Source of the DNA: Escherichia coli
Lineage (GTDB): Bacteria; Pseudomonadota; Gammaproteobacteria; Enterobacterales; Enterobacteriaceae
DNA length: 64,000 bases
Direction: 5' to 3' (one strand)
Assembly (NCBI RefSeq): GCF_013122565.1
Contig: NZ_CP053258.1
This document shows positions 1 through 64,000 of the stretch, piece by piece (positions within the stretch are counted from its first letter, which is position 1; each line of letters begins with the position of its first letter). A model generated the notes under the pieces. The model did not search any database and was not told the origin of the DNA. It was given only the letters and a program-made list of their open reading frames with translations. A program made the position numbers and the translations under genes.

Positions 1-1219
1 CATCAAAGGCGCTGGCATTGTGCTGCGGGCTTTTGTAATAGCCACGGAAGGTGTACGGACCGCGGGTCATCAGGCGTCCAACTTCCCCTTGCGGCAGTGG
101 TTTTCCTTCGGCATCGGCAACCCACACTTCATCGTCCGGACACATTGGGTAACCCTGGGTATGGATAATTTTCTCCGCGCTATCATCAAGTCGGGTGTAG
201 TTCACCAGCCCTTCCGCCATGCCAAACACCTGCTGCAACTGGCAGCCAATCTCAGCGGGAATACGCGCCGCAAGGGTGGCAGAAAGACGTGCGCCGCCGA
301 CCTGTAACAGTTTCAGCGAGGCAAGCTGCGCCCGGCTTTCGCCTTCAGCCAGCGCCTGCAACCACAGGCTGACTGCCGGCGGCACCAGCGCGGTAACGTT
401 AACCTGATGTTTTGCAATCAACGGGAAGCAAAGCGTGGCGCTGGGATCGGCCGCCAGAACAACCGTTCCTCCGGCAAGAAAGACGCCCAGCGATCCCGGC
501 GAACTCATGGCGTAGTTATGAGCCGCCGGGATCGCGCACAGGTAGCGTGTCTGTTGTGTGAACTGACAAATCTCGACGCTACGACGCACGCTGTAGTAGT
601 AGTCGTTATGAGTGCGCGGGATCAGCTTCGGTGTACCGGTGGTGCCGCCGGAAAGCTGGAAATAGGCCACTTCATCAGCAGGTGACGGCATAGCAGTAAA
701 ACCGTCTGCCGGATGGTTAATCGCATCCTGCAAGTTATGCTCACCGCAGTCGTTGTGCAGTTGCACCACGCGAATGGAGGAGTGCTCTGCAACAAATGTG
801 TTGAGGAAATCATCCCCGCTAAATAGCGCATGTTGGCGATCGGCAATCAGTAACGCCGGTTCAATCTGGCTGGCATAGGCGTTCAGTTCACTACGCTGAT
901 GGCTGAACAGCGCCAGCACCGGCGCAACGCCCAGTTTCAGCAGTGCGAAAAAGGTAATATACAATTCAGCGACGTTACCCAGTTGTACCAGCGCGGTTTC
1001 ACCAGGTTTAATGCCCTGACGGCGCAAACTACAGGCGAGGTTATCCGCCGCCTGATTCAGCTCCCGGTAACTCAACTGCCGCTCGCCGTCGATAACCGCG
1101 ATGCTGTCACTCGCAGCATGTCGTGTCAGAATGTCAGTCAATGGCAAATCCTGCCAGTAGCCTTTTTCCCGATAGCGACGGGCAAACTCTTCCGGCCAGC
1201 GGGTAAATGGAATGCTCAT
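1..1219 (-). CDS. entE: 2,3-dihydroxybenzoate-AMP ligase EntE, N-terminal part only (3' end lies beyond window start)
   Basis: Minus-strand frame from ATG (plus cat 1217-1219) reads [25 protein letters not shown]...; no stop before the window edge; sits immediately downstream of entC as in the entCEBA operon. Confidence 0.9.
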
Positions 1220-1228
1220 CCTCGCTCC

Positions 1229-2404
1229 TTAATGCAATCCAAAAACGTTCAACATGGTAGAAAGTTTGACGCCTGTTTCGCGCCACTCACCCAACGGTGA
1301 CGACGCAGGCACAATCCCCGCTCCGGCAAACAGACGCACCTGATTTTCCCGCAGCTTCGCGCAGCGGATGGTCACCACCCATTCGCCGTTACCTTCGCTG
1401 TCACACCAACCCACGATGCCGCCAAACAGTTCGCGGTCGAACGGCTCCAGTTCAGCAATAACCTGGGTCGCGGCCTGATGCGGGAAACCGCTCAGCGCGG
1501 GGGTCGGATGCAGCAGACAGGCCAGAGTCAGTGCGTTTTCTTGCGAATTCGCTTTACCTTCAAAGGGAGTTGCGAGATGCCACAGCGTCGGCGTGGTAAT
1601 CAGCTGTGGACAGGAGGGAACGTGTAACTCACTACTGCGTTCGCGCAGTACCTCTTTCATCGCCTGAGTCACCAGTTCATGTTCATGGCGATCTTTTTCT
1701 GACGCCAGCAGACGATTACCCGCTTCGCGATCGAGCACTTCATCCGGCTGACGACGCGCGGAACCGGCTAACGGAATGGAGCTAAAACGCTCGCCGTCTT
1801 TACGTAGCAGCAGTTCCGGGCTGGCCCCCAGCAGGACGCCACCATCTGCCAACGGCACATGGAAGTTGTAACTAACCGGGTTTTGCGCAATCAACCGTTC
1901 CAGCAATACGCCACTATCAATGGCGGCGTCAGTGGTGATATCAATCAACCGTGACAACACCACTTTGTCGACCTGCGGCGTGGCGGTAAGTGCGGCAGCG
2001 CGAGCAACCATCTGTTCAAACGTGGTTTGTTCCGGAATTGCCTGGCGTTCCACCACGTTCAGCGACTGGCTGCGGGTGAAACGGCGTGCGGAAGCTTGTT
2101 TTTCCTGACGGGAGAACGACTGCCAGGATTCAGGAATATACAGCGACGAAGGCTGACATGGATCGAAGGGAATCGCCCCGACCATCACCGGATTTTTGAT
2201 GCCCTGCGCTTTGGCGTCGGCAAACAGCGCGGCGAGTTTTTGCTGGAAGGGACTGTCGGGCGAATCCCCATTCACAGCCGGTTCATCGAAGCGGGCGAAA
2301 CATCCTGACGTCGTAAAACTGCGGTACGGCGACATAAAGAAAAAGCGATTGGGCGCAAGTGTTGCCATGGTCTGCTGTACTTCCTCAGCCAGTGACGTAT
2401 CCAT
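1229..2404 (-). CDS. entC: isochorismate synthase EntC
   Basis: ORF track 1229..2416; product [23 protein letters not shown]... recognised as EntC; start placed at the internal ATG giving 391 aa (track frame begins 4 codons upstream at a GTG). Confidence 0.92.
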
Positions 2405-2433
2405 ATCATCCTCCACAAAATGATAAAGGCTTT

Positions 2434-2452
2434 AATAATGATTATCATTTAT
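2434..2452. promoter_or_regulatory. Fur box in entC/fepB divergent promoter region
   Basis: aataatgattatcatttat closely matches the Fur consensus GATAATGATAATCATTATC, about 30 bp upstream of the entC start. Confidence 0.6.
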
Positions 2453-2610
2453 ATTTTCGGTCGCTAACCTAAAAGCAAACGCGCACTATGTCAACTCTTG
2501 AGGTAACGCAATCTGCAACTCGGGGTTGCATCTGGTTGTGGTTACAATGAAAATGAGAAGCATTATTGATGGATTCGCATAAGCGCAATGTGATGGCCTG
2601 CGCCGTTCTG

Positions 2611-2708
2611 CCCCCTCTCCCTTCCAGGGAGAGGGCTGGGGTGAGGGTTAATGCTCGCACCAGTGCTGGCTGTTCCCCTCACCCTCTCCCCAAAGGGGCG
2701 AGGGTACG
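2611..2708. repeat. GC-rich nested inverted repeats in the fepB 5' leader
   Basis: ccctctccc..gggagaggg..gggtgaggg then cccctcaccctctcccc..ggggcgaggg: complementary arms able to form alternative stem-loops; a short burst of high GC within an otherwise AT-rich leader. Confidence 0.45.
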
Positions 2709-2772
2709 GATTGTGCGCTTTGTCGAATTTGTCATTACGCCCTTAACCTTATTAATAACAGGAAGCTGATTT

Positions 2773-3729
2773 GTGAGACTCGCCCCGCTCTACCGCAATG
2801 CCCTTCTATTAACAGGACTTTTGCTTTCAGGAATAGCCGTAGTTCAGGCCGCCGACTGGCCGCGTCAGATTACTGACAGCCGGGGCACTCATACCCTGGA
2901 AAGCCAGCCGCAGCGTATTGTTTCCACCAGCGTCACCCTGACTGGCTCACTGCTGGCGATTGATGCTCCTGTGATCGCCAGCGGCGCGACCACGCCGAAT
3001 AACCGCGTCGCGGATGACCAGGGTTTTTTACGCCAGTGGAGCAAGGTGGCGAAAGAACGCAAACTGCAACGGCTCTATATCGGCGAACCGAGCGCCGAAG
3101 CCGTTGCCGCGCAAATGCCGGATCTGATTTTAATTAGCGCAACCGGTGGTGATTCGGCGCTGGCGCTGTATGATCAGCTTTCCACCATCGCCCCGACATT
3201 AATCATCAATTACGACGACAAAAGCTGGCAGTCGCTGTTAACGCAGCTTGGCGAAATTACCGGGCATGAGAAACAAGCGGCAGAGCGGATTGCACAGTTT
3301 GATAAGCAACTGGCGGCGGCGAAAGAGCAAATCAAATTACCGCCGCAGCCGGTCACTGCCATTGTCTATACCGCCGCTGCACACAGTGCCAATCTCTGGA
3401 CGCCGGAATCAGCACAAGGGCAGATGCTGGAACAACTCGGCTTTACGTTGGCGAAATTGCCCGCAGGGTTAAACGCCAGCCAAAGCCAGGGCAAACGCCA
3501 TGACATCATTCAGCTTGGTGGAGAAAATCTGGCTGCAGGGTTAAATGGCGAGTCACTATTCCTGTTCGCCGGTGATCAGAAAGATGCCGATGCTATTTAT
3601 GCCAATCCACTGCTCGCGCACCTGCCCGCAGTACAAAACAAGCAGGTTTATGCGCTGGGAACCGAGACGTTCCGTCTGGATTACTACAGCGCCATGCAAG
3701 TGCTGGAACGACTTAAGGCGCTGTTTTAA
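2773..3729 (+). CDS. fepB: ferric enterobactin periplasmic binding protein FepB
   Basis: 318-aa ORF with GTG start; signal-peptide-like N-terminus [26 protein letters not shown]; sequence recognised as FepB. Confidence 0.93.
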
Positions 3730-3732
3730 GCA

Positions 3733-4983
3733 TTAACCGTCAGACGCTGTCACCTGCGGCGGCGTCTGGCGAAAACGTCGCAACTCCACCAGCACCAGCA
3801 ATAACAACACGCCGATAATCAACAAACCAAAACCGCTCGCGCTTGCGGAAGCAACCGGTGTCATCATCGCTCCCAAACCGCCCAGCAGCGCCGCGCCTAT
3901 GGCATCGCCCGTCACGTTTTGTGCCGTCCACAAACCATTAATCCGCCCTAACATCGCTTCCGGGGTTTGCGTTTGCAGCATTGTATATTGCAGCAACGAG
4001 CTGACCGCACTCAACCAGCCGAACAGCGCCAGACAAACCACGCCTAAAATCCACATCGGCATCAGGCCAAACAGACCAATGGCGAGGAACGATCCCAGCG
4101 TGGAGAGCAGCATCAATAACCCTGGTCGCGCGCTATGCGCCAACTTCCCGCTGGTTAACGCGCCAATAGCCGCGCCGAGCGGGATCGCCGCATAGAGAAA
4201 ACCAATCTGTGCCGCCGACATCTGCCAGTTGTCAGCCAGCGCCGGATACAGTACCCGCACCGCACTCGCCATCGTCAATAAACCACCCAGCAGCGCAATC
4301 CCTCCCACCAGCGGGCTGGCGAGCAGAAAACGAAATCCTGCCAGTAATGATTTCAACGGATGCTCACGCGGCTGCGGTGGTGGTGGCAGTGCCGGAAGGC
4401 TTAACAACGGTAGCAAGGTAATAAACGTGCCCGCCGCCGCCAGTCCGTAGTTCCAGGCCACACCGCCAGTCGCCAGCAATAAACCGCCAATCATGGGCGA
4501 AATCACCGACCCCAGACGCACGGTCAACATGGTGATCGCCCCGGCCTGCATTAAGTTTTCACGCCCTACCAGTGCAGGTGTCGCCGCCAGTAGCGCCGTA
4601 ACGCCAAGTGATGCGAAAAAACCATCCCATAAACCAAGTAAATAGATTGCCAGCAATGACGGTTCAGGCAGCAGTGCATTAAGGCACAGTCCAATGAAGC
4701 CAATGCCACAGGTGCCGCGCGCCAGCAAAATCACTTTTTTGCGTTCATAGCGATCCGCCAGCACACCGCCGACCATCAGGCCAACAAACATCGCGCCGCC
4801 GGTCAGCGTCACCGAAAGCCCCACCTGCCAGGTGGAATGTGTCATCATCTGGATCTGCACCGGCACCGCGACGCCGAGCAAACCCAGAGAAACAATAGAG
4901 ATGAAACGAGCGAGGAATACTGCGCGAAACGCCGGGTGCGTTTTCAACAGGCTGAGGTTAAGCAGCCAGGATTGTTTATTCAT
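3733..4983 (-). CDS. entS: enterobactin exporter EntS (MFS transporter)
   Basis: 416-aa polytopic membrane protein [27 protein letters not shown]...; divergent from fepD. Confidence 0.93.
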
Positions 4984-5056
4984 TACAATGCCTTGCCATC
5001 AAATATTTTAAATACCTATTCTTAGGCTGCACATGCTAACATATCCAAATAAGATC

Positions 5057-5081
5057 GATAACGATAATTAATTTCATTATC
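5057..5081. promoter_or_regulatory. Fur box(es) in entS/fepD divergent promoter
   Basis: gataacgataattaatttcattatc: overlapping GATAAT/ATTATC hexamers typical of Fur sites, between the entS and fepD starts. Confidence 0.55.
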
Positions 5082-5093
5082 ATGGAAGTTCGT

Positions 5094-6098
5094 ATGTCTG
5101 GTTCTGTTGCCGTGACACGCGCCATTGCCGTGCCCGGATTGCTGTTATTACTGATTATCGCGACGGCATTAAGCCTGCTCATTGGGGCAAAATCACTCCC
5201 CGCTTCCGTAGTGCTGGAGGCCTTCTCCGGCACCTGCCAGAGCGCCGACTGCACCATCGTGCTTGACGCGCGACTGCCGCGCACCCTTGCCGGTTTACTG
5301 GCAGGCGGTGCGCTTGGCCTTGCCGGGGCGTTAATGCAAACCCTCACCCGAAACCCACTTGCCGACCCCGGCTTGCTTGGCGTGAACGCCGGAGCCAGCT
5401 TTGCCATTGTGCTGGGTGCGGCGCTGTTTGGTTACTCATCCGCGCAGGAACAACTGGCGATGGCCTTCGCCGGGGCGCTGGTGGCCTCGTTGATTGTTGC
5501 CTTTACCGGCAGCCAGGGCGGCGGGCAGTTAAGCCCGGTGCGTTTAACCCTGGCGGGCGTGGCACTGGCGGCAGTGCTGGAAGGGCTGACCAGCGGCATC
5601 GCCCTGCTCAACCCTGACGTCTACGATCAGTTGCGTTTCTGGCAAGCCGGTTCGCTGGATATTCGCAATCTTCACACCTTAAAAGTAGTACTGATCCCGG
5701 TATTGATTGCCGGAGCAACCGCGCTATTACTGAGCCGCGCGCTGAACAGTCTGAGTCTCGGCAGCGATACCGCAACGGCGCTGGGCAGTCGCGTGGCGCG
5801 CACACAGTTGATTGGTCTGCTGGCGATTACCGTGCTTTGTGGTAGTGCGACGGCGGTAGTTGGCCCGATTGCCTTTATCGGCCTGATGATGCCGCACATG
5901 GCGCGCTGGCTGGTAGGTGCCGATCATCGCTGGTCGCTGCCCGTCACGCTACTTGCTACCCCTGCCCTGCTGCTGTTTGCCGATATCATCGGGCGGGTGA
6001 TTGTGCCCGGTGAACTGCGCGTTTCTGTGGTCAGTGCGTTTATTGGTGCACCGGTGCTAATCTTCCTCGTGCGACGTAAAACGCGAGGTGGCGCATGA
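5094..6098 (+). CDS. fepD: ferric enterobactin ABC transporter permease FepD
   Basis: ORF track 5082..6098 (MEVRMSGS...); start placed at the second ATG (MSGSVAVTRAIAV..., 334 aa); stop overlaps fepG start. Confidence 0.9.
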   Translation: MSGSVAVTRAIAVPGLLLLLIIATALSLLIGAKSLPASVVLEAFSGTCQSADCTIVLDARLPRTLAGLLAGGALGLAGALMQTLTRNPLADPGLLGVNAGASFAIVLGAALFGYSSAQEQLAMAFAGALVASLIVAFTGSQGGGQLSPVRLTLAGVALAAVLEGLTSGIALLNPDVYDQLRFWQAGSLDIRNLHTLKVVLIPVLIAGATALLLSRALNSLSLGSDTATALGSRVARTQLIGLLAITVLCGSATAVVGPIAFIGLMMPHMARWLVGADHRWSLPVTLLATPALLLFADIIGRVIVPGELRVSVVSAFIGAPVLIFLVRRKTRGGA

Positions 6099-7087
6099 TT
6101 TACGTCTCTCGCCGATTAATCATCACCTGTTTGCTGTTGGTTTCCGCCTGTGTGGTTGCAGGTATCTGGGGATTACGCAGCGGTGCCGTCACGCTGGAAA
6201 CCTCGCAGGTATTCGCCGCGCTGATGGGCGATGCGCCGCGCAGTATGACGATGGTGGTCACCGAATGGCGTTTACCACGAGTGCTGATGGCGCTGTTGAT
6301 TGGCGCGGCGCTGAGCGTCAGCGGCGCGATTTTTCAGTCGCTGATGCGTAACCCGCTCGGCAGCCCTGACGTAATGGGCTTTAACACCGGGGCGTGGAGC
6401 GGCGTGCTGGTGGCGATGGTGCTGTTTGGTCAGGATCTGACGGCTATCGCGCTGGCAGCAATGGCGGGCGGCATTGTCACCTCGCTGTTGGTCTGGCTGC
6501 TCGCCTGGCGTAACGGTATCGACACCTTTCGGTTGATTATTATCGGCATCGGCGTTCGCGCCATGCTGGTGGCCTTTAATACCTGGCTGTTGCTGAAAGC
6601 GTCTTTAGAAACGGCGCTAACAGCGGGTTTGTGGAATGCAGGCTCGCTCAACGGCCTGACGTGGGCAAAAATCTCGCCTTCCGCCCCCATCATTATATTG
6701 ATGCTCATTGCCGCTGCCTTACTGGTACGCCGGATGCGCTTGCTGGAGATGGGCGATGATACCGCCTGCGCGCTGGGCGTCAGCGTCGAGCGTTCGCGTC
6801 TGTTAATGATGCTGGTTGCAGTGGTGCTTACCGCTGCGGCAACGGCGCTTGCCGGGCCGATTTCCTTTATTGCTTTAGTCGCGCCGCACATTGCCCGACG
6901 CATTAGCGGCACCGCTCGCTGGGGGCTGACCCAGGCGGCGCTGTGCGGAGCGCTGTTACTGCTGGCGGCCGATCTCTGCGCCCAACAACTGTTTATGCCG
7001 TATCAACTTCCGGTTGGCGTCGTTACCGTCAGCCTCGGCGGTATTTACCTTATCGTCTTGTTAATTCAGGAGTCTCGCAAAAAATGA
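6095..7087 (+). CDS. fepG: ferric enterobactin ABC transporter permease FepG
   Basis: 330-aa membrane ORF MIYVSRRLIITCLLLVSACVVAG...; 4-bp overlaps with fepD upstream and fepC downstream. Confidence 0.93.
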   Translation: MIYVSRRLIITCLLLVSACVVAGIWGLRSGAVTLETSQVFAALMGDAPRSMTMVVTEWRLPRVLMALLIGAALSVSGAIFQSLMRNPLGSPDVMGFNTGAWSGVLVAMVLFGQDLTAIALAAMAGGIVTSLLVWLLAWRNGIDTFRLIIIGIGVRAMLVAFNTWLLLKASLETALTAGLWNAGSLNGLTWAKISPSAPIIILMLIAAALLVRRMRLLEMGDDTACALGVSVERSRLLMMLVAVVLTAAATALAGPISFIALVAPHIARRISGTARWGLTQAALCGALLLLAADLCAQQLFMPYQLPVGVVTVSLGGIYLIVLLIQESRKK

Positions 7088-7899
7088 CCGAATCAGTAGC
7101 CCGTTTGCGCGGCGAACAGTTAACCCTGGGATATGGCAAATATACCGTTGCGGAAAATCTGACTGTAGAAATTCCTGATGGTCACTTCACGGCAATTATC
7201 GGACCAAATGGCTGTGGTAAATCCACGTTACTGCGTACCTTAAGCCGCCTGATGACGCCTGCTCACGGGCATGTCTGGCTGGATGGCGAGCACATTCAAC
7301 ATTACGCCAGTAAAGAAGTTGCACGCCGGATTGGTCTGTTGGCGCAAAATGCCACCACGCCGGGCGATATCACCGTGCAGGAGCTGGTGGCGCGTGGACG
7401 TTATCCGCATCAACCGCTGTTTACCCGCTGGCGCAAAGAGGATGAAGAAGCGGTAACGAAAGCGATGCAGGCCACGGGAATAACTCATCTGGCAGATCAA
7501 AGCGTGGATACCCTTTCTGGCGGACAACGCCAGCGAGCGTGGATCGCGATGGTGCTGGCCCAGGAAACGGCAATTATGCTGCTCGACGAACCCACGACCT
7601 GGCTGGATATCAGTCATCAGATTGATCTACTGGAACTGTTAAGCGAACTGAACCGCGAGAAAGGCTATACCCTGGCGGCGGTGCTGCACGATCTTAATCA
7701 GGCCTGTCGTTACGCCAGCCATTTGATTGCATTGCGGGAAGGGAAAATTGTTGCTCAGGGAGCGCCGAAGGAGATTGTCACTGCTGAACTGATTGAGCGC
7801 ATTTATGGTCTGCGATGCATGATCATTGACGATCCGGTAGCCGGAACGCCGCTTGTGGTGCCGCTCGGACGAACGGCACCTTCAACCGCAAATAGTTAA
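7084..7899 (+). CDS. fepC: ferric enterobactin ABC transporter ATP-binding protein FepC
   Basis: Start at ATG 7084 overlapping the fepG stop (ATGA); Walker A GPNGCGKST and ABC signature LSGGQRQR present. Confidence 0.93.
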   Translation: MTESVARLRGEQLTLGYGKYTVAENLTVEIPDGHFTAIIGPNGCGKSTLLRTLSRLMTPAHGHVWLDGEHIQHYASKEVARRIGLLAQNATTPGDITVQELVARGRYPHQPLFTRWRKEDEEAVTKAMQATGITHLADQSVDTLSGGQRQRAWIAMVLAQETAIMLLDEPTTWLDISHQIDLLELLSELNREKGYTLAAVLHDLNQACRYASHLIALREGKIVAQGAPKEIVTAELIERIYGLRCMIIDDPVAGTPLVVPLGRTAPSTANS

Positions 7900-9029
7900 A
7901 CTAAGTGGTCTGCCATCATGGCATCCTGTTTTCTGGATGCCATCGCATGGCGCAACAGCACACCACCACAAGCCACCATCCCGCCGATCAACGCGGAAAG
8001 GATCACAATAATCGCCTTACCCGGACCGTCTTTTTTCACTGGCAATGACGGGCTTAACTGATATTTAAACGGCGTAAAATTCACATCGTTGACATTTGCT
8101 TTTGTTAATTGCTCGACAAGATACTGACGATTACGTAATTCACCATTCAGTTCCGCAACGTCAGTAACCGCTTTTTCAATTTCCAGTTTGCGTTCAATAC
8201 CGTCTGCGCCGAGAGAAATAGAGAAATCGGGGTCATCTTTAACGGCCTGACCATTACTGTATACGGGCTTTTTAATTCCTGCCGCGTTGGCAATGTCGAG
8301 TGAATAATTGAGGCGCTGAATGTTTGCATCAAGTTGATTTTTCGTTTTAATGCGATCCTGAGCCAGTTTTTCTTTTTCAAACTGGGTTTTGATCTCCAGC
8401 TTATTACGGACGTTTTCTAGCGACTCTTTCACCACCAACGCAGAGATATAATCGATATACCCGCTCAAAACGGTCTGCGCCTCTTCACTGGTTGGCGCGG
8501 TAAAACTTAGCGTCCAGGAGGTATACAGTGACGGTTCATCTTTTTTCTTACTGGCATTGTCATCAACCGCTTTCATTTTTTCGCTCAATGCGACAATTGC
8601 GCGATGCAAATCCAGTTCGTCGATTTTCGCCTCTTTTAATTGGTCCATCACATAAGGTGATGAACGCAGGTACTCTTCCAGCAAGCTAATTGACTGAAAT
8701 TTCTTGATAAACAGATTAAATACACCGCCACGGTCGATATTAACATCGAGATCAAGAACGCGGAGTTTGGTAAAGGTTTTCTCCAGGTCCTGCCACTGAA
8801 TGGCTTCGGCGGGAGTAATGACGGCTGAGCTGGTCCATTTTTGCGGCAGGATGAAAGAGATCAGCAAGCCTGCGCAGGCAAATGCAAAAACGACTGCCAT
8901 GACCGTTTTTTTGGCCCGCCATAAAACTTCGATTAGATTAAGTAAATCAATTTCATTATTACTGGGCGATGCCAGAGGATACTCAGGAAAATGAGCGTCA
9001 CTTCCCTGTTTAATATTCAGTGATGACAT
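7896..9029 (-). CDS. fepE: Wzz-family polysaccharide co-polymerase FepE (O-antigen chain-length regulator)
   Basis: ORF track 7896..9080; start placed at MSSLNIKQGSDAHFPEYPL (377 aa); convergent with fepC with a 4-bp overlap. Confidence 0.9.
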   Translation of the reverse strand: MSSLNIKQGSDAHFPEYPLASPSNNEIDLLNLIEVLWRAKKTVMAVVFAFACAGLLISFILPQKWTSSAVITPAEAIQWQDLEKTFTKLRVLDLDVNIDRGGVFNLFIKKFQSISLLEEYLRSSPYVMDQLKEAKIDELDLHRAIVALSEKMKAVDDNASKKKDEPSLYTSWTLSFTAPTSEEAQTVLSGYIDYISALVVKESLENVRNKLEIKTQFEKEKLAQDRIKTKNQLDANIQRLNYSLDIANAAGIKKPVYSNGQAVKDDPDFSISLGADGIERKLEIEKAVTDVAELNGELRNRQYLVEQLTKANVNDVNFTPFKYQLSPSLPVKKDGPGKAIIVILSALIGGMVACGGVLLRHAMASRKQDAMMADHLV

Positions 9030-9243
9030 GGGTATAACCTGAAAATGAGTCCAATAGGGGAAAATCTCCACGGCGCTCACTTTACCAGTTGGTGAGAATT
9101 ATCCGAAGCTGAAGTTTGTAAATTCCTTCCACTGAATGAAACATTCACTCTATTTAAGAGAAATGACCAACAAACATATAAATTAAATAAATGATTAACC
9201 CATAATTATTTCCTGTAATTATGGGTTAATAGATAATATTAAT

Positions 9244-12200
9244 TTACCTGTTTAGCGTTTCGCGAATAATCGGCCCAATTTTTTCAAACGCCCCTGGAGA
9301 GATAATATCCACATGCGCACAATCCTGACGATAGATATCCAGCCCGGCTATCCACGGCGACCAGGCGCGTTCGGGGCTCATACCTTCCTGAAGCGTACGT
9401 TCAGCAACAAACAGCGTCGCTCTACCATCAAACGGTACGCTATGAGCAGTCGTCAGCAGGCGCACAGCATCAGCGTAGTTGCCTTCAATGGTGGTAAACA
9501 ACTCCGTTGAAGTACTTCCCTGCTGTGCCGCCAGGAAGGCCTCGCGTTCGCGGTTAATCTCCGCCAGCACTTCCGGGTCCAGGCCATTAGCCTCTTTTTC
9601 CTGCCAGTTTTGCGTTTCTGGCGGCCAGGTATCCAGCAAGCCAAGAAATGCCACCTGTTCGCCACGGGCACGCAGTCGCGCCGCAATACCCTGCGCCAGC
9701 GTACCGCCCAGCGAATAACCCAGCAGGTAATAAGGGCCGTGCGGTTGTTGCTCAAGTAACGTTGCCAGATGCGCTTCGCAGACTTCATCCAGATTTGCCG
9801 CGGTCTGCATGGGGCCATTGGGGCGCGGCGACTGAATGCCGATAATCGACCATTGTGGATCGAGATAACGCGAGAGCACGCTGAACTGCCAGGCAAAACC
9901 GGACGCAGGATGGAAACAAAACAGCGTCGGGCCATTACCTTCACGCAACGGCAGAATGGTTTCGAATCCCATGCGCCGGGAGCTGTCCTCTTCACCATCA
10001 ATAATCGTTGCCAGTTTGGCGACGGTTGATGCGACCATCACCTGCCCCGGCGTCACCTGACGGGCAAACTGCCGACTTAACTGCGCTGCCAGTTTCATTG
10101 CCAGTAGCGAATGACCGCCTAGCGCGAAGAAATCAGCATCGGCATCCTGCACGTCACAACCCAGCAACGACGCGAATGCCGCGGCGATAATCGTTTCACT
10201 GCCCGCTTTCGGCGCACGCCCCGGCGCTTGTGCTTTCAGTTCAGGCAACGGTAAGGCTTTGCGATCCAGCTTGCCGTTGGCGCTAAGAGGTAACTGTGGA
10301 AGTTGCAGCAGAACCACGGGCACCATATGTGGTGGCAATGTTTCGCGAAGCTGCGCCTGTAATGCGCTGGTATCCAACGGCAGGCCCGATTGCGACACCA
10401 GATAGCCCACCAACTGACGCGCATCACCACCGGTGGCTGCCGCCTGGTTAATCACACAGGCGTGGGTAACGGCTTGTTCGACACCCGGCAGCGCCTGCAT
10501 CACGCGATCGATTTCGCCCAGTTCGATACGCTGCCCGCGAATTTTTAGCTGATCGTCACTGCGCCCGAGGTATTCCACCGCGCCGTTATCGAGCCAGCGG
10601 GCAACGTCTCCGGTACGGTACATCCGTTCACCTGGGGCAAAAGGATCGGCAATAAAGCGGCTGGCGGTCAGATCGGGTCGTCCAAGATACCCCTGCGCCA
10701 GTTGAATGCCGGTGAGATAGAGATCACCCGCCACACCCGGCGGCACCGGATGCATCATCGCATCGAGAATGCGCAGGCCCGTATTCCACACCGGATAACC
10801 AATCGGCACACTGCTGCCGCGTACCTGTGCCAGTTCCTCGCCAAAGGCCGGATACCAGCTCACATCTACCGCTGCTTCCGTCGGGCCATACAGATTATGC
10901 AACGGCGCGCCGGTTAACTGTTGCCATTCGCGGCATAAATCAGCCGGTAAGGCTTCACCACTACAGAAAACCTGTTTCAACGTCGCGCAACTCTGGCGAG
11001 CGGTTTGCGGCGTCAGCGATGCAACAAATGCCGCCAGCATCGACGGCACAAAGTGCGTGGTCGTTACGCCATATTCGGCAAAGAATTGCTGCATAGCGAG
11101 CGGGTCGCGGTGCGCTTCCGGTTCAGCCATCACCAGTTTCGCCCCGGCAATAAACGGCCAGAAAAACTCCCACACCGAGACATCAAAACTGCACGGCGTT
11201 TTTTGGGCAACGACATCTTCGCCTGTAAGCGGATAATGATTTTGCATCCACAACAGGCGGTTGACGATAGCCGTCTGCCCGACCATTACCCCTTTCGGCC
11301 TGCCGGTGGAGCCAGAGGTAAAGATGATATAAGCCGTGTGATGCGGTTGTGAAAGTTGCAGCGGCGCACTGCCCTGCGGTGTAAGCGGGGCGTTATAGCA
11401 AAGGCTGGTTAAATCTGGAACATCAACAAAGCGCGGCAGTTGATCGTCGGTGGTGATTAACAGCGACGGACGCGCATCTTCCAGCATCATTTTCAGGCGA
11501 TCGTCCGGATAGCCGGTATCCAGCGGTAGCCAGGCCGCACCAGCTTCAACAATCGCATGTAGCGCCAGGGTCAAAAAGACCGAGCGCGGTAATGCCACCG
11601 CCACGCTGTCCCCTGGTTTAACGCCGTGCTCACGCAGCAGATTCGCCAGCGCCACCACCTGCTCGCGCATTTCCCGATAGCTGAACTGGTAACGCGCATC
11701 TGCCAGCGCCGGAGCATCCGGTGTTTTTGCCGCTTGTTCTGCCACCAGCGCGCTAAGCGTGGTTTCTGGAATCTCAACCTGAGTGGCGTTGATCTGCGCC
11801 AGCTGCGCGTATTCACCTGGCAGCATAATATCGACATCGCCGCACAACAGCGCCGGATCCGCGGCGAATTGGGCGATCAGCATTTTCAGGCGTTCAGCAT
11901 GCTGGATTAACGTTGGCTCAGCGTAACGCTGTTTATTGGCGAGGATTTCAATACTCAAATCACCGTGTTCATCCGGGAACAGGGCCAGTTCAAGGTCATT
12001 AACCGGACCGGTTGCCAGGGTATGGGTTTGCGCCTGAACATCAGGAATATCCAGTTGGTAATCAAAGACCTTGATATTGAGTACCGGACCAAACAGGGGT
12101 TCATCACCTGCCGCTCGCCCGCTGTCACGGACAATTTGTTCGGCATCGTAACGTTGATGGCGACGCATTTTTTTCAGTTGAGCCGCCAGTCGGGTTGCCA

Positions 12201-13125
12201 GTTCCGGCAGCGTTTCTTGCGCCGCAATATGAATACCCAACGGCAAAACGTTGAGCACGGGTCCGGTAGCCGTCAGCGCCGCCGAGCCCAGTCGACGCAT
12301 AAAGATAAATCCGGCAGCGTAGTCCATGCGATTGCACAATCGCCCCAGCCACAAAGCCGCCAGCGCAAGGGCTAAATCGGTACGCTGCACACCTGAAAGT
12401 TGCGTAGCCAGCTGGCGGAATTCCCCGTCAGTAAATTCCAGTTTCAGGCGCAGAATATCTGCCGAAGCGCTGCGCCCCGGTAAAGGTGCCGGAGAAAGTG
12501 ACGCGGGCGGCGGCAATTGACGACGCTGTTCCGCCCAGAATGCCGCATCACGCTGCCAGGCTTCGCTTTCGCGATATTGCTGGTACTCTTCCACTACATC
12601 AGCGAAAGGCGTAAACGGCGAAGCAGGCGTTGGTTCGCCACGCAGCCATGCGCAGTAAATATTGGCGATCTGGCGGGTAATGGCCGGGAAACTGAAGCCA
12701 TCGACCAGCAAATGGTGATAACGCTGATACCAGTACCAGCGGTTATCCGCCACCTGTATCAACTGATGAAAGACCAGTGGTTTACCGCTATCGACGCGCA
12801 GATCTTGTTGCAAATCCGCCTGCATTAATGCCTGCGCAGTACCGTGCGGATCAATGTTGGTTCGCAGGTCGATAATTTCTGGCAGTTCGAACGTCAGCGC
12901 ATCATCGACCCACTGCCAGACTTCGCCGTTATCTTCCGTAAAACGCATCCGCAGCGTATCTGCTTGCGCTAATCCGGCAACCACCGCGCGGGCCAGTAAT
13001 GGCGCATCAACCTCTCCGGTTAACTCAACGTAATGCGCCACGCTCCAGGCGGAGGGTAAATCCGACAGTTTTTCTGCCATCCAGATGCCGGGCTGTGCGG
13101 CGACCAAAGGTAAATGCTGGCTCAT
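9244..13125 (-). CDS. entF: enterobactin non-ribosomal peptide synthetase EntF
   Basis: ORF track 9244..13263; start placed at MSQHLPLVAAQPGIW (1293 aa); C-domain motif HHLLVDG, adenylation core TSGSTGRPKG, carrier-protein motif LGGHSL and thioesterase GYSLGG all visible. Confidence 0.95.
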   Translation of the reverse strand: MSQHLPLVAAQPGIWMAEKLSDLPSAWSVAHYVELTGEVDAPLLARAVVAGLAQADTLRMRFTEDNGEVWQWVDDALTFELPEIIDLRTNIDPHGTAQALMQADLQQDLRVDSGKPLVFHQLIQVADNRWYWYQRYHHLLVDGFSFPAITRQIANIYCAWLRGEPTPASPFTPFADVVEEYQQYRESEAWQRDAAFWAEQRRQLPPPASLSPAPLPGRSASADILRLKLEFTDGEFRQLATQLSGVQRTDLALALAALWLGRLCNRMDYAAGFIFMRRLGSAALTATGPVLNVLPLGIHIAAQETLPELATRLAAQLKKMRRHQRYDAEQIVRDSGRAAGDEPLFGPVLNIKVFDYQLDIPDVQAQTHTLATGPVNDLELALFPDEHGDLSIEILANKQRYAEPTLIQHAERLKMLIAQFAADPALLCGDVDIMLPGEYAQLAQINATQVEIPETTLSALVAEQAAKTPDAPALADARYQFSYREMREQVVALANLLREHGVKPGDSVAVALPRSVFLTLALHAIVEAGAAWLPLDTGYPDDRLKMMLEDARPSLLITTDDQLPRFVDVPDLTSLCYNAPLTPQGSAPLQLSQPHHTAYIIFTSGSTGRPKGVMVGQTAIVNRLLWMQNHYPLTGEDVVAQKTPCSFDVSVWEFFWPFIAGAKLVMAEPEAHRDPLAMQQFFAEYGVTTTHFVPSMLAAFVASLTPQTARQSCATLKQVFCSGEALPADLCREWQQLTGAPLHNLYGPTEAAVDVSWYPAFGEELAQVRGSSVPIGYPVWNTGLRILDAMMHPVPPGVAGDLYLTGIQLAQGYLGRPDLTASRFIADPFAPGERMYRTGDVARWLDNGAVEYLGRSDDQLKIRGQRIELGEIDRVMQALPGVEQAVTHACVINQAAATGGDARQLVGYLVSQSGLPLDTSALQAQLRETLPPHMVPVVLLQLPQLPLSANGKLDRKALPLPELKAQAPGRAPKAGSETIIAAAFASLLGCDVQDADADFFALGGHSLLAMKLAAQLSRQFARQVTPGQVMVASTVAKLATIIDGEEDSSRRMGFETILPLREGNGPTLFCFHPASGFAWQFSVLSRYLDPQWSIIGIQSPRPNGPMQTAANLDEVCEAHLATLLEQQPHGPYYLLGYSLGGTLAQGIAARLRARGEQVAFLGLLDTWPPETQNWQEKEANGLDPEVLAEINREREAFLAAQQGSTSTELFTTIEGNYADAVRLLTTAHSVPFDGRATLFVAERTLQEGMSPERAWSPWIAGLDIYRQDCAHVDIISPGAFEKIGPIIRETLNR

Positions 13126-13340
13126 TGTGCCTCCTGCAACTGGGTGAAATTCGACGGTGTCAGAGTACGCCAGTGGGTTTCCAGCCACTGCTGGCAGGAC
13201 GCCTGTGACTGCGGCTGACACACAACGTCCCAGCCTGCCGGTAAGGCGCATTGTTGCGGCCACAGACTGAATTGCCCCTGCGCATTGCGCAAAATGTAAA
13301 ACGCTCCCTGCGGATCATCGAAGGGATTACTGAATGCCAT
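13122..13340 (-). CDS. ybdZ: MbtH-like protein YbdZ
   Basis: 72-aa ORF MAFSNPFDDPQGAFYILRNAQGQFSLWP...; stop overlaps the entF start (ATGA). Confidence 0.85.
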   Translation of the reverse strand: MAFSNPFDDPQGAFYILRNAQGQFSLWPQQCALPAGWDVVCQPQSQASCQQWLETHWRTLTPSNFTQLQEAQ

Positions 13341-13342
13341 AT

Positions 13343-14545
13343 TCAACTCCTGTCATGGAAAAGTGGTTGCCAGAGGTCGATTAGCCCCTGCATCAAGCCA
13401 CCGCGCCAACAAAGCGCATCATGTCCGCCGTCAACCTGACGCCAGAAAATGGATACTTTTATGGGGTGTAATTGCGCATATAGCGCCTGATTGGCCCGCA
13501 TGATCATCGGCTCGCGAATACCCGCTTCCAGCACAATGCGCAGACCTTCGGCGCTAACTTCACCAGCTTTAAGCTTTTCAAGTAACACGCCCTCTTGCTG
13601 CCCGCCCCGGTGCGGCCACCAGTACGATCCTGACTGGCTTAATACACAGCCAAAGCGTTCAGGCCAGTGCAGTCCGGCATACAGCGCGGAAAGCCCACCA
13701 AAACTCTGCCCGGCGACCACGGTGCGATCGGCGCGATCGCTAAAAGGGGCAATAGCTTTCACCAGGGGTAATAACTCTTGCTGTACTGCCAGCCAGAAAT
13801 CCGCATTACACGGCAGTTCGTGGGCGCGATGCGTGGTGTCGATAGCGTCGATCAACACATACACGGCGGGAGGAAGTTGCTGACGATGGGTCAACGAAGT
13901 CAGCGCAGGCCAGACGGGCATACTCTGCGCCCAAAATTCGCCATCAAGCAAAACTGCCAGCGGGCGTTCTTCTGCTGTTGCATCACCGGTGGTAAAAATC
14001 CATACACGGCGTGAATTTTTCAACCGTTCACTTTTCCAGATAATTTCTTTGGCTGGTATTTCTGGCGCTTGCGGACAATCCCATCCCGGTTGCAGAGGCG
14101 CTTGCGGCATTTCGAGTGCAGAAACAGCGTGCCCTCGCCCGCCTTTCCAGCTTTGTGGATTCAGCGGATCGGCTATTGCCTGGGGTAATAGTTTTCGCCA
14201 GCCTTCACGTAATTCGAGGCGATCGGGGGATGGTGCAGAAAAAATGTCATCGCGTTCGGTGGGAATAAAGCAGTAGCTGCCGCGCCAGTTGGCATTGAGT
14301 TGTGTCGTCCACTGCCAGACATCAGTACCTGCAATTCGCTGCATCGACTGGGGCTGGCTGTTCTGATGATGATCGGTCACACCAGTGATGTAGACCCATA
14401 CGCGCTTTATCGTCGAGTATTCTTCAGAACCTTGGGGATCACGCCACCAGAAAGTGACCTCAAACATTTCGTCATTCAGACGCTGCCATTCCGGGCCATG
14501 TTTCGACTGCCACCAGCTCTCACTTCCTACTTTTAACGCCGTCAC
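13343..14545 (-). CDS. fes: enterochelin esterase Fes
   Basis: 400-aa ORF MTALKVGSESWWQSKHGPEWQRL... with GTG start; esterase motif GQSFGG. Confidence 0.9.
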   Translation of the reverse strand: MTALKVGSESWWQSKHGPEWQRLNDEMFEVTFWWRDPQGSEEYSTIKRVWVYITGVTDHHQNSQPQSMQRIAGTDVWQWTTQLNANWRGSYCFIPTERDDIFSAPSPDRLELREGWRKLLPQAIADPLNPQSWKGGRGHAVSALEMPQAPLQPGWDCPQAPEIPAKEIIWKSERLKNSRRVWIFTTGDATAEERPLAVLLDGEFWAQSMPVWPALTSLTHRQQLPPAVYVLIDAIDTTHRAHELPCNADFWLAVQQELLPLVKAIAPFSDRADRTVVAGQSFGGLSALYAGLHWPERFGCVLSQSGSYWWPHRGGQQEGVLLEKLKAGEVSAEGLRIVLEAGIREPMIMRANQALYAQLHPIKVSIFWRQVDGGHDALCWRGGLMQGLIDLWQPLFHDRS

Positions 14546-14593
14546 ACCATAACCCCATGTTTACTGTGCAATTTTTCATTGATTGCAGAAATA

Positions 14594-14628
14594 TATTGAT
14601 AATATTATTGATAACTATTTGCATTTGC
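14594..14628. promoter_or_regulatory. Fur box cluster in fes/fepA divergent promoter
   Basis: tgataatattattgataactatttgcatttgcaatag contains tandem overlapping Fur-type hexamers; hand-placed coordinates, +/- a few bp. Confidence 0.6.
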
Positions 14629-14787
14629 AATAGCGTAATGGCGCGCCGTGGGAAGCGCGGACATTAATTAACCAACTGCACTGCGTGTCTTTCAGGATCA
14701 AAGGCTTTCGCGGTAGCGGGCTGCGTCATGCTGGTGACGCCCCTGCCCGACAGTTGCAATTCGTGGCAAAAATGCAGGAATAAAACA

Positions 14788-17028
14788 ATGAACAAGAAGA
14801 TTCATTCCCTGGCCTTGTTGGTCAATCTGGGGATTTATGGGGTAGCACAGGCACAAGAGCCAACCGATACTCCTGTTTCACATGACGATACCATTGTCGT
14901 TACCGCCGCCGAGCAGAACTTGCAGGCACCTGGCGTTTCGACCATCACCGCAGATGAAATCCGCAAAAACCCGGTTGCCCGCGATGTGTCGGAGATCATC
15001 CGTACCATGCCAGGCGTTAACCTGACCGGTAACTCCACCAGTGGTCAGCGTGGTAATAACCGCCAGATTGATATTCGCGGCATGGGTCCGGAAAACACGC
15101 TGATTTTGATTGACGGCAAGCCAGTAAGCAGCCGTAACTCGGTGCGTCAGGGCTGGCGTGGTGAGCGCGATACCCGTGGTGATACCTCCTGGGTGCCACC
15201 TGAAATGATTGAACGTATTGAAGTTCTGCGTGGTCCGGCAGCTGCGCGTTACGGCAACGGCGCGGCGGGCGGCGTGGTTAACATCATTACCAAAAAAGGC
15301 AGCGGTGAGTGGCACGGCTCCTGGGATGCTTATTTCAATGCGCCAGAACATAAAGAGGAAGGTGCCACCAAACGCACCAACTTCAGCCTGACCGGTCCGC
15401 TGGGCGACGAATTCAGCTTCCGCTTGTATGGCAACCTCGACAAAACCCAGGCTGACGCGTGGGATATCAACCAGGGCCATCAGTCCGCGCGTGCCGGAAC
15501 GTATGCCACGACGTTACCAGCCGGGCGCGAAGGGGTGATCAACAAAGATATTAATGGTGTCGTTCGTTGGGATTTCGCACCTCTGCAGTCACTCGAACTG
15601 GAAGCGGGCTACAGCCGCCAGGGTAACCTGTATGCGGGCGATACCCAGAACACCAACTCTGACGCTTACACTCGCTCGAAATATGGCGATGAAACCAACC
15701 GCCTGTATCGCCAGAACTACTCGCTGACCTGGAACGGTGGCTGGGATAACGGCGTGACCACCAGCAACTGGGTGCAGTACGAACACACCCGTAACTCGCG
15801 CATCCCGGAAGGTCTGGCGGGCGGCACAGAAGGGAAATTTAACGAAAAAGCGACACAGGATTTCGTCGATATCGATCTTGATGACGTGATGCTGCATAGC
15901 GAAGTTAACCTGCCGATTGATTTCCTCGTTAACCAGACGCTGACGCTGGGTACGGAGTGGAATCAGCAACGGATGAAGGACTTAAGTTCCAACACCCAGG
16001 CACTGACCGGAACGAATACCGGCGGCGCTATTGATGGTGTGAGTGCCACCGACCGTAGCCCGTATTCAAAAGCAGAAATTTTCTCGCTGTTTGCCGAAAA
16101 CAACATGGAGCTGACTGACAGCACCATCGTAACGCCGGGGCTGCGTTTCGATCATCACAGTATTGTCGGCAATAACTGGAGCCCGGCGCTGAACATATCG
16201 CAAGGTTTAGGCGATGACTTCACGCTGAAAATGGGCATTGCCCGCGCCTATAAAGCGCCGAGCCTGTACCAGACTAACCCGAACTACATTCTCTACAGTA
16301 AAGGTCAGGGCTGCTATGCCAGCGCGGGCGGCTGCTATCTGCAAGGTAACGATGACCTGAAAGCAGAAACCAGCATCAACAAAGAGATTGGTCTGGAGTT
16401 CAAACGCGACGGCTGGCTGGCGGGCGTCACCTGGTTCCGTAACGATTATCGCAATAAGATTGAAGCGGGCTATGTGGCTGTAGGGCAAAACGCAGTCGGC
16501 ACCGATCTCTATCAGTGGGATAACGTGCCGAAAGCGGTGGTTGAAGGTCTGGAAGGATCTTTAAACGTACCGGTTAGCGAAACGGTGATGTGGACCAATA
16601 ACATCACTTATATGCTGAAGAGTGAAAACAAAACCACGGGCGACCGTTTGTCGATCATCCCGGAGTATACGTTGAACTCAACGCTGAGCTGGCAGGCACG
16701 GGAAGATTTGTCGATGCAAACGACCTTCACCTGGTACGGCAAGCAGCAGCCGAAGAAGTACAACTATAAAGGTCAGCCAGCGGTTGGCCCGGAAACCAAA
16801 GAAATTAGTCCTTACAGCATTGTTGGCCTGAGCGCGACCTGGGATGTGACGAAGAATGTCAGTCTGACCGGCGGCGTGGACAACCTGTTCGACAAACGTT
16901 TGTGGCGTGCGGGTAATGCCCAGACCACGGGCGATCTGGCAGGGGCCAACTATATCGCCGGTGCCGGTGCGTATACCTATAACGAGCCGGGACGTACGTG
17001 GTACATGAGCGTTAATACTCACTTCTGA
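14788..17028 (+). CDS. fepA: TonB-dependent outer-membrane ferric enterobactin receptor FepA
   Basis: ORF track 14728..17028; start placed at MNKKIHSLALLVNLGIYGVAQA (746 aa); TonB-box region DTIVVTA; terminal aromatic residue (..SVNTHF). Confidence 0.95.
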   Translation: MNKKIHSLALLVNLGIYGVAQAQEPTDTPVSHDDTIVVTAAEQNLQAPGVSTITADEIRKNPVARDVSEIIRTMPGVNLTGNSTSGQRGNNRQIDIRGMGPENTLILIDGKPVSSRNSVRQGWRGERDTRGDTSWVPPEMIERIEVLRGPAAARYGNGAAGGVVNIITKKGSGEWHGSWDAYFNAPEHKEEGATKRTNFSLTGPLGDEFSFRLYGNLDKTQADAWDINQGHQSARAGTYATTLPAGREGVINKDINGVVRWDFAPLQSLELEAGYSRQGNLYAGDTQNTNSDAYTRSKYGDETNRLYRQNYSLTWNGGWDNGVTTSNWVQYEHTRNSRIPEGLAGGTEGKFNEKATQDFVDIDLDDVMLHSEVNLPIDFLVNQTLTLGTEWNQQRMKDLSSNTQALTGTNTGGAIDGVSATDRSPYSKAEIFSLFAENNMELTDSTIVTPGLRFDHHSIVGNNWSPALNISQGLGDDFTLKMGIARAYKAPSLYQTNPNYILYSKGQGCYASAGGCYLQGNDDLKAETSINKEIGLEFKRDGWLAGVTWFRNDYRNKIEAGYVAVGQNAVGTDLYQWDNVPKAVVEGLEGSLNVPVSETVMWTNNITYMLKSENKTTGDRLSIIPEYTLNSTLSWQAREDLSMQTTFTWYGKQQPKKYNYKGQPAVGPETKEISPYSIVGLSATWDVTKNVSLTGGVDNLFDKRLWRAGNAQTTGDLAGANYIAGAGAYTYNEPGRTWYMSVNTHF

Positions 17029-17067
17029 TGCTAACGTCAGATTGTTGACAAAGTGCGCGTCGTTCAT

Positions 17068-17164
17068 GCCGGATGCGGCGTGAACGCCTTATCCGGCCTA
17101 CAAAATCTTGCTAATTCAATATATTGCAGGACTACGTAGGCCTGATAAGCGTAGCGCATCAGGC
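17068..17164. repeat. pair of REP elements (BIME-like) downstream of fepA
   Basis: gccggatgcggcgtgaacgccttatccggcctac and gtaggcctgataagcgtagcgcatcaggc are canonical REP palindromes in inverted orientation. Confidence 0.65.
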
Positions 17165-17201
17165 AGTTTTGCGTTTGTCATCAGTCTCTAATACGGTCGA
17201 C

Positions 17202-17822
17202 ATGAAAACTACGCATACCTCCCTCCCCTTTGCCGGACATACGCTGCATTTTGTTGAGTTTGATCCGGCGAGTTTTCACGAGCAGGATTTACTCTGGCTG
17301 CCGCACTACGCGCAACTGCAACACGCTGGACGGAAGCGCAAAGCCGAACATTTAGCCGGACGGATCGCTGCAGTTTATGCGCTGCGGGAATATGGCTATA
17401 AATATGTGCCCGCAATCGGCGAGCTACGCCAACCTGTGTGGCCTGCGGGGGTATACGGCAGCATTAGTCACTGTGGGACTACGGCATTAGCCGTGGTATC
17501 TCGTCAACCGATTGGCATTGATATTGAAGAAATTTTTTCTGCGCAAACCGCAAGAGAATTGACAGACAACATTATTACGCCAGCGGAACACAAGCGACTC
17601 GCAGACTGCGGTTTAGCCTTTTCTCTGGCGCTGACACTGGCATTTTCCGCCAAAGAAAGCGCATTTAAGGCATCGAAGAGACAAACTGAAGCAGGTTTTA
17701 TGGACTATCAGATAATTAACTGGAATAAACAGCAGGTCATCATTCATCGTGAGAATAAGATGTTTGCTGTGCACTGGCAGATAAAAGAAAAAATAGTCAT
17801 AACTCTGTGCCAACACGATTAA
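17202..17822 (+). CDS. entD: phosphopantetheinyl transferase EntD
   Basis: ORF track 17124..17822 begins inside the REP element; start placed at MKTTHTSLPFAGHTLHFVEF; 4'-PPTase motifs GIDIEE and FSAKESAFK. Confidence 0.88.
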   Translation: MKTTHTSLPFAGHTLHFVEFDPASFHEQDLLWLPHYAQLQHAGRKRKAEHLAGRIAAVYALREYGYKYVPAIGELRQPVWPAGVYGSISHCGTTALAVVSRQPIGIDIEEIFSAQTARELTDNIITPAEHKRLADCGLAFSLALTLAFSAKESAFKASKRQTEAGFMDYQIINWNKQQVIIHRENKMFAVHWQIKEKIVITLCQHD

Positions 17823-17943
17823 TTGACAACATCTGGTACGATTCGCCCGCAGCCATCACTGACCGCGGGCGAAAGTGTAAAGCAGGTGCCCTACCATCCT
17901 GACCTGACAACCGGATATGCGGGGATTGCTCCCCGCACAACGG

Positions 17944-18096
17944 CTACTTCTTCGGTTCGTAAGCGAGAACAGCCTTAAACTCAATATTACGTTCCTTCAC
18001 CGTAAACTCACACAGCGAGTCTCCGACCAGAAGCGTAAATCCCAGTACCGTCAAACACAGCACTATGACTGCCACAAGGGCATATTTCGTCAGCAT
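17944..18096 (-). CDS. hokE: Hok-family type I toxin HokE
   Basis: 50-aa product [50 protein letters not shown]; the 78-aa track ORF is an artefact whose first codons lie inside IS150. Confidence 0.85.
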
Positions 18097-18192
18097 GTTT
18101 ATATTGCCTCCATGCGAAGAAGGGACTACCATCCAAATTGCTAGGTTTGGGTAGGTAGCCCCAGGGTGTACTGACCCCAAAAAGTTGGACAG

Positions 18193-19044
18193 TTAAACAC
18201 GAGGCATATAGGTCTGATTCCGATATTCAATTGGAGTCAGACCTTTTAATTTCAGGCTAATTCTTCTGCTGTTGTAGTATTCAATATATTCCGTAACAGC
18301 ATCCTTCAGTTCGCTTATATTACTGAACTCATCAAGATAAAAACACTCCGACTTTAAGGTTCCAAAGAAACACTCCACCACAGCATTATCCAGACAATTG
18401 CCTTTTCTGGACATGCTTTGTTTAATACCATGTTCTTTAAGGATATTTTGATATCTTCTCATACGATACTGCCATCCCTGGTCAGAGTGCAGAACAGGAT
18501 GCTCGTGAGGATTAAGCTTTTTGAATGCCTGATCGAGCATATTCTCAACCATGTTCATCACTGGTCTTTCCGAAAGGCTGTAAGAAATAACTTCATTGTT
18601 GAAGAGATCTATTACTGGAGACAAATACAGCTTGCGCCCATTGACTGCAAATTCAGTAACATCGGTAACCCACTTCTCGTTTGGCCGCGTAGCCTTGAAA
18701 TCTCTTTGGAGAACATTGGGGGCGGTTTGCCCTACCTCTCCTCTGTAAGAGCGGTATCGCTTGACCTTAATCGCTGCCTTAAGTGAGAGGGTTCCCATCA
18801 GGCGCTGAACAGCTTTATGGTTAATCTGTTTCCCTTCTCGATGAAGAGACAGCGTTACCCTACGGTATCCGTATCGGCCTCTATTCTCATGATAAATCTC
18901 ACCAATACGCTTTTTAACGTCCGCATACTTGTCAGGCTTGCTGAGAGCCTTTAGATGGTAATAAAACGTACTGCGCGGTATCTCCGCAGCCCTGAGAAGC
19001 TCATCAAGAGGATAAAACTGCCTTAGCTCGTTGAGTACTTTCAC
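18193..19044 (-). CDS. insK: IS150 transposase OrfB (InsK)
   Basis: 283-aa [34 protein letters not shown]... with integrase-core region; overlaps the insJ 3' end as expected for a frameshift-fused IS3 transposase. Confidence 0.9.
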
Positions 19045-19562
19045 TTTTTCGTGGGATGAGCTAAGGCTTTCAGCTTTTTTAGATACACAAGCCGCGTTTC
19101 AAGAAATCGAACTTGCCTTTCAAGATCCTCAATGCGTCGGTCTTTTGACAGCTCCAATGCTGATGCCGCTTTTTCTGGATCAACTGATATTGCAATGTTT
19201 CTTTTGGTGCCAATCTTGAGCGCGCGTAAACCAGCTTCTCCGCGCTCTTCATAAACCTTCAGCCACCTGGCTACAGAACCACTACCAGCAAGCATAAAGT
19301 GAGCAGCAGCCTGATTAAGGGACATGTGCTGCTCGATCACAGCTTTCACGACCTTAATACGCAACTCTGGATCAGCACTAACACCTTTAGGTTTGGGAAT
19401 TAAACCTTTTTCTCCATGTTTTTCATAGAGGGCAACCCATGTCCTGACCTGGGTTCGGGGGACACCAAAACGTGCCGAGATGATCCTGTAACCATCATCA
19501 GTAGTGAAGTAGTGATTCACGACTTCAAGGCGCTTTTCAAAAGGGTATTTTGGCTTTGACAT
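19041..19562 (-). CDS. insJ: IS150 transposase OrfA (InsJ)
   Basis: 173-aa ORF MSKPKYPFEKRLEVVNHYFTTDDGYRIISARFGVPRTQV... (helix-turn-helix N-terminus). Confidence 0.9.
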   Translation of the reverse strand: MSKPKYPFEKRLEVVNHYFTTDDGYRIISARFGVPRTQVRTWVALYEKHGEKGLIPKPKGVSADPELRIKVVKAVIEQHMSLNQAAAHFMLAGSGSVARWLKVYEERGEAGLRALKIGTKRNIAISVDPEKAASALELSKDRRIEDLERQVRFLETRLVYLKKLKALAHPTKK

Positions 19563-19984
19563 ATCAGGGGCTATTCCATTTCATCGTCCAACAAAATGGG
19601 TGCAGTACAGGGTTGATAGAAATATCTCCTGGGGCTTCATCTTTCCAGACCTCAGAGTAAACCTGAAACCGGAAAGCTTCAGGCACCCGCCGTTATCTTA
19701 CCCTTCCTCAACAAAATAGCTGTTTATTTATACAGTGAGTCCTGTTTCGGACTTCTCACTCCCCATTTGATCAACTGAAGCTGAACCCGTTTTTTTCTGC
19801 ATGCCGCAATCGTCAAAATTCTTCGCCACCAGCCAGCCGTGCCATAACTTGTCACATTGCAAAAGTAGCCAAATTGCTTCAGGCACCATCAGTTCACCAT
19901 CACCAAAAAAAAGAAACATTCCAGAACTTCCGCATCTCGCCCAGCCGCTCCGACTTCTATACTGAATAGAAAACGCCAACATAA

Positions 19985-21112
<1,128 letters not shown>

Positions 21113-21177
21113 GCCTGGAATTGCCTTACAGAAGAATATCCCTGACAATGGTGTTTTAACTTACATTTAACAATGTT

Positions 21178-21426
21178 ATGAAACACCCTTTAGAAACCTT
21201 GACCACCGCAGCAGGCATTTTGCTGATGGCTTTCCTCTCTTGCCTGCTGCTGCCCGCCCCCGCACTGGGGCTTACGCTGGCACAAAAACTGGTGACCACG
21301 TTCCATCTGATGGATCTTAGTCAGCTTTACACTTTATTGTTTTGTCTGTGGTTTTTAGTGCTGGGCGCTATTGAGTATTTTGTTCTGCGCTTTATCTGGC
21401 GACGCTGGTTCTCGCTGGCGGATTAA
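21178..21426 (+). CDS. ybdJ: small inner-membrane protein YbdJ
   Basis: 82-aa ORF with two hydrophobic segments, [25 protein letters not shown]... Confidence 0.85.
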
Positions 21427-21490
21427 ACGTCGATTATCGCCGTACTTCGCGGCATACTTTGCTTATTCTCCTTCGCCTAAAGGAACGTTT

Positions 21491-21859
21491 ATGGATAAGC
21501 AATCACTGCACGAAACGGCGAAACGCCTGGCCCTTGAGTTACCCTTTGTCGAGCTTTGCTGGCCTTTTGGCCCGGAGTTCGATGTTTTTAAAATTGGCGG
21601 CAAGATTTTTATGCTGTCGTCGGAGCTACGCGGCGTCCCCTTTATCAATCTGAAGTCCGATCCACAAAAATCCCTGTTAAATCGGCAAATATACCCAAGC
21701 ATTAAGCCAGGGTATCACATGAATAAAAAGCACTGGATTTCGGTGTATCCCGGCGAGGAAATCTCCGAAGCGTTACTTCGCGATCTGATCAACGATTCGT
21801 GGAATCTGGTGGTTGATGGTCTGGCTAAACACGATCAAAAAAGAGTGCGTCCAGGCTAA
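21491..21859 (+). CDS. ybdF: uncharacterised protein YbdF
   Basis: ORF track 21371..21859; start placed at [19 protein letters not shown] (122 aa). Confidence 0.85.
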
Positions 21860-21952
21860 AGCGGAAATCTATAGCGCATTTTTCTCGCTTACCATTTCTC
21901 GTTGAACCTTGTAATCTGCTGGCACGCAAAATTACTTTCACATGGAGTCTTT

Positions 21953-22606
21953 ATGGATATCATTTCTGTCGCCTTAAAGCGTCATTCCACTAAGGCATTT
22001 GATGCCAGCAAAAAACTTACCCCGGAACAGGCCGAGCAGATCAAAACTCTCCTGCAATACAGCCCATCCAGCACCAACTCCCAGCCGTGGCATTTTATTG
22101 TTGCCAGCACGGAAGAAGGTAAAGCGCGTGTTGCCAAATCCGCTGCCGGTAATTATGTGTTCAACGAACGTAAAATACTTGATGCCTCGCACGTCGTGGT
22201 GTTCTGTGCAAAAACCGCGATGGACGATGCCTGGCTGAAGCTGGTTGTTGACCAGGAAGATGCTGATGGCCGCTTTGCCACGCCGGAAGCGAAAGCCGCG
22301 AACGATAAAGGTCGCAAGTTCTTCGCCGATATGCACCGTAAAGATCTGCATGATGATGCAGAGTGGATGGCAAAACAGGTTTATCTCAACGTCGGTAACT
22401 TCCTGCTCGGCGTGGCGGCTCTGGGTCTGGACGCGGTACCCATCGAAGGTTTTGACGCCGCCATCCTCGATGCAGAATTTGGTCTGAAAGAGAAAGGCTA
22501 CACCAGTCTGGTGGTTGTTCCGGTAGGTCATCACAGCGTTGAAGATTTTAACGCTACGCTGCCGAAATCTCGTCTGCCGCAAAACATCACCTTAACCGAA
22601 GTGTAA
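21953..22606 (+). CDS. nfsB: oxygen-insensitive NAD(P)H nitroreductase NfsB
   Basis: ORF track 21902..22606; start placed at [26 protein letters not shown] (217 aa). Confidence 0.93.
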
Positions 22607-22665
22607 TTCTCTCTTGCCGGGCATCTGCCCGGCTATTTCCCCTCAGATTCTCCTGATTTGCATAA

Positions 22666-23961
<1,296 letters not shown>

Positions 23962-23963
23962 TT

Positions 23964-23997
23964 AAAAAAACCGCTCTCATCGAATGGATGAGAGCGG
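23964..23997 (-). terminator. rho-independent terminator downstream of pheP (possibly shared with ybdG)
   Basis: Perfect 11-bp stem ccgctctcatc/gatgagagcgg with 5-nt loop; read on the minus strand it is followed by a 7-T run. Confidence 0.65.
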
Positions 23998-24028
23998 ACA
24001 TCGTTTTGTCGGATGTAGCGTGAATGCC

Positions 24029-25405
24029 TTATTTCCGACGCAGCGTTTTAAATGCCACAAACAGGAATACAATCCACACCGGCAGCAGGATCGCTGACAA
24101 GCGCATATCATCCATCGTGCACATCAGCAGCAAAATCATGCCGAGGAAGGCAATGCAGAGATAGTTTCCGAACGGATAGAGCAGCGCCTTAAACTGTGTT
24201 TCACGCCCCTGACGTCGCATCGCTGCACGAAAACGCAGATGCGCCAGACAGATCATAATCCAGTTCAACAGCAGCGTTGCTACCACCAGCGCCATCAGCA
24301 GACCAAACGCTTTTTGCGGCAGCAGATAGTTGATTAACACCACCAGCGAAGTGATCGCTCCGGAAAGCATCAGCGAGTTAATCGGCACGCCGCGACGGCT
24401 AACACGGGTAAGGAACTTCGGCGCATTACCCTGCACAGAAAGGCCAAACAGCATGCGGCTGTTAGAGTAAACCCCGCTGTTATACACCGACAGCGATGCT
24501 ACCAGAATGACGAAGTTCAGCGCAGAAGCTACCACGTTGCTGTCGAGATTATGGAAAATCATCACAAACGGGCTACTGTTGGATTTCACTTCCACCCACG
24601 GATAGAGCGCCAGTAAAACCACCAGTGAACCGATGTAAAACAGCAGGATGCGATACACCACCTGATTTACCGCTTTTGGAATGCTTTTTTCCGGATCGCG
24701 CGCTTCAGCGGCAGTAATCCCAATCAGCTCCAGACCGCCGAAGGAGAACATAATTACCGCCAGCGACAAAATCAGCCCATTCCAGCCGGTGGCGAAGAAA
24801 CCACCGTAGCGCCAGAGGTTGTCGATACTGGCTTTCTCGCCGCCGTGACCAGAAAACAGCAGCCACAGGCCAAAGCCGATCATACCGATGATCGCCAGCA
24901 CTTTAATCAGCGCAAACCAGAACTCGGTTTCGCCATATAAGCGCACGTTCACCAGGTTAACGGCGTTGATGATAATAAAGAAGGCGGCAGCCCAAATCCA
25001 CGTTGGAACATCCGGGAACCAGTACTGCATATAGATGCCCGCAGCGGTCAGCTCTGCCATTCCCACCAGCACGAACATCACCCAGTAATTCCAGCCAGAG
25101 AGGAAGCCCGCGAACGGTCCCCAGTATTTATAGGCAAAGTGGGCAAATGAACCGGATACCGGCTCCTCAACCACCATTTCGCCAAGCTGGCGCATAATCA
25201 GGAAAGCGATGATCCCGGCGACGCCGTAGCCCAGCAATACAGCCGGACCCGCCATCTGAATCGCCGGGCCAATGCCAAGAAACAGACCAGTACCAATTGC
25301 GCCACCCAGCGCAATCAGTTGAATATGACGGTTATGTAATCCGCGATGAAGCGTCGGCTCTTGATTCGACGCAGTATCTTCCGATACGGTTGACGCGTTT
25401 TTCAC
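24029..25405 (-). CDS. pheP: phenylalanine-specific permease PheP (APC family)
   Basis: ORF track 24029..25441; start placed at the in-frame GTG giving (M)KNASTVSEDTASNQEPTLHRGLHNRHIQLIALGG... (458 aa). Confidence 0.9.
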   Translation of the reverse strand: MKNASTVSEDTASNQEPTLHRGLHNRHIQLIALGGAIGTGLFLGIGPAIQMAGPAVLLGYGVAGIIAFLIMRQLGEMVVEEPVSGSFAHFAYKYWGPFAGFLSGWNYWVMFVLVGMAELTAAGIYMQYWFPDVPTWIWAAAFFIIINAVNLVNVRLYGETEFWFALIKVLAIIGMIGFGLWLLFSGHGGEKASIDNLWRYGGFFATGWNGLILSLAVIMFSFGGLELIGITAAEARDPEKSIPKAVNQVVYRILLFYIGSLVVLLALYPWVEVKSNSSPFVMIFHNLDSNVVASALNFVILVASLSVYNSGVYSNSRMLFGLSVQGNAPKFLTRVSRRGVPINSLMLSGAITSLVVLINYLLPQKAFGLLMALVVATLLLNWIMICLAHLRFRAAMRRQGRETQFKALLYPFGNYLCIAFLGMILLLMCTMDDMRLSAILLPVWIVFLFVAFKTLRRK

Positions 25406-25506
25406 GCCTTTCCCCTGTGTGTCTTTTTTGTTGAGGGGCACCTTTTAACATTTAGTGCCCATCGTCGCAAGACACAATCCACACGGTCAAACGGGGTATC
25501 CTGCTT

Positions 25507-28500
25507 TTATTTCCGTACCCGATGTCGGTGCAGCCACATCAGCTTATACGCCGCCGGGATAATAAACAGCGACAGCAAAGGCGCGGTGATCATGCCGCCA
25601 ATCATCGGCGCGGCAATCCGGCTCATCACCTCTGATCCTGCCCCCGTTCCCCACAGAATCGGCAGCAGACCGGCGATAATCACCGCCACCGTCATCGCTT
25701 TCGGGCGCACGCGCAGGACCGCGCCGTGATATAACGCCTCATCCAGCTTCTGCTCGCTGAATGTTTGTGGATTATTCAACGACGGCTCGGCCTCTATGGC
25801 GTGACGTAAATACATCAGCATCACCACGCCAAATTCGGCGGCGACCCCGGCGAGGGCGATAAAGCCAGTGCCCGTCGCCACGGAAAGATGAAAGCCCATC
25901 CACCAAAGCAACCAGATGCCGCCCACCAGCGCAAACGGTACGCTGCTGATAATCAGCAACGCTTCGCCCACCCGACGGAATGCCAGATACAACAGCACGA
26001 AGATGATCATCAGTGTCATCGGCACCATGAGTTTCAGCTTATGGTTGGCGCGCTCCAGTAGCTCGAACTGCCCGGAGAATGCCACGCTGGTGCCCGGTTT
26101 TAACTGCACTTTTTCAGCTATCGCTTTTTGCAAATCGTGAACCACCGACACCATGTCACGATCGCGGGCATCGATATAAATCCAGCTCGTCGGGCGCGCA
26201 TTCTCGGTTTTCAGCATTGACGGTCCGGTAGAGACTTTAACGTCGGCCACGTCTGCCAGGGTGATTTGCTGCTTCATCGGCGTCAGGATCGGCAGCTGGC
26301 GCAGTGCCTGCGGACTATCGCGCCAGCTTTGCGGATAACGCAGATTAATTGGATAACGGGCAATTCCTTCCACCGTTTCGCCAACCATCGCCCCGCCCAC
26401 CGCAGAAGTCACAAACAACTGCACATCCGCCACCGTCATACCGTAACGTGCGGCTTTTTCACGGTTAATCTCAACGTTGATATAGCGCCCACCTTCCAGA
26501 CGCTCGGCAAGCGCAGAAGCTACGCCTGGCACCGTTCGCGCCACTTCTTCAATTTGCTCCGCCATCGCGTCGATATCCGCCAGCACAGTGCCGGAAACTT
26601 TAATGCCGATGGGGCTTTTAATGCCGGTCGAGAGCATATCGATACGGTTACGAATTGGCGGCACCCACAGATTCGCCAGCCCCGGCAGACGCACGGTGTT
26701 ATCCAGTTCCTCAATGATTTTGTCCATCGTCATGCCTGGCCGCCACTGATCCTGTGGCTTAAGCTGGATGGTCGTTTCCACCATCTCCAGCGGAGCAGAG
26801 TCGGTGGCGGTTTCCGCTTTTCCGGTTTTGCCAAATACCCGCGCCACTTCAGGTACGCTCATAATCAGCTTGTCGGTTTTTTGCAGCATACTCGCCGCCT
26901 CTGCTGCGGAAATCCCCGGCAGCGTCGATGGCATATACAACAAGTCGCCTTCATTGATCTGCGGTAAAAATTCCCCGCCAACTTTATTGAGCGGCCAGAG
27001 AACCGTCAGCACCGAAAGCGCTGCCACCAACAGCGTGGTTTTCGGCCAGTGCAGTACTTTCAGCAATAGCGGATGATAAACACGAATCAAAAAGCGATTG
27101 AGCGGGTTACTGCTTTCCGGCGGAATTTTGCCACGGATCCAGTAACCCATCAGGATAGGGATCACCACGATCGCCAGCAGCGCCGCGCCCGCCATCGCAT
27201 ACGTTTTGGTGAACGCCAGCGGGCCAAACAGACGCCCTTCCTGCCCTTCCAGGGTGAAGATCGGGATAAACGACAGTGTGATAATCAGCAGACTGATAAA
27301 CAGCGCCGGTCCCACTTCAACAGACGCATCGGTAATCACCTGCCAGCGCGTTTTATTATCCAGCGTGGCGTCAGGATGCTGGTGCTGCCACTCTTCCAGC
27401 CGTTTATGCGCATTCTCGATCATGACGATAGCGGCATCGACCATCGCCCCGACGGCAATCGCAATACCGCCCAGCGACATAATATTGGCATTCAGCCCCT
27501 GGAAGTGCATGACAATAAAAGCAATACACAACCCCAGCGGCAACGAAATAATCGCCACCAGCGCCGAGCGCACATGCCAGAGAAACAGCGCACAGACTAC
27601 CGCCACCACAATAAACTCTTCCAGCAACTTGCCGCTGAGGTTGTCGATGGCCCGGTCAATGAGCTGGCTGCGATCGTATGTTGTAACTATCTCCACGCCT
27701 TCCGGCAGACTACTTTTCAGCGTTTCCAGTTTGTCCTTCACGGCGGCGATCACTTCTCGGGCGTTTTTGCCGGAGCGCAGGATCACCACCCCGCCCGCAA
27801 CTTCGCCTTCGCCGTTCAGTTCGGCAATGCCCCGGCGCATCTCCGGGCCAACCTGGACCTTCGCAACATCACGCAGATAAACAGGCACGCCATTTTCACT
27901 GGCTTTTAAAACGATGTGATTAAAGTCGTCGAGCGTTTGCAGATAGCCGCTGGCGCGCACCATATATTCCGCTTCCGCCAGTTCGATCGACGAACCGCCC
28001 GCTTCCTGGTTTGAAGCATCTAGCGCGCTTTTTACTTCGGCGAGACTGATACCATATTGCGCCAGGCGCTGGGGATCGATAACCACCTGATACTCTTTCA
28101 CCACGCCGCCCACCGACGCCACTTCCGCAACGTCAGGGATGGTTTTTAGCTCATATTTGAGAAACCAGTCCTGCAATGAGCGTAAATCGGCCAGATCGTG
28201 CTTACCGCTGCGATCCACCAGTGCATATTCATAGATCCAGCCAACACCCGTGGCATCTGGCCCCAGCTCGGCGCTGACTCCCGCAGGCAGCTTACCCTGT
28301 ACCTGGTTGAGGTACTCCAGCACCCGCGTGCGCGCCCAGTACGGATCGGTGCCATCTTCGAAAATGACATACACATAAGAGTCGCCAAACTGCGAGAAAC
28401 CGCGCACAGTCTTCGCGCCAGGTACCGACAACATGGTGGTAGTTAGCGGATAAGTCACCTGATTTTCAACGATTTGCGGTGCCTGCCCGGGATAGCTGGT

Positions 28501-28650
28501 TTTAATAATCACCTGCACATCGGAGAGATCCGGCAGCGCATCCACTGGCGTGTTAATGATGGTCCAGGTACCCCAGATGCTCAGAAACAACGCACCCATC
28601 AGTACCAGAAAACGGTTCGCCACCGAGCGACGAATAATCCATTCAATCAT
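25507..28650 (-). CDS. cusA: RND copper/silver efflux pump CusA
   Basis: 1047-aa [29 protein letters not shown]...; 12-TM RND architecture. Confidence 0.95.
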
Positions 28651-28661
28651 TGGTTATTCCC

Positions 28662-29885
28662 TCAATGCGCATGGGTAGCAGTTTCAGAGCGCATCCGCTC
28701 CAGTGCGCCAGAAATATTGGCTTCGGAATCAATCAGGAACAGGCCGCTGGAAACCACCTTTTCACCTTCCGCCAGACCAGAGCGTAACGCGGTGACACCT
28801 TGCGATGCCTGGAAAACGGCAACGCGTTTCGGTACAAAGCGCCCGTCGGCATCAACGGTAATCACCCGCTGTTCGTTGCCGGTATCAATCAGCGCTTGTG
28901 ACGGAATGAGCAGCATCGGTTCGCTGGCGGTATTGAGTTGCAACCAGGCGTTCATTCCCGGTTTTAGCGCCTCGTCGGCGTTGTCGACTTCCAGACGCAG
29001 CTGCAGCGTGCGGGTCGCGGCATCCACGCCAGGTAGTAGCGTCCATTTGCGGATGGTGAGTGTTTTATCAGGTCGCGCCGGAACGGTGAGCGTAAACTGC
29101 GAGGCATCTTTCACCAGCCAGGCGATGGACTCCGGGATCGCAGCAGTGACCCACACCGGGTCCATACCCTGAATTTTCGCTACCACGTTATCTTTGGCGA
29201 TATTCATTCCCGCGCGCAGATCAAACGCGGTGATCACGCCATCAATGGGTGCTTTGAGCGTAAAGCGAGTCTGGATTTTTTGCGTGGCGATCAGGCGGCG
29301 AATATCCGCCTCCGGCATTCCCGCCAGTCGCAGCCGCTCAAGAATGCCTTCAGTCTGGGTCGCCGTACCGCCGGTTTCGCGCAGCAGTAAATACTCACTC
29401 TGCGCTTCCACCCAGTCGGGAATGGTCAGGTCGAGAAGCGGTGTGCCCTTTTGCACTTTATCGCCCACGGTAAGCGGATACACCTTGTCGATAAACCCGG
29501 CGGCGCGAGCCTGCACAATGGCATACTGATACTCGTTGTAACTGACATTCGCCGGGAAACTCTGGGCAAAAGTCAGCGGCCCGCGCGTGACGGTAGCCGT
29601 TTTCACCCCCAGATTCTGCGTCTGAGTCGGGTCAATGCGCACACCAGACGCAGAACTCTCTTCATCGGCATATTTCGGCACCAGATCCATATCCATAAAC
29701 GGCGATTTACCTGGTTTATCGAACCGCGTATTGGGATACATCGGGTCGTACCAGAATAAGATTTTACGTTCTGCGGTCGACGTTTTTTCTGCGGGTGGTT
29801 CAGCCTTTGCAAACCAGGTAAAACCTGCCGCAGAAATAATACCGCCCGCGATCATGCTGCCGATAATAAGCGCGATTTTTTTCAT
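28662..29885 (-). CDS. cusB: periplasmic adaptor (membrane fusion protein) CusB
   Basis: 407-aa ORF MKKIALIIGSMIAGGIISAAGFTWFAK... Confidence 0.93.
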   Translation of the reverse strand: MKKIALIIGSMIAGGIISAAGFTWFAKAEPPAEKTSTAERKILFWYDPMYPNTRFDKPGKSPFMDMDLVPKYADEESSASGVRIDPTQTQNLGVKTATVTRGPLTFAQSFPANVSYNEYQYAIVQARAAGFIDKVYPLTVGDKVQKGTPLLDLTIPDWVEAQSEYLLLRETGGTATQTEGILERLRLAGMPEADIRRLIATQKIQTRFTLKAPIDGVITAFDLRAGMNIAKDNVVAKIQGMDPVWVTAAIPESIAWLVKDASQFTLTVPARPDKTLTIRKWTLLPGVDAATRTLQLRLEVDNADEALKPGMNAWLQLNTASEPMLLIPSQALIDTGNEQRVITVDADGRFVPKRVAVFQASQGVTALRSGLAEGEKVVSSGLFLIDSEANISGALERMRSETATHAH

Positions 29886-29900
29886 CTCATTAAACCTGGG

Positions 29901-30233
29901 TTACTGGCTGACTTTAATATCCTGTAATAAAGAAAGGTTGCCCTGCTGGACAAAATTAAACGCCACTTTGTCGCCAGTTTTAATTTCACTCATTTTCGTC
30001 TGCGGAGTGATGGTAAAGCGCATGGTCATCTCCGGCCAGTTCACGGCAGCAATCGGATCGTGATGGATGGTGATTTTTTTGCTTTCCAGATCAACACCTT
30101 TTACCACGCCGGTAGCACTAATGACCTGTGGTTGTGCTTCGCTCATGGTTTCATGATGATGTTCGTTAGCCTGGGCATTAAAGCCAATAACGGTAAACAG
30201 ACTGAACATTGCGACTTGCAGTGCTTTTTTCAT
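29901..30233 (-). CDS. cusF: periplasmic copper chaperone CusF
   Basis: 110-aa ORF with signal peptide and His/Met-rich region ANEHHHETMSEAQ. Confidence 0.93.
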   Translation of the reverse strand: MKKALQVAMFSLFTVIGFNAQANEHHHETMSEAQPQVISATGVVKGVDLESKKITIHHDPIAAVNWPEMTMRFTITPQTKMSEIKTGDKVAFNFVQQGNLSLLQDIKVSQ

Positions 30234-30256
30234 TTATTCTCTCCTGGAGTTAAAAA

Positions 30257-31639
30257 TTATTGCTGCCAACCGCCACCAAGTGCGGTATATAAAGAAATTT
30301 CGTTGACCTGACGGGCATAATTCAGGTCAAGTAAGGTTTGTCGGGTTGCAAATAAAGAACGCTCGGCATCCAGCACTTCCAGATAACTTACCGCGCCGTG
30401 CTGATATAATGCCCGCGCCCGTTGCAAAGTAATTTGCAGCGACGCCAGATAACGCTGCTGGGCGCTAATTTGATCGTTCAGGCTTTGACGTAATGCCAGC
30501 GCATCTGCCACTTCTTTAAAGGCGTTCTGGATTTTCTGTTCATAATTCACCACCGACTGCTGCTGGCGAATTTCGGCGATATCCAGATTGGCCTGGTTGC
30601 GTCCGGCATTAAAAATGGGGATCTCAATTTTAGGAATAAAATTCCACATCCCGCTGCTGGCGTTAAATAATGACGACAGATCGCTGCTGGCGGTTGATAT
30701 TCCGCTGGTCAGGCTGATAGACGGGAAAAATGCTGCACGTGCAGCACCAATATTGGCATTAGCCGCCATTAACGCGTGTTCAGCTTCCATAATATCCGGG
30801 CGCTGCAATAAGATTTGCGACGACAAGCCCGCCGGTAATTTAACGCTTTGCAGGCTGTCGCTGTTTACTGTCTGCGCTTGCGGCAGTTTACCGTAGCTTC
30901 CCAGCAACAGTTGCAATGCATTATTCGCCTGCGCCAGTTCCCCCTGACGTTTAGCGATGTCGCTGCGGGTACTTTCAATAACCCCGCGAGCCTGTTCCAG
31001 CGCCAGAACATTGCTGCTACCTGTCAACAGTTGTTTTTCGACAAACGCATATGACTGCTGATAATTACGCAGCGTTTCTTCGGCTATTTGCAATTGCGCA
31101 TACGCCAGCTGCTGATTGAAATAGCTTTGCGCGACATTAGAAACCAGCAGAATATGCACCGCGCGCTGAGCTTCCTCAGTGGCTAAATAATTTTGTCGCT
31201 CGGCTTCGCTCATGTTCTTTAAGCGCCCGAAAAAATCGAGGTCAAAGCTGGCGTTAAGGCCAGTAGAAAACTCCCGCGTCGTGGCTGAATCGCCTTTAAG
31301 ATTGCCGCTCCAGCTGCCGCTGCCCTCACCATTGAGCTGTGGGTAGCGGTCGGCATCAGTCAGACGATATTGCGCCCGTGCCTCCTGCACTTTCAGCGTC
31401 GCCATGCGCAAATCCCGGTTATTCACCAGCGCCTCGCTAATCAGCGTCTTCACCTGATTATCAACAAAAAAGGTGCGCCAGCCCGCGTTCTGATAGTTAT
31501 CTGCTGCGTTAACCAGGCCGTTCTGGCTGAGTGAGAACTGCTGAGGAACGGGCATTGCCGGACGCTGATAATCCGGTGCCAGTGAACAACCGGTTAGCGC
31601 AAGGGCCACACAAAATGGCAGAAGTTTACAAGGAGACAT
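30257..31639 (-). CDS. cusC: outer-membrane efflux channel CusC (lipoprotein)
   Basis: 460-aa ORF MSPCKLLPFCVALALTGCSLAPDYQRP... with lipobox LTGC. Confidence 0.9.
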   Translation of the reverse strand: MSPCKLLPFCVALALTGCSLAPDYQRPAMPVPQQFSLSQNGLVNAADNYQNAGWRTFFVDNQVKTLISEALVNNRDLRMATLKVQEARAQYRLTDADRYPQLNGEGSGSWSGNLKGDSATTREFSTGLNASFDLDFFGRLKNMSEAERQNYLATEEAQRAVHILLVSNVAQSYFNQQLAYAQLQIAEETLRNYQQSYAFVEKQLLTGSSNVLALEQARGVIESTRSDIAKRQGELAQANNALQLLLGSYGKLPQAQTVNSDSLQSVKLPAGLSSQILLQRPDIMEAEHALMAANANIGAARAAFFPSISLTSGISTASSDLSSLFNASSGMWNFIPKIEIPIFNAGRNQANLDIAEIRQQQSVVNYEQKIQNAFKEVADALALRQSLNDQISAQQRYLASLQITLQRARALYQHGAVSYLEVLDAERSLFATRQTLLDLNYARQVNEISLYTALGGGWQQ

Positions 31640-31708
31640 AGGCTCATAATTTCTGGTGATTTTATACCGCCAACTTTACTCGCCAGGCTCTGATTTTCCG
31701 GTGACAGG

Positions 31709-31730
31709 AAAATGACAAAATTGTCATTTT
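31709..31730. promoter_or_regulatory. CusR box, perfect palindrome in the cusC/cusR divergent promoter
   Basis: aaaatgacaaaattgtcatttt: 10-bp inverted repeat around a 2-bp centre, matching the known CusR site AAAATGACAANNTTGTCATTTT. Confidence 0.7.
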
Positions 31731-31795
31731 GCCAATAAGCGATTGCCATCTGATCCCGCTACTCTAGAATTGCCCGGGCAACATGCGGAGGAAAT

Positions 31796-32479
31796 ATGAA
31801 ACTGTTGATTGTCGAAGATGAAAAGAAAACCGGAGAATACTTGACCAAAGGGTTAACCGAAGCCGGTTTTGTGGTCGATTTGGCCGACAACGGGCTGAAT
31901 GGCTACCATCTGGCGATGACCGGTGATTATGATCTGATAATCCTCGATATTATGCTGCCGGACGTGAACGGCTGGGATATCGTGCGCATGTTGCGCTCCG
32001 CCAATAAAGGGATGCCGATTCTGTTGCTTACCGCGCTTGGCACCATTGAACATCGCGTCAAGGGGCTGGAGTTGGGGGCAGATGACTACCTGGTGAAACC
32101 ATTCGCTTTTGCTGAACTACTGGCGCGGGTGCGCACTCTCCTGCGGCGCGGGGCGGCGGTGATTATCGAAAGTCAGTTTCAGGTTGCCGATCTGATGGTC
32201 GATCTCGTCAGCCGCAAAGTCACCCGCAGCGGCACGCGCATCACTTTGACCAGTAAAGAGTTTACTCTGCTGGAGTTTTTTCTCCGCCATCAGGGCGAAG
32301 TGCTGCCCCGCTCGCTTATCGCCTCGCAGGTATGGGACATGAATTTTGACAGCGACACTAACGCCATTGATGTGGCGGTGAAGCGGCTGCGCGGCAAAAT
32401 CGACAACGACTTTGAGCCGAAGCTGATTCAGACCGTGCGCGGCGTGGGCTATATGCTTGAGGTACCTGATGGTCAATAA
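31796..32479 (+). CDS. cusR: response regulator CusR (OmpR family)
   Basis: 227-aa [23 protein letters not shown]...; receiver Asp region [10 protein letters not shown] and winged-helix C-terminus. Confidence 0.93.
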
Positions 32480-33911
32480 GCCATTTCAGCGCCCGTTTTC
32501 GCTGGCAACCCGCCTGACCTTTTTTATCAGCCTGGCCACCATCGCGGCGTTTTTCGCCTTTGCATGGATCATGATCCACTCAGTAAAAGTGCATTTTGCC
32601 GAGCAGGATATTAATGATTTAAAAGAGATTAGCGCCACCCTTGAACGGGTACTAAATCACCCTGACGAAACGCAAGCCCGACGCTTAATGACGCTGGAAG
32701 ATATCGTCAGTGGTTATTCCAATGTGTTGATTTCCCTGGCAGATAGCCAGGGTAAAACGGTGTATCACTCCCCCGGTGCGCCGGATATCCGCGAGTTTAC
32801 GCGTGACGCCATACCCGATAAAGACGCTCAGGGCGGCGAGGTATATCTCCTTTCCGGCCCGACGATGATGATGCCAGGCCACGGTCACGGGCATATGGAA
32901 CACAGCAACTGGCGGATGATCAGTTTGCCAGTTGGCCCACTGGTTGACGGCAAACCGATTTATACGCTCTACATCGCGCTTTCGATCGATTTTCATCTTC
33001 ATTACATAAATGATTTGATGAATAAACTTATTATGACCGCATCGGTCATCAGCATCCTGATCGTCTTTATCGTGCTGTTGGCGGTACATAAAGGTCACGC
33101 GCCGATCCGCAGCGTCAGCCGTCAAATCCAGAATATCACCTCGAAAGATCTCGACGTCCGCCTTGACCCGCAGACCGTGCCCATTGAGCTGGAACAGCTG
33201 GTACTGTCGTTCAACCATATGATCGAGCGTATTGAGGATGTCTTTACCCGCCAGTCCAATTTCTCAGCGGATATCGCTCACGAAATTCGCACGCCAATTA
33301 CGAATCTCATAACGCAAACCGAAATCGCCCTCAGCCAGTCGCGCAGCCAGAAGGAGCTGGAAGATGTGCTCTACTCTAATCTCGAAGAGCTGACGCGAAT
33401 GGCGAAAATGGTCAGCGATATGCTGTTTCTCGCCCAGGCCGATAACAACCAGTTAATCCCCGAAAAGAAAATGCTCAACCTGGCGGATGAAATCGGCAAA
33501 GTGTTCGATTTTTTCGAGGCTTTAGCGGAAGATCGCGGCGTGGAGCTGCGATTTGTTGGCGACGAATGTCAGGTTGCGGGCGATCCGCTAATGCTGCGTC
33601 GGGCGTTAAGCAACCTGCTTTCTAATGCCCTGCGTTATACGCCACCCGGAGAGGCAATTGTAGTGCGCTGCCAGACGGTCGATCACCAGGTGCAAGTTAC
33701 CGTCGAAAACCCCGGTACGCCCATTGCGCCCGAACACTTACCGCGATTGTTTGACCGTTTCTACCGCGTTGACCCCTCCCGCCAGCGAAAAGGCGAAGGT
33801 AGCGGCATTGGGCTGGCGATAGTGAAATCAATTGTTGTCGCACATAAAGGCACGGTTGCAGTAACGTCAGATGCGCGGGGGACAAGGTTTGTTATCACAT
33901 TACCCGCTTAA
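32469..33911 (+). CDS. cusS: copper/silver sensor histidine kinase CusS
   Basis: ORF track 32457..33911; start placed at [16 protein letters not shown] (480 aa); H-box [11 protein letters not shown]; periplasmic Met/His-rich stretch [13 protein letters not shown]; overlaps cusR 3' end. Confidence 0.9.
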
Positions 33912-34060
33912 TTATTCAGCAAACGGCAACTTTTATAACCAGTGTAAAAATAACGTGCCGCAATAGTCATACCTATTAATGGTAAAAAGCTGTCACAATT
34001 CATAAAAAACCTTAATATACGCCACCCTAAACATAACCAGCGTTAATGTAAGGTTTTTGT

Positions 34061-36298
34061 GTGGACTGGCTTCTTGATGTTTTTGCTACCTGGCTCTACG
34101 GCTTAAAAGTAATCGCGATAACGTTAGCGGTCATCATGTTCATCAGCGGGCTGGACGATTTTTTTATTGATGTCGTCTACTGGGTACGCCGCATTAAACG
34201 CAAGTTGAGTGTTTATCGCCGCTACCCGCGAATGAGTTACCGCGAACTGTATAAACCAGATGAAAAACCGTTAGCGATTATGGTTCCGGCGTGGAATGAA
34301 ACGGGCGTCATCGGCAATATGGCCGAGCTGGCGGCGACCACGCTCGACTACGAAAACTATCATATCTTTGTTGGCACCTACCCCAACGACCCCGATACTC
34401 AGCGTGATGTTGACGAAGTGTGCGCTCGCTTTCCGAACGTGCATAAGGTAGTCTGCGCGCGTCCTGGTCCCACCAGCAAAGCCGACTGTCTGAACAACGT
34501 GCTGGACGCCATCACCCAATTTGAGCGTAGCGCCAATTTCGCATTTGCTGGTTTTATTCTGCATGACGCCGAAGATGTGATTTCACCGATGGAATTGCGT
34601 CTGTTCAACTATCTGGTCGAGCGTAAAGATCTGATTCAGATCCCGGTGTATCCGTTTGAACGCGAATGGACGCACTTCACCAGCATGACTTACATTGATG
34701 AGTTTTCAGAACTGCATGGCAAAGATGTTCCGGTGCGTGAAGCCCTCGCCGGACAAGTGCCCAGCGCAGGCGTCGGCACCTGTTTCAGCCGCCGCGCCGT
34801 GACCGCACTGTTAGCTGACGGTGACGGTATTGCTTTCGACGTGCAGAGTCTTACTGAAGATTACGACATTGGCTTCCGCCTGAAAGAAAAAGGTATGACG
34901 GAAATTTTTGTCCGTTTTCCGGTGGTGGACGAAGCCAAAGAACGCGAGCAGCGTAAATTTTTACAGCACGCACGGACATCAAACATGATCTGCGTGCGCG
35001 AATATTTCCCCGATACCTTTTCGACTGCGGTTCGACAAAAATCCCGCTGGATCATCGGCATTGTTTTCCAGGGCTTTAAAACCCATAAATGGACCTCCAG
35101 CCTGACGCTGAACTACTTTCTCTGGCGCGACCGCAAAGGGGCAATCAGTAACTTTGTCAGCTTCCTCGCGATGCTGGTGATGATCCAGCTTTTGCTGTTG
35201 CTGGCGTATGAAAGTTTGTGGCCCGATGCCTGGCATTTCCTTTCTATTTTCAGCGGCAGCGCATGGTTAATGACCCTGCTGTGGCTAAACTTTGGTTTGA
35301 TGGTTAACCGCATCGTGCAGCGGGTGATTTTCGTTACTGGCTACTACGGCCTGACGCAGGGGCTGCTTTCCGTCCTGCGTCTTTTCTGGGGCAACCTGAT
35401 TAACTTCATGGCCAACTGGCGCGCGCTAAAACAGGTACTCCAACACGGCGATCCACGTCGCGTCGCGTGGGATAAAACAACGCATGACTTCCCCAGCGTG
35501 ACTGGCGATACCCGCTCGTTGCGCCCGTTAGGCCAAATTCTGCTGGAAAATCAGGTCATCACTGAAGAACAACTCGATACAGCATTGCGTAATCGCGTCG
35601 AAGGTCTACGCCTGGGCGGTTCAATGCTGATGCAGGGGCTGATTAGCGCCGAGCAACTGGCACAGGCGCTGGCAGAGCAAAACGGCGTGGCGTGGGAGTC
35701 GATCGATGCCTGGCAGATCCCTGCCTCGCTGATTGCCGAAATGCCAGCCTCCGTAGCGCTGCATTATGCAGTACTGCCGCTGCGTCTGGAAAATGATGAG
35801 TTAATTGTCGGCAGTGAAGATGGTATTGACCCGGTTTCGCTGGCGGCCCTGACGCGTAAAGTCGGACGCAAAGTGCGTTACGTCATTGTTCTGCGGGGAC
35901 AAATTGTCACGGGGTTACGTCACTGGTATGCACGCCGACGCGGTCACGATCCGCAGGCAATGTTGTACAATGCGGTTCAGCATCAGTGGCTCACGGAACA
36001 GCAGGCCGGTGAAATCTGGCGGCAATATGTGCCGCATCAGTTCCTGTTCGCCGAAATACTGACCACGCTCGGTCATATTAATCGTTCAGCAATTAACGTG
36101 TTGTTATTGCGCCATGAACGCAGTTCTCTGCCGCTCGGCAAGTTTTTGGTCACCGAAGGCGTTATCAGCCAGGAAACGTTGGATCGCGTCCTGACAATTC
36201 AACGCGAATTACAAGTTTCGATGCAATCACTATTACTCAAAGCAGGTTTAAACACAGAACAGGTTGCGCAACTGGAGTCCGAAAATGAAGGAGAATAA
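34061..36298 (+). CDS. nfrB: NfrB, inner-membrane GT2 glycosyltransferase with C-terminal MshEN-type c-di-GMP-binding region (phage N4 adsorption protein B)
   Basis: 745-aa ORF, GTG start, MDWLLDVFATWLYGLKVIAITLAV...; MshEN-like motif RLGGSMLMQGLISAEQLAQALAEQ near the C-terminus. Confidence 0.9.
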   Translation: MDWLLDVFATWLYGLKVIAITLAVIMFISGLDDFFIDVVYWVRRIKRKLSVYRRYPRMSYRELYKPDEKPLAIMVPAWNETGVIGNMAELAATTLDYENYHIFVGTYPNDPDTQRDVDEVCARFPNVHKVVCARPGPTSKADCLNNVLDAITQFERSANFAFAGFILHDAEDVISPMELRLFNYLVERKDLIQIPVYPFEREWTHFTSMTYIDEFSELHGKDVPVREALAGQVPSAGVGTCFSRRAVTALLADGDGIAFDVQSLTEDYDIGFRLKEKGMTEIFVRFPVVDEAKEREQRKFLQHARTSNMICVREYFPDTFSTAVRQKSRWIIGIVFQGFKTHKWTSSLTLNYFLWRDRKGAISNFVSFLAMLVMIQLLLLLAYESLWPDAWHFLSIFSGSAWLMTLLWLNFGLMVNRIVQRVIFVTGYYGLTQGLLSVLRLFWGNLINFMANWRALKQVLQHGDPRRVAWDKTTHDFPSVTGDTRSLRPLGQILLENQVITEEQLDTALRNRVEGLRLGGSMLMQGLISAEQLAQALAEQNGVAWESIDAWQIPASLIAEMPASVALHYAVLPLRLENDELIVGSEDGIDPVSLAALTRKVGRKVRYVIVLRGQIVTGLRHWYARRRGHDPQAMLYNAVQHQWLTEQQAGEIWRQYVPHQFLFAEILTTLGHINRSAINVLLLRHERSSLPLGKFLVTEGVISQETLDRVLTIQRELQVSMQSLLLKAGLNTEQVAQLESENEGE

Positions 36299-39257
36299 CC
36301 TTAATCGCGTCATCGGATGGTCTGGTTTACTGCTGACGTCTTTATTGAGTACCAGCGCACTCGCAGACAATATCGGCACCAGCGCAGAAGAGCTGGGGCT
36401 GAGCGATTATCGCCATTTTGTTATTTATCCCCGTCTCGATAAGGCGCTGAAGGCACAGAAAAATAACGACGAAGCAACCGCCATCCGCGAATTTGAATAT
36501 ATACACCAGCAGGTGCCGGATAATATTCCGCTGACTTTATACCTTGCGGAAGCCTATCGCCATTTTGGTCATGATGACCGGGCGCGGCTGTTGCTTGAGG
36601 ATCAACTGAAACGTCACCCAGGAGATGCCCGACTTGAGCGCAGTCTGGCGGCTATTCCAGTTGAAGTGAAAAGCGTTACGACAGTTGAAGAACTGCTTGC
36701 CCAGCAAAAAGCGTGCGATGCTGCGCCGACCCTGCGTTGTCGCAGTGAAGTCGGACAGAATGCCCTGCGGCTGGCACAGTTAGCTGTCGCCAGAGCGCAA
36801 CTGAACGATGCGACGTTTGCTGCATCGCTGGAAGGAAAAACGCTGCGAACCGATCTGCTGCAACGGGCAATCTACCTGAAACAATGGTCCCAGGCAGATA
36901 CGCTATACAATGAAGCACGCCAGCAGAACACATTAAGCGCGGCAGAACGCCGTCAGTGGTTTGACGTGCTTCTTGCCGGGCAGCTGGACGATCGGATCCT
37001 GGCACTGCAATCACAGGGGATCTTCACCGATCCTCAGTCATATATTACTTACGCGACCGCGCTGGCTTATCGTGGCGAAAAAGCACGCCTCCAGCATTAT
37101 CTCATTGAAAATAAGCCGCTGTTTACCACGGACGCACAAGAGAAAAGTTGGCTCTATCTGTTATCTAAATACAGCTCCAACCCCGTTCAGGCGTTGGCGA
37201 ATTATACGGTACAGTTTGCCGACAACCGCCAGTATGTTGTTGGCGCGACGCTACCGGTGCTGTTAAAAGAAGGTCAGTACGACGCAGCGCAAAAACTGCT
37301 CGCCACCCTCCCCGCCAATGAAATGCTTGAGGAGCGTTATGCTGTCAGCGTGGCGACCCGTAACAAGGCTGAAGCTCTGCGTCTGGCACGCTTGCTGTAT
37401 CAGCAAGAACCGGCAAATCTTACCCGCCTGGATCAACTAACCTGGCAACTGATGCAGAACGAGCAGTCACGGGAAGCTGCCGATTTATTGCTGCAACGCT
37501 ATCCTTTCCAGGGCGATGCGCGTATCAGCCAGACTTTAATGGCGCGACTGGCGTCTCTGCTGGAAAGTCATCCTTACCTGGCAACGCCGGCGAAGGTGGC
37601 GATTTTATCGAAACCCTTACCGCTGGCGGAGCAACGTCAGTGGCAAAGTCAGTTGCCGGGTATTGCAGATAATTGCCCGGCAATAGTTCGCTTGCTGGGC
37701 GATATGTCACCTTCCTACGATGCCGCCGCCTGGAACCGTCTGGCAAAGTGTTATCGGGACACGCTACCCGGTGTGGCGTTGTATGCATGGCTTCAGGCCG
37801 AACAACGACAACCGAACGCCTGGCAACATCGTGCGGTAGCCTATCAGGCGTATCAGGTTGAGGACTACGCCACCGCACTGGCGGCCTGGCAGAAAATCAG
37901 TCTTCACGACATGAGCAATGAGGATCTGCTTGCTGCTGCCAATACCGCCCAGGCGGCAGGAAATGGTGCGGCTCGCGATCGCTGGCTACAACAGGCAGAA
38001 AAACGTAGACTGGGAAGTAATGCGCTCTACTGGTGGCTGCATGCGCAACGTTACATTCCTGGTCAGCCGGAACTCGCACTGAACGATCTCACGCGCTCAA
38101 TCAATATTGCGCCTTCTGCCAACGCTTACGTTGCGCGGGCGACAATTTATCGCCAACGTCATAATGTCCCGGCCGCGGTGAGTGATTTGCGCGCCGCGCT
38201 GGAACTGGAACCGAATAATAGCAACACCCAGGCAGCGCTTGGTTACGCCTTGTGGGATAGCGGTGATATCGCACAGTCGCGGGAAATGCTCGAACAGGCG
38301 CATAAAGGGCTACCGGACGATCCGGCACTGATCCGACAACTGGCCTATGTGAACCAGCGTCTGGATGACATGCCTGCGACGCAGTACTACGCCCGGCTGG
38401 TGATTGATGACATTGATAATCAGGCGCTGATAACCCCACTGACCCCAGAGCAAAATCAGCAACGCTTCAATTTCCGCCGTCTGCATGAGGAGGTCGGTCG
38501 CCGCTGGACGTTCAGTTTCGATTCTTCCATCGGCTTGCGTTCCGGGGCAATGAGTACCGCTAACAATAATGTTGGCGGCGCAGCGCCAGGGAAAAGCTAT
38601 CGTAGCTACGGGCAACTGGAAGCCGAGTACCGCATCGGACGCAATATGCTGCTGGAAGGCGACCTGCTCTCAGTTTATAGCCGCGTCTTTGCCGATACCG
38701 GAGAAAACGGGGTGATGATGCCGGTGAAAAATCCGATGTCCGGCACCGGTCTACGCTGGAAGCCGCTGCGCGATCAGATCTTTTTCCTCGCCGTCGAACA
38801 GCAGTTGCCGCTGAACGGGCAAAATGGCGCATCCGATACCATGCTGCGCGCCAGCGCCTCATTCTTTAATGGCGGCAAATACAGCGACGAATGGCACCCG
38901 AACGGTTCAGGCTGGTTTGCCCAAAACCTGTACCTCGATGCGGCGCAATATATCCGCCAGGATATTCAGGCGTGGACGGCAGATTATCGCGTCAGCTGGC
39001 ATCAGAAGGTAGCTAACGGACAGACTATTGAGCCTTACGCTCACGTTCAGGACAACGGCTATCGTGATAAAGGCACTCAGGGCGCGCAGCTTGGCGGTGT
39101 CGGGGTCCGCTGGAATATTTGGACCGGCGAGACGCACTACGACGCCTGGCCGCACAAAGTCAGTCTCGGCGTCGAGTATCAACATACCTTTAAGGCGATT
39201 AATCAACGTAACGGAGAGCGCAACAACGCGTTTCTCACCATTGGAGTGCACTGGTAA
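36285..39257 (+). CDS. nfrA: NfrA, outer-membrane TPR/beta-barrel protein (phage N4 adsorption protein A)
   Basis: ORF track 36264..39257; start placed at MKENNLNRVIGWSGLLLTSLLSTSALA (990 aa, signal peptide); overlaps the nfrB 3' end by 14 bp. Confidence 0.9.
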   Translation: MKENNLNRVIGWSGLLLTSLLSTSALADNIGTSAEELGLSDYRHFVIYPRLDKALKAQKNNDEATAIREFEYIHQQVPDNIPLTLYLAEAYRHFGHDDRARLLLEDQLKRHPGDARLERSLAAIPVEVKSVTTVEELLAQQKACDAAPTLRCRSEVGQNALRLAQLAVARAQLNDATFAASLEGKTLRTDLLQRAIYLKQWSQADTLYNEARQQNTLSAAERRQWFDVLLAGQLDDRILALQSQGIFTDPQSYITYATALAYRGEKARLQHYLIENKPLFTTDAQEKSWLYLLSKYSSNPVQALANYTVQFADNRQYVVGATLPVLLKEGQYDAAQKLLATLPANEMLEERYAVSVATRNKAEALRLARLLYQQEPANLTRLDQLTWQLMQNEQSREAADLLLQRYPFQGDARISQTLMARLASLLESHPYLATPAKVAILSKPLPLAEQRQWQSQLPGIADNCPAIVRLLGDMSPSYDAAAWNRLAKCYRDTLPGVALYAWLQAEQRQPNAWQHRAVAYQAYQVEDYATALAAWQKISLHDMSNEDLLAAANTAQAAGNGAARDRWLQQAEKRRLGSNALYWWLHAQRYIPGQPELALNDLTRSINIAPSANAYVARATIYRQRHNVPAAVSDLRAALELEPNNSNTQAALGYALWDSGDIAQSREMLEQAHKGLPDDPALIRQLAYVNQRLDDMPATQYYARLVIDDIDNQALITPLTPEQNQQRFNFRRLHEEVGRRWTFSFDSSIGLRSGAMSTANNNVGGAAPGKSYRSYGQLEAEYRIGRNMLLEGDLLSVYSRVFADTGENGVMMPVKNPMSGTGLRWKPLRDQIFFLAVEQQLPLNGQNGASDTMLRASASFFNGGKYSDEWHPNGSGWFAQNLYLDAAQYIRQDIQAWTADYRVSWHQKVANGQTIEPYAHVQDNGYRDKGTQGAQLGGVGVRWNIWTGETHYDAWPHKVSLGVEYQHTFKAINQRNGERNNAFLTIGVHW

Positions 39258-40148
39258 ATGCGTAAGTTCATTTTCGTATTGCTGACACTGCTTTTGGTCA
39301 GCCCTTTTTCCTTTGCGATGAAAGGTATTATCTGGCAACCACAAAACCGAGATAGTCAGGTTACCGATACCCAGTGGCAGGGGCTGATGAGTCAGTTACG
39401 TTTGCAAGGCTTCGATACCCTGGTTTTGCAATGGACCCGTTACGGCGATGCATTTACCCAGCCAGAACAGCGCACGTTATTGTTTAAGCGTGCCGCAGCT
39501 GCGCAACAGGCTGGCCTGAAGCTGATTGTCGGGCTGAACGCCGATCCGGAATTTTTTATGCACCAGAAACAGTCGTCCGCAGCGCTGGAAAGCTATCTTA
39601 ATCGCCTGCTGGCTGCCGATCTCCAGCAAGCCAGATTATGGAGCGCCGCGCCTGGCGTAACGCCGGATGGCTGGTACATCAGCGCGGAAATTGACGACCT
39701 GAACTGGCGCAGCGAAGCCGCCCGTCAGCCTTTGCTAACATGGTTAAACAACGAGCAGCGGCTGATTAGCGATGTTTCAGCAAAACCGGTTTATATCAGT
39801 AGTTTTTTCGCCGGAAACATGTCGCCAGATGGCTATCGCCAACTGCTGGAACAAGTTAAAGCAACCGGCGTTAATGTCTGGGTACAGGATGGCAGCGGCG
39901 TGGATAAACTTACCGCTGAACAGCGTGAACGTTATCTACAGGCCAGCGCCGATTGCCAGAGTTCCGCCCCAGCAAGCGGCATTGTTTATGAACTGTTTGT
40001 CGCCGGCAAAGGCAAAACCTTTACAGCGAAACCGAAACCGGACGCAGAAATTGCCTCGCTGTTAGCGAAACGTTCCTCTTGCGGTAAAGACACTCTCTAT
40101 TTCTCTCTGCGCTATTTGCCCGTCGCGCACGGCATTCTCGAGTATTAA
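39258..40148 (+). CDS. ybcH: YbcH, secreted protein of the nfrBA-ybcH operon
   Basis: 296-aa ORF MRKFIFVLLTLLLVSPFSFA... (signal peptide); ATG immediately follows the nfrA TAA stop (TAAATG). Confidence 0.85.
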   Translation: MRKFIFVLLTLLLVSPFSFAMKGIIWQPQNRDSQVTDTQWQGLMSQLRLQGFDTLVLQWTRYGDAFTQPEQRTLLFKRAAAAQQAGLKLIVGLNADPEFFMHQKQSSAALESYLNRLLAADLQQARLWSAAPGVTPDGWYISAEIDDLNWRSEAARQPLLTWLNNEQRLISDVSAKPVYISSFFAGNMSPDGYRQLLEQVKATGVNVWVQDGSGVDKLTAEQRERYLQASADCQSSAPASGIVYELFVAGKGKTFTAKPKPDAEIASLLAKRSSCGKDTLYFSLRYLPVAHGILEY

Positions 40149-40330
40149 ATCTCCTCCAGGTAAGTCGGGTACGACCTGGCTTACCTCTTTCGCTCTCGTC
40201 AGAATTCCATCAAGATTAATTGCTAAAAAGCGTGCTAAAGAAAGAAGATCGTTATCGGCGAACGGGCCGATCACTCATGCAGGAAGCATAGATCCTTTGA
40301 GCGGAGTTTCTGATATCTGAGGAGTGCGAA

Positions 40331-41092
40331 ATGCAATTGAGCAGCAGTGAACCTTGCGTGGTGATCCTGACCGAAAAAGAGGTAGAGGTAAGCGTCAATA
40401 ACCATGCTACGTTTACCCTTCCGAAAAACTACCTGGCCGCCTTCGCGTGCAACAATAACGTCATTGAACTCTCAACGTTAAATCACGTATTAATCACCCA
40501 CATCAACCGTAACATCATCAACGATTATCTGTTGTTTTTAAATAAGAACTTAACCTGTGTAAAGCCCTGGTCGCGGCTGGCTACCCCGGTTATCGCTTGT
40601 CATAGCCGTACACCGGAAGTGTTCCGGCTAGCCGCCAACCACAGCAAGCAGCAACCCAGCAAACCCTGCGAAGCGGAGTTGACGCGCGCATTGCTTTTTA
40701 CCGTATTGTCTAACTTTCTTGAGCAATCGCGGTTTATTGCCCTACTGATGTATATCTTACGCAGCAGCGTCCGCGACAGCGTCTGCCGCATTATTCAAAG
40801 CGATATTCAGCATTACTGGAATCTGCGAATTGTCGCCAGTTCGCTATGTTTAAGCCCCAGCCTGCTCAAAAAGAAATTAAAAAACGAAAATACCAGCTAT
40901 AGCCAGATTGTCACAGAGTGTCGTATGCGTTACGCCGTACAGATGTTATTGATGGATAACAAAAATATCACTCAGGTGGCGCAATTATGTGGCTATAGCA
41001 GCACGTCGTACTTTATCTCTGTTTTTAAGGCGTTTTACGGCCTGACACCGTTGAATTATCTCGCCAAACAGCGACAAAAAGTGATGTGGTGA
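40331..41092 (+). CDS. envY: AraC-family regulator EnvY
   Basis: 253-aa ORF MQLSSSEPCVVILTEKEVEVSVNNHATF... with C-terminal AraC-type HTH (..ITQVAQLCGYSSTSYFISVFKAFYGLTP); AT-rich gene. Confidence 0.82.
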   Translation: MQLSSSEPCVVILTEKEVEVSVNNHATFTLPKNYLAAFACNNNVIELSTLNHVLITHINRNIINDYLLFLNKNLTCVKPWSRLATPVIACHSRTPEVFRLAANHSKQQPSKPCEAELTRALLFTVLSNFLEQSRFIALLMYILRSSVRDSVCRIIQSDIQHYWNLRIVASSLCLSPSLLKKKLKNENTSYSQIVTECRMRYAVQMLLMDNKNITQVAQLCGYSSTSYFISVFKAFYGLTPLNYLAKQRQKVMW

Positions 41093-41137
41093 AGGGCAAA
41101 GCGGAAACGGATAAGACGGGCATAAATGAAGAAGAAA

Positions 41138-41214
41138 TGGCGCGCCCTGCAGGATTCGAACCTGCGGCCCACGACTTAGAAGGTCGTTGCTCTATCCAAC
41201 TGAGCTAAGGGCGC
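41138..41214 (-). tRNA. argU: tRNA-Arg (anticodon UCU)
   Basis: Minus strand reads GCGCCCTTAGCTCAGTTGGATAGAGCAACGACCTTCTAAGTCGTGGGCCGCAGGTTCGAATCCTGCAGGGCGCGCCA: 7-bp acceptor stem, TCT anticodon in the CTTCTAAG loop, GGTTCGAATCC T-arm, encoded CCA. Confidence 0.92.
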
Positions 41215-41456
41215 GTTGATACCGCAATGCGGTGTAATCGCGTGAATTATACGGTCAACCCTTGCTGAGTCAATGGCTTTTGATCTGGTTGCTGAACAAG
41301 TGAACGACCGCGTCTGATTTTCTGATTTATTTCGCTATAGCGGCAAACAAATGCACACCGCTGCGCGTCTGAATCAAGAAAACCCGTATTTTCATGTATC
41401 AAAGTACAATTTACCGCCCTAACGGAAAATTGTCCGCTCCTATGAGACTGGTAACT

Positions 41457-42089
41457 ATGAAACCAACGTCGGTGATCATTATGGATACTCATCCTATCAT
41501 CAGAATGTCTATTGAAGTTCTGTTGCAAAAAAACAGTGAATTGCAGATTGTCCTGAAAACGGATGATTACCGCATAACCATCGATTATCTCCGAACCCGT
41601 CCTGTTGATTTAATCATTATGGATATAGACTTGCCCGGAACAGACGGTTTTACCTTCCTGAAAAGGATCAAACAAATCCAGAGCACAGTGAAAGTGTTAT
41701 TTTTATCATCGAAATCAGAATGCTTTTATGCTGGCAGAGCGATACAAGCTGGTGCTAACGGTTTTGTCAGTAAATGCAATGATCAGAATGATATTTTTCA
41801 TGCCGTTCAGATGATCCTCTCCGGATACACGTTTTTTCCCAGCGAAACGCTTAACTATATAAAAAGCAATAAATGTAGTACGAATAGTTCAACGGTCACT
41901 GTGCTATCTAATCGTGAAGTGACCATATTACGTTATCTAGTTAGCGGATTATCTAATAAAGAAATTGCCGATAAGTTATTACTTAGTAATAAAACAGTTA
42001 GTGCGCATAAATCTAATATTTATGGCAAGCTAGGTTTGCATTCAATTGTAGAGCTTATCGACTACGCCAAATTATACGAATTAATATAA
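41457..42089 (+). CDS. fimZ: LuxR-family response regulator FimZ (SfmZ)
   Basis: ORF track 41394..42089; start placed at MKPTSVIIMDTHPIIRMSIEVLL (210 aa); receiver domain plus C-terminal LuxR HTH. Confidence 0.88.
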   Translation: MKPTSVIIMDTHPIIRMSIEVLLQKNSELQIVLKTDDYRITIDYLRTRPVDLIIMDIDLPGTDGFTFLKRIKQIQSTVKVLFLSSKSECFYAGRAIQAGANGFVSKCNDQNDIFHAVQMILSGYTFFPSETLNYIKSNKCSTNSSTVTVLSNREVTILRYLVSGLSNKEIADKLLLSNKTVSAHKSNIYGKLGLHSIVELIDYAKLYELI

Positions 42090-42091
42090 TA

Positions 42092-42607
42092 TTAATTATA
42101 ATTGATCATAAATATCGCATCCGCTTTCGCCACACCTGGCCGAACACCGCTGGCTAACGCTCGATAATTGGCAAAAAAGTTTAGTGTGACATTGCCATTT
42201 GCATCTACTTCCTCAGTCGGGCTCGCCGCTCCCAGTGCGAGCCGGGAGCGATCGCTATTACGTAATTCGATGGCGACGGTTTGTGCCATTGCGGGATCAT
42301 CCAGAGCCAGCAGGTTGGCATCAGATGCCGGCGTTCCCGTAAATAAAATCGCGACCGAACCCGGAGGACATCCCTCCAGCCGCAGGCTAAAAGGGACGAG
42401 TGCCGTGGTATCGCCAGCGGTCAGTAGTTGTGTCGTAGGCCATCTGCCTAAATCTACCGTCTTATCATTATCCGCTGTGTTTACGGTACAAGAAAAATCA
42501 ACCACGTTACCGTGCAAATTGATATTAATCGTTCCTAAAGGGTCAGCTGCCCATCCACTGGAACTCCACAGTAACCCGCAGAAACAGCTAAAGAGTACTC
42601 TTCTCAT
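42092..42607 (-). CDS. sfmF: fimbrial minor subunit SfmF
   Basis: ORF track 42092..42802; start placed at MRRVLFSCFCGLLWSSSGWA (171 aa, signal peptide); fimbrial subunit fold. Confidence 0.85.
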   Translation of the reverse strand: MRRVLFSCFCGLLWSSSGWAADPLGTININLHGNVVDFSCTVNTADNDKTVDLGRWPTTQLLTAGDTTALVPFSLRLEGCPPGSVAILFTGTPASDANLLALDDPAMAQTVAIELRNSDRSRLALGAASPTEEVDANGNVTLNFFANYRALASGVRPGVAKADAIFMINYN

Positions 42608-42617
42608 TCTCCGTACC

Positions 42618-43625
42618 TCATTGATAATCGACGCGTAAATACCCCAGCGCGCTAAACGGCCCTTCGGTCGGTTTTTGACCGGTAATACTGATAGGCCAGG
42701 CGCGAAGTGTGACATTGGCTGCCGCAGCTGCATCCAGACGGAAAGGAATAACGCTATTGAGATCGTTAGGCGTGATCGGCGTATCGTTCTGATCGGCGAC
42801 AATAAAACCTAAATCCTGATTGTCCGACACCATCGCCTGACCAGAAACGGCACTGGCTTCCAGACGCATTGTTAAATAAGCCTGCGCAGCAACATTCGTA
42901 CATTTGACCGCAATGCTCTTGGTTTGCGGCATGACACCAGCAGGCCGATTACCCGGCCCTGCCGCACTAAATAACGATGCGCCGATATCACCAAAATCAA
43001 ATTCAACAATCTGCCCGGCATTTAATTCGCAGTTTTGCGGTACTTCAACCCGGCCACCAAAACTAATGGTATAAACAGGTGTAACCAACGGATCGTAAGG
43101 CGTTGATGTCACATACACGGTAAACATCACCTGTCTGGGGATCTCCACCATGTTAATAAAGGGCCGAATAACCTTTAAACGAAATATCAAACGAGAATCC
43201 ATCACCCCGAACGGAAGGTTTTGCGAAACGTTAGGATCTGTTCCCATACGAATATAATTTTGCGGGGGAAATTGAATATCCATCACACTATCAACCAGAC
43301 TCATCGCACCTAATAGATAATCATTTAATTGCATATATTTATAATTATCGATAGTTTCCTGAACAATAAAGTTAGTGACATAACTACGGTATGTATAATT
43401 CACCAGCGTGCCGGGTGGACAAATTGCTGAGACACCTACCCAGCCGGATTTTTCCGGTAAAACAACAATCTGCCCTGGCTGGTTATTGGTGCTATTAAAG
43501 ACATTTGAGAGATCATAGTGTTCATCTTCTGCTACGCCAGTACTATTTGCACAAACAGTAGCCCAGGATATGTTTGCCAGACACAAACATGCCATCGCCA
43601 ATAATAATCTGCAGATTATCTTCAT
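42618..43625 (-). CDS. sfmH: fimbrial adhesin-like protein SfmH
   Basis: 335-aa ORF MKIICRLLLAMACLCLANISWA...; the true start may be a downstream Met. Confidence 0.83.
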   Translation of the reverse strand: MKIICRLLLAMACLCLANISWATVCANSTGVAEDEHYDLSNVFNSTNNQPGQIVVLPEKSGWVGVSAICPPGTLVNYTYRSYVTNFIVQETIDNYKYMQLNDYLLGAMSLVDSVMDIQFPPQNYIRMGTDPNVSQNLPFGVMDSRLIFRLKVIRPFINMVEIPRQVMFTVYVTSTPYDPLVTPVYTISFGGRVEVPQNCELNAGQIVEFDFGDIGASLFSAAGPGNRPAGVMPQTKSIAVKCTNVAAQAYLTMRLEASAVSGQAMVSDNQDLGFIVADQNDTPITPNDLNSVIPFRLDAAAAANVTLRAWPISITGQKPTEGPFSALGYLRVDYQ

Positions 43626-43637
43626 TGATAATTTCCT

Positions 43638-46247
43638 TTATGAGCCAGGATGTGTGCAAACTGCCGAAATAACAGTGACGGCTTGCTGTAAGCTTTGCTT
43701 CGGCAATACATAGTGCGCAATGCAGCGTGAGTTCGCGCCGTCTCCCCACTGAACCAGTAATTCACCAGACAATGGCGCACCACTTAAATAAACTTGCCCG
43801 TCATCACCCACCATACTGGTTATTCCGGTACTGTTTTCCCGTACCAGTGATCCAAACGGCACCGGTTTTCCGCCCTGGGTAACGGTAATGAGCGCCCGCA
43901 CGCCTATGCGGGTATCAAAATTGGCACGAACCAACGCGCCTTGCGTCGGCACAACGCTGCTAATATTTTTTTCAACATCGATGGAATTCCCCATCGTATT
44001 GGTATCAAGCGCGATACGGTTATACCGATAAACCGTGGCATACGGCATCACCGCATAGCCGCGCCAGTCGGTTAAAATGCCAGTTTGATTTTCAATGCGT
44101 ACACCGCCTGCGCCAGGCGCTTTAATCAAAACATTGGTATCCCCTAAAGGCTGGCTCAGCGTTATGCCATTTTCATGCCCGACCACACCGCCAGACAGCT
44201 GCCAGTTAACGTCATGTTGATCGCGGTCGTAGTTATACCCGACTCCCAGCGTACCGTAAGCGGCCTGCCAGTTTGCCGTGGCGCTGCCCGTATACCCATT
44301 ATTCGAGGTATCACCCTGGCTTACGTGATAACTCAGGTTGTGGCCTTCCAGTAAGGTCCCACCTACACCTGCCAGCCAGCTATTTTGCCCGTTGCTGTTA
44401 CGGTTGGCGTTAAAGGAGGCATAAGCGCGGTCGAGCGCATTTTCCCGGGTGTAGCGACGTTTGGTCAAAACATTGAAAGGCACTGAAACATTAAGTCCGA
44501 CAATACGTTCGTTATCGGGGATCCCTACAGATTCATTCCACGAAAATGAGAGCGAATAACTGATGCCAACCCAGCTGCTGGTATACCCCACCTGATACCA
44601 CGTATCTGAATCCGAAGTATTCCAGTATTTTTGATGGGTACCAGAAATATAAAGCGAGCCAAAGTCATTAAGTGATTGTGAAATATTTAACTGCAAACGG
44701 TCTTTACGGCTAAAGCGTAAATTGTGGTAATTCACGATTATCGGTTCATCCCGATGCTCACCGTCATAATCGTAATCATATTCGTACCCCTCCATTCGAC
44801 GATACGCAACATCATCAAGGGTATAAAAACCTTGTGTCGAATAGCGGTAACCCATTAACTGAAAATTGGTGCCGAAGGTGTTCATCGATTTCGCATAGAG
44901 GAAGCGAATGGAATCCCCCTCATGACGACTGTCGTCGGCTAACTGGCTGCGCGCATGGGTCACATCCAGCGACACTGCGCCCCAGTTCCCGAGGTTGCGC
45001 CCCAGCCCTAATAAAAAGGCGGTGTAATTGGCAGATAATTGCGTCCCGCCGTAGGCAGTAAATTCCTGTGGTAAACCGCCGAGTGCCGTGCCCTGAAAAA
45101 AGAAAGGCGATGATTGCTGACTATTACCGCTACGAAAATCGCCCGCCGTCAGGTCAAATTTGAAACGCCCTTCGCGTTGTAAAATTGGCACTGTTGAATA
45201 CGGAATAGTGTAATTCTGCTGATTGCCATCGCGTTCGTCGATGGTGACGTCCAGATCGCCATTTGAAGATGTCGGGTGCAAATCTGTAATTTCAAAAGCG
45301 CCGGGGGAAACATAGCTTTGATAGATAATAAAACCATTTTGCCGAATCGTTAGCTGGGCCGCCGTACGGGCAATCCCACGTACTGTTGGGGCAAACCCTT
45401 GCTGGCTATCAGGATACATATTATCGGAAGAATAAAGCCGTACACCACGAAATCCAACACCATCGAAAATATCACTTCCTGTATTGCCGTCTCCCATTAC
45501 CAGTTCACTTTTCAGCGGAATAATGGCGCGCTGTACCCAGGTGCCAATATTATTCCACTGTTCTGAATGATATCCATTTCCGCGAAAATAGTTCCAGGAA
45601 CCATTGTTGCGTAAACGCCACGGGCCAATATTAATCCCGCTGAGCTCACTAAAAAAATAGCTATCGTTACCATTACCTCTGTTACCGGTGAAATTATAAT
45701 TCAGGAGTAAAGCAGGAATACCTTCATCCCACTCTTCAGGCGGAATGTAACCGTGAGCGCTACTCAACAACGCTATCTGAGGAATAGTGATGTTCAGGCG
45801 CATCGCTGCAAAATCAAAGTTAATTGTGGCATCAGGTACAGCTTTCAGTAAATTGATGCATTTATTGTTTTGCTGCTGGGCTAACTCGGGAAATGCACTG
45901 CTATTAAGGCCAATTCGTTCAAGGAGTACCTGGTTAAAACAGGGCATTAACCCACCTGATTTATCACCTGTATTTTCTGTTGTCGATTCAAATACGATAT
46001 CCTGTGAACCAATGAACTCATCATTACGCCAGAGATCCACCCGATACACGCCCGCAGGTTGATGATTACCTCTCTCAAAGCGCGATAAATCAGCAACGGA
46101 TGTGCCATTCTCTAATAAAAATGCCGGGTTGAAATAACTTTCCGCATAGCTTAAAAAGGAGGGTAAAATGGCAAGAGATGAATAACAAATTCCGGCCAGA
46201 CACCAGGTATACCTCTGCGGAATATCCGTAGTAGTGGGTATTTTCAT
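43638..46247 (-). CDS. sfmD: fimbrial outer-membrane usher SfmD
   Basis: 869-aa ORF typical of chaperone-usher ushers. Confidence 0.9.
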
Positions 46248-46277
46248 AATTAGCTCTGATATTGTCAGATGATTCGG

Positions 46278-46970
46278 TTAGTTTAAGTTCACTTCTCTGA
46301 CCGGGGTTACTGAACCATAATCATTAACGGTCTGAAATTTCAGCTTTCCCTGCACTCCTGAGGGTAAGGGAATTTGTGAATTAACTCTGGGTGCAGCCAT
46401 AGCATTCCCCAACTTTTGGCTGCCCACTTGTAAGTTAACCAGGGTGACATAAAAAGGTGATGGATTATGAACATTGATATAGTTACCGGATCGCGAAAAC
46501 TTGAGTGTGTCCGGCGCTTCTGCGGGTAATTCTTGTAATTGAATTGGACGGAGAAATAACTTCATGCGCGATAAAATCGCCAGTTGCAAAACATTCCTGC
46601 CGTTCAATGCATTTTTATCTACCGAAGGGATCGTCTTAACATTCATCCAGAACAGAGACTCACGATCTGCCGCCAGCGGTGGACCGGTGTAAATAATACG
46701 CAAAGTATTTTCGCTTTTGGGTTCACTAACAAACAGTGGAGGTGTAATGATGAATGACTTTTCTTTTACACCGCTGCTGTTTTCAATCCACGAATTGACC
46801 AGAAAGCGCTCATTGGTATGGCTATTTCTAATCCATACCGCAGTCTGTTTAGCATCAGCGGGATAAATAATACGCGTGGCACCTAATGCGATCCCTCCGG
46901 CAGCATGGGCGCTGGCCGAAATGATTAAATAAAATATAATGAGCATCAATAACTTTATTTTAGTCATCAT
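46278..46970 (-). CDS. sfmC: periplasmic fimbrial chaperone SfmC
   Basis: 230-aa [26 protein letters not shown]... (PapD-like chaperone). Confidence 0.9.
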
Positions 46971-47189
46971 AGTTAATACGCCTTGTGTATTCCTGACGGC
47001 AAAAATAAGAAATATAAAGAAATGATTGCTTTGGTTTCTTACAACACATCATTCCCTTTTCATTTAATAAAGCGGCATGATACAAAGTGAACATGATTTC
47101 GATTTACATTGCCACCATACCGCTTCAGACAACCGGTACATTACTTTGTTATAAGACGTGGTATATAATTCAAAACAACGTGGTTTTGA

Positions 47190-47732
47190 TTATTCGTATC
47201 TCATAATAAAAGTCGCGTCAGCATTTGCTTGCCCTGCTGATGCACTTGTACCGGTGCCTTTATAACGTGCAGAAAAATGAAGAACGTTGGTCCCGGGGAT
47301 CAAGTTCTGGTTGGTTGAGAAGCTATTCCCATCAGGTTTGAGAATTGCGGATGTATTATCAAGTATTTCAATACCGACACCCGTTGCTGTTGTTGTATTG
47401 GTACTGGATGCAATGGCCAATAAATTATCATTGATTGCATCAGCCTGACCAGAAAATGCAACGGCAGCATTAGCGGCAACAACAGGATCGCAGTCGTTCA
47501 ACTGTATAGTGAATGGAATTAATGCAGAGGTATTACCAACAGCATTGAAAATATCGGTACGATATTGACCGAGTGTGACAACCTGGTCTGCCGAGTCAGT
47601 ATTCACTGAACAGGCAGCATTCACCAGTTCGCCTTCAAAGTGAATTGTACCGCCATCTACAACGGCAGCATAACTACCCGTAGCGGCGAATAGTGCGGCA
47701 GCCAGCGCAGACGAAATAAATCTTAATTTCAT
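47190..47732 (-). CDS. sfmA: fimbrial major subunit SfmA
   Basis: ORF track 47190..47765; start placed at [22 protein letters not shown] (180 aa). Confidence 0.88.
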
Positions 47733-48210
47733 ATATATTCCTTCAATCTCATTTATCGACTCCACATCCGTATATAACCGATTACTTTATTTAAGACACT
47801 GATAGTAGTAAATTCCTTTTTATCCTCTAAGAATGTCTTAATTGAAAATATGCACTCTATTCTAAAAAATAGAGAGCCCCGTTAGATGAATACTTCCGCG
47901 CAAAATATATTCAACACAAATATAGACCTGAAGCGGTAAATTACCAGGCTGAAAATTCTTTTTATATTGTCAGGTATTTCTTAAATTATCTTAATCCTTT
48001 GACAAGGAAATAAGTCAGTTCCAGATTTACAACGCCATCATGGACGAAAAATGAAGCTTTCAATCTCAGCGACCTCAGCGACGGTGCGCCTAACCTTCGC
48101 AAGAGGCGCTTCACGCGATAAATCTGAAACGAAACCTGACAGCGCGCCCCGCTTCTGACAAAATAGGCGCATCCCCTTCGACCTACGTAACAGATGGAAT
48201 CCTCTCTCTG

Positions 48211-49077
48211 ATGGCAGCAAAGATTATTGACGGTAAAACGATTGCGCAGCAGGTGCGCTCTGAAGTTGCTCAAAAAGTTCAGGCGCGTATTGCAGCCGGA
48301 CTGCGGGCACCAGGACTGGCCGTTGTGCTGGTGGGTAGTAACCCTGCATCGCAAATTTATGTCGCAAGCAAACGCAAGGCTTGTGAAGAAGTCGGGTTCG
48401 TCTCCCGCTCTTACGACCTCCCGGAAACCACCAGCGAAGCGGAGCTGCTGGAGCTTATCGATACGCTGAATGCCGATAACACCATCGATGGCATTCTGGT
48501 TCAACTGCCGTTACCGGCGGGTATTGATAACGTCAAAGTACTGGAACGTATACACCCGGACAAAGACGTAGACGGTTTCCATCCTTATAACGTCGGTCGC
48601 CTGTGCCAGCGCGCGCCGCGTCTGCGTCCCTGCACCCCGCGCGGTATTGTCACGCTGCTTGAGCGTTACAACATTGATACCTTCGGCCTCAACGCCGTGG
48701 TGATTGGCGCATCGAATATCGTTGGCCGCCCGATGAGCATGGAACTGCTACTGGCAGGTTGCACCACCACCGTTACCCACCGTTTCACTAAAAATCTGCG
48801 TCACCACGTAGAAAATGCCGATCTACTGATCGTTGCCGTCGGCAAGCCGGGCTTTATTCCTGGTGACTGGATCAAAGAAGGCGCAATTGTGATTGATGTC
48901 GGCATCAACCGTCTGGAAAATGGCAAAGTTGTGGGCGACGTCGTGTTTGAAGACGCGGCTAAACGCGCCTCATACATTACGCCTGTTCCGGGCGGCGTTG
49001 GCCCGATGACGGTTGCCACGCTGATTGAAAACACGCTACAGGCGTGCGTTGAATATCATGATCCACAGGGTGAGTAA
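48211..49077 (+). CDS. folD: bifunctional methylenetetrahydrofolate dehydrogenase / methenyl-THF cyclohydrolase FolD
   Basis: 288-aa [26 protein letters not shown]... Confidence 0.95.
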
Positions 49078-49078
49078 C

Positions 49079-49291
49079 ATGGCGACATTTTCTTTAGGTA
49101 AACATCCGCACGTTGAGCTGTGCGACTTGCTGAAACTGGAAGGCTGGAGCGAAAGCGGCGCGCAGGCGAAAATCGCGATTGCCGAAGGCCAGGTGAAAGT
49201 TGATGGCGCGGTTGAAACGCGCAAACGCTGCAAAATCGTCGCCGGTCAGACAGTGAGTTTTGCAGGTCACAGCGTACAGGTTGTTGCCTGA
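49079..49291 (+). CDS. ybcJ: S4-like RNA-binding protein YbcJ
   Basis: ORF track 49025..49291; start placed at MATFSLGKHPHVELCDLLK (70 aa), 1 bp after the folD stop. Confidence 0.85.
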   Translation: MATFSLGKHPHVELCDLLKLEGWSESGAQAKIAIAEGQVKVDGAVETRKRCKIVAGQTVSFAGHSVQVVA

Positions 49292-49398
49292 TCCCTTTCC
49301 CGGCCTGTATCAACAGGCCGGTTCTCTTTTCAGACTTTTGCCCTCTACGCCCCGTTCATCCATGCTGATAGCATCGACATTTTGCCGAAGCGACCATC

Positions 49399-49920
49399 AT
49401 GCCAACCGTTATTACGCACGCCGCCGTTCCCCTATGCATTGGTTTAGGGTTGGGTTCGAAAGTCATCCCTCCGCGTCTGTTATTTGCCGGAATCATCCTG
49501 GCGATGCTGCCCGACGCAGACGTATTGTCGTTTAAATTTGGCGTTGCTTACGGCAATGTTTTTGGTCATCGCGGGTTTACCCATTCGCTGGTGTTTGCGT
49601 TTGTTGTCCCGCTGTTATGTGTGCTGATTGGACGCCGATGGTTCAGGGCTGGGCTGATTCGCTGCTGGCTGTTTTTAACCGTCTCGTTGCTATCGCACAG
49701 CATGCTGGATTCGGTAACCACTGGTGGTAAGGGTGTTGGCTGGCTGTGGCCGTGGTCAGATGAACGCTTTTTCGCTCCCTGGCAGGTGATTAAAGTCGCG
49801 CCGTTTGCATTGTCTCGTTACACCACAGCGTACGGGCATCAGGTGATTATTTCTGAATTGATGTGGGTGTGGTTGCCGGGGATGCTACTGATGGGAATGT
49901 TGTGGTGGCGCAGACGATAA
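49399..49920 (+). CDS. ybcI: inner-membrane protein YbcI (DUF457)
   Basis: 173-aa hydrophobic ORF MPTVITHAAVPLCIGLGLGSK... Confidence 0.85.
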   Translation: MPTVITHAAVPLCIGLGLGSKVIPPRLLFAGIILAMLPDADVLSFKFGVAYGNVFGHRGFTHSLVFAFVVPLLCVLIGRRWFRAGLIRCWLFLTVSLLSHSMLDSVTTGGKGVGWLWPWSDERFFAPWQVIKVAPFALSRYTTAYGHQVIISELMWVWLPGMLLMGMLWWRRR

Positions 49921-49944
49921 CCGGATGCGAAAACTCGCATCCGG
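49921..49944. other. stable hairpin between the convergent ybcI and cysS 3' ends
   Basis: ccggatgcg-aaaact-cgcatccgg, 9-bp perfect stem; no clear U-tract on either strand, so terminator function is uncertain. Confidence 0.35.
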
Positions 49945-49955
49945 CAATAGCGCAA

Positions 49956-51341
49956 TTACTTACGACGCCAGGTGGTCCCTTGCGGGCCATCTTCCAGCAC
50001 GATCCCCATCTCATTAAGACGGTCACGCGCCGCATCTGCCGCCGCCCAGTCTTTCGCTTTACGGGCATCCAGACGCTGTTGAATTAACGCTTCAATCTCA
50101 GCCACTTCGCTGTCGTCTGCCTGCGCGCCGCTTTGCAGGAACGCTTCCGGTTCTTGCTCCAGCAGGCCCAGTACGGCGGAAAGTTTACGCAGGTGAGATG
50201 CCATTGCATTCGCCGCTGCCATATCTTCTGCTTTCAGACGGTTCACTTCACGCGCCATATCAAACAGCACGGAATAGGCTTCCGGGGTGTTGAAATCGTC
50301 GTCCATCGCTTCAATAAAGCGCGCTTCAAACGCTTCGCCACCGGCAGGGGCAACAGATTTATCCGTACCGCGCAGCGCAGTGTAGAGACGCTCCAGCGCC
50401 GCACGCGCCTGCTTCAGGTTCTCTTCGCTGTAGTTCAGTTGGCTGCGATAGTGGCCCGACATCAGGAAGTAACGCACGGTTTCCGCGTCGTAGTATTTCA
50501 GCACATCACGCACGGTGAAGAAGTTACCCAGCGATTTGGACATCTTCTCGCGGTCAACCATCACCATCCCGGAGTGCATCCAGTAGTTCACATACTGGCC
50601 ATCATGCGCACAGGTGGACTGAGCGATTTCGTTCTCGTGGTGCGGGAACATCAGGTCTGAACCGCCGCCGTGGATATCAAAGTGGTTACCCAGCTGCTTG
50701 CAGTTCATTGCCGAACATTCAATGTGCCAGCCTGGACGGCCCGCGCCCCACGGAGACGGCCAGCTCGGTTCGCCCTCTTTCGACATCTTCCACAGAACGA
50801 AGTCCATCGGGTTGCGTTTGTCATCAACCACGTCAACGCGCGCGCCAGCCTGCAACTGGTCGAGATCCTGACGCGACAGCACGCCATAAGTCGGATCGGT
50901 CGGGACGTCGAACATCACGTCGCCGTTGTCCGCCACATAAGCGTGACCTTTGGCGATCAGTTGTTCAGTGAGTTCAATAATTTCTGCGATATGGTGTGTC
51001 GCGCGCGGCTCCATATCCGGGCGCAAAATGTTCAAAGCATCAAAATCTTTGTGCATTTCGGCGATCATGCGATCCACCAGCGCCACAAAGCTTTCGCCAT
51101 TTTCATTGGCGCGTTTGATGATTTTGTCGTCGATATCGGTAATGTTGCGTACATACTTCAGCTTATAGCCGAGGAAACGCAGATAGCGCGCAACCACGTC
51201 AAAGGCAACAAAGGTACGCCCGTGACCGATATGACAGAGATCGTAAACGGTGATTCCACACACGTACATGCCGACTTCCCCGGCGTGAATAGGCTTAAAT
51301 TCCTCTTTTTGGCGTGTCAGAGTATTGAAGATTTTTAGCAT
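49956..51341 (-). CDS. cysS: cysteine--tRNA ligase CysS
   Basis: 461-aa [18 protein letters not shown]... with HIGH motif (CHIGHGRT) and KMSKS motif. Confidence 0.95.
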
Positions 51342-51514
51342 CGAAGATTCCGTTTAGACATGTGTGGGTAATTGAGTTGCGTATAATACCCATATTTCCC
51401 GCGCGAATCAGCATACATTGCGTGATGATCCGATCGTGCGGTTATGCTATAACACCACCCTATATATGACCCGAACTGGGTTGAAGCACCAATCAAACGG
51501 AACAGGATGCAAAA

Positions 51515-52009
51515 ATGGTTACTTTCCACACCAATCACGGCGATATTGTCATCAAAACTTTTGACGATAAAGCACCTGAAACAGTTAAAAACTTCCTGGA
51601 CTACTGCCGCGAAGGTTTTTACAACAACACCATTTTCCACCGTGTTATCAACGGCTTTATGATTCAGGGCGGCGGTTTTGAACCGGGCATGAAACAAAAA
51701 GCCACCAAAGAACCGATCAAAAACGAAGCCAACAACGGTCTGAAAAATACCCGTGGTACGCTGGCAATGGCCCGTACTCAGGCTCCGCACTCTGCAACTG
51801 CACAGTTCTTCATCAACGTGGTTGATAACGATTTCCTGAACTTCTCTGGCGAAAGCCTGCAAGGTTGGGGCTACTGCGTGTTTGCTGAAGTGGTTGAAGG
51901 CATGGACGTGGTAGACAAAATCAAAGGTGTTGCAACCGGTCGTAGCGGTATGCACCAGGACGTGCCAAAAGAAGACGTTATCATTGAAAGCGTGACCGTT
52001 AGCGAGTAA
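51515..52009 (+). CDS. ppiB: peptidyl-prolyl cis-trans isomerase B (cyclophilin)
   Basis: 164-aa [30 protein letters not shown]... Confidence 0.95.
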
Positions 52010-52011
52010 TC

Positions 52012-52734
52012 GTGGCGACACTCTTTATTGCAGATCTTCATCTCTGCGTGGAAGAACCGGCGATCACCGCCGGTTTTCTGCGTTTTTTAGCGGGGGAAGC
52101 TCGCAAGGCCGACGCGCTGTATATTCTTGGCGATCTGTTTGAAGCGTGGATTGGCGACGACGATCCCAACCCACTCCATCGCCAGATGGCGGCAGCGATC
52201 AAAGCGGTGTCCGATTCCGGCGTTCCCTGTTATTTCATTCATGGCAACCGTGATTTTCTGCTCGGCAAACGCTTTGCCCGTGAAAGCGGCATGACGTTAT
52301 TGCCGGAAGAAAAGGTGCTCGAACTTTATGGTCGTCGGGTGTTGATTATGCATGGCGACACGCTGTGCACCGATGACGCGGGTTATCAGGCTTTTCGCGC
52401 CAAAGTCCACAAACCCTGGCTGCAAACGCTATTCCTCGCCCTGCCGTTGTTTGTGCGCAAACGCATTGCCGCGCGAATGCGCGCGAACAGTAAAGAAGCC
52501 AACAGCAGTAAATCGCTGGCGATCATGGACGTTAACCAAAACGCGGTGGTCAGTGCGATGGAAAAACATCAGGTGCAATGGCTGATCCACGGGCATACCC
52601 ATCGCCCGGCGGTACATGAACTTATCGCCAACCAGCAACCTGCTTTTCGCGTGGTACTGGGTGCCTGGCATACGGAAGGTTCGATGGTGAAAGTCACGGC
52701 GGATGACGTTGAACTGATTCATTTTCCGTTTTAA
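52012..52734 (+). CDS. lpxH: UDP-2,3-diacylglucosamine pyrophosphatase LpxH
   Basis: 240-aa ORF, GTG start, [19 protein letters not shown]...; metallophosphatase motifs GDLFE and GNRD. Confidence 0.93.
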
Positions 52735-52763
52735 ATACCCACAACTTTGCTGATTTCACAGCC

Positions 52764-52779
52764 ACGCAACCGTTTTCCT
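52764..52779. promoter_or_regulatory. candidate PurR operator upstream of purEK
   Basis: acgcaaccgttttcct resembles the 16-bp PUR box (ACGCAAACGTTTTCNT-like), about 70 bp upstream of the purE ATG. Confidence 0.5.
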
Positions 52780-52850
52780 TGCTCTCTTTCCGTGCTATTC
52801 TCTGTGCCCTCTAAAGCCGAGAGTTGTGCACCACAGGAGTTTTAAGACGC

Positions 52851-53360
52851 ATGTCTTCCCGCAATAATCCGGCGCGTGTCGCCATCGTGATGGGGTCCAA
52901 AAGCGACTGGGCTACCATGCAGTTCGCCGCCGAAATCTTCGAAATCCTGAATGTCCCGCACCACGTTGAAGTGGTTTCTGCTCACCGCACCCCCGATAAA
53001 CTGTTCAGCTTCGCCGAAAGCGCCGAAGAGAACGGTTATCAGGTGATTATTGCGGGCGCAGGCGGCGCAGCGCACCTGCCGGGTATGATTGCCGCCAAAA
53101 CGCTGGTGCCAGTGCTGGGCGTGCCAGTACAGAGCGCCGCACTGAGCGGTGTCGATAGCCTCTACTCCATCGTACAAATGCCGCGCGGCATTCCGGTGGG
53201 TACGCTGGCGATTGGTAAAGCTGGCGCGGCAAACGCGGCGTTACTGGCAGCACAAATTCTTGCGACTCATGATAAAGAACTGCACCAGCGTCTGAATGAC
53301 TGGCGCAAAGCCCAGACCGACGAAGTGCTGGAAAACCCGGACCCGCGAGGTGCGGCATGA
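52851..53360 (+). CDS. purE: N5-carboxyaminoimidazole ribonucleotide mutase PurE
   Basis: ORF track 52824..53360; start placed at [20 protein letters not shown] (169 aa). Confidence 0.95.
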
Positions 53361-54424
53361 AACAGGTTTGCGTCCTCGGGAACGGGCAGTTAGGCCGTAT
53401 GCTGCGTCAGGCAGGCGAACCGTTAGGCATTGCTGTCTGGCCAGTCGGGCTGGACGCTGAACCGGCGGCGGTGCCTTTTCAACAAAGCGTGATTACCGCT
53501 GAGATAGAACGCTGGCCGGAAACCGCATTAACCCGCGAGCTGGCGCGCCATCCGGCCTTTGTGAACCGCGATGTGTTCCCGATTATTGCTGACCGTCTGA
53601 CTCAGAAGCAGCTTTTCGATAAGCTCCACCTACCGACTGCACCGTGGCAGTTACTTGCCGAACGCAGCGAGTGGCCTGCGGTGTTTGATCGTTTAGGTGA
53701 GCTGGCGATTGTTAAGCGTCGCACTGGTGGCTATGACGGACGCGGTCAATGGCGTTTACGCGCCGATGAAACCGAGCAGTTACCGGCTGAATGCTACGGC
53801 GAATGTATTGTCGAGCAGGGCATAAACTTCTCTGGTGAAGTGTCGCTGGTTGGCGCGCGCGGCTTTGATGGCAGCACCGTGTTTTATCCGCTGACGCATA
53901 ACCTGCATCAGGACGGTATTTTGCGCACCAGCGTCGCTTTCCCGCAGGCCAATGCGCAGCAGCAAGCGCAAGCCGAAGAGATGCTTTCGGCGATTATGCA
54001 GGAGCTGGGCTATGTGGGCGTGATGGCGATGGAGTGTTTTGTCACCCCGCAAGGTCTGCTGATCAACGAACTGGCTCCGCGTGTGCATAACAGCGGTCAC
54101 TGGACACAAAACGGTGCCAGCATCAGCCAGTTTGAGCTGCATCTGCGGGCGATTACCGATCTGCCGTTACCGCAACCGGTAGTGAATAGTCCGTCGGTGA
54201 TGATCAATCTGATTGGTAGCGATGTGAATTATGACTGGCTGAAACTGCCGCTGGTGCATCTGCACTGGTACGACAAAGAAGTCCGTCCGGGCCGTAAAGT
54301 GGGGCATCTGAATTTGACCGACAGCGACACATCGCGTCTGACCGCGACGCTGGAAGCCTTAATCCCGCTGCTGCCGCCAGAATATGCCAGCGGCGTGATG
54401 TGGGCGCAGAGTAAGTTCAGTTAA
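53357..54424 (+). CDS. purK: N5-carboxyaminoimidazole ribonucleotide synthetase PurK
   Basis: 355-aa [23 protein letters not shown]...; overlaps the purE stop (ATGA). Confidence 0.95.
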
Positions 54425-54441
54425 CCTGGTGCTCATTTGAT

Positions 54442-54529
54442 TGCCGGATGCGGCGTGAACGCCTTATCCGGCTTAACGCTCCGGTACCCATTGTAGGCCT
54501 GATAAGACGCGTCAAGCGTCGCATCAGGC
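54442..54529. repeat. pair of REP elements (BIME-like) between purK and ybcF
   Basis: tgccggatgcggcgtgaacgccttatccggc and gtaggcctgataagacgcgtcaagcgtcgcatcaggc; coordinates anchored to the purK and ybcF stops. Confidence 0.6.
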
Positions 54530-54560
54530 ATAGTGCACCGATTGCTGGATGCTCTCATCA

Positions 54561-55454
54561 CTACAGCGAAATACAGGTCCCCGCTTCGCCCGCCAGCGTC
54601 TCTTCAATTCGCGATAACGCCCCAATCCACGCGGGTTTACCACGGCTTCTGACATAACCACTCACCGCCGTTACCTTCGGCCCCATCGAACCATCGGCTT
54701 TGGCAAATGGCGCTAACTCATCCGGTGTGGCATGGCGAATGGCACGTTGCTGCGGCGTTCCCCAGTTTTCATATACCGCATCAGCATCGGTGAGGATCAC
54801 CAGTCCATCGGCGTTAATCTGCTCAGCGAGCAACGCAGCAGCGAGATCTTTATCAATCACCGCTTCACTCCCTGCCCCATCTTCCGTCACAGGCACACCG
54901 CCGCCGCCACTGCAAATCACCACATGCCCCTCTTTGAGCAACAACTCAATGGCTTCGCTGTCGAGAATTTTACGCGGTTGCGGAGACGCCACCACCCGGC
55001 GCAAATATTTACCATCACGTTTCATCTGCCAGCCGTAAGCCGCTTCCAGTGCCTTTTGTTCTTCTGGCTGATAAACCGGACCGATAAACTTCTCTGGCTG
55101 CAAAAATGCCGGATCATCAGGCGAAACTTCAATGCGCGTCAGCACTGTCGTGACAGGCGGCATCTGCGGCTGTGCGCTCAAGCTCTGCGCCAGCATATAG
55201 CCAATCATCCCCTGGCTTTCCGCCACCAGCACATCCAGCGGATACGGTTCTACCTCTTTCCACGCCAGATTCTGCAATGCCAGCAGCCCCACCTGCGGCC
55301 CGTTGCCGTGAACAATCGCCAGCCGATAAGAACGGGCCAGGCGCGCCAGCGCGGGTACAGCACTGGCAATATTGCGATATTGATTTTCTGCCGTCAGCGC
55401 CTCACCGCGCTGGAGTAAGGCGTTGCCCCCAAGAGCCACAACCAACGTTTTCAT
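54561..55454 (-). CDS. ybcF: carbamate kinase-like protein YbcF (ArcC family)
   Basis: 297-aa [28 protein letters not shown]... typical of carbamate/amino-acid kinases. Confidence 0.88.
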
Positions 55455-56266
55455 GGTTTTCCTTGTAATAATTGTTGACCAAGCCAGAACCCCAGCAGCG
55501 TATCTGCCCCTGACGTATGCCCCAGCGCCAGCAGCGAATCAATCGCCGCAGCAGTACGTTTCGGGCAACTCAGAGCATGAGCAAAGTGCAGGAGTGGCGA
55601 GGCGAAATATCCTTGCGCGGCATAACGTAAATAACTGACGCTCACCGCTGTGGTAACGAGTTGAAGATTGTCGGAACAGGCAAAAAACGGGCGACCGGCG
55701 CGCGCATCTAAAGCACCATAATACCAGGCCGCCAGCAGCATTCCGCTCAACGTGTCATCATGACTTGGCGTTAATCCGGGGCCTTTACCCAGCCAGTGCC
55801 GCCAGTCGGTCTTAACGCCATTGAGCGCGGCCTGAAAACAGTGACGAAACTGGCGTAATTCAGCGGGCAGCGGATCGCTTGCCGCCATCGCCAGTGGCCC
55901 GAAAAGTCCGGTTTCCTCCGCGCGTTGCATCCATGCAGCTGCAAGCGGTTGAGGATGCGCAGGCGGCGTAATACGCAGCAAACAATAACGCTGTGGCTGT
56001 TTAACCGTGAAACGCCCGAGGCGAATACCTTGAGCCACAACCTGTGGTCGTTCATTGCCGCATAATCCACCGCATAACGCATCGAATTGCGCGCGGCGAA
56101 GCACCCATCCTCCGGGGCCGAAACCACTACCCTGACGATGCAGCGTTAACAGTTCGCCGCTTTCCGTCATCAGGTTAATCGCCCGTCGCCACACTCCCGC
56201 TAACCGCCAGGACTGGCGATAATTCGGTGCGCTACGGCTGGCAAGCAGAGGATGGATGATCGTCAT
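55451..56266 (-). CDS. ylbF: YlbF (DUF2877)
   Basis: ORF track 55451..56359; start placed at [20 protein letters not shown] (271 aa); 4-bp overlap with ybcF. Confidence 0.83.
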
Positions 56267-56276
56267 TGCGCGTTCC

Positions 56277-57536
56277 TCAACCAATACCCATGCTTTCAGC
56301 CAGTGCTTCCAGCGCCTGTTCAAAGCACGCCAGCGGTGCCCGCACGGTGCCTGCGCCAATCTGCCCGATCCCCGCCTCTTTATGGGCGATACCGGTATTG
56401 ATGAGTGGCGTAATGCCGGTTTCTACCACGCGACGAATGTCCAGTCCCAGGCACGCGCCCTGAAAATCCCAGCCTGGGATCTGCAACTGCATATTGCGTT
56501 CAAGGTAAATTTCCGCCATCTCTTCAGATACCGCCCTGGCCGCTTCCATGCCACCCGCACCGACAAAGCGCGTTACGCCAGGCGCTGCGATCATTGCCGC
56601 ACCTCCGATACCAAAGGTTTCGGTAATCGCGCTATCGCCCATATCCGGGTTCGCCTGCTCCTGCGAGAAGCCGGTGAAAAACAGACCTTGCGGAGTGTTT
56701 ACAGGCGCAGTAAACCAGCGTTCGCCCAGCCCGCTTACCCGAATCCCGAACATATTGCCGTTGCGGGTCATTGCCGTGACGATGCTGCCTGCGCGGATCA
56801 TCGCGCCAGCATCCATCGCCGCCTTGCAGTAAGCCATCGCGAGGTTGAGGAAGAACTGATCGGTCACGCTGAGGAAATCCATCACTTCCGCAATGTGCTG
56901 TTTATCATGATCGAGGCGAGCAATTTGTGGGGCCAGCGTACGCATTAACAGTGCTGAGGAAGCAATATTGCGTTGATGGAACTCATCGCCCATGGTAATG
57001 CCCTGCGCCATCATTGCCGTGAGATCGATACCGCGCTCCATGCGCCCCAGCGCCGCGCTTAATACTGGCATTAACACATCGCGCATCCAGCGATGGCGAG
57101 TCAGGACATCTTCGCCGTAAGCGCCAAAACGCATCACTTTGCCGATACCTTCGTTGAGGTTGCAGTACGCCCGATTGCCGTCGGTCACGTTCTCGACCAC
57201 CAGCATCGGCATACTGGCAGAAGTAATGCCGCCCATTGGCCCGACGGCATTCACATGGTGACAAGGAATGAAGTTCACTTCCCCCTGCTCCAGTATTGCC
57301 AGCGCCTGCGCTTCATCTTTCGCCCAGCCTTCGAACAGACATGCGCCCACGCACGCCCCTTTCATGGGTCCGGTCATCTCCTGCCAGCGCATTGGCGGCC
57401 CGGCGTGAAGCAGTGTTTTGCCCTCGTTTAGTTCGCTGATAAGTGAAGAAGCCGGTTGCACATCCAGCCAGTGTGGACGAGCACGACGAATTTGTTCGAT
57501 AACCGCAGCATTGGCTTGCGCCACTGATGTAAACAT
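56277..57536 (-). CDS. ylbE: YlbE (DUF1116), single uninterrupted reading frame
   Basis: 419-aa continuous [29 protein letters not shown]... Confidence 0.85.
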
Positions 57537-57545
57537 GGGAACCCC

Positions 57546-59213
57546 TTATTGCAAACGTTCTAATAAACGAGCCAGTTTTTTATTGCCGCCGGCGACTGGC
57601 GACCATTGGTAATGCACAACCGGTTTGCTGGCGCTTTGTAGCTCCAGCGCAAAACTGCGTAATCCGATGTTAATCACGGCGACGTTTTCCAGTAATGACG
57701 GTGTGTGTTGCTGTGCGGCAGGCGAGAGCGGATGAATTAACGCTGCCGCCAGCAAGGTGGCTTCCGGTAGCGAACTCACGACCGCAATCCCCGCATCTTC
57801 CAGCGTGGCGATTTGCTGCGAGCGGCATTGCGGGTCACGTTCGGTACCTGTCACCGTGGCAATGGCGTACAGCGGTTGGCTGTCTGAACGCGCGGCACAG
57901 GCTTTTTGCCAGGCGCTCACCAGCGAGGCGGCAGGATCGGCGGTCGCACCGAAGCCAATCACGACATCAAGCAGCAGCACACGCACTTGCGGTTTAGCGC
58001 CGAGATCGGCAATTAACTGGTTGCGTAAGGTTGGGTCGATCATCGGATGGGGACGCCCGACTGTGTAGAAATCATCGCCGAGGTCAATAATCTGGTGACC
58101 ATCGGCGTCGAGCATCATGCCGTGATGATGGGCATCATCGGCTTCCACGCCAAGGTGTCCGGCAAGTAATCCCGCCGCTTCGGCAGCCAGCGTACCGCCG
58201 GTATACAAACCGCAAATAAATCCGCTGCTGGCAGGCGTTATCGCGTTACGTCGCGCCGTAACGCGTGAAAGCAGGCAAGCCAGGCGTGCGGCCTCATCCA
58301 GCGAGGAGGCAAACCAGACATTCTCGTCGCGGGCCACCGCCGGGGTATAACCTAAAAACAGCGCCACCGTCGGTTTGCCGGTTGCTTTCATGGCATTAAC
58401 AATTTTCAGACGCACAGCTTCGGCAGGTGGTTTTGAAACAAATGCCAGCACTTCGCTTTTCTCGTCTGCACTGAGCATTTCCAGCGCTGTTAGCGCACTG
58501 ATGCCGCCCACTTCACGGCTGAGGTCGCGGCCGCCAAGGCCAATCGCGTGAGTAATTCCCTCCCCTGCCAGCGCAATCTGCGAGCACAGCTCCTGAATCC
58601 CAGTACCGGAAGCGCCAATGACGCCAATGTTGCCTTCCGGCATCACGTTAGCAAAAGCCAGCGGCGTGCCGGCAATCATCGACGTACCGCAGTCCGGCCC
58701 CATCACCAGCAAGCCTTTTTCCCGCGCGCGGGTTTTAAGTTGGATTTCATCTTCCAGCGTGACGTTATCGGAGAACATCATCACGTTGAGGTTGCGATCC
58801 AGCGCCTGCTTCGCCAGCTCCGCCGCATACTCGCCAGCCACTGAAATCAGCGCCAGACTGGCGTCGGGTAATTTCTGACAGGCACTGTCCCAGCGACGCA
58901 CCTGCGTCAACGCCTGGCTGCTGCCTGACCCCTGCGCCAGTTGTTTTAGCGCCTCTTCAAGCTGCTGCATAATCGCCTGCGCGATCCCCGCATCCGCCGC
59001 TTCGCTACGAATTGCCACGCAAATATCGTTCGGCGTGGCGTTATTAAAATCGTCATGCCAGAAACCTGTGGTATCTAATAACGCTTTATTGGCGGGCGTA
59101 CCCATCATTACGGAAACATCATCAACATTTTCTGATTCGCTGAGTTTTCGTGAAATAATCATTAAACTGACCGAATCCTGAAAACACCCTTTTTTAATAA
59201 AGGCGTGGATCAT
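57546..59213 (-). CDS. fdrA: FdrA (succinyl-CoA synthetase alpha-like CoA-binding protein)
   Basis: 555-aa ORF MIHAFIKKGCFQDSVSLMIISRKL... Confidence 0.9.
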   Translation of the reverse strand: MIHAFIKKGCFQDSVSLMIISRKLSESENVDDVSVMMGTPANKALLDTTGFWHDDFNNATPNDICVAIRSEAADAGIAQAIMQQLEEALKQLAQGSGSSQALTQVRRWDSACQKLPDASLALISVAGEYAAELAKQALDRNLNVMMFSDNVTLEDEIQLKTRAREKGLLVMGPDCGTSMIAGTPLAFANVMPEGNIGVIGASGTGIQELCSQIALAGEGITHAIGLGGRDLSREVGGISALTALEMLSADEKSEVLAFVSKPPAEAVRLKIVNAMKATGKPTVALFLGYTPAVARDENVWFASSLDEAARLACLLSRVTARRNAITPASSGFICGLYTGGTLAAEAAGLLAGHLGVEADDAHHHGMMLDADGHQIIDLGDDFYTVGRPHPMIDPTLRNQLIADLGAKPQVRVLLLDVVIGFGATADPAASLVSAWQKACAARSDSQPLYAIATVTGTERDPQCRSQQIATLEDAGIAVVSSLPEATLLAAALIHPLSPAAQQHTPSLLENVAVINIGLRSFALELQSASKPVVHYQWSPVAGGNKKLARLLERLQ

Positions 59214-59528
59214 AACAACTCCTTAAAAATTGCACCCATGGCAATTGCACGAGCAGTGTTAATGTGGCGATTACGGTATCGATGACAACGGGTAAATAAG
59301 GTGATGAATATCACACAGGGATTATTAACAAAAGAATTCAAATAACCGTCAGGCTATTACGCGTTATTTTTTAATAAGCATGGTTGTTTTAAAAACAGGT
59401 TAAAAGCGCGAAGATTATCAAATAAATTCTAACTATATTTTTTTGCCTGTCTGGATCACATAATCCAGATATTTTCCCTGTATGTTAATTGCAGTCATGC
59501 TTCACACCGTCGTTAAAAAGGAAGACAG

Positions 59529-60578
59529 ATGAAAATCAGTCGGGAAACACTCCACCAGCTAATCGAGAATAAACTCTGCCAGGCTGGGTTAAAACGTGAG
59601 CACGCTGCAACCGTGGCTGAAGTATTGGTTTACGCCGATGCCAGAGGGATCCACTCTCATGGCGCGGTGCGCGTTGAATACTACGCAGAACGCATTTCAA
59701 AAGGCGGCACCAACCGCGAACCGGAATTTCGTCTTGAAGAAACCGGGCCGTGTTCGGCAATTTTACATGCCGACAATGCCGCCGGACAGGTCGCGGCGAA
59801 AATGGGTATGGAACATGCCATCAAAACCGCCCAGCAAAATGGCGTTGCGGTGGTCGGTATCAGCCGGATGGGTCACAGCGGCGCAATCTCTTATTTTGTG
59901 CAGCAGGCCGCCCGCGCCGGATTAATTGGCATTTCGATGTGTCAGTCCGATCCGATGGTGGTGCCGTTTGGCGGCGCGGAAATTTACTACGGTACTAACC
60001 CACTGGCCTTTGCCGCGCCGGGAGAAGGCAACGAGATCCTTACCTTTGATATGGCGACTACCGTACAGGCATGGGGAAAAGTGCTCGATGCCCGCTCGCG
60101 TAATATGTCTATCCCGGATACCTGGGCGGTCGATAAAAACGGTGCACCAACAACCGATCCGTTCGCGGTACATGCTCTGCTCCCCGCCGCCGGGCCGAAA
60201 GGGTATGGCCTGATGATGATGATTGACGTCCTCTCAGGCGTCTTACTCGGCTTACCGTTCGGGCGACAGGTTAGTTCGATGTATGACGATTTACACGCAG
60301 GGCGTAATTTGGGGCAATTACATATAGTTATTAATCCGAACTTTTTCTCCTCCAGCGAATTATTCCGTCAACATCTTAGCCAGACCATGCGCGAATTAAA
60401 TGCCATTACCCCCGCGCCCGGTTTTAATCAGGTTTATTATCCCGGACAGGATCAGGATATTAAACAACGCAAAGCCGCCGTCGAAGGCATCGAAATTGTT
60501 GATGATATTTACCAGTATTTAATTTCCGACGCGCTTTATAACACGTCATACGAAACGAAAAATCCCTTTGCGCAATAA
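59529..60578 (+). CDS. allD: ureidoglycolate dehydrogenase AllD
   Basis: 349-aa ORF MKISRETLHQLIENKLCQAGLKREHAATV... Confidence 0.93.
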   Translation: MKISRETLHQLIENKLCQAGLKREHAATVAEVLVYADARGIHSHGAVRVEYYAERISKGGTNREPEFRLEETGPCSAILHADNAAGQVAAKMGMEHAIKTAQQNGVAVVGISRMGHSGAISYFVQQAARAGLIGISMCQSDPMVVPFGGAEIYYGTNPLAFAAPGEGNEILTFDMATTVQAWGKVLDARSRNMSIPDTWAVDKNGAPTTDPFAVHALLPAAGPKGYGLMMMIDVLSGVLLGLPFGRQVSSMYDDLHAGRNLGQLHIVINPNFFSSSELFRQHLSQTMRELNAITPAPGFNQVYYPGQDQDIKQRKAAVEGIEIVDDIYQYLISDALYNTSYETKNPFAQ

Positions 60579-60599
60579 TTATTGAGACAGGACTTTCTT

Positions 60600-61835
60600 A
60601 TGATTACACATTTTCGCCAAGCCATAGAAGAAACGCTGCCCTGGCTTTCCTCTTTTGGCGCTGACCCAGCGGGTGGGATGACCCGTTTACTTTATTCGCC
60701 GGAATGGCTGGAAACCCAGCAGCAATTTAAAAAAAGAATGGCAGCAAGCGGGCTGGAAACACGTTTCGATGAAGTGGGGAATTTATACGGTCGCCTGAAT
60801 GGCACCGTATATCCACAGGAAGTGGTTCTGAGCGGTTCGCATATCGATACCGTGGTTAACGGCGGTAACCTCGACGGGCAATTCGGCGCGCTGGCGGCGT
60901 GGCTGGCAATTGACTGGTTGAAAACGCAATACGGCGCGCCGTTACGTACGGTTGAAGTGGTGGCGATGGCGGAAGAAGAAGGCAGCCGCTTCCCGTATGT
61001 TTTCTGGGGCAGTAAAAATATCTTTGGGCTGGCGAATCCTGACGACGTGCGGAATATCTGTGATGCCAAAGGAAATAGTTTTGTCGATGCGATGAAGGCT
61101 TGCGGATTTACTCTGCCGAACGCACCACTAACTCCGCGTCAGGATATTAAAGCCTTTGTCGAACTGCATATCGAACAGGGCTGTGTGCTGGAAAGTAATG
61201 GGCAATCAATTGGCGTGGTGAATGCAATTGTCGGGCAGCGTCGCTATACGGTGACGCTGAACGGCGAATCAAACCATGCAGGCACCACGCCGATGGGTTA
61301 TCGTCGTGATACGGTTTACGCTTTCAGTCGCATTTGCCATCAGTCGATCGAAAAAGCGAAAAAGATGGGCGATCCGCTGGTTCTGACCTTTGGGAAAGTA
61401 GAGCCGCGCCCGAATACGGTGAATGTGGTGCCGGGTAAAACCACGTTCACCATTGATTGTCGTCATACCGACGCCGCCGTGCTGCGTGATTTCACCCAAC
61501 AGTTAGAAAACGACATGCGGGCGATTTGCGATGAAATGGACATTGGTATTGATATCGATTTATGGATGGACGAAGAACCCGTGCCGATGAATAAGGACCT
61601 GGTCGCCACCCTGACAGAATTGTGTGAAAGTGAAAAACTGAATTACCGGGTGATGCACAGTGGTGCCGGGCACGACGCGCAAATTTTCGCGCCTCGCGTA
61701 CCAACCTGCATGATTTTTATCCCCAGCATCAACGGGATCAGCCATAACCCGGCGGAACGCACCAATATTACCGACCTTGCCGAAGGGGTCAAAACGTTGG
61801 CACTCATGCTTTATCAACTTGCCTGGCAGAAATAA
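60600..61835 (+). CDS. allC: allantoate amidohydrolase AllC (M20 peptidase family)
   Basis: ORF track 60582..61835; start placed at MITHFRQAIEETLPWLSSFG (411 aa). Confidence 0.92.
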   Translation: MITHFRQAIEETLPWLSSFGADPAGGMTRLLYSPEWLETQQQFKKRMAASGLETRFDEVGNLYGRLNGTVYPQEVVLSGSHIDTVVNGGNLDGQFGALAAWLAIDWLKTQYGAPLRTVEVVAMAEEEGSRFPYVFWGSKNIFGLANPDDVRNICDAKGNSFVDAMKACGFTLPNAPLTPRQDIKAFVELHIEQGCVLESNGQSIGVVNAIVGQRRYTVTLNGESNHAGTTPMGYRRDTVYAFSRICHQSIEKAKKMGDPLVLTFGKVEPRPNTVNVVPGKTTFTIDCRHTDAAVLRDFTQQLENDMRAICDEMDIGIDIDLWMDEEPVPMNKDLVATLTELCESEKLNYRVMHSGAGHDAQIFAPRVPTCMIFIPSINGISHNPAERTNITDLAEGVKTLALMLYQLAWQK

Positions 61836-61845
61836 GGAGTCATAA

Positions 61846-62631
61846 ATGGGATATTTAAATAACGTCACCGGTTACCGCGATGATTTACTGGCTAACCGTG
61901 CGATTGTGAAACACGGTAATTTCGCACTGTTAACACCAGACGGTCTGGTAAAAAATATTATTCCGGGCTTTGAAAATTGTGACGCGACAATCCTCTCCAC
62001 GCCAAAGCTGGGTGCCTCTTTTGTTGATTATCTGGTCACACTGCATCAAAACGGCGGCAACCAACAGGGCTTCGGTGGTGAAGGCATTGAAACGTTCCTG
62101 TATGTGATTTTCGGGAATGTGGCGGCAGAAGTTGATGGGGAAAAATTTGCCTTAAGTGAAGGCGGTTATCTTTACTGCCCGCCAGGCTCCTTAATGACGT
62201 TTGTTAACGCCCAAGCCGAAGACAGCCAAATCTTTTTATATAAGCGCCGCTATGTTCCGGTAGAAGGCCATGCACCGTGGCTGGTTTCTGGCAATGCCAG
62301 CGAACTGGAACGCATTCATTATGAAGGCATGGACGATGTTATTCTGCTGGATTTTCTGCCCAAAGAGTTAGGTTTTGATATGAACATGCATATCCTCTCT
62401 TTTGCACCAGGTGCCAGCCACGGTTATATCGAAACACATGTTCAGGAACACGGTGCCTATATTCTTTCCGGTCAGGGGGTTTATAACCTCGATAATAACT
62501 GGATCCCGGTGAAAAAAGGCGATTACATCTTTATGGGCGCTTATTCTTTACAGGCTGGTTATGGCGTAGGGCGTGGTGAAGCGTTCAGCTATATTTACTC
62601 GAAAGATTGTAACCGCGACGTAGAGATTTGA
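61846..62631 (+). CDS. allE: (S)-ureidoglycine aminohydrolase AllE (YlbA, cupin)
   Basis: 261-aa ORF MGYLNNVTGYRDDLLANRAIVKHG... Confidence 0.9.
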   Translation: MGYLNNVTGYRDDLLANRAIVKHGNFALLTPDGLVKNIIPGFENCDATILSTPKLGASFVDYLVTLHQNGGNQQGFGGEGIETFLYVIFGNVAAEVDGEKFALSEGGYLYCPPGSLMTFVNAQAEDSQIFLYKRRYVPVEGHAPWLVSGNASELERIHYEGMDDVILLDFLPKELGFDMNMHILSFAPGASHGYIETHVQEHGAYILSGQGVYNLDNNWIPVKKGDYIFMGAYSLQAGYGVGRGEAFSYIYSKDCNRDVEI

Positions 62632-62673
62632 GTCCTACCACTCGCCTGATTATTTTTAGCTATGTTGGATTTT

Positions 62674-62700
62674 GCCACGGTTTATACCGTGGCTTTTTTT
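62674..62700 (+). terminator. rho-independent terminator of the allD-allC-allE transcript
   Basis: gccacgg-tttata-ccgtggc followed by tttttt; itself flanked by inverted repeats gctatgttg / caacatagc. Confidence 0.65.
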
Positions 62701-62708
62701 GCAACATA

Positions 62709-62813
62709 GCCTGATGCGCTTCGCTTATCAGGCCTACATGATCTCTGCAATATATAGAATTTACGCGATTTTCAGGAAGGATATGGTACTCATGCCGCAT
62801 CCGGCATGAGTAC
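62709..62813. repeat. REP-like palindromes between allE and glxK
   Basis: gcctgatgcgcttcgcttatcaggcctac (REP-like) and the perfect palindrome gtactcatgccg-catc-cggcatgagtac at 62786..62813. Confidence 0.45.
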
Positions 62814-62858
62814 TGCACTCTTATGCGATATAAATCGCATCCGCTTTAAAGGTAAGGG

Positions 62859-64000
62859 TCAGTTTTTAATTCCCTGACCTATTTTAATGGCGCAGGCAAT
62901 ATTTCGCGCGCTGTTGAAGAGATTGGTTTCACCGCTGGCGAGCACTTCGGCTAAAGGTGCCAGACGTGGCAAAATGCTGAATACCGCGTCAATGCCGTAC
63001 TGGTGCACCACTTCCACGCCATCACCCAATACGCCAGCAATCCCAATCACCGGTACATTAAACTGCTTCGCCACCGACGCAACGCCCAGCGGCGCTTTAC
63101 CGCCTGCCGTTTGCGAGTCGATGCGCCCCTCCCCGGTGATCACCAGTGCTGCCCCCTGCACTGCCTGCTCCAGGTTGACCGCCCGCAGTACAATCTCAAT
63201 ACCCGGTCTAATATCCGCATTGAGAAATACCGCCGCCGCAATACCCATACCGCCCGCCGCGCCGCCGCCCGCCATCTGACAAACATTAATTTCAGTTTGC
63301 TGTTGTAAAACACGGGCGTAATTTTGCAGCCCCTGTTCCAGCTCTTCGACCATCTCCGGCGTTGCCCCTTTTTGCGGGCCAAACACCGCCGCCGCGCCGC
63401 GTGCCCCGACCAGCGGGTTATCAACGTCACATGCTACTTCAATATGGCAATTCGCCAGACGCGGATCGCATTCATCCATCTCAATGCTTGCCACGCGCGC
63501 TAAATTGCTGCCGTTAGCTGCCAGCACCTGACCGTCGGCATCGAGAAAACGCACACCAAGCGCCTGCGCCATGCCCATACCGCCGTCTACCGTCGCGCTA
63601 CCACCAATGCCGAGAATAATATGGCGAATACCGTTATCCAGCGCATGGCGAATTAACTCCCCCGTACCAAAACTGGAGGCCAGCAACGGATTACGCTTTT
63701 CAGGCGCGACCAGCATCAGGCCACTTGCTGCCGCCATCTCAATCACCGCCGTTTTCCCGTCGCCGGTAAGGCCATAAAAAGCATTCACTTTTTCGCCCAT
63801 CGGCCCGCAGACTTCAAGCGTCACGATGTTGCCGCCCGTCGCGGCGACCATCGCATCCACCGTCCCTTCGCCGCCATCCGCTATCGGTAAACAGATATAG
63901 TGCGCATCGGGAAAGAGGGTCGAAAACCCGGCTTTAATTGCCTGACAACATTTTTCTGCACTTAAGCTCTCTTTAAAAGAGTCTGGCGCAATGACAATCT
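62859..64000 (-). CDS. glxK: glycerate 2-kinase GlxK (5' end truncated; start codon about 4 bp beyond window end)
   Basis: Minus-strand frame open to the window edge; in-window translation ..[26 protein letters not shown]...[23 protein letters not shown]... matches glycerate kinase. Confidence 0.9.

Follow-up and report, generated by a model that had tools for sequence, protein, structure and literature searches.

Fur operators in the three divergent promoter regions of an Escherichia coli enterobactin cluster

The three intergenic regions of the enterobactin cluster that separate divergently transcribed genes carry sequences resembling Fur boxes, which raises the question of whether these are the Fur operators known from E. 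coli K-12 and how many operators the cluster holds. The original prediction placed one array of Fur-type hexamers in each region, at entC/fepB (2434..2452), entS/fepD (5057..5081) and fes/fepA (14594..14628), and regarded them as expected iron-regulon wiring: a control rather than a novelty. In the window, which is the whole 64,000-nucleotide stretch of DNA that was analysed, positions 1-17933 are collinear with the ent/fep cluster of E. coli K-12 at 96.85% identity, and open reading frames, K-12 annotation and NCBIfam models agree that entC/fepB, entS/fepD and fes/fepA are divergent pairs, with all three predicted sites lying between them. The six flanking proteins were identified by NCBIfam equivalog matches, all above cut-off:

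1229-2404, minus strand: entC, NF011591 (EntC), 861 bits, also placed by K-12 collinearity; first gene of entCEBAH
2773-3729, plus strand: fepB, NF008200, 520 bits
3733-4983, minus strand: entS, NF007792, 715 bits
5094-6098, plus strand: fepD, NF007760, 628 bits; first gene of fepDGC
13343-14545, minus strand: fes, NF007758, 709 bits; first gene of fes-ybdZ-entF-fepE
14788-17028, plus strand: fepA, NF010048, 1281 bits; first gene of fepA-entD

This layout is that of the published system, in which Fur controls the ent and fep genes through three bidirectional regions serving six operons (PMC4911079). None of the three regulatory regions matched a family in an Rfam scan of positions 1-18000, the sole matches being of REP type between fepA and entD.

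Fur-type sites in the window and across genera

Sites were scored with a position weight matrix built from eight footprinted K-12 Fur sites outside the ent cluster (fur, tonB, cir, sodA, fecA, fecI and two at fhuF). The top four matches in the 64 kb all lie within the three divergent spacers: 5063-5081 (21.2 bits), 2434-2452 (20.0 bits), 2549-2567 (18.5 bits) and 5057-5075 (17.9 bits). With 200 dinucleotide shuffles as the baseline, 0.07 matches per window would be expected to reach 17 bits and 0 to reach 20 bits; the observed numbers are four and two. At a threshold of at least 13 bits, eight matches were observed and 1.2 expected per shuffled window. Sites phased at 6 bp are found at 2416/2422/2428/2434/2440, 2543/2549/2555, 5051/5057/5063 and 14586/14592/14598/14604/14610, and a hexamer-array scan of the window rose well above block shuffles: fes/fepA is among the best arrays, with five-hexamer runs of at least 21/25 from 14586 and from 14592 (block-shuffle mean 0.08). 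The classical 19-bp Fur box consensus finds only 5063-5081 within three mismatches window-wide, with 0.02 such matches expected. Scores at the predicted positions are not weak: 2434..2452 is identical to a matrix interval, 5057..5081 is the exact union of two overlapping matches, so that the two strongest sites in the window are included, and 14594..14628 contains the matches 14604-14622 (12.5 bits) and 14610-14628 (13.35 bits), moderate in score but near-invariant across genera.

Three candidates were not accepted as operators: a 16.7-bit match at 44765-44783 within a FimD-like usher gene; an AT array at 42070-42115, between the ends of two convergent genes; and a 14.9-bit match at 8942-8960 within fepE. 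All three were rejected because they lie in AT-rich DNA and not at a promoter, and because sites outside the spacers never recur in a comparison set of 80 loci. When the three spacers were searched for generic sigma-70 promoters and terminators, only pseudo-promoters derived from the Fur boxes were returned; as this crude scan missed the conserved hexamers of the candidate fepB and fes promoters and the proposed main fepA promoter, it was not taken as evidence.

The comparison set comprised 80 loci from other species of Enterobacteriaceae, with gene starts estimated from the best HSP. Every locus holding both genes of a pair has them in the divergent arrangement (entC/fepB in 76, entS/fepD in 79 and fes/fepA in 63 of the 80), with no case of any other. 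The three spacers make up 4% of the sequence and hold 303 of the 310 sites of at least 15 bits, the seven remaining sites being non-recurrent. In alignments of 16 genera the conservation peaks coincide with the footprints described below, and a survey of 5426 E. coli genomes gave an identity of at least 99% for the aligned operator segments in 4668 to 5293 of them.

Four operators and their candidate promoters

For K-12, four DNase I footprinted Fur regions have been reported in these spacers (Chen et al. 2007, PMC2189734, Table 3). All four are found unchanged in the window (100% identity, 0 mismatches in 197 bp), as against 17 differences from K-12 in the remainder of the three spacers. For this mapping, the published coordinate table was shifted by +777, which we take to be the offset between NC_000913.2 and.3, a value backed by internal consistency only. 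The resulting operators, none of which is assigned a strand, are:

2410..2458: entC Fur operator, homologue of K-12 footprint NC_000913.2 624054-624102, 100% identical
2543..2573: fepB Fur operator, 100% identical to K-12 footprint 623939-623969
5044..5112: shared entS/fepD Fur operator, 100% identical to K-12 footprint 621394-621462
14590..14637: shared fes/fepA Fur operator, 100% identical to K-12 footprint 611868-611915, with a 6-bp-phased array over 14586-14628

The footprints enclose all three predicted sites (PMC2189734), which bears out their description as expected wiring. The list of three was nevertheless one short: the sites it named are real, but it omitted the fepB operator at 2543-2573 (core 2549-2567, 18.5 bits), and since entC and fepB each have an operator of their own, the cluster contains four operators and not three, which is the practical correction to be made here.

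Candidate promoters were read from the sequence as conserved hexamers, and their starts are likewise predicted, save that of fepA, which is taken from K-12 primer extension:

2466..2494, minus strand: candidate entC promoter, -35 TTGACA 2494..2489, 17-nt spacer, -10 TAGGTT 2471..2466
2526..2554, plus strand: candidate fepB promoter, -35 TTGCAT 2526-2531, 17-nt spacer, -10 GAAAAT 2549-2554, predicted start ~2561
14602..14630, minus strand: candidate fes promoter, -35 TTGCAA 14630..14625, 17-nt spacer, -10 TAATAT 14607..14602, predicted start ~14595
14608..14642, plus strand: probable main fepA promoter, -35 TTGATA 14608-14613, -10 TAGCGT 14631-14636, start ~14642

In the entC/fepB spacer, the core 19-mer of the entC operator is 2434-2452 (AATAATGATTATCATTTAT), flanked by weaker 6-bp-phased sites at 2428, 2440, 2422 and 2416; identity across 16 genera is 0.84 within this operator and 0.60 in the rest of the spacer. 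The blocks TGTCAAC and TAACCTAA at the candidate entC promoter are conserved in the same alignment, and from the predicted start at ~2459 the operator would span roughly +1 to +49. The fepB core, 2549-2567 (GAAAATGAGAAGCATTATT), ranks third in the window. Identity across genera is 0.79 in the fepB operator as against 0.60 outside the footprints, CTTGCATC and TGAAAATGAGAAGCA form conserved blocks at the candidate fepB promoter, and most of the 15 other genera examined have a box of the form GAAAATGAGAAGCATTxxx some 25 bp upstream of fepB.

The entS/fepD operator contains two overlapping cores at a 6-bp offset, 5057-5075 (rank 4) and 5063-5081 (rank 1). Its block GATAACGATAATTAnTnTCATTATCA is near-invariant across 16 genera, and identity is 0.81 inside the footprint and 0.67 outside. 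The predicted starts are ~5031 on the minus strand for entS and ~5062 on the plus strand for fepD. For K-12, the model of Chen et al. covers only 54% of the fepD-entS footprint, and this cluster falls downstream of its predicted sigma-70 promoters (PMC2189734).

At fes/fepA, the five phased 19-mers range from 5.1 to 13.35 bits and the best of them lacks window-wide significance, yet no other array is conserved to the same degree: across 16 genera, identity is 0.95 in the operator and 0.45 in the remaining spacer. A matrix that scores single 19-mers under-scores it. Primer extension in K-12 put the predominant fepA 5' end at -146 relative to the start codon (PMC11979758); because the fes-fepA spacer has no indels between K-12 and the window, this position corresponds to 14642, directly 3' of the operator. 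Both proposed fepA hexamers lie inside the operator, within a block invariant across genera, and the candidate fes promoter would be interleaved with them, wholly inside the operator and in the same invariant block.

Whether a single shared box at 2434-2452 could govern both entC and fepB, as its earlier label implied, is a fair question given that one operator is shared in each of the other two regions and that the entC box outscores the fepB site (20.0 vs 18.5 bits). However, the second site lies 115 bp away in the same spacer, where it overlaps the candidate fepB -10 element and predicted start, and is present in most other genera examined; for K-12, 'two distinctly protected regions' were described and handled as separate sites (PMC2189734). 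The entC box is moreover more than 70 bp upstream of the candidate fepB -35 element, which would be too distant for occlusion of fepB, and we consider a single shared box very improbable. Smaller still is the probability we give to the matches being a by-product of AT-rich promoter DNA, in which -10-like TATAAT or UP elements happen to resemble GATAAT repeats without specific Fur function. The spacers are certainly AT-rich (30.6% GC for entS-fepD), and the non-promoter DNA at 42070-42115 and 44765-44783 also gives matches, but shuffles of single spacers that keep their composition reached the observed maximum in 0/2000 cases for entC-fepB and at frequencies of 0.0005 for entS-fepD and 0.013 for fes-fepA. 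Against this reading also stand the identity to experimentally footprinted K-12 operators, the fact that the conserved 16-genus blocks track the footprints and not whole spacers, and the Fur footprint or ChIP signal published at these sites for K-12 and eight other strains.

The remaining alternative is that some sites, above all the weaker fes/fepA array, mainly serve another AT-tract-binding protein or additional regulators, with Fur playing a minor part. The moderate single-site score at fes/fepA would fit this, as would mutations reportedly described by Hunt et al. 1994, said to lie outside the promoter determinants and to affect both fes and fepA, which hint at other components. This must be set against the observations that the fes/fepA block is footprinted by Fur in K-12 (PMC2189734), that it is a top NATWAT hexamer array, that fepA and fes belong to the Fur-1 iModulon and the core Fur regulon (PMC10164565), and that Fur represses fepA-lacZ fusions (PMC4676285): a subordinate role for Fur appears highly unlikely.

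We are therefore left in very little doubt that the sites are the known Fur operators of the enterobactin genes, through which six divergent units would be repressed, and no observation speaks against this explanation. Their presence, above-chance scores, identity to K-12 operators, position between divergent genes and cross-genus conservation are direct observations; in part from the literature, we infer that Fur occupies them in this strain and represses by promoter occlusion. ChIP-exo combined with expression data places the ent and fep genes in the Fur regulon shared by nine E. coli strains (PMC10164565).

An insertion in the fepB leader

One further feature lies in the 5' leader of fepB, where it either follows the fepB operator immediately or overlaps its 3' edge:

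2564..2742, plus strand: nested palindromic repeat, 179 bp

The element contains inverted repeats (RNA fold -90 kcal/mol, z = -3.45). Of 5426 E. coli genomes, 2720, about half, carry at least 80% of it, and partial copies occur at a median of four places per E. coli genome; neither E. albertii nor a further Escherichia locus (L011) nor any of the 15 other genera has it. The entC-fepB spacer is accordingly 368 bp here and about 188 bp without the insertion, and the predicted fepB leader measures about 215 nt instead of about 35 nt. The element, which sits at about +3 of the predicted fepB transcript, provides the 3' edge of the fepB operator, with the final 4 nt of the 19-mer and the final 10 nt of the K-12 footprint belonging to it: set side by side, the cores of the 368-bp and 188-bp spacer alleles read GAAAATGAGAAGCATTATT and GAAAATGAGAAGCATTAAC. 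This insertion is the only part of the whole observation that is not textbook. It might conceivably cause strains to differ in how tightly Fur binds at fepB or in how FepB is controlled post-transcriptionally, a suggestion we offer tentatively and regard as rather unlikely; on this reading the allele of K-12, the strain that served to define fepB regulation, is the derived one.

Proposed regulation and comparison with known systems

With sufficient iron, Fe2+-Fur dimers would bind the AT-rich operators and spread in 6-bp register. As the operators are expected to overlap or abut the -35, -10 or start elements of entCEBAH, fepB, entS, fepDGC, fes-ybdZ-entF-fepE and fepA-entD, bound Fur would block access of RNA polymerase to the six promoters; once iron becomes scarce, Fur would depart and the six units would be derepressed together. 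For entC, fepB, fes, entS and fepD, this overlap is suggested by conserved promoter-like hexamers. Two architectures may be distinguished: at fes/fepA and entS/fepD a single shared operator would cover interleaved opposing promoters, and at entC/fepB back-to-back promoters about 100 bp apart would have one operator each.

None of this is new: these are textbook, conserved and entirely ordinary Fur operators. The value of the locus is that of a positive control, in which gene identities, orientations, start codons and the Fur matrix scan behave as expected, and the approach is thereby validated on one of the best-characterised iron-regulated loci for use on less obvious sites.

Comparison with K-12 reveals near-complete agreement in each region. 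The K-12 fepB-entC promoter-operator regions are those reportedly treated by Brickman, Ozenberger & McIntosh 1990: both footprinted operators (2410-2458 and 2543-2573) are identical here, and K-12 shares the long fepB leader with its 179-bp insertion, which differs here by a few substitutions and a 6-bp indel. For the fepDGC-entS (ybdA) bidirectional promoter, said to have been described by Christoffersen et al. 2001 and Lavrrar et al. 2002, no differences were detected over the 69-bp footprint or the whole 110-bp spacer. The fepA-fes bidirectional control region, reportedly the subject of Hunt, Pettis & McIntosh 1994 and Escolar et al. 1998, has the same divergent genes, an identical 48-bp operator and the same 242-bp spacer free of indels; seven substitutions are found here, all outside the operator and clustered at 14705-14743 in the fepA 5' UTR.

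With regard to binding-site models, 5063-5081 agrees with the classical Fur box GATAATGATAATCATTATC at three mismatches, whereas the fes/fepA operator, at 13.35 bits, fits the picture of an extended hexamer array better than that of a single good 19-mer. Overlapping 6-bp-phased sites, as in the NATWAT hexamer and overlapping 7-1-7 models, are found in all four operators, and Fur sites have been reported to cluster as overlaps in 6-bp (or 3-bp) register (Chen et al., PMC2189734). At entS, where up to three Fur dimers have been reported to bind in K-12, the overlapping 19-mers at a 6-bp offset fit that stoichiometry (PMC2189734).

Gene layout and Fur-site scan

Positions 1-17933 are collinear, in reverse orientation and at 96.85% identity, with NC_000913.3 609348-627288 (BLAST against E. 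coli K-12 MG1655 and ORF listing), and the gene names below were transferred from the K-12 annotation.

Genes of the enterobactin cluster
1229-2404, minus strand, entC
2773-3729, plus strand, fepB
3733-4983, minus strand, entS
5094-6098, plus strand, fepD, followed by fepG and fepC
7896-9029, minus strand, fepE
between fepE and fes, entF and ybdZ
13343-14545, minus strand, fes
14788-17028, plus strand, fepA
after fepA, entD

The NCBIfam equivalog scores of EntC, FepB, EntS, FepD, Fes and FepA are all far above the cut-offs; together with the ORFs and the K-12 annotation, these models place all three spacers (entC-fepB, entS-fepD and fes-fepA) between divergent genes. Region 2300-5300 is found in 5415 of 5426 complete E. 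coli genomes, with a top E. coli match of 98.4%. Collinearity stops at about 17933, at the border of IS186B in K-12, and the strain therefore lacks IS186 beside entD. Beyond this point follow apparent cus- and nfr-like ORFs (named by size only) and then a fimZ/type-1-like fimbrial operon; the DLP12 prophage region of K-12 is probably absent from the window. The fepA-entD spacer holds an Rfam ES036 (CssrF) match at 17102-17143, which with 47.3 bits exceeds the gathering score, and, on the opposite strand, a sub-threshold match resembling naRNA4 (CssrE) at 17057-17098.

Fur sites were scored with a symmetric 19-bp weight matrix (PWM) built from eight K-12 sites outside the ent cluster (fur, tonB, cir, sodA, fecA, fecI and two at fhuF), with site coordinates from the footprints of Chen et al. 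2007 (PMC2189734, Table 3) and sequences from NC_000913.3.

Fur PWM matches in the three spacers
5063-5081, 21.2 bits, best in the 64-kb window
2434-2452, 20.0 bits, second
2549-2567, 18.5 bits, third
5057-5075, 17.9 bits, fourth
14610-14628, fes-fepA, 13.35 bits, rank 7
14604-14622, fes-fepA, 12.5 bits

The original prediction of Fur arrays at three divergent spacers is borne out, the matches coinciding with its intervals almost to the base: the four best in the window all lie in the entC-fepB and entS-fepD spacers, with fes-fepA reaching 13.35 bits. Four sites of at least 17 bits were observed against 0.07 expected from dinucleotide shuffles of the window, and two of at least 20 bits against none; when single spacers were shuffled, the observed maximum was reached in 0/2000 trials for entC-fepB and in fractions of 0.0005 and 0.013 for entS-fepD and fes-fepA, respectively. 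The classical consensus GATAATGATAATCATTATC, allowing up to 3 mismatches, has a single match in the window (5063-5081; 0.02 expected). Positive-scoring 19-mers are spaced by 6 bp in every operator, and Chen et al. describe Fur-site clusters with such a phased pattern (PMC2189734). When NATWAT hexamer arrays were scored instead, 2435, 14586-14598 and 5057 were among the top arrays of the window; the weakness of fes-fepA is thus limited to single-19-mer scoring.

Outside the spacers, a 14.9-bit match (GTAAATCAATTTCATTATT, 8942-8960) lies within the fepE coding region some 70-88 nt past its start, a 16.7-bit match (44765-44783) within the gene of a FimD-like usher, and an extended array of AT hexamers (42070-42115) in the gap between fimZ and a convergent fimbrial subunit gene. 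None of these three is at a promoter and all are in AT-rich DNA; the latter two, which fall in the AT-rich fimbrial region at 40-48 kb (41-48% GC), are probably compositional.

Footprints and predicted promoter anatomy

Published footprint coordinates were converted from NC_000913.2 to NC_000913.3 with an offset of +777, which reflects IS1 and 1-bp differences between the two versions and was checked by internal consistency only, all four converted segments centring on PWM peaks.

DNase I-protected K-12 regions (NC_000913.2; PMC2189734) and their window positions, each at 100% identity to K-12 with this offset
entC, 624054-624102, window 2410-2458
fepB, 623939-623969, window 2543-2573
fepD-entS, 621394-621462, window 5044-5112
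fepA-fes, 611868-611915, window 14590-14637

With this offset, the sequences of the K-12 footprints are present, unchanged, in all three spacers: the window and K-12 show 0 differences in 197 footprint bases, against 17 differing columns in the remainder of the spacers and a coding divergence of about 3%. For entC/fepB, the predicted array at 2434-2452 is real and represents the entC operator, whilst a separate fepB operator (2543-2573, with the 18.5-bit core 2549-2567) had been overlooked.

Candidate promoters, from sequence and conservation; for fepA, from the fit to a start at 14642
entC, minus strand, -35 TTGACA 2494..2489, 17-nt spacer, -10 TAGGTT 2471..2466
fepB, plus strand, -35 TTGCAT 2526-2531, 17-nt spacer, -10 GAAAAT 2549-2554
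entS, minus strand, candidate hexamers TTATCG 5067..5062 and TATGTT 5043..5038
fepD, plus strand, candidate hexamers TGCACA 5028-5033 and TAAGAT 5050-5055
fes, minus strand, -35 TTGCAA 14630..14625, -10 TAATAT 14607..14602
fepA, plus strand, -35 TTGATA 14608-14613, -10 TAGCGT 14631-14636

These hexamers and the starts are predictions, except for the fepA start: the predominant K-12 fepA 5' end is reported at -146 (PMC11979758), which is window 14642. The arrangement suggests that the entC and fepB promoters stand back to back with one operator apiece, the entC operator spanning roughly +1 to +49 from a predicted start at about 2459 and the fepB operator covering the -10 and a predicted start at about 2561. 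The putative fes and fepA promoters appear interleaved, with everything inside a single 48-bp operator, and the fepD and entS candidate hexamers likewise seem to interleave around theirs. Fur represses by promoter occlusion in an iron-responsive manner, and at the ent and fep operators its binding to sites predicted to overlap the promoters would act in this way. The ent and fep genes belong to the Fur regulon common to nine E. coli strains by ChIP-exo and expression (PMC10164565), and Fur represses fepA fusions (PMC4676285).

Conservation and the fepB leader insertion

A FepD-anchored scan with one genome per species gave 80 loci (Escherichia, Citrobacter, Salmonella, Klebsiella, Raoultella, Enterobacter, Kluyvera, Kosakonia, Buttiauxella, Trabulsiella, Phytobacter, Leclercia, Lelliottia, Pluralibacter, Pseudescherichia and others). 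Wherever both genes lay within the fetched DNA they were divergent, without exception (entC/fepB 76 loci, entS/fepD 79, fes/fepA 63). PWM sites scoring 15 bits or more number 310 in these loci; 303 of them fall inside the three spacers, which make up 4% of the sequence, and no such site recurs elsewhere. When 16 genera were aligned with the window, the fraction of them that matched it was 0.95 in the footprint against 0.45 outside for fes/fepA, 0.81 against 0.67 for entS/fepD, and 0.84 (entC) and 0.79 (fepB) against 0.60 in the entC-fepB spacer; the stretch TATTGATAATATTATTGATAACTATTTGCATTTGCAATAGCGTA (14593-14637) shows virtually no variation. Among 5426 E. coli genomes, identity over the aligned operator segment reaches 99% or more in 5293 (entC), 4838 (fepB), 4668 (entS/fepD) and 4951 (fes/fepA).

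Both the window and K-12 have a long entC-fepB spacer of 368 bp, compared with about 188 bp in E. albertii, one further Escherichia genome and the majority of the other genera examined. A 179-bp insertion (2564-2742) in the fepB 5' leader accounts for the extra length. It begins immediately behind the fepB Fur box, about 3 nt past the predicted start, and contributes the final 4 nt of the fepB 19-mer (GCATTATT in the window, GCATTAAC in the short allele). The insertion is a nested palindromic repeat with a strong predicted RNA fold (-90 kcal/mol, z = -3.45): in E. whittamii just the outer ~100 bp is present, its inverted ends corresponding to 2564-2587 and 2714-2737, whilst the window also has an inner GC-rich palindromic unit (~2601-2694). 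Of 5426 E. coli genomes, 2720 carry at least 80% of the insertion, and partial copies occupy a median of 4 sites in each genome; E. albertii and the 15 other genera examined lack it.

Other genera have insertions of their own in these control regions, for example ~170 bp in the entS-fepD spacer (Raoultella, L025), ~120 bp adjoining the entC box (Salmonella, L023) and ~130 bp in the fepA leader (K. indica, L051), with a Klebsiella locus (L028) also among them. As far as the alignments show, in the genera aligned none of these insertions falls within a Fur operator block. In the fepA 5' UTR, a predicted hairpin holds a cluster of seven substitutions relative to K-12 within 39 bp (14705-14743, -83 to -45 from the ATG). 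Elsewhere the fes-fepA spacer, operator included, is identical to K-12, whose fepA 5' UTR is reported as a hub of sRNA control (PMC11979758).

Relation to the K-12 system

We found no departure from the known K-12 Fur/ent-fep family. The enterobactin Fur operators of the window are already known and serve as a positive control, in agreement with their original description as expected wiring and an internal control rather than a novelty: the control regions fepA-fes, fepB-entC and fepDGC-entS of K-12 are the same system, and its operators are sequence-identical in the window.

Follow-up and report, generated by a model that had tools for sequence, protein, structure and literature searches.

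The G+C-rich block of nested inverted repeats at 2611-2708, in the 5′ leader of fepB, is the already catalogued fepB-entC copy of the E. coli BoxC interspersed repeat, an element that also appears in publications as the PIT element, TMECO and HPG1/HPG2. In the window analysed here (a stretch of 64,000 nucleotides of E. coli contig NZ_CP053258.1), two BoxC units lie in inverted orientation and form the G+C-rich core of a 180-bp insertion. We consider it very probable that this insertion is tolerated, selfish or neutral repeat DNA and not a required regulator of fepB. The feature is therefore known, down to the locus; what is added here is the exact 180-bp unit together with its empty site, a count of how often E. 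coli carries it, the finding that the empty state is ancestral, and a collapsed allele in E. whittamii. The locus is laid out as follows.

Ending at 2416, − strand: entC, the upstream neighbour of the fepB leader
2546-2565, + strand: fepB Fur box AATGAAAATGAGAAGCATTA, conserved across Enterobacteriaceae, with the insertion abutting its 3′ end
2566-2745, no strand: insertion in the fepB 5′ leader, 58% G+C, polymorphic in E. coli (filled versus empty sites)
2746-2772, + strand: AU-rich leader and Shine-Dalgarno sequence (ACCTTATTAATAACAGGAAGCTGATTT), native and found in filled and empty alleles
2773-3729, + strand: fepB, with a GTG start, from orthologue annotation

An earlier note, made from the letters of this DNA, had described GC-rich nested inverted repeats inside the fepB leader that could fold into alternative long hairpins. 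The location was right, and both the word counts and the stability of the fold exceed chance. The complementary words CCCTCTCCC/GGGAGAGGG and CCCTCACCC/GGGTGAGGG are nested within 2611-2708 far more often than expected. CCCTCTCCC was found at 2613 (+), 2627 (−) and 2682 (+) and at no further site in the 64 kb; its expected number in the window is 0.22, and three occurrences were reached in none of 100 shuffles. CCCTCACCC, for which 0.30 sites are expected in the window, was found at 2639 (−), 2676 (+) and 5341. The site at 5341 was rejected as a BoxC copy, being a single word in a coding region and a chance match. The alternative hairpins were also borne out, as the repeat search returned overlapping pairings: 2613-2635 with 2682-2704 (I2), 2639-2660 with 2663-2684 (I4), the inner repeat 2613-2622 with 2626-2635 (I8, 100% complementary), and the pairings I6 and I9. 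When the RNA of 2600-2715 was folded, a stable structure was predicted (−61.3 kcal/mol, z = −3.9), and none of 200 shuffles did as well. The G+C content of the block is 66%, against 37% on its left (2417-2565) and 30% on its right (2746-2772).

The suggestion that the block could be a Box C-like intergenic repeat proved correct, and more strongly than it had been put, the exact locus being present in the published BoxC/TMECO and HPG tables. TMECO is the motif first named BoxC and later the PIT element (Holder et al. 2015, PMC4666352); it was published as the PIT element by Hoyne et al. (2000). Table 1 of Holder et al. gives TMECO no. 7 as CCCTCGCCCCTTTGGGGAGAGGGTTAGGGTGAGGGG, type A, at K-12 624,579-624,614, and TMECO no. 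8 as CCCTCTCCCTTCCAGGGTGAGGGCTGGGGTGAGGGT, type B, at K-12 624,676-624,641; the supplement assigns both to fepB/entC. Table 1 of Kaplan et al. (2016, PMC5100583), where the motif goes by the name HPG1/HPG2, likewise places HPGQ 17 between fepB and entC, with a degenerate HPGQ 18 about 50 nt away on the opposite strand. We found TMECO 7 and 8 in the K-12 locus exactly where the table puts them, and base-for-base alignment with the window (no. 8 with 2613-2648, no. 7 with 2675-2704) gave the following features.

2613-2648, + strand: BoxC/TMECO unit of type B, CCCTCTCCC-TTCCA-GGGAGAGGG-CTG-GGGTGAGGGT, orthologue of K-12 TMECO no. 8
2627-2647, + strand: four G-tracts on the fepB sense strand (GGGAGAGGGCTGGGGTGAGGG), from a regex scan; the published putative G-quadruplex- or triplex-forming part (Kaplan et al. 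2016, HPGQ 18; Holder et al. 2015)
2649-2674, no strand: spacer between the type-B and type-A units, conserved in paired copies of the family (alignment of fepB, ygfF-gcvP and alx-sstT)
2675-2704, − strand: BoxC/TMECO unit of type A with three G-tracts left, orthologue of K-12 TMECO no. 7

The window allele differs from the K-12 BoxC copy in both units. The type-B unit differs by one base (GGGAGAGGG here, GGGTGAGGG in K-12), and the type-A unit is 6 bp shorter (TTAGGG on the − strand), which removes loop 2 and one G-tract. The three-block motif (CCCTCNCCC, a loop of 3-5 nt, GGGAGAGGG, a second loop of the TTA/CCG type, and GGGTGAGGG) is found complete at 2613-2648. At 2675-2704 (−), the 6-bp deletion spares blocks 1 and 2 but takes out loop 2 and some of block 3; in K-12 this unit is whole. 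The type-B (+) and type-A (−) units are about 26 nt apart, and the same layout is present at hrpB-mrcB, ygfF-gcvP and alx-sstT. Frequent inverted pairing of type A with type B units has been stated for TMECO (Holder et al. 2015, PMC4666352).

The search for other genomic copies, which the earlier note had proposed, showed the block motif to be multi-copy in E. coli: the search matched 22,227 places in 4657 genomes (median 3, maximum 13 per genome). All the K-12 BoxC copies that we fetched are intergenic, as is the window copy between entC and fepB. The best match of the window locus was to E. coli strain ET201 (98.9% over 1.4 kb and 100% over the block). The 6-bp-shorter allele is shared by ∼199 E. 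coli genomes, largely O26, O103 and O111 strains, counted in the ≥99% and 95-99% identity bands from 108-nt match spans equal to the query.

The G-tracts raise the question of whether the block acts through non-B DNA or RNA, that is, through an intrastrand triplex or a G-quadruplex that modulates transcription or drives local instability. The type-B unit retains the three-block triplex motif and four sense-strand G-tracts, and indels are seen at the fepB locus. According to the literature, oligonucleotides of this kind form a triplex or G-quadruplex in vitro, and variability is higher at TMECO loci than at control sites. However, in the literature as summarized by Holder et al. (2015, PMC4666352), PIT elements show no promoter, terminator or in vivo polymerase effects, and the in vivo DMS footprint in the same study gave no protection. 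Moreover, the type-A unit of the window has lost one G-tract, and the deletions are explained simply by slippage between direct repeats. The published triplex and G-quadruplex functions are proposals, unproven in vivo, and we regard such a role for this block as quite unlikely. One other run of four G-tracts was found in the window, at 56725-56747 (−) (GGGATTCGGGTAAGCGGGCTGGG); it has no relation to BoxC.

Comparison of E. coli strains placed the inverted BoxC pair within a longer unit that is either present or absent at this site. The boundaries and outer arms of the unit are listed here.

2563-2565, no strand: TTA directly left of the insertion, a direct repeat with 2743-2745
2564-2587, no strand: left outer arm, an imperfect inverted repeat of 2714-2737 (I3; 24 nt, 71% complementary)
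2714-2737, no strand: right outer arm, partly common to the BoxC copies at ygfF-gcvP, alx-sstT and adk-hemH
2743-2745, no strand: TTA, the last 3 nt of the insert at its right end, a direct repeat of 2563-2565

Strains 28RC1, CFT073 and O145 RM9872 have the empty junction GCATTA/ACTTCATTAATAACAGG (also written GCATTA/ACTTCATT; the slash marks the junction), whereas the window and K-12 are filled. The empty allele reads ...GAGAAGCATTA/ACTTCATTAATAACAGGAAGC... and the filled allele reads ...GAGAAGCATTA/TTGATGG...(180 bp)...CGCCCTTA/ACCTTATTAATAACAGGAAGC..., where the TTA repeat means that the boundary 2566-2745 can equally be written as 2563-2742. This flanking repeat could be a target-site duplication or microhomology. 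In some E. coli the 1.4-kb query finds its match in a span that is shorter by 180 bp. The entC-fepB spacer is 188 bp long in 28RC1, CFT073 and O145 RM9872 versus 374 bp in K-12. The complementarity of the outer arms (71%) was matched by only 4 of 2000 shuffles; the right arm ends 8 nt inside the insertion boundary. Alone, the insert folds to −85.1 kcal/mol (z = −4.5), with the outer arms closing the structure. The same arm-closed insert is obtained in the fold of the full leader, where the AU-rich stretch ahead of the start codon is left with weak local pairs only. The empty leader is predicted to be essentially unstructured.

To count the two alleles, a junction query made of flank 2525-2565 and insert 2566-2604 was compared with 5426 complete E. 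coli genomes. The whole query was covered, marking a filled site, in 2753 of the 5426. Only the flank half matched in ∼2319, and 354 gave no match. The unmatched genomes include empty alleles of the O157 type with a promoter SNP (TATAAT in 28RC1 vs TACAAT in the window). The insertion is therefore absent from at least 2319 genomes (about 43% or more), including CFT073, O157 and O145. The fepB and entC flanks of filled and empty alleles are 97-99.8% alike, which makes the polymorphism a short patch. A large segment introgressed from E. whittamii was considered and rejected on the same fepB and upstream identities. A record titled E. coli SCPM-O-B-8794 has a fepB only ∼92% identical to that of E. 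coli, comparable to E. whittamii; it is probably a non-coli Escherichia lineage despite its title.

The ancestral state was examined in fepB loci from 80 species-level Enterobacteriaceae genomes, with the Fur box located by fuzzy matching. The Fur box AATGAAAATGAGAAGCATTA was recognizable in 78 of the 80. In nearly all of them the distance from Fur box to start codon is ∼27 nt and the BoxC words are absent, once offsets in the FepB N-terminal alignment are allowed for. The insertion is missing from 79 of the 80 loci; E. albertii, two further non-coli Escherichia, Citrobacter, Salmonella, Klebsiella and Enterobacter all have the empty arrangement. Only E. whittamii carries a collapsed remnant at the same point, a 101-bp version (∼1076-1176 of its locus) with both arms and one middle hairpin, CGCCCCTCG-AAGGTT-GGGGCGAGGGG. 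Its arms are ∼14% diverged from those of E. coli, and it has in common with filled E. coli alleles the right-flank variant ACCTTAT. This divergence, together with the common variant, suggests an old insertion event shared by the two species. Given the empty arrangement in nearly all relatives, the insert is derived and dispensable, and probably old. In C. amalonaticus the leader is interrupted at this very position, right after the Fur box GCATTAA, by ∼71 nt of unrelated sequence (∼1073-1160 of its locus). The junction of Fur box and leader in fepB seems to tolerate or attract insertions.

These comparisons bear directly on the other proposal of the earlier note, an RNA element controlling fepB translation or stability. 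Such a dedicated cis-acting element (a switch, or a stability or translation control) evolved for fepB might be expected from the position of the block between promoter and ribosome-binding site and from its very stable fold with alternative pairings. However, at least 43% of E. coli genomes, and almost every other member of the Enterobacteriaceae compared, have an intact leader without the block, and its sequence recurs at many unrelated intergenic sites. The changes between the window and K-12 are uncompensated and include the 6-bp deletion. An Rfam E-value scan of 2300-3000 returned only chance-level miRNA and other hits, far under gathering scores, so the block is without an Rfam match, and the known controls lie at the enhancer and Shine-Dalgarno region. 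The proposal was thus not borne out, and we judge a dedicated RNA element to be very improbable. The note had itself taken absence of the block from a functional leader in close relatives as the sign of an inserted repeat, and this is what the comparison across Enterobacteriaceae returned.

The documented post-transcriptional determinants of fepB map to the enhancer and Shine-Dalgarno region at 2746-2775, outside the block. Translation of fepB is determined by its GUG start together with the AU-rich translational enhancer (Hook-Barnard 2007, as cited in PMC7769764). In the 5′ UTR, RyhB has a single favourable pairing site, the Shine-Dalgarno sequence of fepB (Wang et al. 2015, PMC4666370). The documented elements of the leader thus share it with the insert but flank the insertion, at 2546-2565 and 2746-2775, and are kept in filled and empty alleles alike. 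On the operator side, Fur box 1 of fepB has been published as AAAATGAGAAGCATTATT (PMC5020551), and from this extent the insert abuts the operator. The final two bases of this K-12 box (window 2546-2567) come from the insertion, while empty alleles read ...GCATTAAC. The filled and empty boxes each have 5/6 matches to the consensus end, so the edge of the operator differs by allele class. The divergent Fur boxes at 2434-2455 (entC side) and 2546-2567 (fepB side) are 22-nt inverted copies of each other, 82% complementary and separated by 90 nt, as expected from two copies of a palindromic operator.

Within the fepB 5′ leader, the insertion came to lie between the Fur operator, which it follows without a gap, and the downstream AU-rich enhancer and Shine-Dalgarno sequence. 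Because the fepB promoter and Fur box lie upstream of it, the insert should be transcribed with the leader in the strains that carry it. The K-12 leader, which we take to be 217 nt long, would place +1 near 2556, and this length also points to transcription of the insert. A promoter and terminator scan called promoter-like sites on the entC side only, not the fepB promoter, and found no terminator, so that a role of the block as terminator is unsupported. With its outer arms paired, the RNA of the insert would form a self-contained long hairpin and leave the native ribosome-binding region much as in empty alleles. So insulated, the hairpin would be predicted to have at most a modest effect on fepB. 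Since the arms pair and the ribosome-binding region is left alone, the insert would behave as tolerated repeat DNA. Its internal direct repeats would make it prone to deletion, with indels arising by slippage between repeats; the 6-bp loss in the window, the 79-bp collapse in E. whittamii and a 75-bp collapse at alx-sstT would be examples. Retention in about half of E. coli and the old, diverged copy in E. whittamii could nevertheless reflect some benefit.

We compared the fepB copy with BoxC at other loci. The fepB, ygfF-gcvP and alx-sstT copies have ∼125-145 bp in common, a stretch that takes in the central spacer and some of the right arm, and six single K-12 copies have the core and short palindromic extensions in common with the fepB block. 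In strain NR3838, direct CCCTCTCCC repeats bound the 75-bp collapse of the alx-sstT pair, an event of the type also seen at fepB in E. whittamii; in strain 2009C-3133 the BoxC region of alx-sstT is replaced by a different, very G+C-rich segment of ∼290 bp. At adk-hemH, the BoxC unit and a downstream hairpin (∼155 nt in K-12) are replaced in O145 RM9872 and S12 by ∼51 nt with a stem-loop of their own. At ygfF-gcvP the whole segment, ygfF included, differs between strains, and the aaeR-tldD BoxC is present in essentially all genomes. A second clean filled/empty pair with a flanking duplication was found at none of ygfF-gcvP, alx-sstT, adk-hemH and aaeR-tldD. These dynamics fit two categories of Holder et al. 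(2015, PMC4666352), 'intergenic change' and 'palindrome effect'.

Could the 180-bp unit be mobile, in the manner of a MITE? The BoxC pair, with inverted arms at its ends, would then have entered the leader by transposition, duplicating TTA (or TA) as it did so. The clean 180-bp indel with TTA on both sides, the significant complementarity of the terminal arms, the right arm and spacer common to other copies and the ancestral empty state are all consistent with this. Against it, only one site is informative, and at the other polymorphic BoxC loci the DNA has been replaced or has collapsed internally instead of leaving a clean empty site with a duplication. The left arm was found at a median of one place per genome, single-copy at megablast sensitivity, with no high-identity repeats elsewhere; the copies share only the core, spacer and part of the right arm. 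A plasmid search with the 180-bp unit matched mostly megabase-size or chromosomal-looking records, with no link to mobile elements, and a phage search gave nothing but two weak matches to Campylobacter phages. Holder et al. (2015, PMC4666352) likewise found no plasmid or phage association of BoxC/TMECO. The diverged E. whittamii copy argues for an old event rather than ongoing mobility. We know of no transposase for BoxC, and mobility of this kind seems doubtful to us, if conceivable. A bolder version would have the inverted BoxC pair of ∼180 bp with its arms as the original transposition unit, BoxC motifs as the conserved cores of decayed MITE-like elements, and the fepB insertion as an old one, shared with E. 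whittamii and since spread or lost by short-patch recombination. We offer it tentatively and think it somewhat unlikely; if true, it would give a mechanism for the 'genomic instability' of TMECO loci that is unexplained in the literature.

Measured against known repeats, the window copy agrees with BoxC/PIT/TMECO/HPG in element and locus, in the inverted layout of type A and type B units found at four other K-12 loci, in intergenic location and in variability from strain to strain. The parts of the published BoxC descriptions drawn on here deal with motifs of 34-41 nt and do not contain the 180-bp unit with outer arms or the exact empty site. ERIC/IRU and other MITE-like palindromes resemble the insertion as long imperfect palindromes, inserted in transcribed intergenic DNA, polymorphic between strains and able to give a long RNA hairpin. 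ERIC also has a short A/T-rich duplication at its junction, comparable to the TTA repeat that flanks the fepB insertion. They have no sequence relationship to BoxC, and recurrent termini and duplications were not found at the BoxC loci compared. REP/BIME sequences are also G+C-rich extragenic palindromes, dispersed in enterobacteria and often co-transcribed with flanking genes, but their consensus is unlike BoxC. REPs are linked to RAYT transposases and to IHF and gyrase binding; to our knowledge, BoxC has no such links.

Beyond correct annotation the finding matters little: a striking structure in a well-studied, iron-regulated leader turns out to be a selfish-type repeat already in the catalogues rather than a riboregulator. 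It also concerns K-12, the reference for studies of the fepB leader: the K-12 leader exceeds that of other enterics, and of about half of E. coli, by ∼180 nt. What has been concluded from the K-12 leader, and claims of regulation by G-quadruplexes or triplexes drawn from proximity to fepB/entC, should be weighed against this polymorphism. The clean filled/empty pair is at the same time a handy natural experiment on the effects of BoxC on expression.

The open reading frame that the earlier note had seen running through the block does exist, but it is mechanical.

2566-2769, + strand: mechanical ORF of 67 aa from TTG or 66 aa from ATG 2569, running through the insert; unsupported as a gene

The frame could be read as a small leader peptide, starting at 2566 or 2569, whose translation is coupled to that of fepB: no stop interrupts it for 66-69 codons in either the window or K-12, and it terminates 4 nt before the fepB GTG. 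However, it exists only in insert-bearing strains, is cut to 33 codons in E. whittamii and has no feature at its counterpart in the K-12 annotation. All base substitutions between the window and K-12 that fall inside it change the amino acid. With the frame broken in E. whittamii and the substitutions non-synonymous, a coding reading was rejected, and a coupled leader peptide appears extremely improbable. Palindromic sequence rich in G+C produces this frame as an artefact, and the ORF is probably not expressed. The block is free of stops in two of the six frames, and other genomic BoxC copies are likewise stop-free on both strands, as expected for palindromes of this composition.

What the first reader, a model, noticed from the sequence alone, without database searches (positions are those of the whole stretch)
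13122..13345. ybdZ (MbtH-like) is wedged between fes and entF with overlapping start/stop codons
The 72-codon gene starts 2 nt after the fes stop and its stop overlaps the entF start (ATGA), implying translational coupling of the MbtH-like partner to the NRPS it is expected to chaperone.
Basis: partly seen in the sequence, partly recalled or inferred. Interest (0 to 1): 0.2.

Follow-up and report, generated by a model that had tools for sequence, protein, structure and literature searches.

The report
ybdZ between fes and entF
This is the well-known small helper gene ybdZ sitting directly in front of the enterobactin synthetase gene entF in Escherichia coli, joined by the commonest kind of start/stop overlap in bacteria, so the layout is real but ordinary.

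Summary
After a 2-nt spacer, ybdZ (72 codons) runs 13340-13122. Its TGA shares ATGA (13125-13122) with the entF start. RefSeq annotates the same layout, and 5,412 of 5,426 complete E. coli genomes hold the stretch. YbdZ is an MbtH-like protein (Pfam 77 bits), 68/72 identical to the YbdZ crystallised on EntF (PDB 5JA1).

The geometry is not special. fepD/fepG and fepG/fepC in this window also use ATGA, and this "-4" spacing is the commonest in prokaryotes.

In 38 other Enterobacteriaceae species the order fes-ybdZ-entF always holds. The ybdZ/entF junction is always overlapping or at most 10 nt apart: 23 at -4, 7 at -8, 1 with a 1-nt gap, 8 with 9-10-nt gaps (window included). The 2-nt fes/ybdZ gap is Escherichia-only.

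The entF Shine-Dalgarno (AGGAGG) lies in the last ybdZ codons, whose amino acids vary. No conserved RNA structure hides the entF start.

Translational coupling is plausible, probably partial and by termination-reinitiation, but nothing here shows it and no paper found tests it. Already known; low interest.

The parts
13343..14545 (-). fes (enterochelin esterase), 400 aa, GTG start, TGA stop at 13345-13343
   Evidence: Translation; Pfam Enterochelin_N and Esterase; RefSeq annotates the same span in E. coli NRZ14408.
13347..13351 (-). Shine-Dalgarno AGGAG for ybdZ, inside the last fes codons, 6 nt before the ybdZ ATG
   Evidence: Direct reading. A GGAG core 6-7 nt upstream of the ATG is present in all 39 loci. 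Duplex energies are -5.8 to -9.8 kcal/mol.
13341..13342 (-). 2-nt spacer (AT) between the fes stop and the ybdZ start
   Evidence: The 2-nt gap occurs only in the six Escherichia loci including the window; it is 10-30 nt in the other 33 species.
13122..13340 (-). ybdZ, 72 codons plus TGA; MbtH-like protein
   Evidence: Pfam PF03621, 77.1 bits against a cut-off of 27; 68/72 identical to PDB 5JA1 chain B; RefSeq name 'enterobactin biosynthesis protein YbdZ'.
13130..13135 (-). Shine-Dalgarno AGGAGG for entF, inside ybdZ codons 69-71, 4 nt before the entF ATG
   Evidence: -10.3 kcal/mol, in the 2.6th percentile of intragenic background windows. CAGGAGG is invariant in six Escherichia species while neighbouring codons change amino acid.
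13122..13125 (-). ATGA: entF start codon (13125-13123) overlapping the ybdZ stop codon (13124-13122)
   Evidence: The same NTGA overlap is found in 23 of 39 loci.
9244..13125 (-). entF, 1293 aa NRPS termination module (C-A-T-TE)
   Evidence: Translation; Pfam Condensation, AMP-binding, PP-binding and Thioesterase. The N-terminus aligns from residue 1 with crystallised EntF, 5JA1 chain A.
13344..13346 (-). In-frame TTG two codons upstream of the ybdZ ATG, forming TTGA with the fes stop (alternative 74-aa ORF); judged not to be the start
   Evidence: No spacer separates it from the SD. It is present only in Escherichia and C. sedlakii, whereas the ATG is invariant.
14598..14616 (+). AT-rich GATAAT-like hexamer array (GATAATATTATTGATAACT) in the divergent fes/fepA intergenic region; candidate Fur site for the operon promoter
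   Evidence: The match to the 19-bp Fur consensus is weak: this array has 7 mismatches, and the best 19-mer in the region (14610-14628) has 6. Fur control of fes-ybdZ-entF-fepE is taken from the literature (PMC8910356).
9194..9230 (-). Perfect 15-bp inverted repeat with a T-rich tail, 14 nt after the entF stop (terminator-like), in the 214-nt spacer before fepE
7896..9029 (-). fepE (wzz-type chain-length determinant), last gene of the annotated unit
   Evidence: Pfam Wzz; RefSeq span transferred by the constant offset to the window.

Best explanation
This is the canonical Escherichia coli enterobactin unit fes-ybdZ-entF(-fepE).

ybdZ encodes a 72-residue MbtH-like protein. It binds the adenylation domain of the NRPS EntF and raises its activity. 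This is established for the near-identical K-12 protein; it is not shown here.

The three genes read in one direction from the iron-regulated promoter upstream of fes. The Shine-Dalgarno sequence of each downstream gene is embedded in the last codons of the gene before it.

A ribosome finishing ybdZ stops on UGA within AUGA, directly on the entF start and just downstream of AGGAGG. The most likely behaviour (inferred) is that part of entF initiation comes from these terminating ribosomes by termination-reinitiation. That would tie EntF output to YbdZ output and make both proteins at the same place.

The entF ribosome-binding site also looks able to recruit free 30S subunits, so the coupling is probably partial rather than obligatory.

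The last approximately 5 residues of YbdZ are best read as the translated entF ribosome-binding site rather than a functional part of the protein.
For: Identity:
- Pfam MbtH, 77.1 bits.
- 68/72 identity to YbdZ in the EntF-YbdZ crystal structure 5JA1.
- The EntF N-terminus matches 5JA1 chain A from residue 1.
- The same annotation and spacing appear in RefSeq, and 5,412 of 5,426 complete E. coli genomes hold at least 80% of the 701-nt stretch.

Function (literature):
- Deleting ybdZ abolishes enterobactin production; YbdZ enhances EntF solubility and catalysis; MLP-A-domain complexes are optimal at 1:1 (PMC7593251).
- Structures are reviewed in PMC10510592.
- fes-ybdZ-entF-fepE is listed as one Fur-repressed unit (PMC8910356).

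Geometry:
- ATGA at 13125-13122, and AGGAGG 4 nt upstream at -10.3 kcal/mol.

Conservation:
- All 38 other Enterobacteriaceae species loci keep the order fes-ybdZ-entF.
- The ybdZ/entF junction is never more than 10 nt apart: 23 at -4, 7 at -8, 1 with a 1-nt gap, 8 of the form TAAGGAG(N6-7)ATG, counting the window.
- -4 and -8 are among the spacings enriched in spatially coupled ORFs (PMC12548453).
- YbdZ is conserved to about residue 66, then varies in length and sequence, while a purine-rich SD persists.

Precedent and transcription:
- 4 of 5 native E. coli -4 pairs were translationally coupled, mostly SD-dependent (PMC6728339).
- The consensus scan found no sigma-70-like promoter and no terminator-like site on the minus strand between the fes start and the entF start.
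Against: - No experiment or dataset reached here measures entF translation with ybdZ translation blocked.
- The -4 overlap is the default compact arrangement and recurs twice more in this window, so it is weak evidence on its own.
- The entF start region is less structured than 198 of 200 shuffles, and no conserved structure masks it. Together with the strong SD, this favours efficient independent initiation.
- One of their five pairs (bioBF) was uncoupled.
- Non-cognate MLPs can replace YbdZ in its absence (PMC7593251), so production of YbdZ in cis is not required for function.
- RNA fold-changes along the unit are -5.04 (fes), -4.96 (ybdZ), -3.10 (entF) and -1.69 (fepE) (PMC8910356). entF mRNA does not track ybdZ mRNA perfectly.
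Confidence: 0.7

Rival explanations
1. The overlap is only genome compaction and mutational ease. entF is translated essentially independently from its own strong ribosome-binding site, and ybdZ translation has little effect on it.
For: - -4 is the commonest spacing and 'easy to evolve' (PMC12548453).
- It recurs at fepD/G and fepG/C in the same window.
- The entF SD is AGGAGG at -10.3 kcal/mol, with an AUG start.
- The local fold is weaker than 198 of 200 shuffles, and there is no conserved occluding structure.
- The bioBF precedent shows an uncoupled -4 pair.
- Eight related species have a 9-10-nt gap with TAAGGAG, a classic stand-alone RBS.
Against: - 4 of 5 tested native E. coli -4 pairs were coupled.
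- The junction never drifts beyond 10 nt in 39 species, whereas the fes/ybdZ gap ranges from 2 to 30 nt.
- The seven -8 loci have weaker SDs (-5.2 to -9.5 kcal/mol), and there reinitiation would help most.
Confidence: 0.27
2. Coupling works by RNA unfolding. A structure in the ybdZ coding region sequesters the entF SD, and only a ribosome translating ybdZ opens it.
For: In the 121-nt fold of the window sequence, the entF SD (GCAGGAGGC) pairs with GCGUCCUGC, about 65 nt upstream within ybdZ (first fold, -34.2 kcal/mol).
Against: - That fold is no more stable than shuffles (z = +0.67; 154 of 200 shuffles fold at least as well).
- In 23 aligned -4 loci the consensus structure has only -5.1 kcal/mol, a covariation term of 0.09, and no pair touching the SD or AUG.
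Confidence: 0.03
3. ybdZ really starts at the TTG at 13346-13344. This gives a 74-aa protein whose start overlaps the fes stop as TTGA, a second -4 overlap.
For: The TTG is in frame, and the ORF listing reports the ORF as 13122-13346. TTGA fits the NTGA motif.
Against: - The TTG abuts the AGGAG with no spacer, while the ATG has the optimal 6 nt.
- The ATG is invariant in 39 loci. The TTG exists only in Escherichia and C. sedlakii, and in C. sedlakii fes stops 30 nt earlier.
- RefSeq and the crystallised protein both start at MAFS.
Confidence: 0.02

Closest known systems
E. coli K-12 ybdZ / entF (fes-ybdZ-entF-fepE unit; EntF-YbdZ complex, PDB 5JA1)
   Same: - Same genes, order, spacing and annotation.
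- YbdZ is 68/72 identical, and the first 100 residues of EntF differ at 2 positions.
   Different: - Only allelic differences: V32A, I39V, A55T and T63S in YbdZ.
- The 701-nt stretch is 99.1% identical at best to complete E. coli genomes, and 95-99% to most.
Experimentally tested native E. coli -4 (AUGA) gene pairs: hyfHI, astDB, ydbH/ynbE, menDH (coupled) and bioBF (not coupled), Huber et al. 2019, PMC6728339
   Same: A co-directional 4-nt start/stop overlap with an SD inside the upstream gene.
   Different: ybdZ-entF has not been tested. It lacks a supported local structure that would block de novo initiation.
Natural MbtH-NRPS fusions: SlgN1 (N-terminal MLP fused to an A domain, PDB 4GR4/4GR5) and ObiF1 (C-terminal MLP domain, PDB 6N8E)
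   Same: The same MbtH fold partner is kept at fixed 1:1 dosage with its NRPS. Both appear as homologues of this YbdZ and are described in PMC10510592.
   Different: Here the two are separate polypeptides joined only at the level of the mRNA. EntF starts with a condensation domain, so a simple read-through fusion would not place YbdZ next to the A domain.
Other stand-alone MbtH-like proteins (M. tuberculosis MbtH 2KHR, P. aeruginosa PA2412 2PST)
   Same: The same Pfam family and size. PA2412 can substitute for YbdZ in enterobactin synthesis (PMC7593251).
   Different: Sequence similarity is remote (E = 2e-15 and 4e-06). From my own knowledge, not tested here, those genes are not placed immediately upstream of and overlapping their partner NRPS gene.

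Membership tests
MbtH-like protein (Pfam PF03621) | Match to the family profile above the curated cut-off | tested here: met
   77.1 bits against a gathering score of 27, E = 6.8e-22, residues 4-54 on profile positions 2-52 of 53.
MbtH-like protein (Pfam PF03621) | Conserved Trp/Pro signature (S-x-W-P ... P-x-G-W ... W) | tested here: met
   W27-P28, P34, G36-W37 and W52 are invariant, and W57 is at least 90% conserved, in 39 aligned orthologues.
MbtH-like protein (Pfam PF03621) | Small (about 70 aa) stand-alone protein encoded in an NRPS gene cluster | tested here: met
   72 aa, directly upstream of the C-A-T-TE NRPS entF.
MbtH-like protein (Pfam PF03621) | Binds an NRPS adenylation domain and enhances adenylation | not testable with these tools
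   Shown for the 94%-identical K-12 protein: the 5JA1 complex, with biochemistry summarised in PMC7593251.
Translationally coupled gene pair (termination-reinitiation type) | Co-directional neighbours with overlapping or near-abutting stop and start codons | tested here: met
   ATGA at 13125-13122. Conserved as -4, -8 or a gap of at most 10 nt in 39 of 39 loci.
Translationally coupled gene pair (termination-reinitiation type) | SD for the downstream gene inside the 3' end of the upstream gene | tested here: met
   AGGAGG at 13135-13130, -10.3 kcal/mol.
Translationally coupled gene pair (termination-reinitiation type) | Both genes on one transcript, with no promoter or terminator between them | tested here: inconclusive
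   The consensus scan finds none on the minus strand between 14545 and 13125, and the literature lists one unit. But consensus scans are weak, and the entF RNA fold-change differs from that of ybdZ.
Translationally coupled gene pair (termination-reinitiation type) | Translation of the downstream gene falls when translation of the upstream gene is stopped early | not testable with these tools
   No published test was found.
Translationally coupled gene pair (RNA-unfolding type) | Stable, conserved structure occluding the downstream RBS | tested here: not met
   z = +0.67 and +1.81 against shuffles. The alignment fold gives -5.1 kcal/mol, covariation 0.09, and no pairs at the SD or AUG.
E. coli enterobactin fes-ybdZ-entF-fepE unit | Gene content and order, divergent from fepA-entD | tested here: met
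E. coli enterobactin fes-ybdZ-entF-fepE unit | Fur box in the fes/fepA intergenic region | tested here: inconclusive
   The best 19-mer has 6 mismatches to the consensus. A GATAAT-like hexamer array lies at 14598-14616.

The most novel reading that the evidence does not exclude
The ybdZ/entF junction never drifts beyond 10 nt in 39 Enterobacteriaceae species, yet it switches between -4, -8 and short-gap forms. This could reflect selection for coupled, co-localised synthesis: YbdZ would be made in fixed proportion to EntF from the same mRNA and loaded onto the nascent EntF adenylation domain. On that reading the YbdZ C-terminal tail is simply the translated entF ribosome-binding site. Gene adjacency, not only co-regulation, would then matter quantitatively for MLP-dependent NRPS activity.
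Probability: 0.25. Interest if true: 0.35.

Novelty: already known. Interest (0 to 1): 0.1.

Why it matters
It matters little as a discovery. The gene, its partner, the complex structure and the operon are all textbook for E. coli.

There is modest practical value. Anyone deleting or tagging ybdZ must preserve its last ~15 nt, because they carry the entF Shine-Dalgarno and start codon. Transposon or cassette phenotypes in ybdZ may therefore be partly polar or translational effects on entF.

If coupling were shown to set a 1:1 YbdZ:EntF output, it would be a tidy example for designing MLP-NRPS co-expression in heterologous hosts.

Tried and rejected
1. RNA-unfolding coupling. The single-sequence fold pairs the entF SD with upstream ybdZ sequence, but it is no better than shuffles. 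The 23-sequence alignment gives no conserved structure. Rejected.

2. TTG at 13346 as the ybdZ start (a TTGA overlap with fes). Rejected on SD spacing and conservation.

3. The upstream GTG at 13263 that the ORF listing gives for the entF frame (1339 aa). Rejected. The open frame upstream varies from -263 to +3 between species, while the ATG at the overlap is conserved and matches the crystallised protein.

4. Internal promoters between fes and entF. The consensus scan found none on the minus strand, which is not decisive.

5. Fur box by the 19-bp consensus. There is no match at 3 or fewer mismatches in the fes/fepA spacer, only a hexamer array.

6. Quantitative expression data:
- Li et al. 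2014 is not held.
- The supplements of an E. coli ribosome-profiling paper hold no ybdZ, entF or fes rows.
- The primary YbdZ papers (Felnagle 2010; Schomer 2017 and 2018; Miller 2016) and Pettis & McIntosh 1987 are not held.

7. NCBIfam has no HMM for YbdZ.

8. SD energies computed with a longer anti-SD string raised the background. SD strength is therefore clear for Escherichia entF (2.6th percentile) but only moderate for the ybdZ SD (5.3rd percentile).
Full report
**Observation**

The genes lie on the minus strand. Reading the reverse complement:
- fes ends ...GAC AGG AGT TGA, with its stop at 13345-13343.
- Two bases (AT, 13342-13341) follow.
- ybdZ starts at ATG 13340-13338 and translates to 72 residues plus a stop, ending ...CAG GAG GCA CAA TGA at 13124-13122.
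- The entF ATG is at 13125-13123, so the four bases ATGA (13125-13122) hold the entF start and the ybdZ stop.

fes is 400 aa from a GTG at 14545. entF is 1293 aa.

Its end coordinate, 13345, includes the spacer and the fes stop codon.

**Identity**

- Pfam assigns the 72-aa product to MbtH (PF03621, 77.1 bits against a cut-off of 27).
- fes matches Enterochelin_N plus Esterase, and entF matches Condensation, AMP-binding, PP-binding and Thioesterase.
- The product is 68/72 identical to YbdZ in PDB 5JA1 chain B, the EntF-YbdZ complex.
- The EntF N-terminus aligns from residue 1 with 5JA1 chain A.
- A 701-nt query across the junctions matches 5,414 of 5,426 complete E. coli genomes, 5,412 of them over at least 80% of the query. 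The best identity is 99.1%, and most are 95-99%.
- RefSeq annotates fes, ybdZ and entF with exactly this spacing.

The window is thus an E. coli enterobactin locus from a less commonly sequenced lineage.

**Is the geometry more than chance?**

It is real but not unusual.
- In the window itself, fepD/fepG (ATGA at 6095-6098) and fepG/fepC (7084-7087) have the same overlap.
- In 50 kb of annotated E. coli around the locus, 3 of 15 closely spaced co-directional pairs are -4 overlaps.
- entA/entH also has a 2-nt gap.
- A 2025 review calls NTGA '-4' spacing by far the commonest motif across prokaryotes. [quoted passage not shown]

**Comparative anatomy**

A scan of one genome per species returned 40 loci. 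Of these, 38 were long enough to analyse, all from Enterobacteriaceae. Every one keeps the order fes, ybdZ, entF.

Counting the window, the ybdZ/entF junction falls into four forms:

| Form | Loci |
|---|---|
| NTGA (-4) | 23 |
| ATGAnTRA (-8) | 7 |
| TGAtATG (1-nt gap) | 1 |
| TAAGGAG(N6-7)ATG (9-10-nt gap) | 8 |

It is never wider than 10 nt. By contrast, the fes/ybdZ gap is 2 nt only in the six Escherichia loci and 10-30 nt elsewhere. The tight fes/ybdZ junction is therefore a recent Escherichia feature, caused by fes reading on across the ybdZ Shine-Dalgarno.

The ybdZ ATG and a GGAG core 6-7 nt upstream are present in every locus. The in-frame TTG at 13346, which would form TTGA with the fes stop, is present only in Escherichia and C. 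sedlakii and has no spacer after the SD. It is not the start.

**The tail of YbdZ**

The protein alignment is well conserved to about residue 66 and then varies in length (67-73 aa) and sequence.
- In the short forms the stop is followed at once by GGAG.
- In the long forms the same purine-rich stretch is translated.
- Within Escherichia the core CAGGAGG and CAATGA are invariant, while the flanking codons change amino acid (L/Q/P at residue 68, A/V at residue 71).

I infer that the last few residues are the translated entF ribosome-binding site and carry little protein-level constraint. The entF SD in the window, AGGAGG 4 nt before the AUG, gives -10.3 kcal/mol, within the strongest 2.6% of intragenic background windows.

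**RNA structure**

- The 71-nt windows centred on both start codons fold less well than 198 of 200 shuffles (z = +1.8).
- A longer fold pairs the entF SD with upstream ybdZ sequence, but it is no better than shuffles (z = +0.67).
- Across 23 aligned -4 loci the consensus structure is -5.1 kcal/mol with a covariation term of 0.09, and no pair touches the SD or AUG.

The RNA-unfolding model of coupling therefore has no support. The entF start looks accessible to free ribosomes.

**Transcription**

- The consensus scan finds no sigma-70-like promoter or terminator-like site on the minus strand between the fes start and the entF start. This is weak evidence.
- The literature lists fes-ybdZ-entF-fepE as one Fur-repressed unit (PMC8910356).
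- In that data set the RNA log2 changes are -5.04 (fes), -4.96 (ybdZ), -3.10 (entF) and -1.69 (fepE). fes and ybdZ move together while entF and fepE move less. This could reflect the length of entF, internal starts, or the hairpin after entF.
- The fes/fepA spacer has a GATAAT-like hexamer array (14598-14616) but no good match to the 19-bp Fur consensus.

**Function from the literature**

- As summarised in PMC7593251, deleting ybdZ abolishes enterobactin production.
- EntF is soluble without YbdZ, but its solubility and catalytic activity are enhanced by it.
- MLP-A-domain complexes work best at 1:1.
- Non-cognate MLPs such as PA2412 and MXAN_3118 can replace YbdZ in its absence.
- EntF structures with and without YbdZ show no large change in the A domain (PMC10510592).
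- ybdZ is induced about 200-fold by iron restriction in Salmonella Paratyphi A (PMC11176087).

'Chaperone' is therefore only part of the picture.

**Coupling: what is shown and what is inferred**

Shown here:
- the geometry;
- the embedded SD;
- conservation of a junction of at most 10 nt;
- the lack of an occluding structure.

From the literature:
- 4 of 5 native E. coli -4 pairs were coupled, usually SD-dependent, and one (bioBF) was not (PMC6728339).

Inferred:
- partial termination-reinitiation at AUGA, on top of independent initiation.

I put about 0.6-0.7 on a measurable dependence of entF translation on ybdZ translation. I put about 0.3 on essentially independent initiation.

No paper in the searchable library tests or states ybdZ-entF coupling.

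**Verdict**

The feature is already known and ordinary. Interest is low.

The only mildly new points are three:
- the junction stays within 10 nt through three different geometries across the family;
- the 2-nt fes/ybdZ gap is specific to Escherichia;
- the YbdZ tail is best read as translated RBS.

Noticed in passing
window 9194-9230 (-): A perfect 15-bp inverted repeat (ATTAACCCATAATTA / TAATTATGGGTTAAT) with a 7-nt loop and a T-rich tail. It begins 14 nt after the entF stop, inside the 214-nt entF-fepE spacer. It looks like a terminator or processing hairpin and may explain why fepE RNA tracks the operon least.
   Followed up: partly
window 2563-2742: A 180-bp insertion relative to E. coli NRZ14408 in the entC-fepB intergenic region. 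It is made of G/C-rich imperfect palindromic units (CCCTCTCCC...GGGAGAGGG...GGGGTGAGGG), resembling a small intergenic repeat element.
   Followed up: partly
window 18193-19044 (-), 19533-19688 (-): An IS3-family transposase OrfB (rve, HTH_21) lies between entD and a sok antitoxin RNA hit. The window diverges from NRZ14408 here; the offset changes at about 17900-20000.
   Followed up: partly
window 41138-41214 (-): A tRNA-Arg(TCT) lies between an AraC-type regulator (40331-41092) and a LuxR-type response regulator (41394-42089), with no integrase or prophage-sized insertion beside it in the ORF list. From my own knowledge, K-12 carries the DLP12 prophage at this tRNA.
   Followed up: no
window 17102-17143 (+): An Rfam hit to the ES036 (CssrF) sRNA lies in the fepA-entD spacer (47.3 bits against a gathering score of 37.6). 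STnc480 also hits at 62638-62704.
   Followed up: no
L007 (whole, 223 bp); L026 5001-5198: A 223-bp scaffold labelled Lactobacillus johnsonii ATCC 33200 encodes a 92%-identical YbdZ. An assembly labelled Chryseobacterium sp. 18061 carries a full Enterobacteriaceae fes-ybdZ-entF locus. These are probably contamination or mislabelling in public assemblies.
   Followed up: no
window 13344-13346 (-): A TTG in frame with ybdZ forms TTGA with the fes stop, a second potential -4 motif. It is restricted to Escherichia and C. sedlakii and is judged not to be used.
   Followed up: yes
L012, L013, L015, L016, L040 (ybdZ 3' ends, about 5190-5213): The Leclercia and Silvania loci replace the GGAG-type entF SD with AGGTGA. 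This pairs with a different part of the 16S 3' end: -3.8 kcal/mol with the short anti-SD string and -8.4 with the extended one. The -4 overlap is kept.
   Followed up: partly

Follow-up and report, generated by a model that had tools for sequence, protein, structure and literature searches.

A G4-N6-C4 target of IS186 at the apex of a predicted stem-loop in the hokE mRNA of Escherichia coli

Work by SaiSree, Reddy and Gowrishankar from 2001 reportedly gave IS186 the consensus target G≥4 N3-6 C≥4 and described a hot spot for the element in the lon promoter, and Sengstag et al. are said to have found in 1986 that IS186 duplications at an identical target vary in length. Pedersen and Gerdes are likewise said to have made a statement in 1999 on IS186 at hokE, and the terminal 3' stem-loop of the truncated R1 hok mRNA was reportedly described by Franch, Gultyaev and Gerdes in 1997. 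At the lon hot spot, IS186 occurs at the same position in the opposite orientation too (PMC3045373). Downstream of gef/hokC lies IS186A, which PMC3562002, citing Pedersen and Gerdes (1999, Mol Microbiol 32:1090), describes as an insertion thought to disrupt the fbi (fold-back inhibition) element. For the hok mRNA of R1, 19 of the 22 loss-of-function substitutions in the 3' UTR break C-G pairs of the terminal stem (PMC9841398), and substitutions in this stem abolish the truncated mRNA (Le Rhun et al. 2022, PMC9841398); neither the G345A nor the C358A mutant contains the truncated active mRNA, probably owing to 3'-to-5' exonucleases (PMC9841398). The K-12 insertions of IS186 at hokC and hokE, the G/C-run consensus, the lon hot spot and the architecture of hok mRNAs are already published. 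The motif described below is a recognition of this known phenomenon and the accompanying census an incremental extension of it; the recurrence on a population scale, the use of both orientations and both target alleles, and the insertions in hokB may be new to the literature.

We analysed a stretch of 64,000 nucleotides of the E. coli contig NZ_CP053258.1 (assembly GCF_013122565.1; hereafter designated the window), in which an IS186-type motif lies empty between entD and hokE. The closest counterpart is IS186B of K-12, which is found at the same locus, hairpin and position, with the duplicated GGATTACTCC corresponding to positions 17923-17932 of the window; the window differs from it in being unoccupied, in having G for A in the spacer of the motif, and in having its hokE disrupted on the 5' side by IS150. 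The lon hot spot shares with the hokE site a GC-rich palindrome of a G-run and a C-run around a short spacer and recurrent insertion in either orientation, whereas an insertion at lon has a strong selectable phenotype (Lon deficiency) and one at hokE means the loss of a dispensable toxin locus. IS186A at hokC of K-12 resembles the hokE case in its paralogous post-stop hairpin, GCGGGGATCACTCCCCGC, and in its 10-bp duplication, with the insertion 22 nt past the stop codon as against 21 nt at hokE, whereas the two K-12 copies face in opposite directions with respect to their hok genes. The R1 hok stem-loop is, like that of hokE, GC-rich with a 4-nt loop, and is situated 7-9 nt past the stop codon and upstream of fbi and the terminator; unlike the hokE stem, its stem GGCGGGC/GCCCGCC contains no G4/C4 runs and falls outside the IS186 consensus. 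Our reading, to which we assign a probability of about 0.93, is that the hokE motif has a dual role, serving as a natural hot-spot target of IS186 in the DNA and as the apex of a hok mRNA stem-loop in the RNA.

The unoccupied target between entD and hokE

The phosphopantetheinyl transferase gene entD (17202-17822, plus strand), assigned from its open reading frame and from the 621-bp entD annotation in orthologous loci, is convergent with hokE (17944-18096, minus strand), which encodes a 50-residue type I toxin and was assigned from its open reading frame, its translation and orthologues annotated as hokE. The hokE stop codon occupies 17944-17946 on the minus strand. As the original prediction had stated, the coordinates of both stop codons place the motif GGGGATTGCTCCCC (17921-17934, read directly from the sequence and without strand) within the 121-bp spacer 17823-17943. 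The motif makes up the central part of GCGGGGA-TTGC-TCCCCGC (17919-17936), a perfect inverted repeat with a 7-bp stem and a 4-nt loop. The window contains this one match to G4-N6-C4 only, and dinucleotide shuffles of the window gave a mean of 0.66 matches, at least one being present in 52 of 100; as a bare pattern, the motif is not beyond chance. Its significance comes from orthologous and paralogous IS186 insertions elsewhere, not from the frequency of the pattern. No IS186 terminal repeat was found anywhere in the 64-kb window, so the site, which is contiguous and holds a single copy of the 10 bp that IS186 duplicates, is unoccupied. Upstream of entD, two REP-like palindromic units, GCCGGATGCGGCGTGAACGCCTTATCCGGCCTAC and GTAGGCCTGATAAGCGTAGCGCATCAGGC, lie between fepA and entD at 17060-17170; they form an ordinary BIME-type repeat. 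The entD allele of the window is divergent, and the best identity among 5,426 complete E. coli genomes was 96.7% for the entD-hokE segment and 98.3% for the junction of the spacer, hokE and IS150. The strain behind the window is therefore not one of these genomes, and may belong to Shigella or to an E. coli lineage that has yet to be sampled.

The occupied form of the locus is found in K-12 MG1655, where IS186B, annotated as a mobile element at 608007-609351 with insL2 (b0582), lies between hokE and entD, just as the prediction had stated. With the point of insertion marked by a slash, the entD-side junction of K-12 reads ...ATGCGGGGATTACTCC / CATAAGCGC... and the hokE-side junction ...GCGCTTATG / GGATTACTCCCCGCACAACGG; in the orientation of the window, these become ...CCGGATATGCGGGGATTACTCC / CATAAGCGCTAACTTAAGGGTTG... 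and ...CAACCCTTAAGTTAGCGCTTATG / GGATTACTCCCCGCACAACGGCTAC..., respectively. When IS186 is taken from C to G, it measures 1339 bp and leaves a 10-bp duplication, GGATTACTCC, the boundary of which is ambiguous by 1-2 bp per side, because the ends of IS186 (C...G) repeat target bases, so that the duplication is readable as 8-12 bp. The alignment with the K-12 junctions that the prediction had proposed as its check was carried out, and the duplication was found to be the centre of the motif, GG[GGATTACTCC]CC. The K-12 target allele and that of the window are one spacer base apart (ATTACT vs ATTGCT).

All three IS186 copies of K-12 are situated in G4-N6-C4 palindromes and flanked by 10-bp duplications, and the window motif has the same form, as the prediction had proposed. 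Their targets are GG[GGAGTAATCC]CC at hokE, GG[GGATCACTCC]CC at hokC and GG[GGATAATTCC]CC in the nupC terminator. IS186A is inserted within the hokC hairpin with GGATCACTCC as its duplication, and IS186C within the nupC terminator AAAAAAGCCGGGGATAATTCCCCGGTTTTTTT with duplication of GGATAATTCC. The shuffle rate, when extrapolated, corresponds to about 50 G4-N6-C4 motifs per 4.6-Mb genome, and we infer that the placement of three out of three copies in such motifs cannot be chance. The IS186C site itself looks like a bidirectional nupC/pdeA terminator stem-loop, an indication that IS186 can use GC-stem terminators in general as targets.

Occupied and empty sites among complete genomes

A census was carried out over 5,426 complete E. 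coli genomes, in which the units are genomes, including many clonal laboratory derivatives of K-12 and tandem hokE duplications, and not independent events. The hokE site was occupied by IS186 in about 2,000 genomes (~37%). A 160-bp query for the K-12-type junction on the entD side, covered to at least 80%, detected 1,727 genomes, and a synthetic junction query carrying the opposite IS end detected the opposite orientation in 286 genomes at 99-100% identity. Allele counts were obtained with SNP-centred queries of 41-45 bp, for which seeding is possible only on an allele match: the ATTGCT allele, which is that of the window, was occupied in 563 genomes and empty in at least 2,820, and the ATTACT allele was occupied in 1,421 and empty in at least 1,602, some genomes being counted under both alleles because hokE is tandemly duplicated in them. 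An exclusive targeting of the ATTACT allele was rejected, since both alleles were found both occupied and empty. The tandem duplication is present in many E. coli strains, with a unit of ~503 bp and a post-stop hairpin in each copy, as exemplified by IAI1 (1095-1750 of L006) and AR_0055 (2600-3254 of L005), and the copies can differ in their spacer allele, as in O157:H7 PV15-279, which has ATTACT and ATTGCT. In AR_0055, a block of ABC-transporter and SDR genes stands beside the hokE copies in the usual place of entD.

Both junctions were read in two further strains. In KOr019, IS186 is inverted relative to K-12, with identical position and duplication, and still lies between hokE and entD; K-12 and KOr019 carry GGATTACTCC / GGAGTAATCC at the equivalent of window positions 17923-17932. 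In STEC308, a 1339-bp IS186 is flanked on both sides by GGATTGCTCC, and removal of the element together with one repeat leaves a 121-bp spacer that is identical to that of the window at 119 of 121 positions, without differences in the motif. The 10 bp that IS186 duplicates on insertion, GGATTGCTCC in the window (17923-17932, without strand), are therefore defined by the duplications in STEC308, K-12 and KOr019. The proposal that the window preserves the empty target of a before-and-after pair is supported by these data, STEC308 representing the "after" state with the exact allele of the window.

If the target arises from the RNA hairpin, other hok hairpins containing G4/C4 runs would be expected to carry IS186 as well, and this was found for hokB and hokC. 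The hokC hairpin was occupied in about 1,658 of the 5,426 genomes (~31%). The hokB hairpin, GCGCGGGGATTTTCCCCGCGC, which has the form G4-N5-C4 and is empty in K-12, was occupied in 14 genomes of the census, as in the O121 strain 201805972, where the duplication is GGATTTTCCC. The hairpins of hokA (G3/C3), hokD (with an interrupted C-run) and plasmid hok (GGGC/GCCC) fall outside the G4/C4 consensus.

Because both orientations and both target alleles are occupied, the junction sequences indicate that the hokE hairpin is a real and recurrently used IS186 hot spot. The copies in opposite orientation could instead go back to one ancestral insertion that was later inverted or recombined, so that the site would not be truly hot, and recombination between IS186 copies could in principle change the orientation of the element. 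This is improbable, since KOr019 and STEC308 retain their hokE and entD flanks and intact, identical duplications, which a chromosomal inversion between two IS copies would not leave; two target alleles have been hit, moreover, the allele being present in both duplicated copies, and the preference is directly evident from the independent insertions in the hairpins of hokC and hokB. Another conceivable origin of the empty state in the window is precise excision of a former IS186, which would restore the single 10-bp copy in a sequence indistinguishable from an ancestral one, in a species where occupied and empty states of both alleles coexist. We regard this as slightly less probable still: precise excision of IS elements is rare, the empty site is the majority state and is found in diverse backgrounds including O157:H7, and the window site bears neither footprint nor rearrangement.

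The motif as an element of hok mRNA

A structural role of the motif in hokE mRNA, which was absent from the original prediction, is suggested by its position in the minus-strand transcript. The inverted repeat (core, 17919-17936) is extended by an inner 10-bp helix (17916-17939) to a stem-loop at 17908-17946 in the hokE mRNA 3' UTR (minus strand), the outer helix of which extends into the stop codon. The hairpin is predicted to fold with -26.1 kcal/mol (z -6.1) on the minus strand, that is, in the sense of hokE, as against -19.3 kcal/mol on the plus strand in the sense of entD, the greater stability on the hokE strand being due to G-U pairs that extend it. An intact hokE transcript of strain 90-3040, starting with GCGGGUGCCU as its inferred 5' end and ending with the terminal hairpin, was folded and gave -181.3 kcal/mol (z -8.9). 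In the minimum free energy (MFE) fold, the motif forms the tip of a stem-loop directly past the stop codon, and a terminal 14-bp hairpin is formed as well. In the MFE and centroid folds of the 90-3040 transcript, the 5' GCGGGUGCCU pairs with the 3' AGGCACCUGC, and this predicted pairing of the two ends is the tac/fbi arrangement described for hok mRNAs. The fbi-like element of the window, the AGGGCACCUGC region at 17882-17891 (minus strand), is complementary to the 5' end of the transcript; a GCACC box is kept at the fbi position in hokA-E, and the IncFII hok locus has the equivalent pair GAAGCGCC / GGCGCUU. Further downstream, a GC-rich hairpin with a 14-bp stem at 17842-17873 (minus strand) is the likely hokE terminator; with its flanks, it folds with -34.4 kcal/mol (z -5.9) on the minus strand, the plus-strand fold being far weaker. 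IAI1 has a U-rich tract, GAUUUCGUUUU, after this terminal hairpin in its distal tandem copy of hokE. Searches of Rfam gave nothing at the motif, and in the hokE leader only a partial sok match of 26 bits, below the gathering score of 59.

The layout recurs throughout the family. A GC hairpin is found 6-9 nt past the stop codon in all hok paralogs and in plasmid hok, for which an IncFII locus encoding a protein identical to R1 Hok was compared, and hokA-hokD and IncFII hok share the order of stop codon, 6-9 nt, GC hairpin with a 3-5-nt loop, ~30 nt, GCACC-type fbi and terminator. Since hokD and plasmid hok come out of register when the seven post-stop regions are aligned with MAFFT, the stems were compared by inspection: they read GCGGGGA/UCCCCGC in hokE, GGCGGGGA/UCCCCGCC in hokC, GCGCGGGG/CCCCGCGC in hokB, GGCGGGAA/UUCCCGCC in hokA and GGCGGGC/GCCCGCC in plasmid hok. 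The apical pair of the stem, as compared by eye, is G-C, A-U or C-G across the family. The stem-loop thus appears to be conserved across the hok paralogs, with changes on both sides of its pairs. By analogy with R1 hok, the hokE hairpin would be the positional homologue of the R1 terminal stem and a putative barrier to exonucleases.

That the motif is only an RNA element or terminator of the convergent entD and hokE genes, with a coincidental match to IS186, is the least likely of the alternatives: a strong hairpin on both strands between convergent genes and the ~0.66 G4-N6-C4 matches expected per window by chance speak for it, yet the ~2,000 occupied genomes have IS186 exactly in this hairpin, with both alleles and both orientations represented, and the paralogous hairpins of hokC and hokB carry it too. 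The RNA role does not compete with the target role; the two are compatible. An exclusive RNA-element reading is refuted by the junction data. As to termination, the motif was rejected as a Rho-independent terminator, because there is no U-run on either strand and the terminator scan was empty there, and a terminator-like hairpin lies further downstream at 17842-17873.

The dual role, by which the motif is both an IS186 target and an mRNA stem-loop apex, can be outlined as follows. IS186, a member of the IS4 family, would prefer GC-rich palindromes of the form G(≥4)-N(3-6)-C(≥4), and a cut with a stagger of roughly 10 bp, centred on the palindrome, would lead to duplication of GG-N6-CC. In the minus-strand RNA, the same motif would form the apex of the conserved post-stop GC stem-loop of hok toxin mRNAs. 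In R1 hok, the processed transcript that can be translated ends 3' in this stem-loop, which shields it against 3'-to-5' exonucleases. A strong G/C stem required in the RNA would then give rise incidentally to a DNA target for IS186, and it is presumably because the RNA stem creates this target that the hairpins of hokE, hokC and, occasionally, hokB collect the element. Insertion would split the stem-loop and displace the fbi element and the terminator by ~1.3 kb, and is expected to disable the normal maturation of hokE mRNA. The predicted split and displacement at hokE are consistent with the view of the IS186 insertion at gef/hokC cited above.

IS150 in the hokE leader and its consequences

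In the window, hokE is interrupted by IS150, a feature that the original prediction did not mention. The 1443-bp element (insJ/insK) occupies 18167-19609 on the minus strand and was identified from its ends and flanks, its transposase open reading frames and the length annotated in K-12. It lies in the 5' leader, 70 bp upstream of the hokE ATG, with the ends TGTACTGACCCC... and ...GGGTGCAGTACA and a 3-bp duplication, GGG, at 18164-18166 and 19610-19612. The detached 5' part of hokE (19613-19690, minus strand), recognized by its collinearity with intact loci, includes the tac-like 5' end GCGGGUGCCU at 19681-19690 and the mokE start codon ATG at 19640. IS150 thus cuts hokE off from its promoter, its tac-like 5' end and the mokE start, and no intact transcribable hok/sok locus is found in the window, the locus being split by the element. 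The hairpin of the window is probably without RNA function in this strain and a relic as RNA, because IS150 separates hokE from the promoter and the 5' leader. As DNA, the motif remains a valid target for IS186.

The combination of the IS150 junction with an empty IS186 site is common to 108 complete genomes, with a best identity of 98.3%, and in KOr019 the hokE locus carries both IS150 and IS186. In K-12, IS150 is present in the equivalent region of hokA. Recurrent IS150 insertions in hokC/nhaA, hokE and trg/mokB have been observed in experimental evolution (PMC5419217). A more general interpretation, that the chromosomal hok family consists of landing pads for IS186 through its G/C stem and of sites for IS150 in its leaders, that is, of 'IS sinks' hit recurrently and site-specifically, whose repeated inactivation may be selected, is put forward only tentatively, and we consider it rather doubtful.

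The current understanding of IS186 and of hok/sok systems is unchanged by these results. The locus provides a natural before-and-after pair for IS186 target choice, with an exact-sequence "after" state in other strains, and an example of a transposase target in DNA that arises from a constraint on RNA structure. In annotation, it accounts for the IS186 copies that flank hokE and hokC in K-12, and for the E. coli genome it marks the site as a predictable point of instability beside the enterobactin cluster.

Follow-up and report, generated by a model that had tools for sequence, protein, structure and literature searches.

A variant IS150 at a recurrent landing site in the Sok hairpin of the Escherichia coli hokE/sokE locus

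What becomes of a chromosomal hok/sok toxin–antitoxin locus when a complete IS150 lands just upstream of the toxin gene, and how did the element come to be there? This question is raised by the hokE locus in a 64,000-nucleotide stretch of Escherichia coli contig NZ_CP053258.1 (the window), which holds a single hok gene and a single copy of IS150. The toxin gene itself is intact. The hokE ORF (17944..18096, minus strand) encodes 50 aa, and 49 of the 50 residues are those of K-12 HokE (A8V). Its syntenic orthologue is annotated as hokE and it matches the Pfam family HOK_GEF; an NCBIfam search of the product returned the HokA and Hok models only below threshold. The ATG of hokE is located at 18096, and 70 nt separate it from IS150.

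The element (IS3 family, IS150 group) occupies 18167..19609 on the minus strand and is 1443 bp long. It starts at 18167 with TGTACTGACCCC... and ends at 19609 with ...GGGTGCAGTACA. The terminal inverted repeats are imperfect, end in TG...CA and share TGTACTG termini. Their alignment places IRR at 18167..18197, adjoining the hokE side, and IRL at 19579..19609, adjoining the distal hokE leader and the 3′ half of SokE. Both transposase ORFs are intact on the minus strand: insJ (orfA, 19041..19562) encodes 173 aa with HTH domains and differs from K-12 in one residue, and insK (orfB, 18193..19044) encodes 283 aa with the DDE/rve integrase core. The A AAA AAG heptamer for programmed −1 frameshifting (A6G site, 19074..19080, minus strand) is likewise intact, and the −1 fusion of insJ and insK yields 456 aa with zero stops. 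The transposase scores 413.8 bits against NF033516 (cutoff 160), matches PF00665 (rve) at 1.2e-28 and also matches HTH_21 and HTH_28. Judged from its sequence, the element has the features of IS150, namely a size of about 1443 bp, inverted repeats, a 3-bp duplication and a frameshifted two-ORF transposase with HTH and DDE domains. It shares an identity of 99.7–99.8% with thousands of annotated IS150 copies, and it differs from the K-12 element at 11 of 1443 nt and 2 aa. Extent, distance to hokE and intactness of insJ and insK all agree with the original prediction.

IS150 is flanked by two copies of GGG, the left at 18164..18166 and the right at 19610..19612, where empty sites carry a single GGG. 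In silico excision, joining 18166 to 19613, yields ...GCCCCAGGGTTGATAG..., which is base for base an uninterrupted hokE/sokE leader. The rebuilt sequence equals the empty sites of K-12, Res13-Sevr-PER07-33, GF3-3 and GCA_018578885.1. Because this alignment runs across the junction without gaps, the two GGG copies reflect true target-site duplication rather than coincidence. The expectation of a complete IS150 that arrived by simple transposition is thereby borne out, as is the expectation that joining the two flanks restores a continuous hok leader.

The insertion splits the antitoxin gene. The K-12 annotation, which places sokE at −103 to −44 relative to hokE, was used for positioning. The 5′ fragment of sokE (18140..18166, plus strand), assigned by homology to K-12 b4835 and by fold, consists of the first 27 nt, in which a recognition tail that is single-stranded is followed by the lower stem's 5′ arm. 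The 3′ fragment (19613..19644, plus strand) retains the loop, the 3′ arm and the U-rich tail and has lost the promoter. According to homology and fold, IS150 enters between nt 27 and 28, at the foot of the hairpin where lower and upper stem meet. This cut parts both hairpin arms, and an intact gene for the antisense Sok RNA is absent from the window. A putative SokE promoter at 18104..18132 (plus strand; TTGCCT, 17-nt spacer, TACCAT), read from the sequence and placed by the 5′ end of K-12 sokE, is still intact and now points into the IRR of IS150. A consensus promoter scan of 17850–20000 returned no promoter-like site at this position at the scan threshold.

The hokE mRNA leader is divided in the same way. 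Its distal part (19613..19688, minus strand), comprising the 5′ hairpin and most of the Sok-target hairpin, corresponds to positions 1 to about 85 of the Rfam sok model and is detached from hokE. The proximal part (18088..18163, minus strand), still joined to hokE, corresponds to model positions of about 86–157 and carries the hokE Shine–Dalgarno sequence together with an in-frame ATG at −36 that is a candidate start of mokE. Against the 157 positions of RF01794, intact loci reach 85 and 84.4 bits, whereas the window gives two separate matches of 61.6 and 26 bits, the latter to the proximal part. The 61.6-bit match spans 19533–19688, of which 19613–19688 is real and the remainder aligns spuriously to IS150. 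The contiguous structured hok leader/Sok region is thus broken in the window, and the original prediction was right that IS150 cuts the Sok and Sok-target region. Its further suggestion that the mok frame is cut as well is probably wrong: the sole upstream ATG beyond IS150 does not keep its frame with hokE across alleles owing to 1-nt indels, and the in-frame ATG at −36 stays with hokE.

We consider it highly probable that a variant IS150 transposed into a known hotspot in the Sok hairpin and dismantled hokE/sokE as a regulated module. The element would have inserted by ordinary cut/copy-and-paste transposition, creating the 3-bp duplication. Its landing site is the foot of the hairpin that serves as SokE terminator and as Sok target in the hokE transcript, 9 nt past the G of GCCYC. 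With sokE split after nt 27, normal SokE antitoxin RNA should no longer form. About 76 nt at the start of the regulatory leader, along with the hokE promoter, now lie 1.45 kb away from hokE, leaving the hokE ORF, its Shine–Dalgarno sequence and the likely mokE start intact and directly downstream of insJ–insK in the same orientation. The locus appears dismantled as a regulated toxin–antitoxin module, since sokE is split, promoter and leader are displaced and hokE is left behind insJ–insK. Residual expression of hokE, if any, would have to come from read-through across IS150.

Whether hokE is silent in this configuration is a separate matter. Silencing, as originally proposed, is an assumption, because the antitoxin gene is destroyed as well, the transposase genes read towards hokE and a phenotypic difference between sokE::IS150 and sokE+ is known from published genetics (PMC11551753). 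The opposite outcome is de-repression, in which SokE is lost and read-through lacking the inhibitory 5′ leader leads to low-level, unregulated HokE; the toxin would be leakily ON, and the allele would have a phenotype. In favor of such transcription, IS150 reads towards hokE, and the opposite strand holds the sole terminator-like site that was found within the element. The displaced hokE promoter is also upstream of mok/hokE in the same orientation, and the insertion has spared the hokE ORF, the Shine–Dalgarno sequence and the in-frame upstream ATG. The allele is not neutral in phenotype, as sokE::IS150 versus sokE+ sets RecA-dependent viability in the strains of PMC11551753 and a precise revertant to sokE+ arose there as a selected suppressor. 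However, that study did not investigate the mechanism behind the phenotype. In a reporter assay, the 150-bp ends of IS150 were without detectable outward promoter activity (PMC12095673). The orphaned SokE promoter, if correctly placed, would still make an RNA fully complementary to the junction read-through transcript. Stable carriage of the allele by about 9% of complete genomes also argues against appreciable toxicity, and transcription of the IS150 transposase is normally weak. Taken together, we regard de-repression as possible yet doubtful.

Other signals at the junctions are sparse. A by-eye reading gave no assignment for the native hokE −35 element. A consensus promoter and terminator scan of 17850–20000 found no convincing outward promoter at IRR, and only an inward-facing terminator-like repeat. 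This is a 15-bp inverted repeat followed by a T-run inside IS150 (18210..18254, plus strand), whose orientation would stop transcripts coming in from the IRR side. It is plausible as a terminator for a truncated SokE′–IS150 chimeric RNA; the predicted fold of the chimera has −40.1 kcal/mol (z = −3.9). Pairing of the hokE Shine–Dalgarno sequence with IS150 in the folded read-through junction was not significant (z = −1.6) and was discarded.

The configuration is neither distinctive nor novel. The sokE::IS150 allele is already known and common, and the site is a recurrent IS150 landing site. It has been reported in XL1-Blue, in more than 400 natural isolates and in some Shigella flexneri (PMC11551753, NAR 2024). 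The same allele, by nucleotide, orientation and duplication, is present in 487 of 5426 complete RefSeq E. coli genomes, and the right-hand junction of the window finds a 100% match in many genomes. We checked on Combat13F7 and REL606 that the window carries the published allele at the carriers' nucleotide. Combat13F7 shares both junctions, the orientation and the GGG duplication, and E. coli B REL606 shares the hokE-side junction and the orientation. In REL606, IS1 and a neighboring deletion have broken IS150 further, and IS186 is found on the downstream side of hokE; in contrast, the window has an intact IS150 and no IS186. A published coordinate on the evolved reference REL4536, 582,237 (insA-7/hokE), falls in cusA in REL606, so that coordinates are not transferable between the two. 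The K-12 hokE locus is also disrupted by an IS that spares the hokE ORF. As the original prediction stated, comparison with K-12 finds IS186 on the entD side there: IS186B (IS4 family) is located 18 bp past the hokE stop and removes the 3′ end of the mRNA. Unlike in the window, sokE and the leader are intact in K-12.

Recurrence extends beyond hokE. IS150 is found at the homologous Sok-stem position, 9 nt into the stem, in hokA, hokB, hokC and plasmid hok loci; for hokB and hokC this includes natural isolates, and hokC has two different IS150 junctions. In 23S01245-7 and GF60, hokA carries IS150 at the homologous stem position in the orientation of the window. The hokA/sokA::IS150 of K-12 MG1655, described by Pedersen & Gerdes 1999 as cited in PMC11551753, also has IS150 between the hok gene and the 3′ half of Sok, and its mok and sok are annotated as pseudogenes. 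It differs from the window in the paralogous locus, the reverse orientation, the lack of a target duplication and the loss of ~40 nt of leader beside the IS. Recurrent de novo IS150 insertions just upstream of hok genes, at trg/mokB and hokC/nhaA, are reported from experiments with REL606 derivatives (PMC5289635, PMC5419217, PMC3576414, PMC4301190), among them trg/mokB insertions in 10 mutation-accumulation genomes (PMC5289635). These are laboratory events in paralogous loci, whereas the window concerns hokE. The junction of IRL with Sok occurs in 1254 records, compared with 6088 IS150 places overall, and this single Sok-stem position accounts for at least one fifth of the IS150 copies in complete E. 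coli genomes. The hotspot is precise to the nucleotide and common to the paralogues. An explicit statement of it was not found in the literature searched.

In principle, the recurrence could mainly reflect selection to disable a toxin locus that is useless or costly, instead of a target preference of IS150. Insertions beside hokB, hokC, hokE and ldr rise in parallel in evolution experiments and have been read as loss of redundant functions (PMC5419217); structural-variant alleles of mokB are fixed in 50% of LTEE populations, and adaptive disruption has been proposed by Durrant et al. Selection, however, would accept hits anywhere in the ~400-bp locus, and the junctions sit at one stem-relative nucleotide in five paralogues. 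The trg/mokB hotspot is also seen in mutation-accumulation lines, where selection is minimal (PMC5289635). We therefore judge selection unlikely to be the main cause, although the parallel fixation suggests that it could contribute, and a target preference of IS150 is the reading that we follow.

In a tentative extension of this target preference, every hok/sok paralogue, whether on a chromosome or on a plasmid, might offer IS150 a dedicated landing pad in the conserved GC-rich foot of the Sok hairpin (GCCYC and four nucleotides, followed by the cut). By settling in a plasmid-stabilisation module, the element would gain a site where it does no harm and access to conjugative plasmids, and in the common orientation a hybrid unit would form in place of a simply dead locus. 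How IS150 would recognize the site, and what the hybrid unit would do, is speculation. If the landing-pad reading is true, the transposase transcript would include mok–hok as its distal cistron, and antisense transcription into insK would start from the orphaned Sok promoter. Two related ideas were tried and dropped. Insertion beside lookalikes of its own ends, as for IS3-family elements, was rejected because alignments of IRL and IRR with the hokE, hokB and hokC targets did not exceed shuffled controls. For orientation, records are split 1254 to 2, yet independent events number only about 7 versus 2, and no significant bias is claimed.

Within the hotspot, the copy in the window stands apart from those of other carriers in IS150 sequence type and in flanking haplotype. 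It differs by 11 SNPs from the hokE IS150 of Combat13F7, which is identical to the K-12 element and to hokA (K-12) and hokC copies in other strains. Against one hokA copy in another strain, there are only 3 SNPs, and most of the 11 differences are common to both. In the 28 nt left of IS150, several positions and a 1-nt indel distinguish the window from Combat13F7, and the flanks overall are ~2.3% divergent. The variant IS150 at hokE is absent from the complete genomes (n=5426), with a best whole-locus identity of 98.6%. Given the 11-SNP variant copy and the different adjacent flanks, the insertion in the window, judged from its sequence, most likely struck the same hotspot independently; the original prediction had already supposed an event independent of those in other strains, and this seems probable on the same two grounds.

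There is little chance that the window instead holds the old insertion of phylogroup-A strains and E. coli B, inherited or recombined, with gene conversion or mutation altering IS150 afterwards. The match to Combat13F7 and REL606 in nucleotide position, in orientation and in the GGG duplication does speak for this. The same site, however, has been struck independently in four paralogous loci and on plasmids. The left-flank differences to Combat13F7 and the overall flank divergence also speak against common descent, as does a copy nearer to one in hokA (3 positions) than to that in hokE of Combat13F7. Moreover, the closest relatives by flank sequence, GF3-3 and GCA_018578885.1, have empty sites. 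Gene conversion between IS150 copies that replaced an inherited canonical copy could mimic an independent insertion. It is very improbable that IS150 marks a deletion or recombination which lost a second hokE copy: GF3-3 and GCA_018578885.1 do carry two tandem hokE units, and the window resembles their unit 2 most closely on its left flank and equals the unit 1 leader on its right flank, but this mosaic is opposite to that of an unequal crossover between tandem units, excision gives a perfect single unit collinear with K-12, and the idea was rejected because the intact GGG duplication contradicts it.

For the window itself the finding is of little importance: a common and already described chromosomal toxin–antitoxin allele, which the original prediction recognized correctly. 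Because a phenotype is reported for laboratory strains (PMC11551753), sokE::IS150 is not to be taken as neutral in annotation or strain engineering. "Parallel" IS150 mutations in evolution experiments may reflect the hotspot and not adaptation. The hotspot possibly also bears on target choice of IS150 and on its spread to plasmids. The wider pattern has more use: one IS strikes a single nucleotide of the Sok hairpin time and again, across hokA, hokB, hokC, hokE and plasmid hok, and this bears on the frequent breakage of chromosomal hok loci.

The IS150 copy beside hokE measures 1443 bp between junctions that read cccaGGG/TGTACTGACCCC on the left (18160-18170) and GGGTGCAGTACA/GGGttg on the right (19598-19615), and its terminal inverted repeats are imperfect. 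On the minus strand, insJ (19562..19041, 173 aa) and insK (19044..18193, 283 aa) are linked by an A AAA AAG slippery heptamer (19080..19074), where a -1 shift yields an uninterrupted insJ-insK fusion of 456 aa. This fusion scores 413.8 bits against the NCBIfam IS3-family transposase model (cutoff 160) and contains the Pfam HTH and rve (DDE) domains. Compared with K-12 IS150, 11 nucleotides and 2 amino acids differ. The 64-kb window holds no second IS150 copy and a single hok gene, hokE (17944..18096, minus strand), which shares 49 of 50 residues with K-12 HokE and whose ATG lies exactly 70 nt from IS150. Coordinates, reading frames and fusion confirm the original prediction of a 1443-bp IS150 with intact insJ and insK at this distance from hokE. 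Its claim that the flanking GGG is a target duplication survives excision in silico. Joining 18166 to 19613 gives ...GTAGCCCCAGGGTTGATAGAAAT... and rebuilds a continuous hok leader in which GGG occurs only once, as in the IS-free strains K-12 MG1655 and Res13-Sevr-PER07-33 (...GCAGCCCCAGGGTTGATAGAAAT...). When the excised window is aligned with K-12, Res13, both hokE units of GCA_018578885.1 and GF3-3, the sequences stay collinear across the junction without any gap. Folding of the rebuilt leader gives a 5' hairpin and a Sok-target hairpin, as expected (-62.7 kcal/mol, z = -3.0). Judged from the aligned sequences, GGG is a true target duplication, and since excision restores the leader, the insertion is a simple one.

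The element lies inside sokE, the gene of the antisense antitoxin RNA of hokE. K-12 sokE (b4835) is annotated on the strand opposite to hokE and occupies -103 to -44, counted from the hokE ATG. By homology, SokE would start at 18140 in the window, and IS150 enters after SokE nucleotide 27. SokE folds into a single-stranded 5' tail followed by a long hairpin, in which the insertion point is a small bulge between a 10-bp lower stem (GCCCCAGG.../...CCUGGGGC) and the upper GAUA/UAUC stem. The Rfam sok model RF01794, which describes the hok-sense leader in 157 positions, reaches 85 and 84.4 bits at intact loci and is split in two by the element, as expected from the predicted cut through the hokE leader and Sok target. 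Positions 1 to ~85 fall at 19613-19688, within a match at 19533-19688 (61.6 bits) whose remaining part is a spurious alignment to IS150, and positions ~86-157 fall at 18088-18163 (26 bits). With sokE cut after nucleotide 27 and the sok model split, the insertion affects both toxin-antitoxin partners: the antitoxin gene is in two pieces, and neither the hokE promoter nor the first ~76 nt of the hokE leader is still joined to the toxin gene. In contrast, the mok-type frame, also proposed to be cut, probably is not. The upstream ATG at 19638-19640 meets a stop in the window allele, and in some alleles 1-nt indels shift it out of the hokE frame, while an in-frame ATG 36 nt upstream of hokE remains on the hokE side. 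For comparison, mokA, annotated as a pseudogene in the K-12 record, shares its 3' end with hokA there, so the two are in frame. K-12 hokE further carries IS186B 18 bp downstream on the entD side, as anticipated, a place at which the window has no IS. Across hokE alleles, 18140-18158, within the SokE 5' tail and the proximal hokE leader, is hypervariable and includes 1-nt indels. In SokE this stretch is single-stranded and serves recognition, and the neighbouring hairpin targeted by IS150 is invariant; the hypervariability could reflect diversifying toxin-antitoxin pairing specificity.

The window allele keeps a putative SokE promoter (TTGCCT, 17-nt spacer, TACCAT; 18104-18132) together with the first 27 nt of SokE, and transcription from it would now enter the right inverted repeat (IRR) of IS150. 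Within the element, near IRR, a 15-bp inverted repeat with a T-run (18210-18254, plus strand) faces transcripts entering from outside. It could terminate the truncated SokE transcript as a ~110-nt chimera, and it may shield IS150 from read-in transcription. hokE retains its ORF, Shine-Dalgarno sequence and in-frame upstream ATG; it could be transcribed only via insJ-insK read-through or if transcripts of the displaced hokE promoter traverse the 1.45 kb of IS150. A reporter study could not detect outward promoter activity of 150-bp IS150 ends (PMC12095673). As a regulated module, the locus has certainly been taken apart, and between simple loss of function and leaky toxin expression, the former is somewhat more likely. 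The published phenotype argues against regarding the allele as a neutral null: swapping sokE::IS150 for sokE+ alters RecA-dependent viability in the study strains, and a precise revertant was one suppressor recovered (PMC11551753).

This allele was named sokE::IS150 in that work (NAR 2024), which lists XL1-Blue, >400 natural isolates and some Shigella flexneri as carriers and reports that K-12 sokA is likewise interrupted by IS150 (PMC11551753). Of 5426 complete E. coli genomes searched with the 2401-bp locus, 487 share this arrangement, and only 3379 of 5413 matching genomes contain an uninterrupted 954-bp locus. At Combat13F7 hokE, position, orientation and GGG duplication are identical to the window. 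E. coli B REL606 shares the hokE-side junction, with an IS150 (L006, 588542-590445) that is itself broken by IS1A and an adjacent deletion, at the cost of ~230 nt of the transposase gene and the distal hokE leader. With IS186/IS421 downstream of hokE, three IS elements surround one 50-codon toxin gene in REL606.

The same position is used in other hok loci. A probe of 81 nt that joins the left (IRL) end of IS150 to the 3' half of SokE matched 1254 records at coverage >=80%. Matches taken from across this set group into three classes, and the members sampled lie at hokE (L001, entD/ybdK), hokB (L011, cybB/trg), hokC (L012 and L014, dnaJ/nhaA) and a plasmid hok (L013, plasmid p702_18_1). The IS150 copy closest to that of the window is located at hokA of another strain (L015), and GF60 (L019) has a further copy at hokA with gene order and spacing as in the other hok junction loci. 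In every paralogue read (hokE and L011-L015), the hok-side junction is exactly 9 nt past the G of GCCYC, the foot of the Sok stem: GCCCCAGGG^ in hokE, GCCTCGGTT^ in hokB, GCCTCGGGT^ in hokC and the plasmid hok, and GCCTCACTT^ in hokA. The transposase reads towards hok in all of these loci, and the reverse orientation occurs in K-12 hokA and an IncI2 plasmid. Taken as independent events, the two orientations stand at ~7 to 2, and we claim no significant orientation bias. The hokC junctions L012 and L014 differ, which implies separate events. With 1254 junction records against 6088 IS150 places in the collection, at least ~20% lie at this one structural position. IS150 is not restricted to hok loci, since a frameshifted 1444-bp copy in iroN is common to three strains, from Mali and Mozambique. 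Likeness of the target to the IS150 ends was looked for and not found. The literature agrees with a mutational hotspot for IS150: trg/mokB insertions are described in 10 mutation-accumulation genomes (PMC5289635) and have arisen repeatedly in evolution experiments, and hok/sok genes of E. coli and Klebsiella have been flagged as mobile-element insertion hotspots. The nucleotide precision across all hok paralogues suggests that IS150 recognises the Sok hairpin as a target and that selection against the toxin is not the sole cause.

IS150 copies in E. coli are of two sequence types, the canonical K-12 type and a variant 11-13 SNPs away. Among canonical copies (K-12 hokA, Combat13F7 hokE, those at hokB and hokC and that of the IncI2 plasmid), pairwise differences amount to 0-2 positions. 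The window copy is 11-12 positions away from these copies and only 3 from that at L015 hokA (canonical loci compared: L001, L004, L010-L014; variant side: window, L015, L017-L020). On the hokE side, the 28 nt next to IS150 show several mismatches and a 1-nt indel between the window and Combat13F7. The site is empty in the closest relatives by flank, GF3-3 and GCA_018578885.1, both of which have hokE duplicated in tandem. The best whole-locus identity is 98.6%, so no complete genome has the variant type at hokE; in the draft GCA_052983875.1, which has an identical EntD, the contig stops 37 bp into IS150 at the same junction. From these comparisons, the most economical reading is that another IS150 lineage inserted separately into this hotspot; gene conversion of an inherited IS150 copy could also explain the variant type.

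Among RefSeq complete E. coli genomes, the best identity to the window is 99.2% over 24 kb and 97.7% over the hokE flanks, which places the window in a lineage missing from that set or in a genome labelled other than E. coli, such as Shigella. In GF3-3 (L016 2901-3556) and GCA_018578885.1 (L007 4743-5397), the whole hokE/sokE unit is duplicated in tandem (~502 bp), which gives two hokE genes, and there is no IS. The window has one unit only, with hokE at 17944-18096, and the two halves of this unit resemble different units of the array. As in GF3-3, envY directly adjoins a tRNA-Arg gene (41141-41214, minus strand) at window 40331-41214; in K-12 this position is presumably taken by the DLP12 prophage and the ompT/appY region. 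Rfam matches above gathering score to ES036 (CssrF; 17102-17143, between fepA and entD) and STnc480 (62638-62704, near the window end) are unrelated to this insertion.

We conclude that the insertion is real and that the allele is ordinary: it has been published before, and its site is a known hotspot of IS150. The additional interest is modest and lies in the apparent independent hit by a variant IS150 and in the nucleotide-precise hotspot across all hok paralogues.

Follow-up and report, generated by a model that had tools for sequence, protein, structure and literature searches.

In Escherichia coli K-12 MG1655, the cryptic prophage DLP12 is annotated at 564755-586056 (21.3 kb), between argU and envY. 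The gene order is sfmF, fimZ, argU, DLP12, envY, ybcH, nfrA, which agrees with the order given in an earlier note on this DNA (DLP12, from intD to appY and ompT, between argU and envY). Envelope regulator gene and tRNA gene are thus not natively adjacent in MG1655, as DLP12 intervenes. The prophage contains, among others, intD, xisD', emrE, ybcK, rusA, quuD, nmpC, essD/rrrD/rzpD, borD, nohD, tfaD, appY and ompT. For their integration, DLP12-type phages use site-specific recombination at a 47-nt core, which lies in the 3' end of argU. In an occupied chromosome, attL is therefore marked by a complete argU beside the integrase, and attR by a partial copy of 47 nt beside envY.

In Shigella and EIEC, ompT and DLP12 are missing together (Nakata et al. 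1993, reviewed in PMC5723341), a pathoadaptive trait of textbook standing; the review left open whether the prophage was never hosted or was excised. In the B lineage, intD and most of the prophage are kept, and a deletion runs from the prophage interior through ompT, envY, ybcH, nfrA and nfrB to cusS. Wang et al. (2010, PMC3105296) constructed a laboratory deletion, BW25113 delta-DLP12, planned such that argU stays intact and a single attachment site remains. For 638 genomes, a survey of the locus-specific distribution of DLP12 has been published (PMC6379469). The presence or absence of DLP12 at argU is an ordinary, already described strain polymorphism, and the empty arrangement can be seen in public reference genomes from that of O157:H7 Sakai onwards. 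The feature as such is already known.

Structure of the envY-argU-fimZ junction

The analysed stretch of E. coli DNA (64 kb, hereafter the window) contains an empty junction at 41093-41456, from the end of envY to the start of fimZ, with argU on the minus strand in between (Table 1). The distance of 45 bp between envY and argU, and the position of fimZ on the other side, had been claimed in the earlier note and were borne out by the ORFs, ARAGORN and Rfam. The only ORFs within 40149-42089 were envY and fimZ.

Table 1. Features at the envY-argU-fimZ junction of the window
Feature	Position	Strand	Description
envY	40331..41092	+	AraC-family regulator, 253 aa; ORF; bacterial gene on the attR side
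envY stop-argU 3' end spacer	41093..41137		exactly 45 bp, read directly
att core	41136..41182	-	47 nt: final 45 nt of argU and 2 nt (TT) downstream; single copy
argU, tRNA-Arg(UCU), intact	41138..41214	-	ARAGORN and Rfam
argU promoter-like site	41246..41273	-	TTGACT, 16-nt spacer, TATAAT; consensus scan, 11/12 matches
argU-fimZ intergenic region	41215..41456		242 nt; bacterial flank on the attL side; collinear with K-12
fimZ	41457..42089	+	LuxR-type response regulator, sfm fimbrial cluster; 210-aa ORF, K-12 start MKPTSV; K-12 and TR01 annotation

All parts of the junction were highly similar to K-12 and Sakai. The envY gene showed 2 mismatches in 762 nt to K-12 envY and none to Sakai envY, and the RefSeq annotation of an identical stretch is envY. 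The argU gene (Rfam tRNA score 72.1 bits, E 8e-14) was identical to K-12 argU in 77 of 77 positions and also identical to Sakai argU; ARAGORN found it to be the sole tRNA in the 64 kb. The argU-fimZ intergenic region had three mismatches to K-12 and one to Sakai. Rfam families were searched for in the spacer and in this intergenic region, and nothing beyond the tRNA was found. The promoter-like site, with its end 32 nt upstream of argU (5' end), may from its position serve this gene; it is a pattern match.

In the neighbouring sfm cluster, sfmH (42618-43625, minus strand) is an intact ORF of 335 aa in the window. The TR01 copy is annotated as a pseudogene with an internal stop.

In K-12, 47 consecutive nucleotides are identical between attL and attR, and the attR length in a published analysis is also 47 bp (PMC6379469), the same as the core found here. 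In a three-way alignment, the window consisted of the left flank of K-12 attL, the core and the right flank of K-12 attR, with 0 extra bases. A blast of the whole window against K-12 541892-627288 was collinear, both flanks matched and the breakpoints lay exactly at the core: window 30258-41185 corresponded to K-12 596981-586054, and window 41136-54552 to K-12 564801-551401. The 45-bp spacer is the bacterial flank to the right of K-12 attR (one mismatch to K-12, one to Sakai). It contained no phage sequence, and no terminator-like hairpin was found in it.

The 3' segment of argU (49 nt) was present in one copy in the window, even with up to three mismatches allowed, and in two copies in K-12. 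No 15-mer of the 47-nt core occurred outside 41136-41182 in the whole 64 kb. A blastn of the 21-kb DLP12 interior against the whole window gave no match; hence, ompT and appY are not in the window. The earlier note had seen no integrase, phage gene or duplicated tRNA 3' segment here, and both the empty DLP12 search and the single core support it. The 3' end of argU is not abutted by intD; the envY spacer stands there instead. There is likewise no partial argU copy at the far end, the mark of an occupied site, as a second core is missing.

An intact tRNA-Arg(UCU), a single core, bacterial flanks joined directly at the core and the lack of phage DNA together mean an unoccupied attB. It is therefore essentially certain that the locus represents the attB(argU) of DLP12-type lambdoid prophages in a clean and unoccupied state.

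The described strains differ from the window to various degrees. K-12 MG1655 has the same flanks and core, but 21.3 kb of prophage lie between its two cores and none in the window. BW25113 delta-DLP12 is a laboratory deletion, whereas the window is a natural allele with the same junction product. In Shigella and EIEC, ompT and DLP12 are jointly absent at argU, as in the window; apart from this, nothing in the window points to these organisms. With only one IS element found in the 64 kb, Shigella is an unlikely source of the DNA. In the B lineage (C3029/BL21-type), ompT is missing from the argU region, as in the window. However, intD is retained in the B lineage, while in the window envY-nfrB is complete and the prophage is absent. 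A B-type deletion was not found: envY, ybcH and nfrA are intact ORFs, and the DNA through nfrB to cusS aligns with K-12 as a single collinear block without gaps.

The same layout is seen in the reference genome of O157:H7 Sakai (sfmZ - argU ECs_R0030 - envY ECs_0598). Gene order, 45-bp spacer (one mismatch), argU and envY are as in the window, and there is no prophage. A difference exists further away: Sakai, TR01 and several other strains carry an island of 11-12 kb (VgrG/DcrB-like/Rhs-toxin/ISAs1) between cusS and nfrB, and the window (~33900) is without it, like K-12. The identity of the window to TR01 (O157:H7) was 98.9% over 24 kb. The missing Rhs/VgrG island and this identity indicate that the source of the window is not O157.

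The argU site in other genomes and its history

The frequency of the arrangement was determined in 5426 complete RefSeq E. coli genomes. The site was counted as contiguous when ≥80% of a 1201-nt envY-argU-fimZ query was matched in one piece. This was the case in 2504 genomes (~46%), and an argU-integrase junction was found in 2772. The empty site is not a special feature of this strain but the commonest single state of the locus.

The occupied forms were diverse. C325 has a 12-kb remnant at argU with intD, ybcK, emrE, an alpha/beta hydrolase gene and ompT, and without appY. NCTC9022-type genomes have a 3.4-kb remnant (int', tfa', ybcY, ompT) between two att copies. Of their envY, no more than ~39 nt from the 3' end is left, adjacent to the partial att copy (L006 16439-17096). 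The whole fimZ/sfm cluster is gone as well, so that argU adjoins folD. About 1000-1100 of the 5426 genomes are in this configuration.

Joining of the flanks across the 47-nt repeat during assembly, with the prophage present in the source, is very improbable. The exact junction is found in the 2504 finished genomes, an 872-kb contig of the nearest relative has it with 0 mismatches over 35-47 kb, and a repeat of 47 nt is shorter than ordinary reads. What speaks for such an artefact is that, in the same lineage, a contig from short reads (Logan, ERR10017525, L031) stops ~30 nt into the att core, equivalent to window position 41165; assemblies may thus in some cases branch at the core. If the ERR10017525 sample held a second copy of the core, e.g. 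from a prophage or a mixed population, a k=31 graph would branch at this point.

Integration followed by precise excision across an identical 47-nt core leaves no mark. Hence, the sequence fits both a site that was never occupied and one that was vacated. On balance, the lineage most likely, though by no means surely, kept the ancestral, never-occupied state. An EnvY scan of species-representative genomes found the outgroup E. albertii NBRC 107761, in which nfrA-ybcH-envY-(0.7 kb)-argU-fimZ-sfm follow each other with a single core and without a prophage. The prophage-free envY-argU-fimZ neighbourhood therefore predates E. coli. Among the relatives, the closest complete genomes (PapM-32-1, GF3-3 and others) all cover the site contiguously; the best match of the window to a complete RefSeq E. 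coli genome was 99.1% over 24 kb. The nearest relative, the draft genome GCA_009766295.1 (99.81% over 19 kb), has the same contiguous arrangement.

Some observations stand against a site that was never occupied. The argU-integrase junction in 2772 of 5426 genomes, together with decayed DLP12-type remnants that have an att copy on either side and occur in very different backgrounds (NCTC9022-type, C325, K-12, B), shows that occupation is old and widespread. Moreover, the occupied C325 was among the 30 closest matches to the window flanks (98.8%).

The existence of an occupied relative with similar flanks also speaks for the alternative that a DLP12-type prophage once sat at argU and was lost by precise integrase/excisionase excision. 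This would have restored attB and removed ompT (and appY, if present). The junction is as expected for it, with one core and no scar. DLP12 leaves K-12 at low frequency (in <1 in 1e5 cells), and in the engineered deletion, which "mimics natural excision", a single att site remains (PMC3105296). The same alternative was left open for Shigella/EIEC (PMC5723341). On the other hand, excision needs two events and continuous absence none, the E. albertii outgroup and 46% of the E. coli genomes are empty, and most of the occupants seen were degraded, with internal deletions eroding them in place instead of a clean exit. We regard a past excision as unlikely, while deserving consideration, and a recent one as somewhat less likely still.

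For the intergenic DNA of E. albertii, it was observed that the envY-argU gap is ~0.7 kb of AT-rich DNA (L010 5470-6176). It includes an ORF of 160 aa (5597-6079) with no NCBIfam match and no E. coli counterpart.

A third history is that an occupied allele was swapped for an empty one by homologous recombination with another E. coli (transduction or conjugation). We compared per-kb mismatch profiles of the window with Sakai, TR01, K-12, GCA_009766295.1, C325 and B. The window is mosaic, and the closest identity shifts block by block. With respect to GCA_009766295.1, there were 0 mismatches/kb at 35-47 kb but 4-14/kb at 28-31 kb. The envY gene is the same as in O157, with differences of 1-3% in the neighbouring blocks. 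The rather distant best complete-genome match given above is also in line with an exchange. However, no tract bounded around the att site was visible in these profiles: the region at 40-42 kb is near-invariant (0-7/kb) across all of these genomes and gave no signal. Such a replacement is improbable, more so than excision, and the never-occupied state is still preferred.

Other features of the window

The ent/fep part of the window (1-17933) had 96.85% identity to K-12, compared to ~98.3% for the rest. This lower identity points to a mosaic, recombined history. Between cusC and cusF, K-12 has 127 bp (596982-597108) that are absent from the window (30255-30258) and from other strains, where the gap is 23 bp. 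The K-12 segment is probably a repeat-element insertion.

An IS150 element (IS3 family, 1.44 kb) was found at 18168-19607, with orfA at 19041-19562 and orfB at 18193-19044, both on the minus strand. It is inserted a short way upstream of hokE, which is intact (17944-18096, minus strand), and, by K-12 coordinates (~607766), splits the sokE antisense RNA gene. In K-12, IS186 lies on the opposite side of hokE; IS186 is missing from the window. Of a 2.2-kb query across this insertion, ≥80% was matched by 504 complete genomes. An Rfam 'sok' match at 19533-19688 (minus strand) scored 61.6 bits against a gathering score of 59 and overlapped the last 75 nt of IS150. As this marginal score straddles the IS boundary, the match is a candidate sok only. 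Further Rfam sRNA matches above the gathering score were STnc480 (62638-62704, minus strand, 85.8 bits) and ES036/CssrF (17102-17143, plus strand, 47.3 bits).

ompT and appY at an empty argU site

In K-12, ompT and appY are cargo of the prophage and are consequently not found at an empty argU locus. The earlier note had gone further and deduced from the absent DLP12 that the strain has no OmpT protease and no AppY regulator. Its structural part stands, as the junction is clean. The phenotype does not follow from the argU locus: Sakai and TR01 are empty at argU and nevertheless carry ompT elsewhere.

In Sakai, the lambda-like prophage Sp8 (1618292-1662679) lies beside icd and carries ompT (ECs_1663) at its right end. 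Of the K-12 DLP12 stretch, 49% aligned to Sp8 with 93-99% identity. In effect, Sp8 is a relative of DLP12 that is more complete and occupies another attachment site. TR01 has the same layout as Sakai: its argU site is empty, and ompT terminates a DLP12-like lambdoid prophage next to icd/minCDE.

The ompT CDS of TR01 (L003 20001-20954) was 100% identical to K-12, compared to 98.5-98.6% in other O157:H7 strains. When 324 nt of flanks were included, the identity fell to 96.6%, which implies that the flanks are ~13% divergent. This pattern could reflect a gene-sized recombination or an artefact of assembly or polishing.

Within the 5426 genomes, ompT was present in 3095 and appY in 837 (missing from 85%). 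By inclusion-exclusion on 2504 and 3095, at least 173 genomes must have both an empty site and ompT. A Sakai-type ompT context was found in 336 genomes. Together with the 2772 occupied genomes, this amounts to 3108, which is near the 3095 ompT-bearing genomes. Most other empty-site genomes are therefore probably without ompT; about 13% of those with an empty site, largely O157:H7 lineage, would be expected to have the gene. The estimate was built on marginal counts, not on a genome-by-genome table; it suggests that a non-O157 strain with an empty site is likely to lack ompT (roughly 85-90% by marginal counts). An ompT-negative and appY-negative phenotype of the source strain is only probable from the 64-kb window.

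We also considered whether the prophage AppY is a copy of the neighbouring EnvY, captured via imprecise excision. The two proteins share 44% identity, and this over the 96-aa C-terminal helix-turn-helix domain only. Such a likeness is generic AraC/GadX subfamily similarity, and the idea was rejected.

The importance of the empty site is slight beyond annotation. Should the prophage have been excised recently, this would be evidence from a natural population that "grounded" prophages remain excisable, and a single clean event could suffice for the loss of ompT, as has been suggested for Shigella/EIEC pathoadaptation. In any case, with argU empty, the K-12 DLP12 cargo (ompT, appY, emrE, nmpC and the lysis genes) is not at the locus, and argU is free for integration. 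Whether ompT or another prophage-borne gene is present should be judged genome-wide, since the same cargo rides on related prophages integrated elsewhere, as in O157:H7 with Sp8 beside icd.
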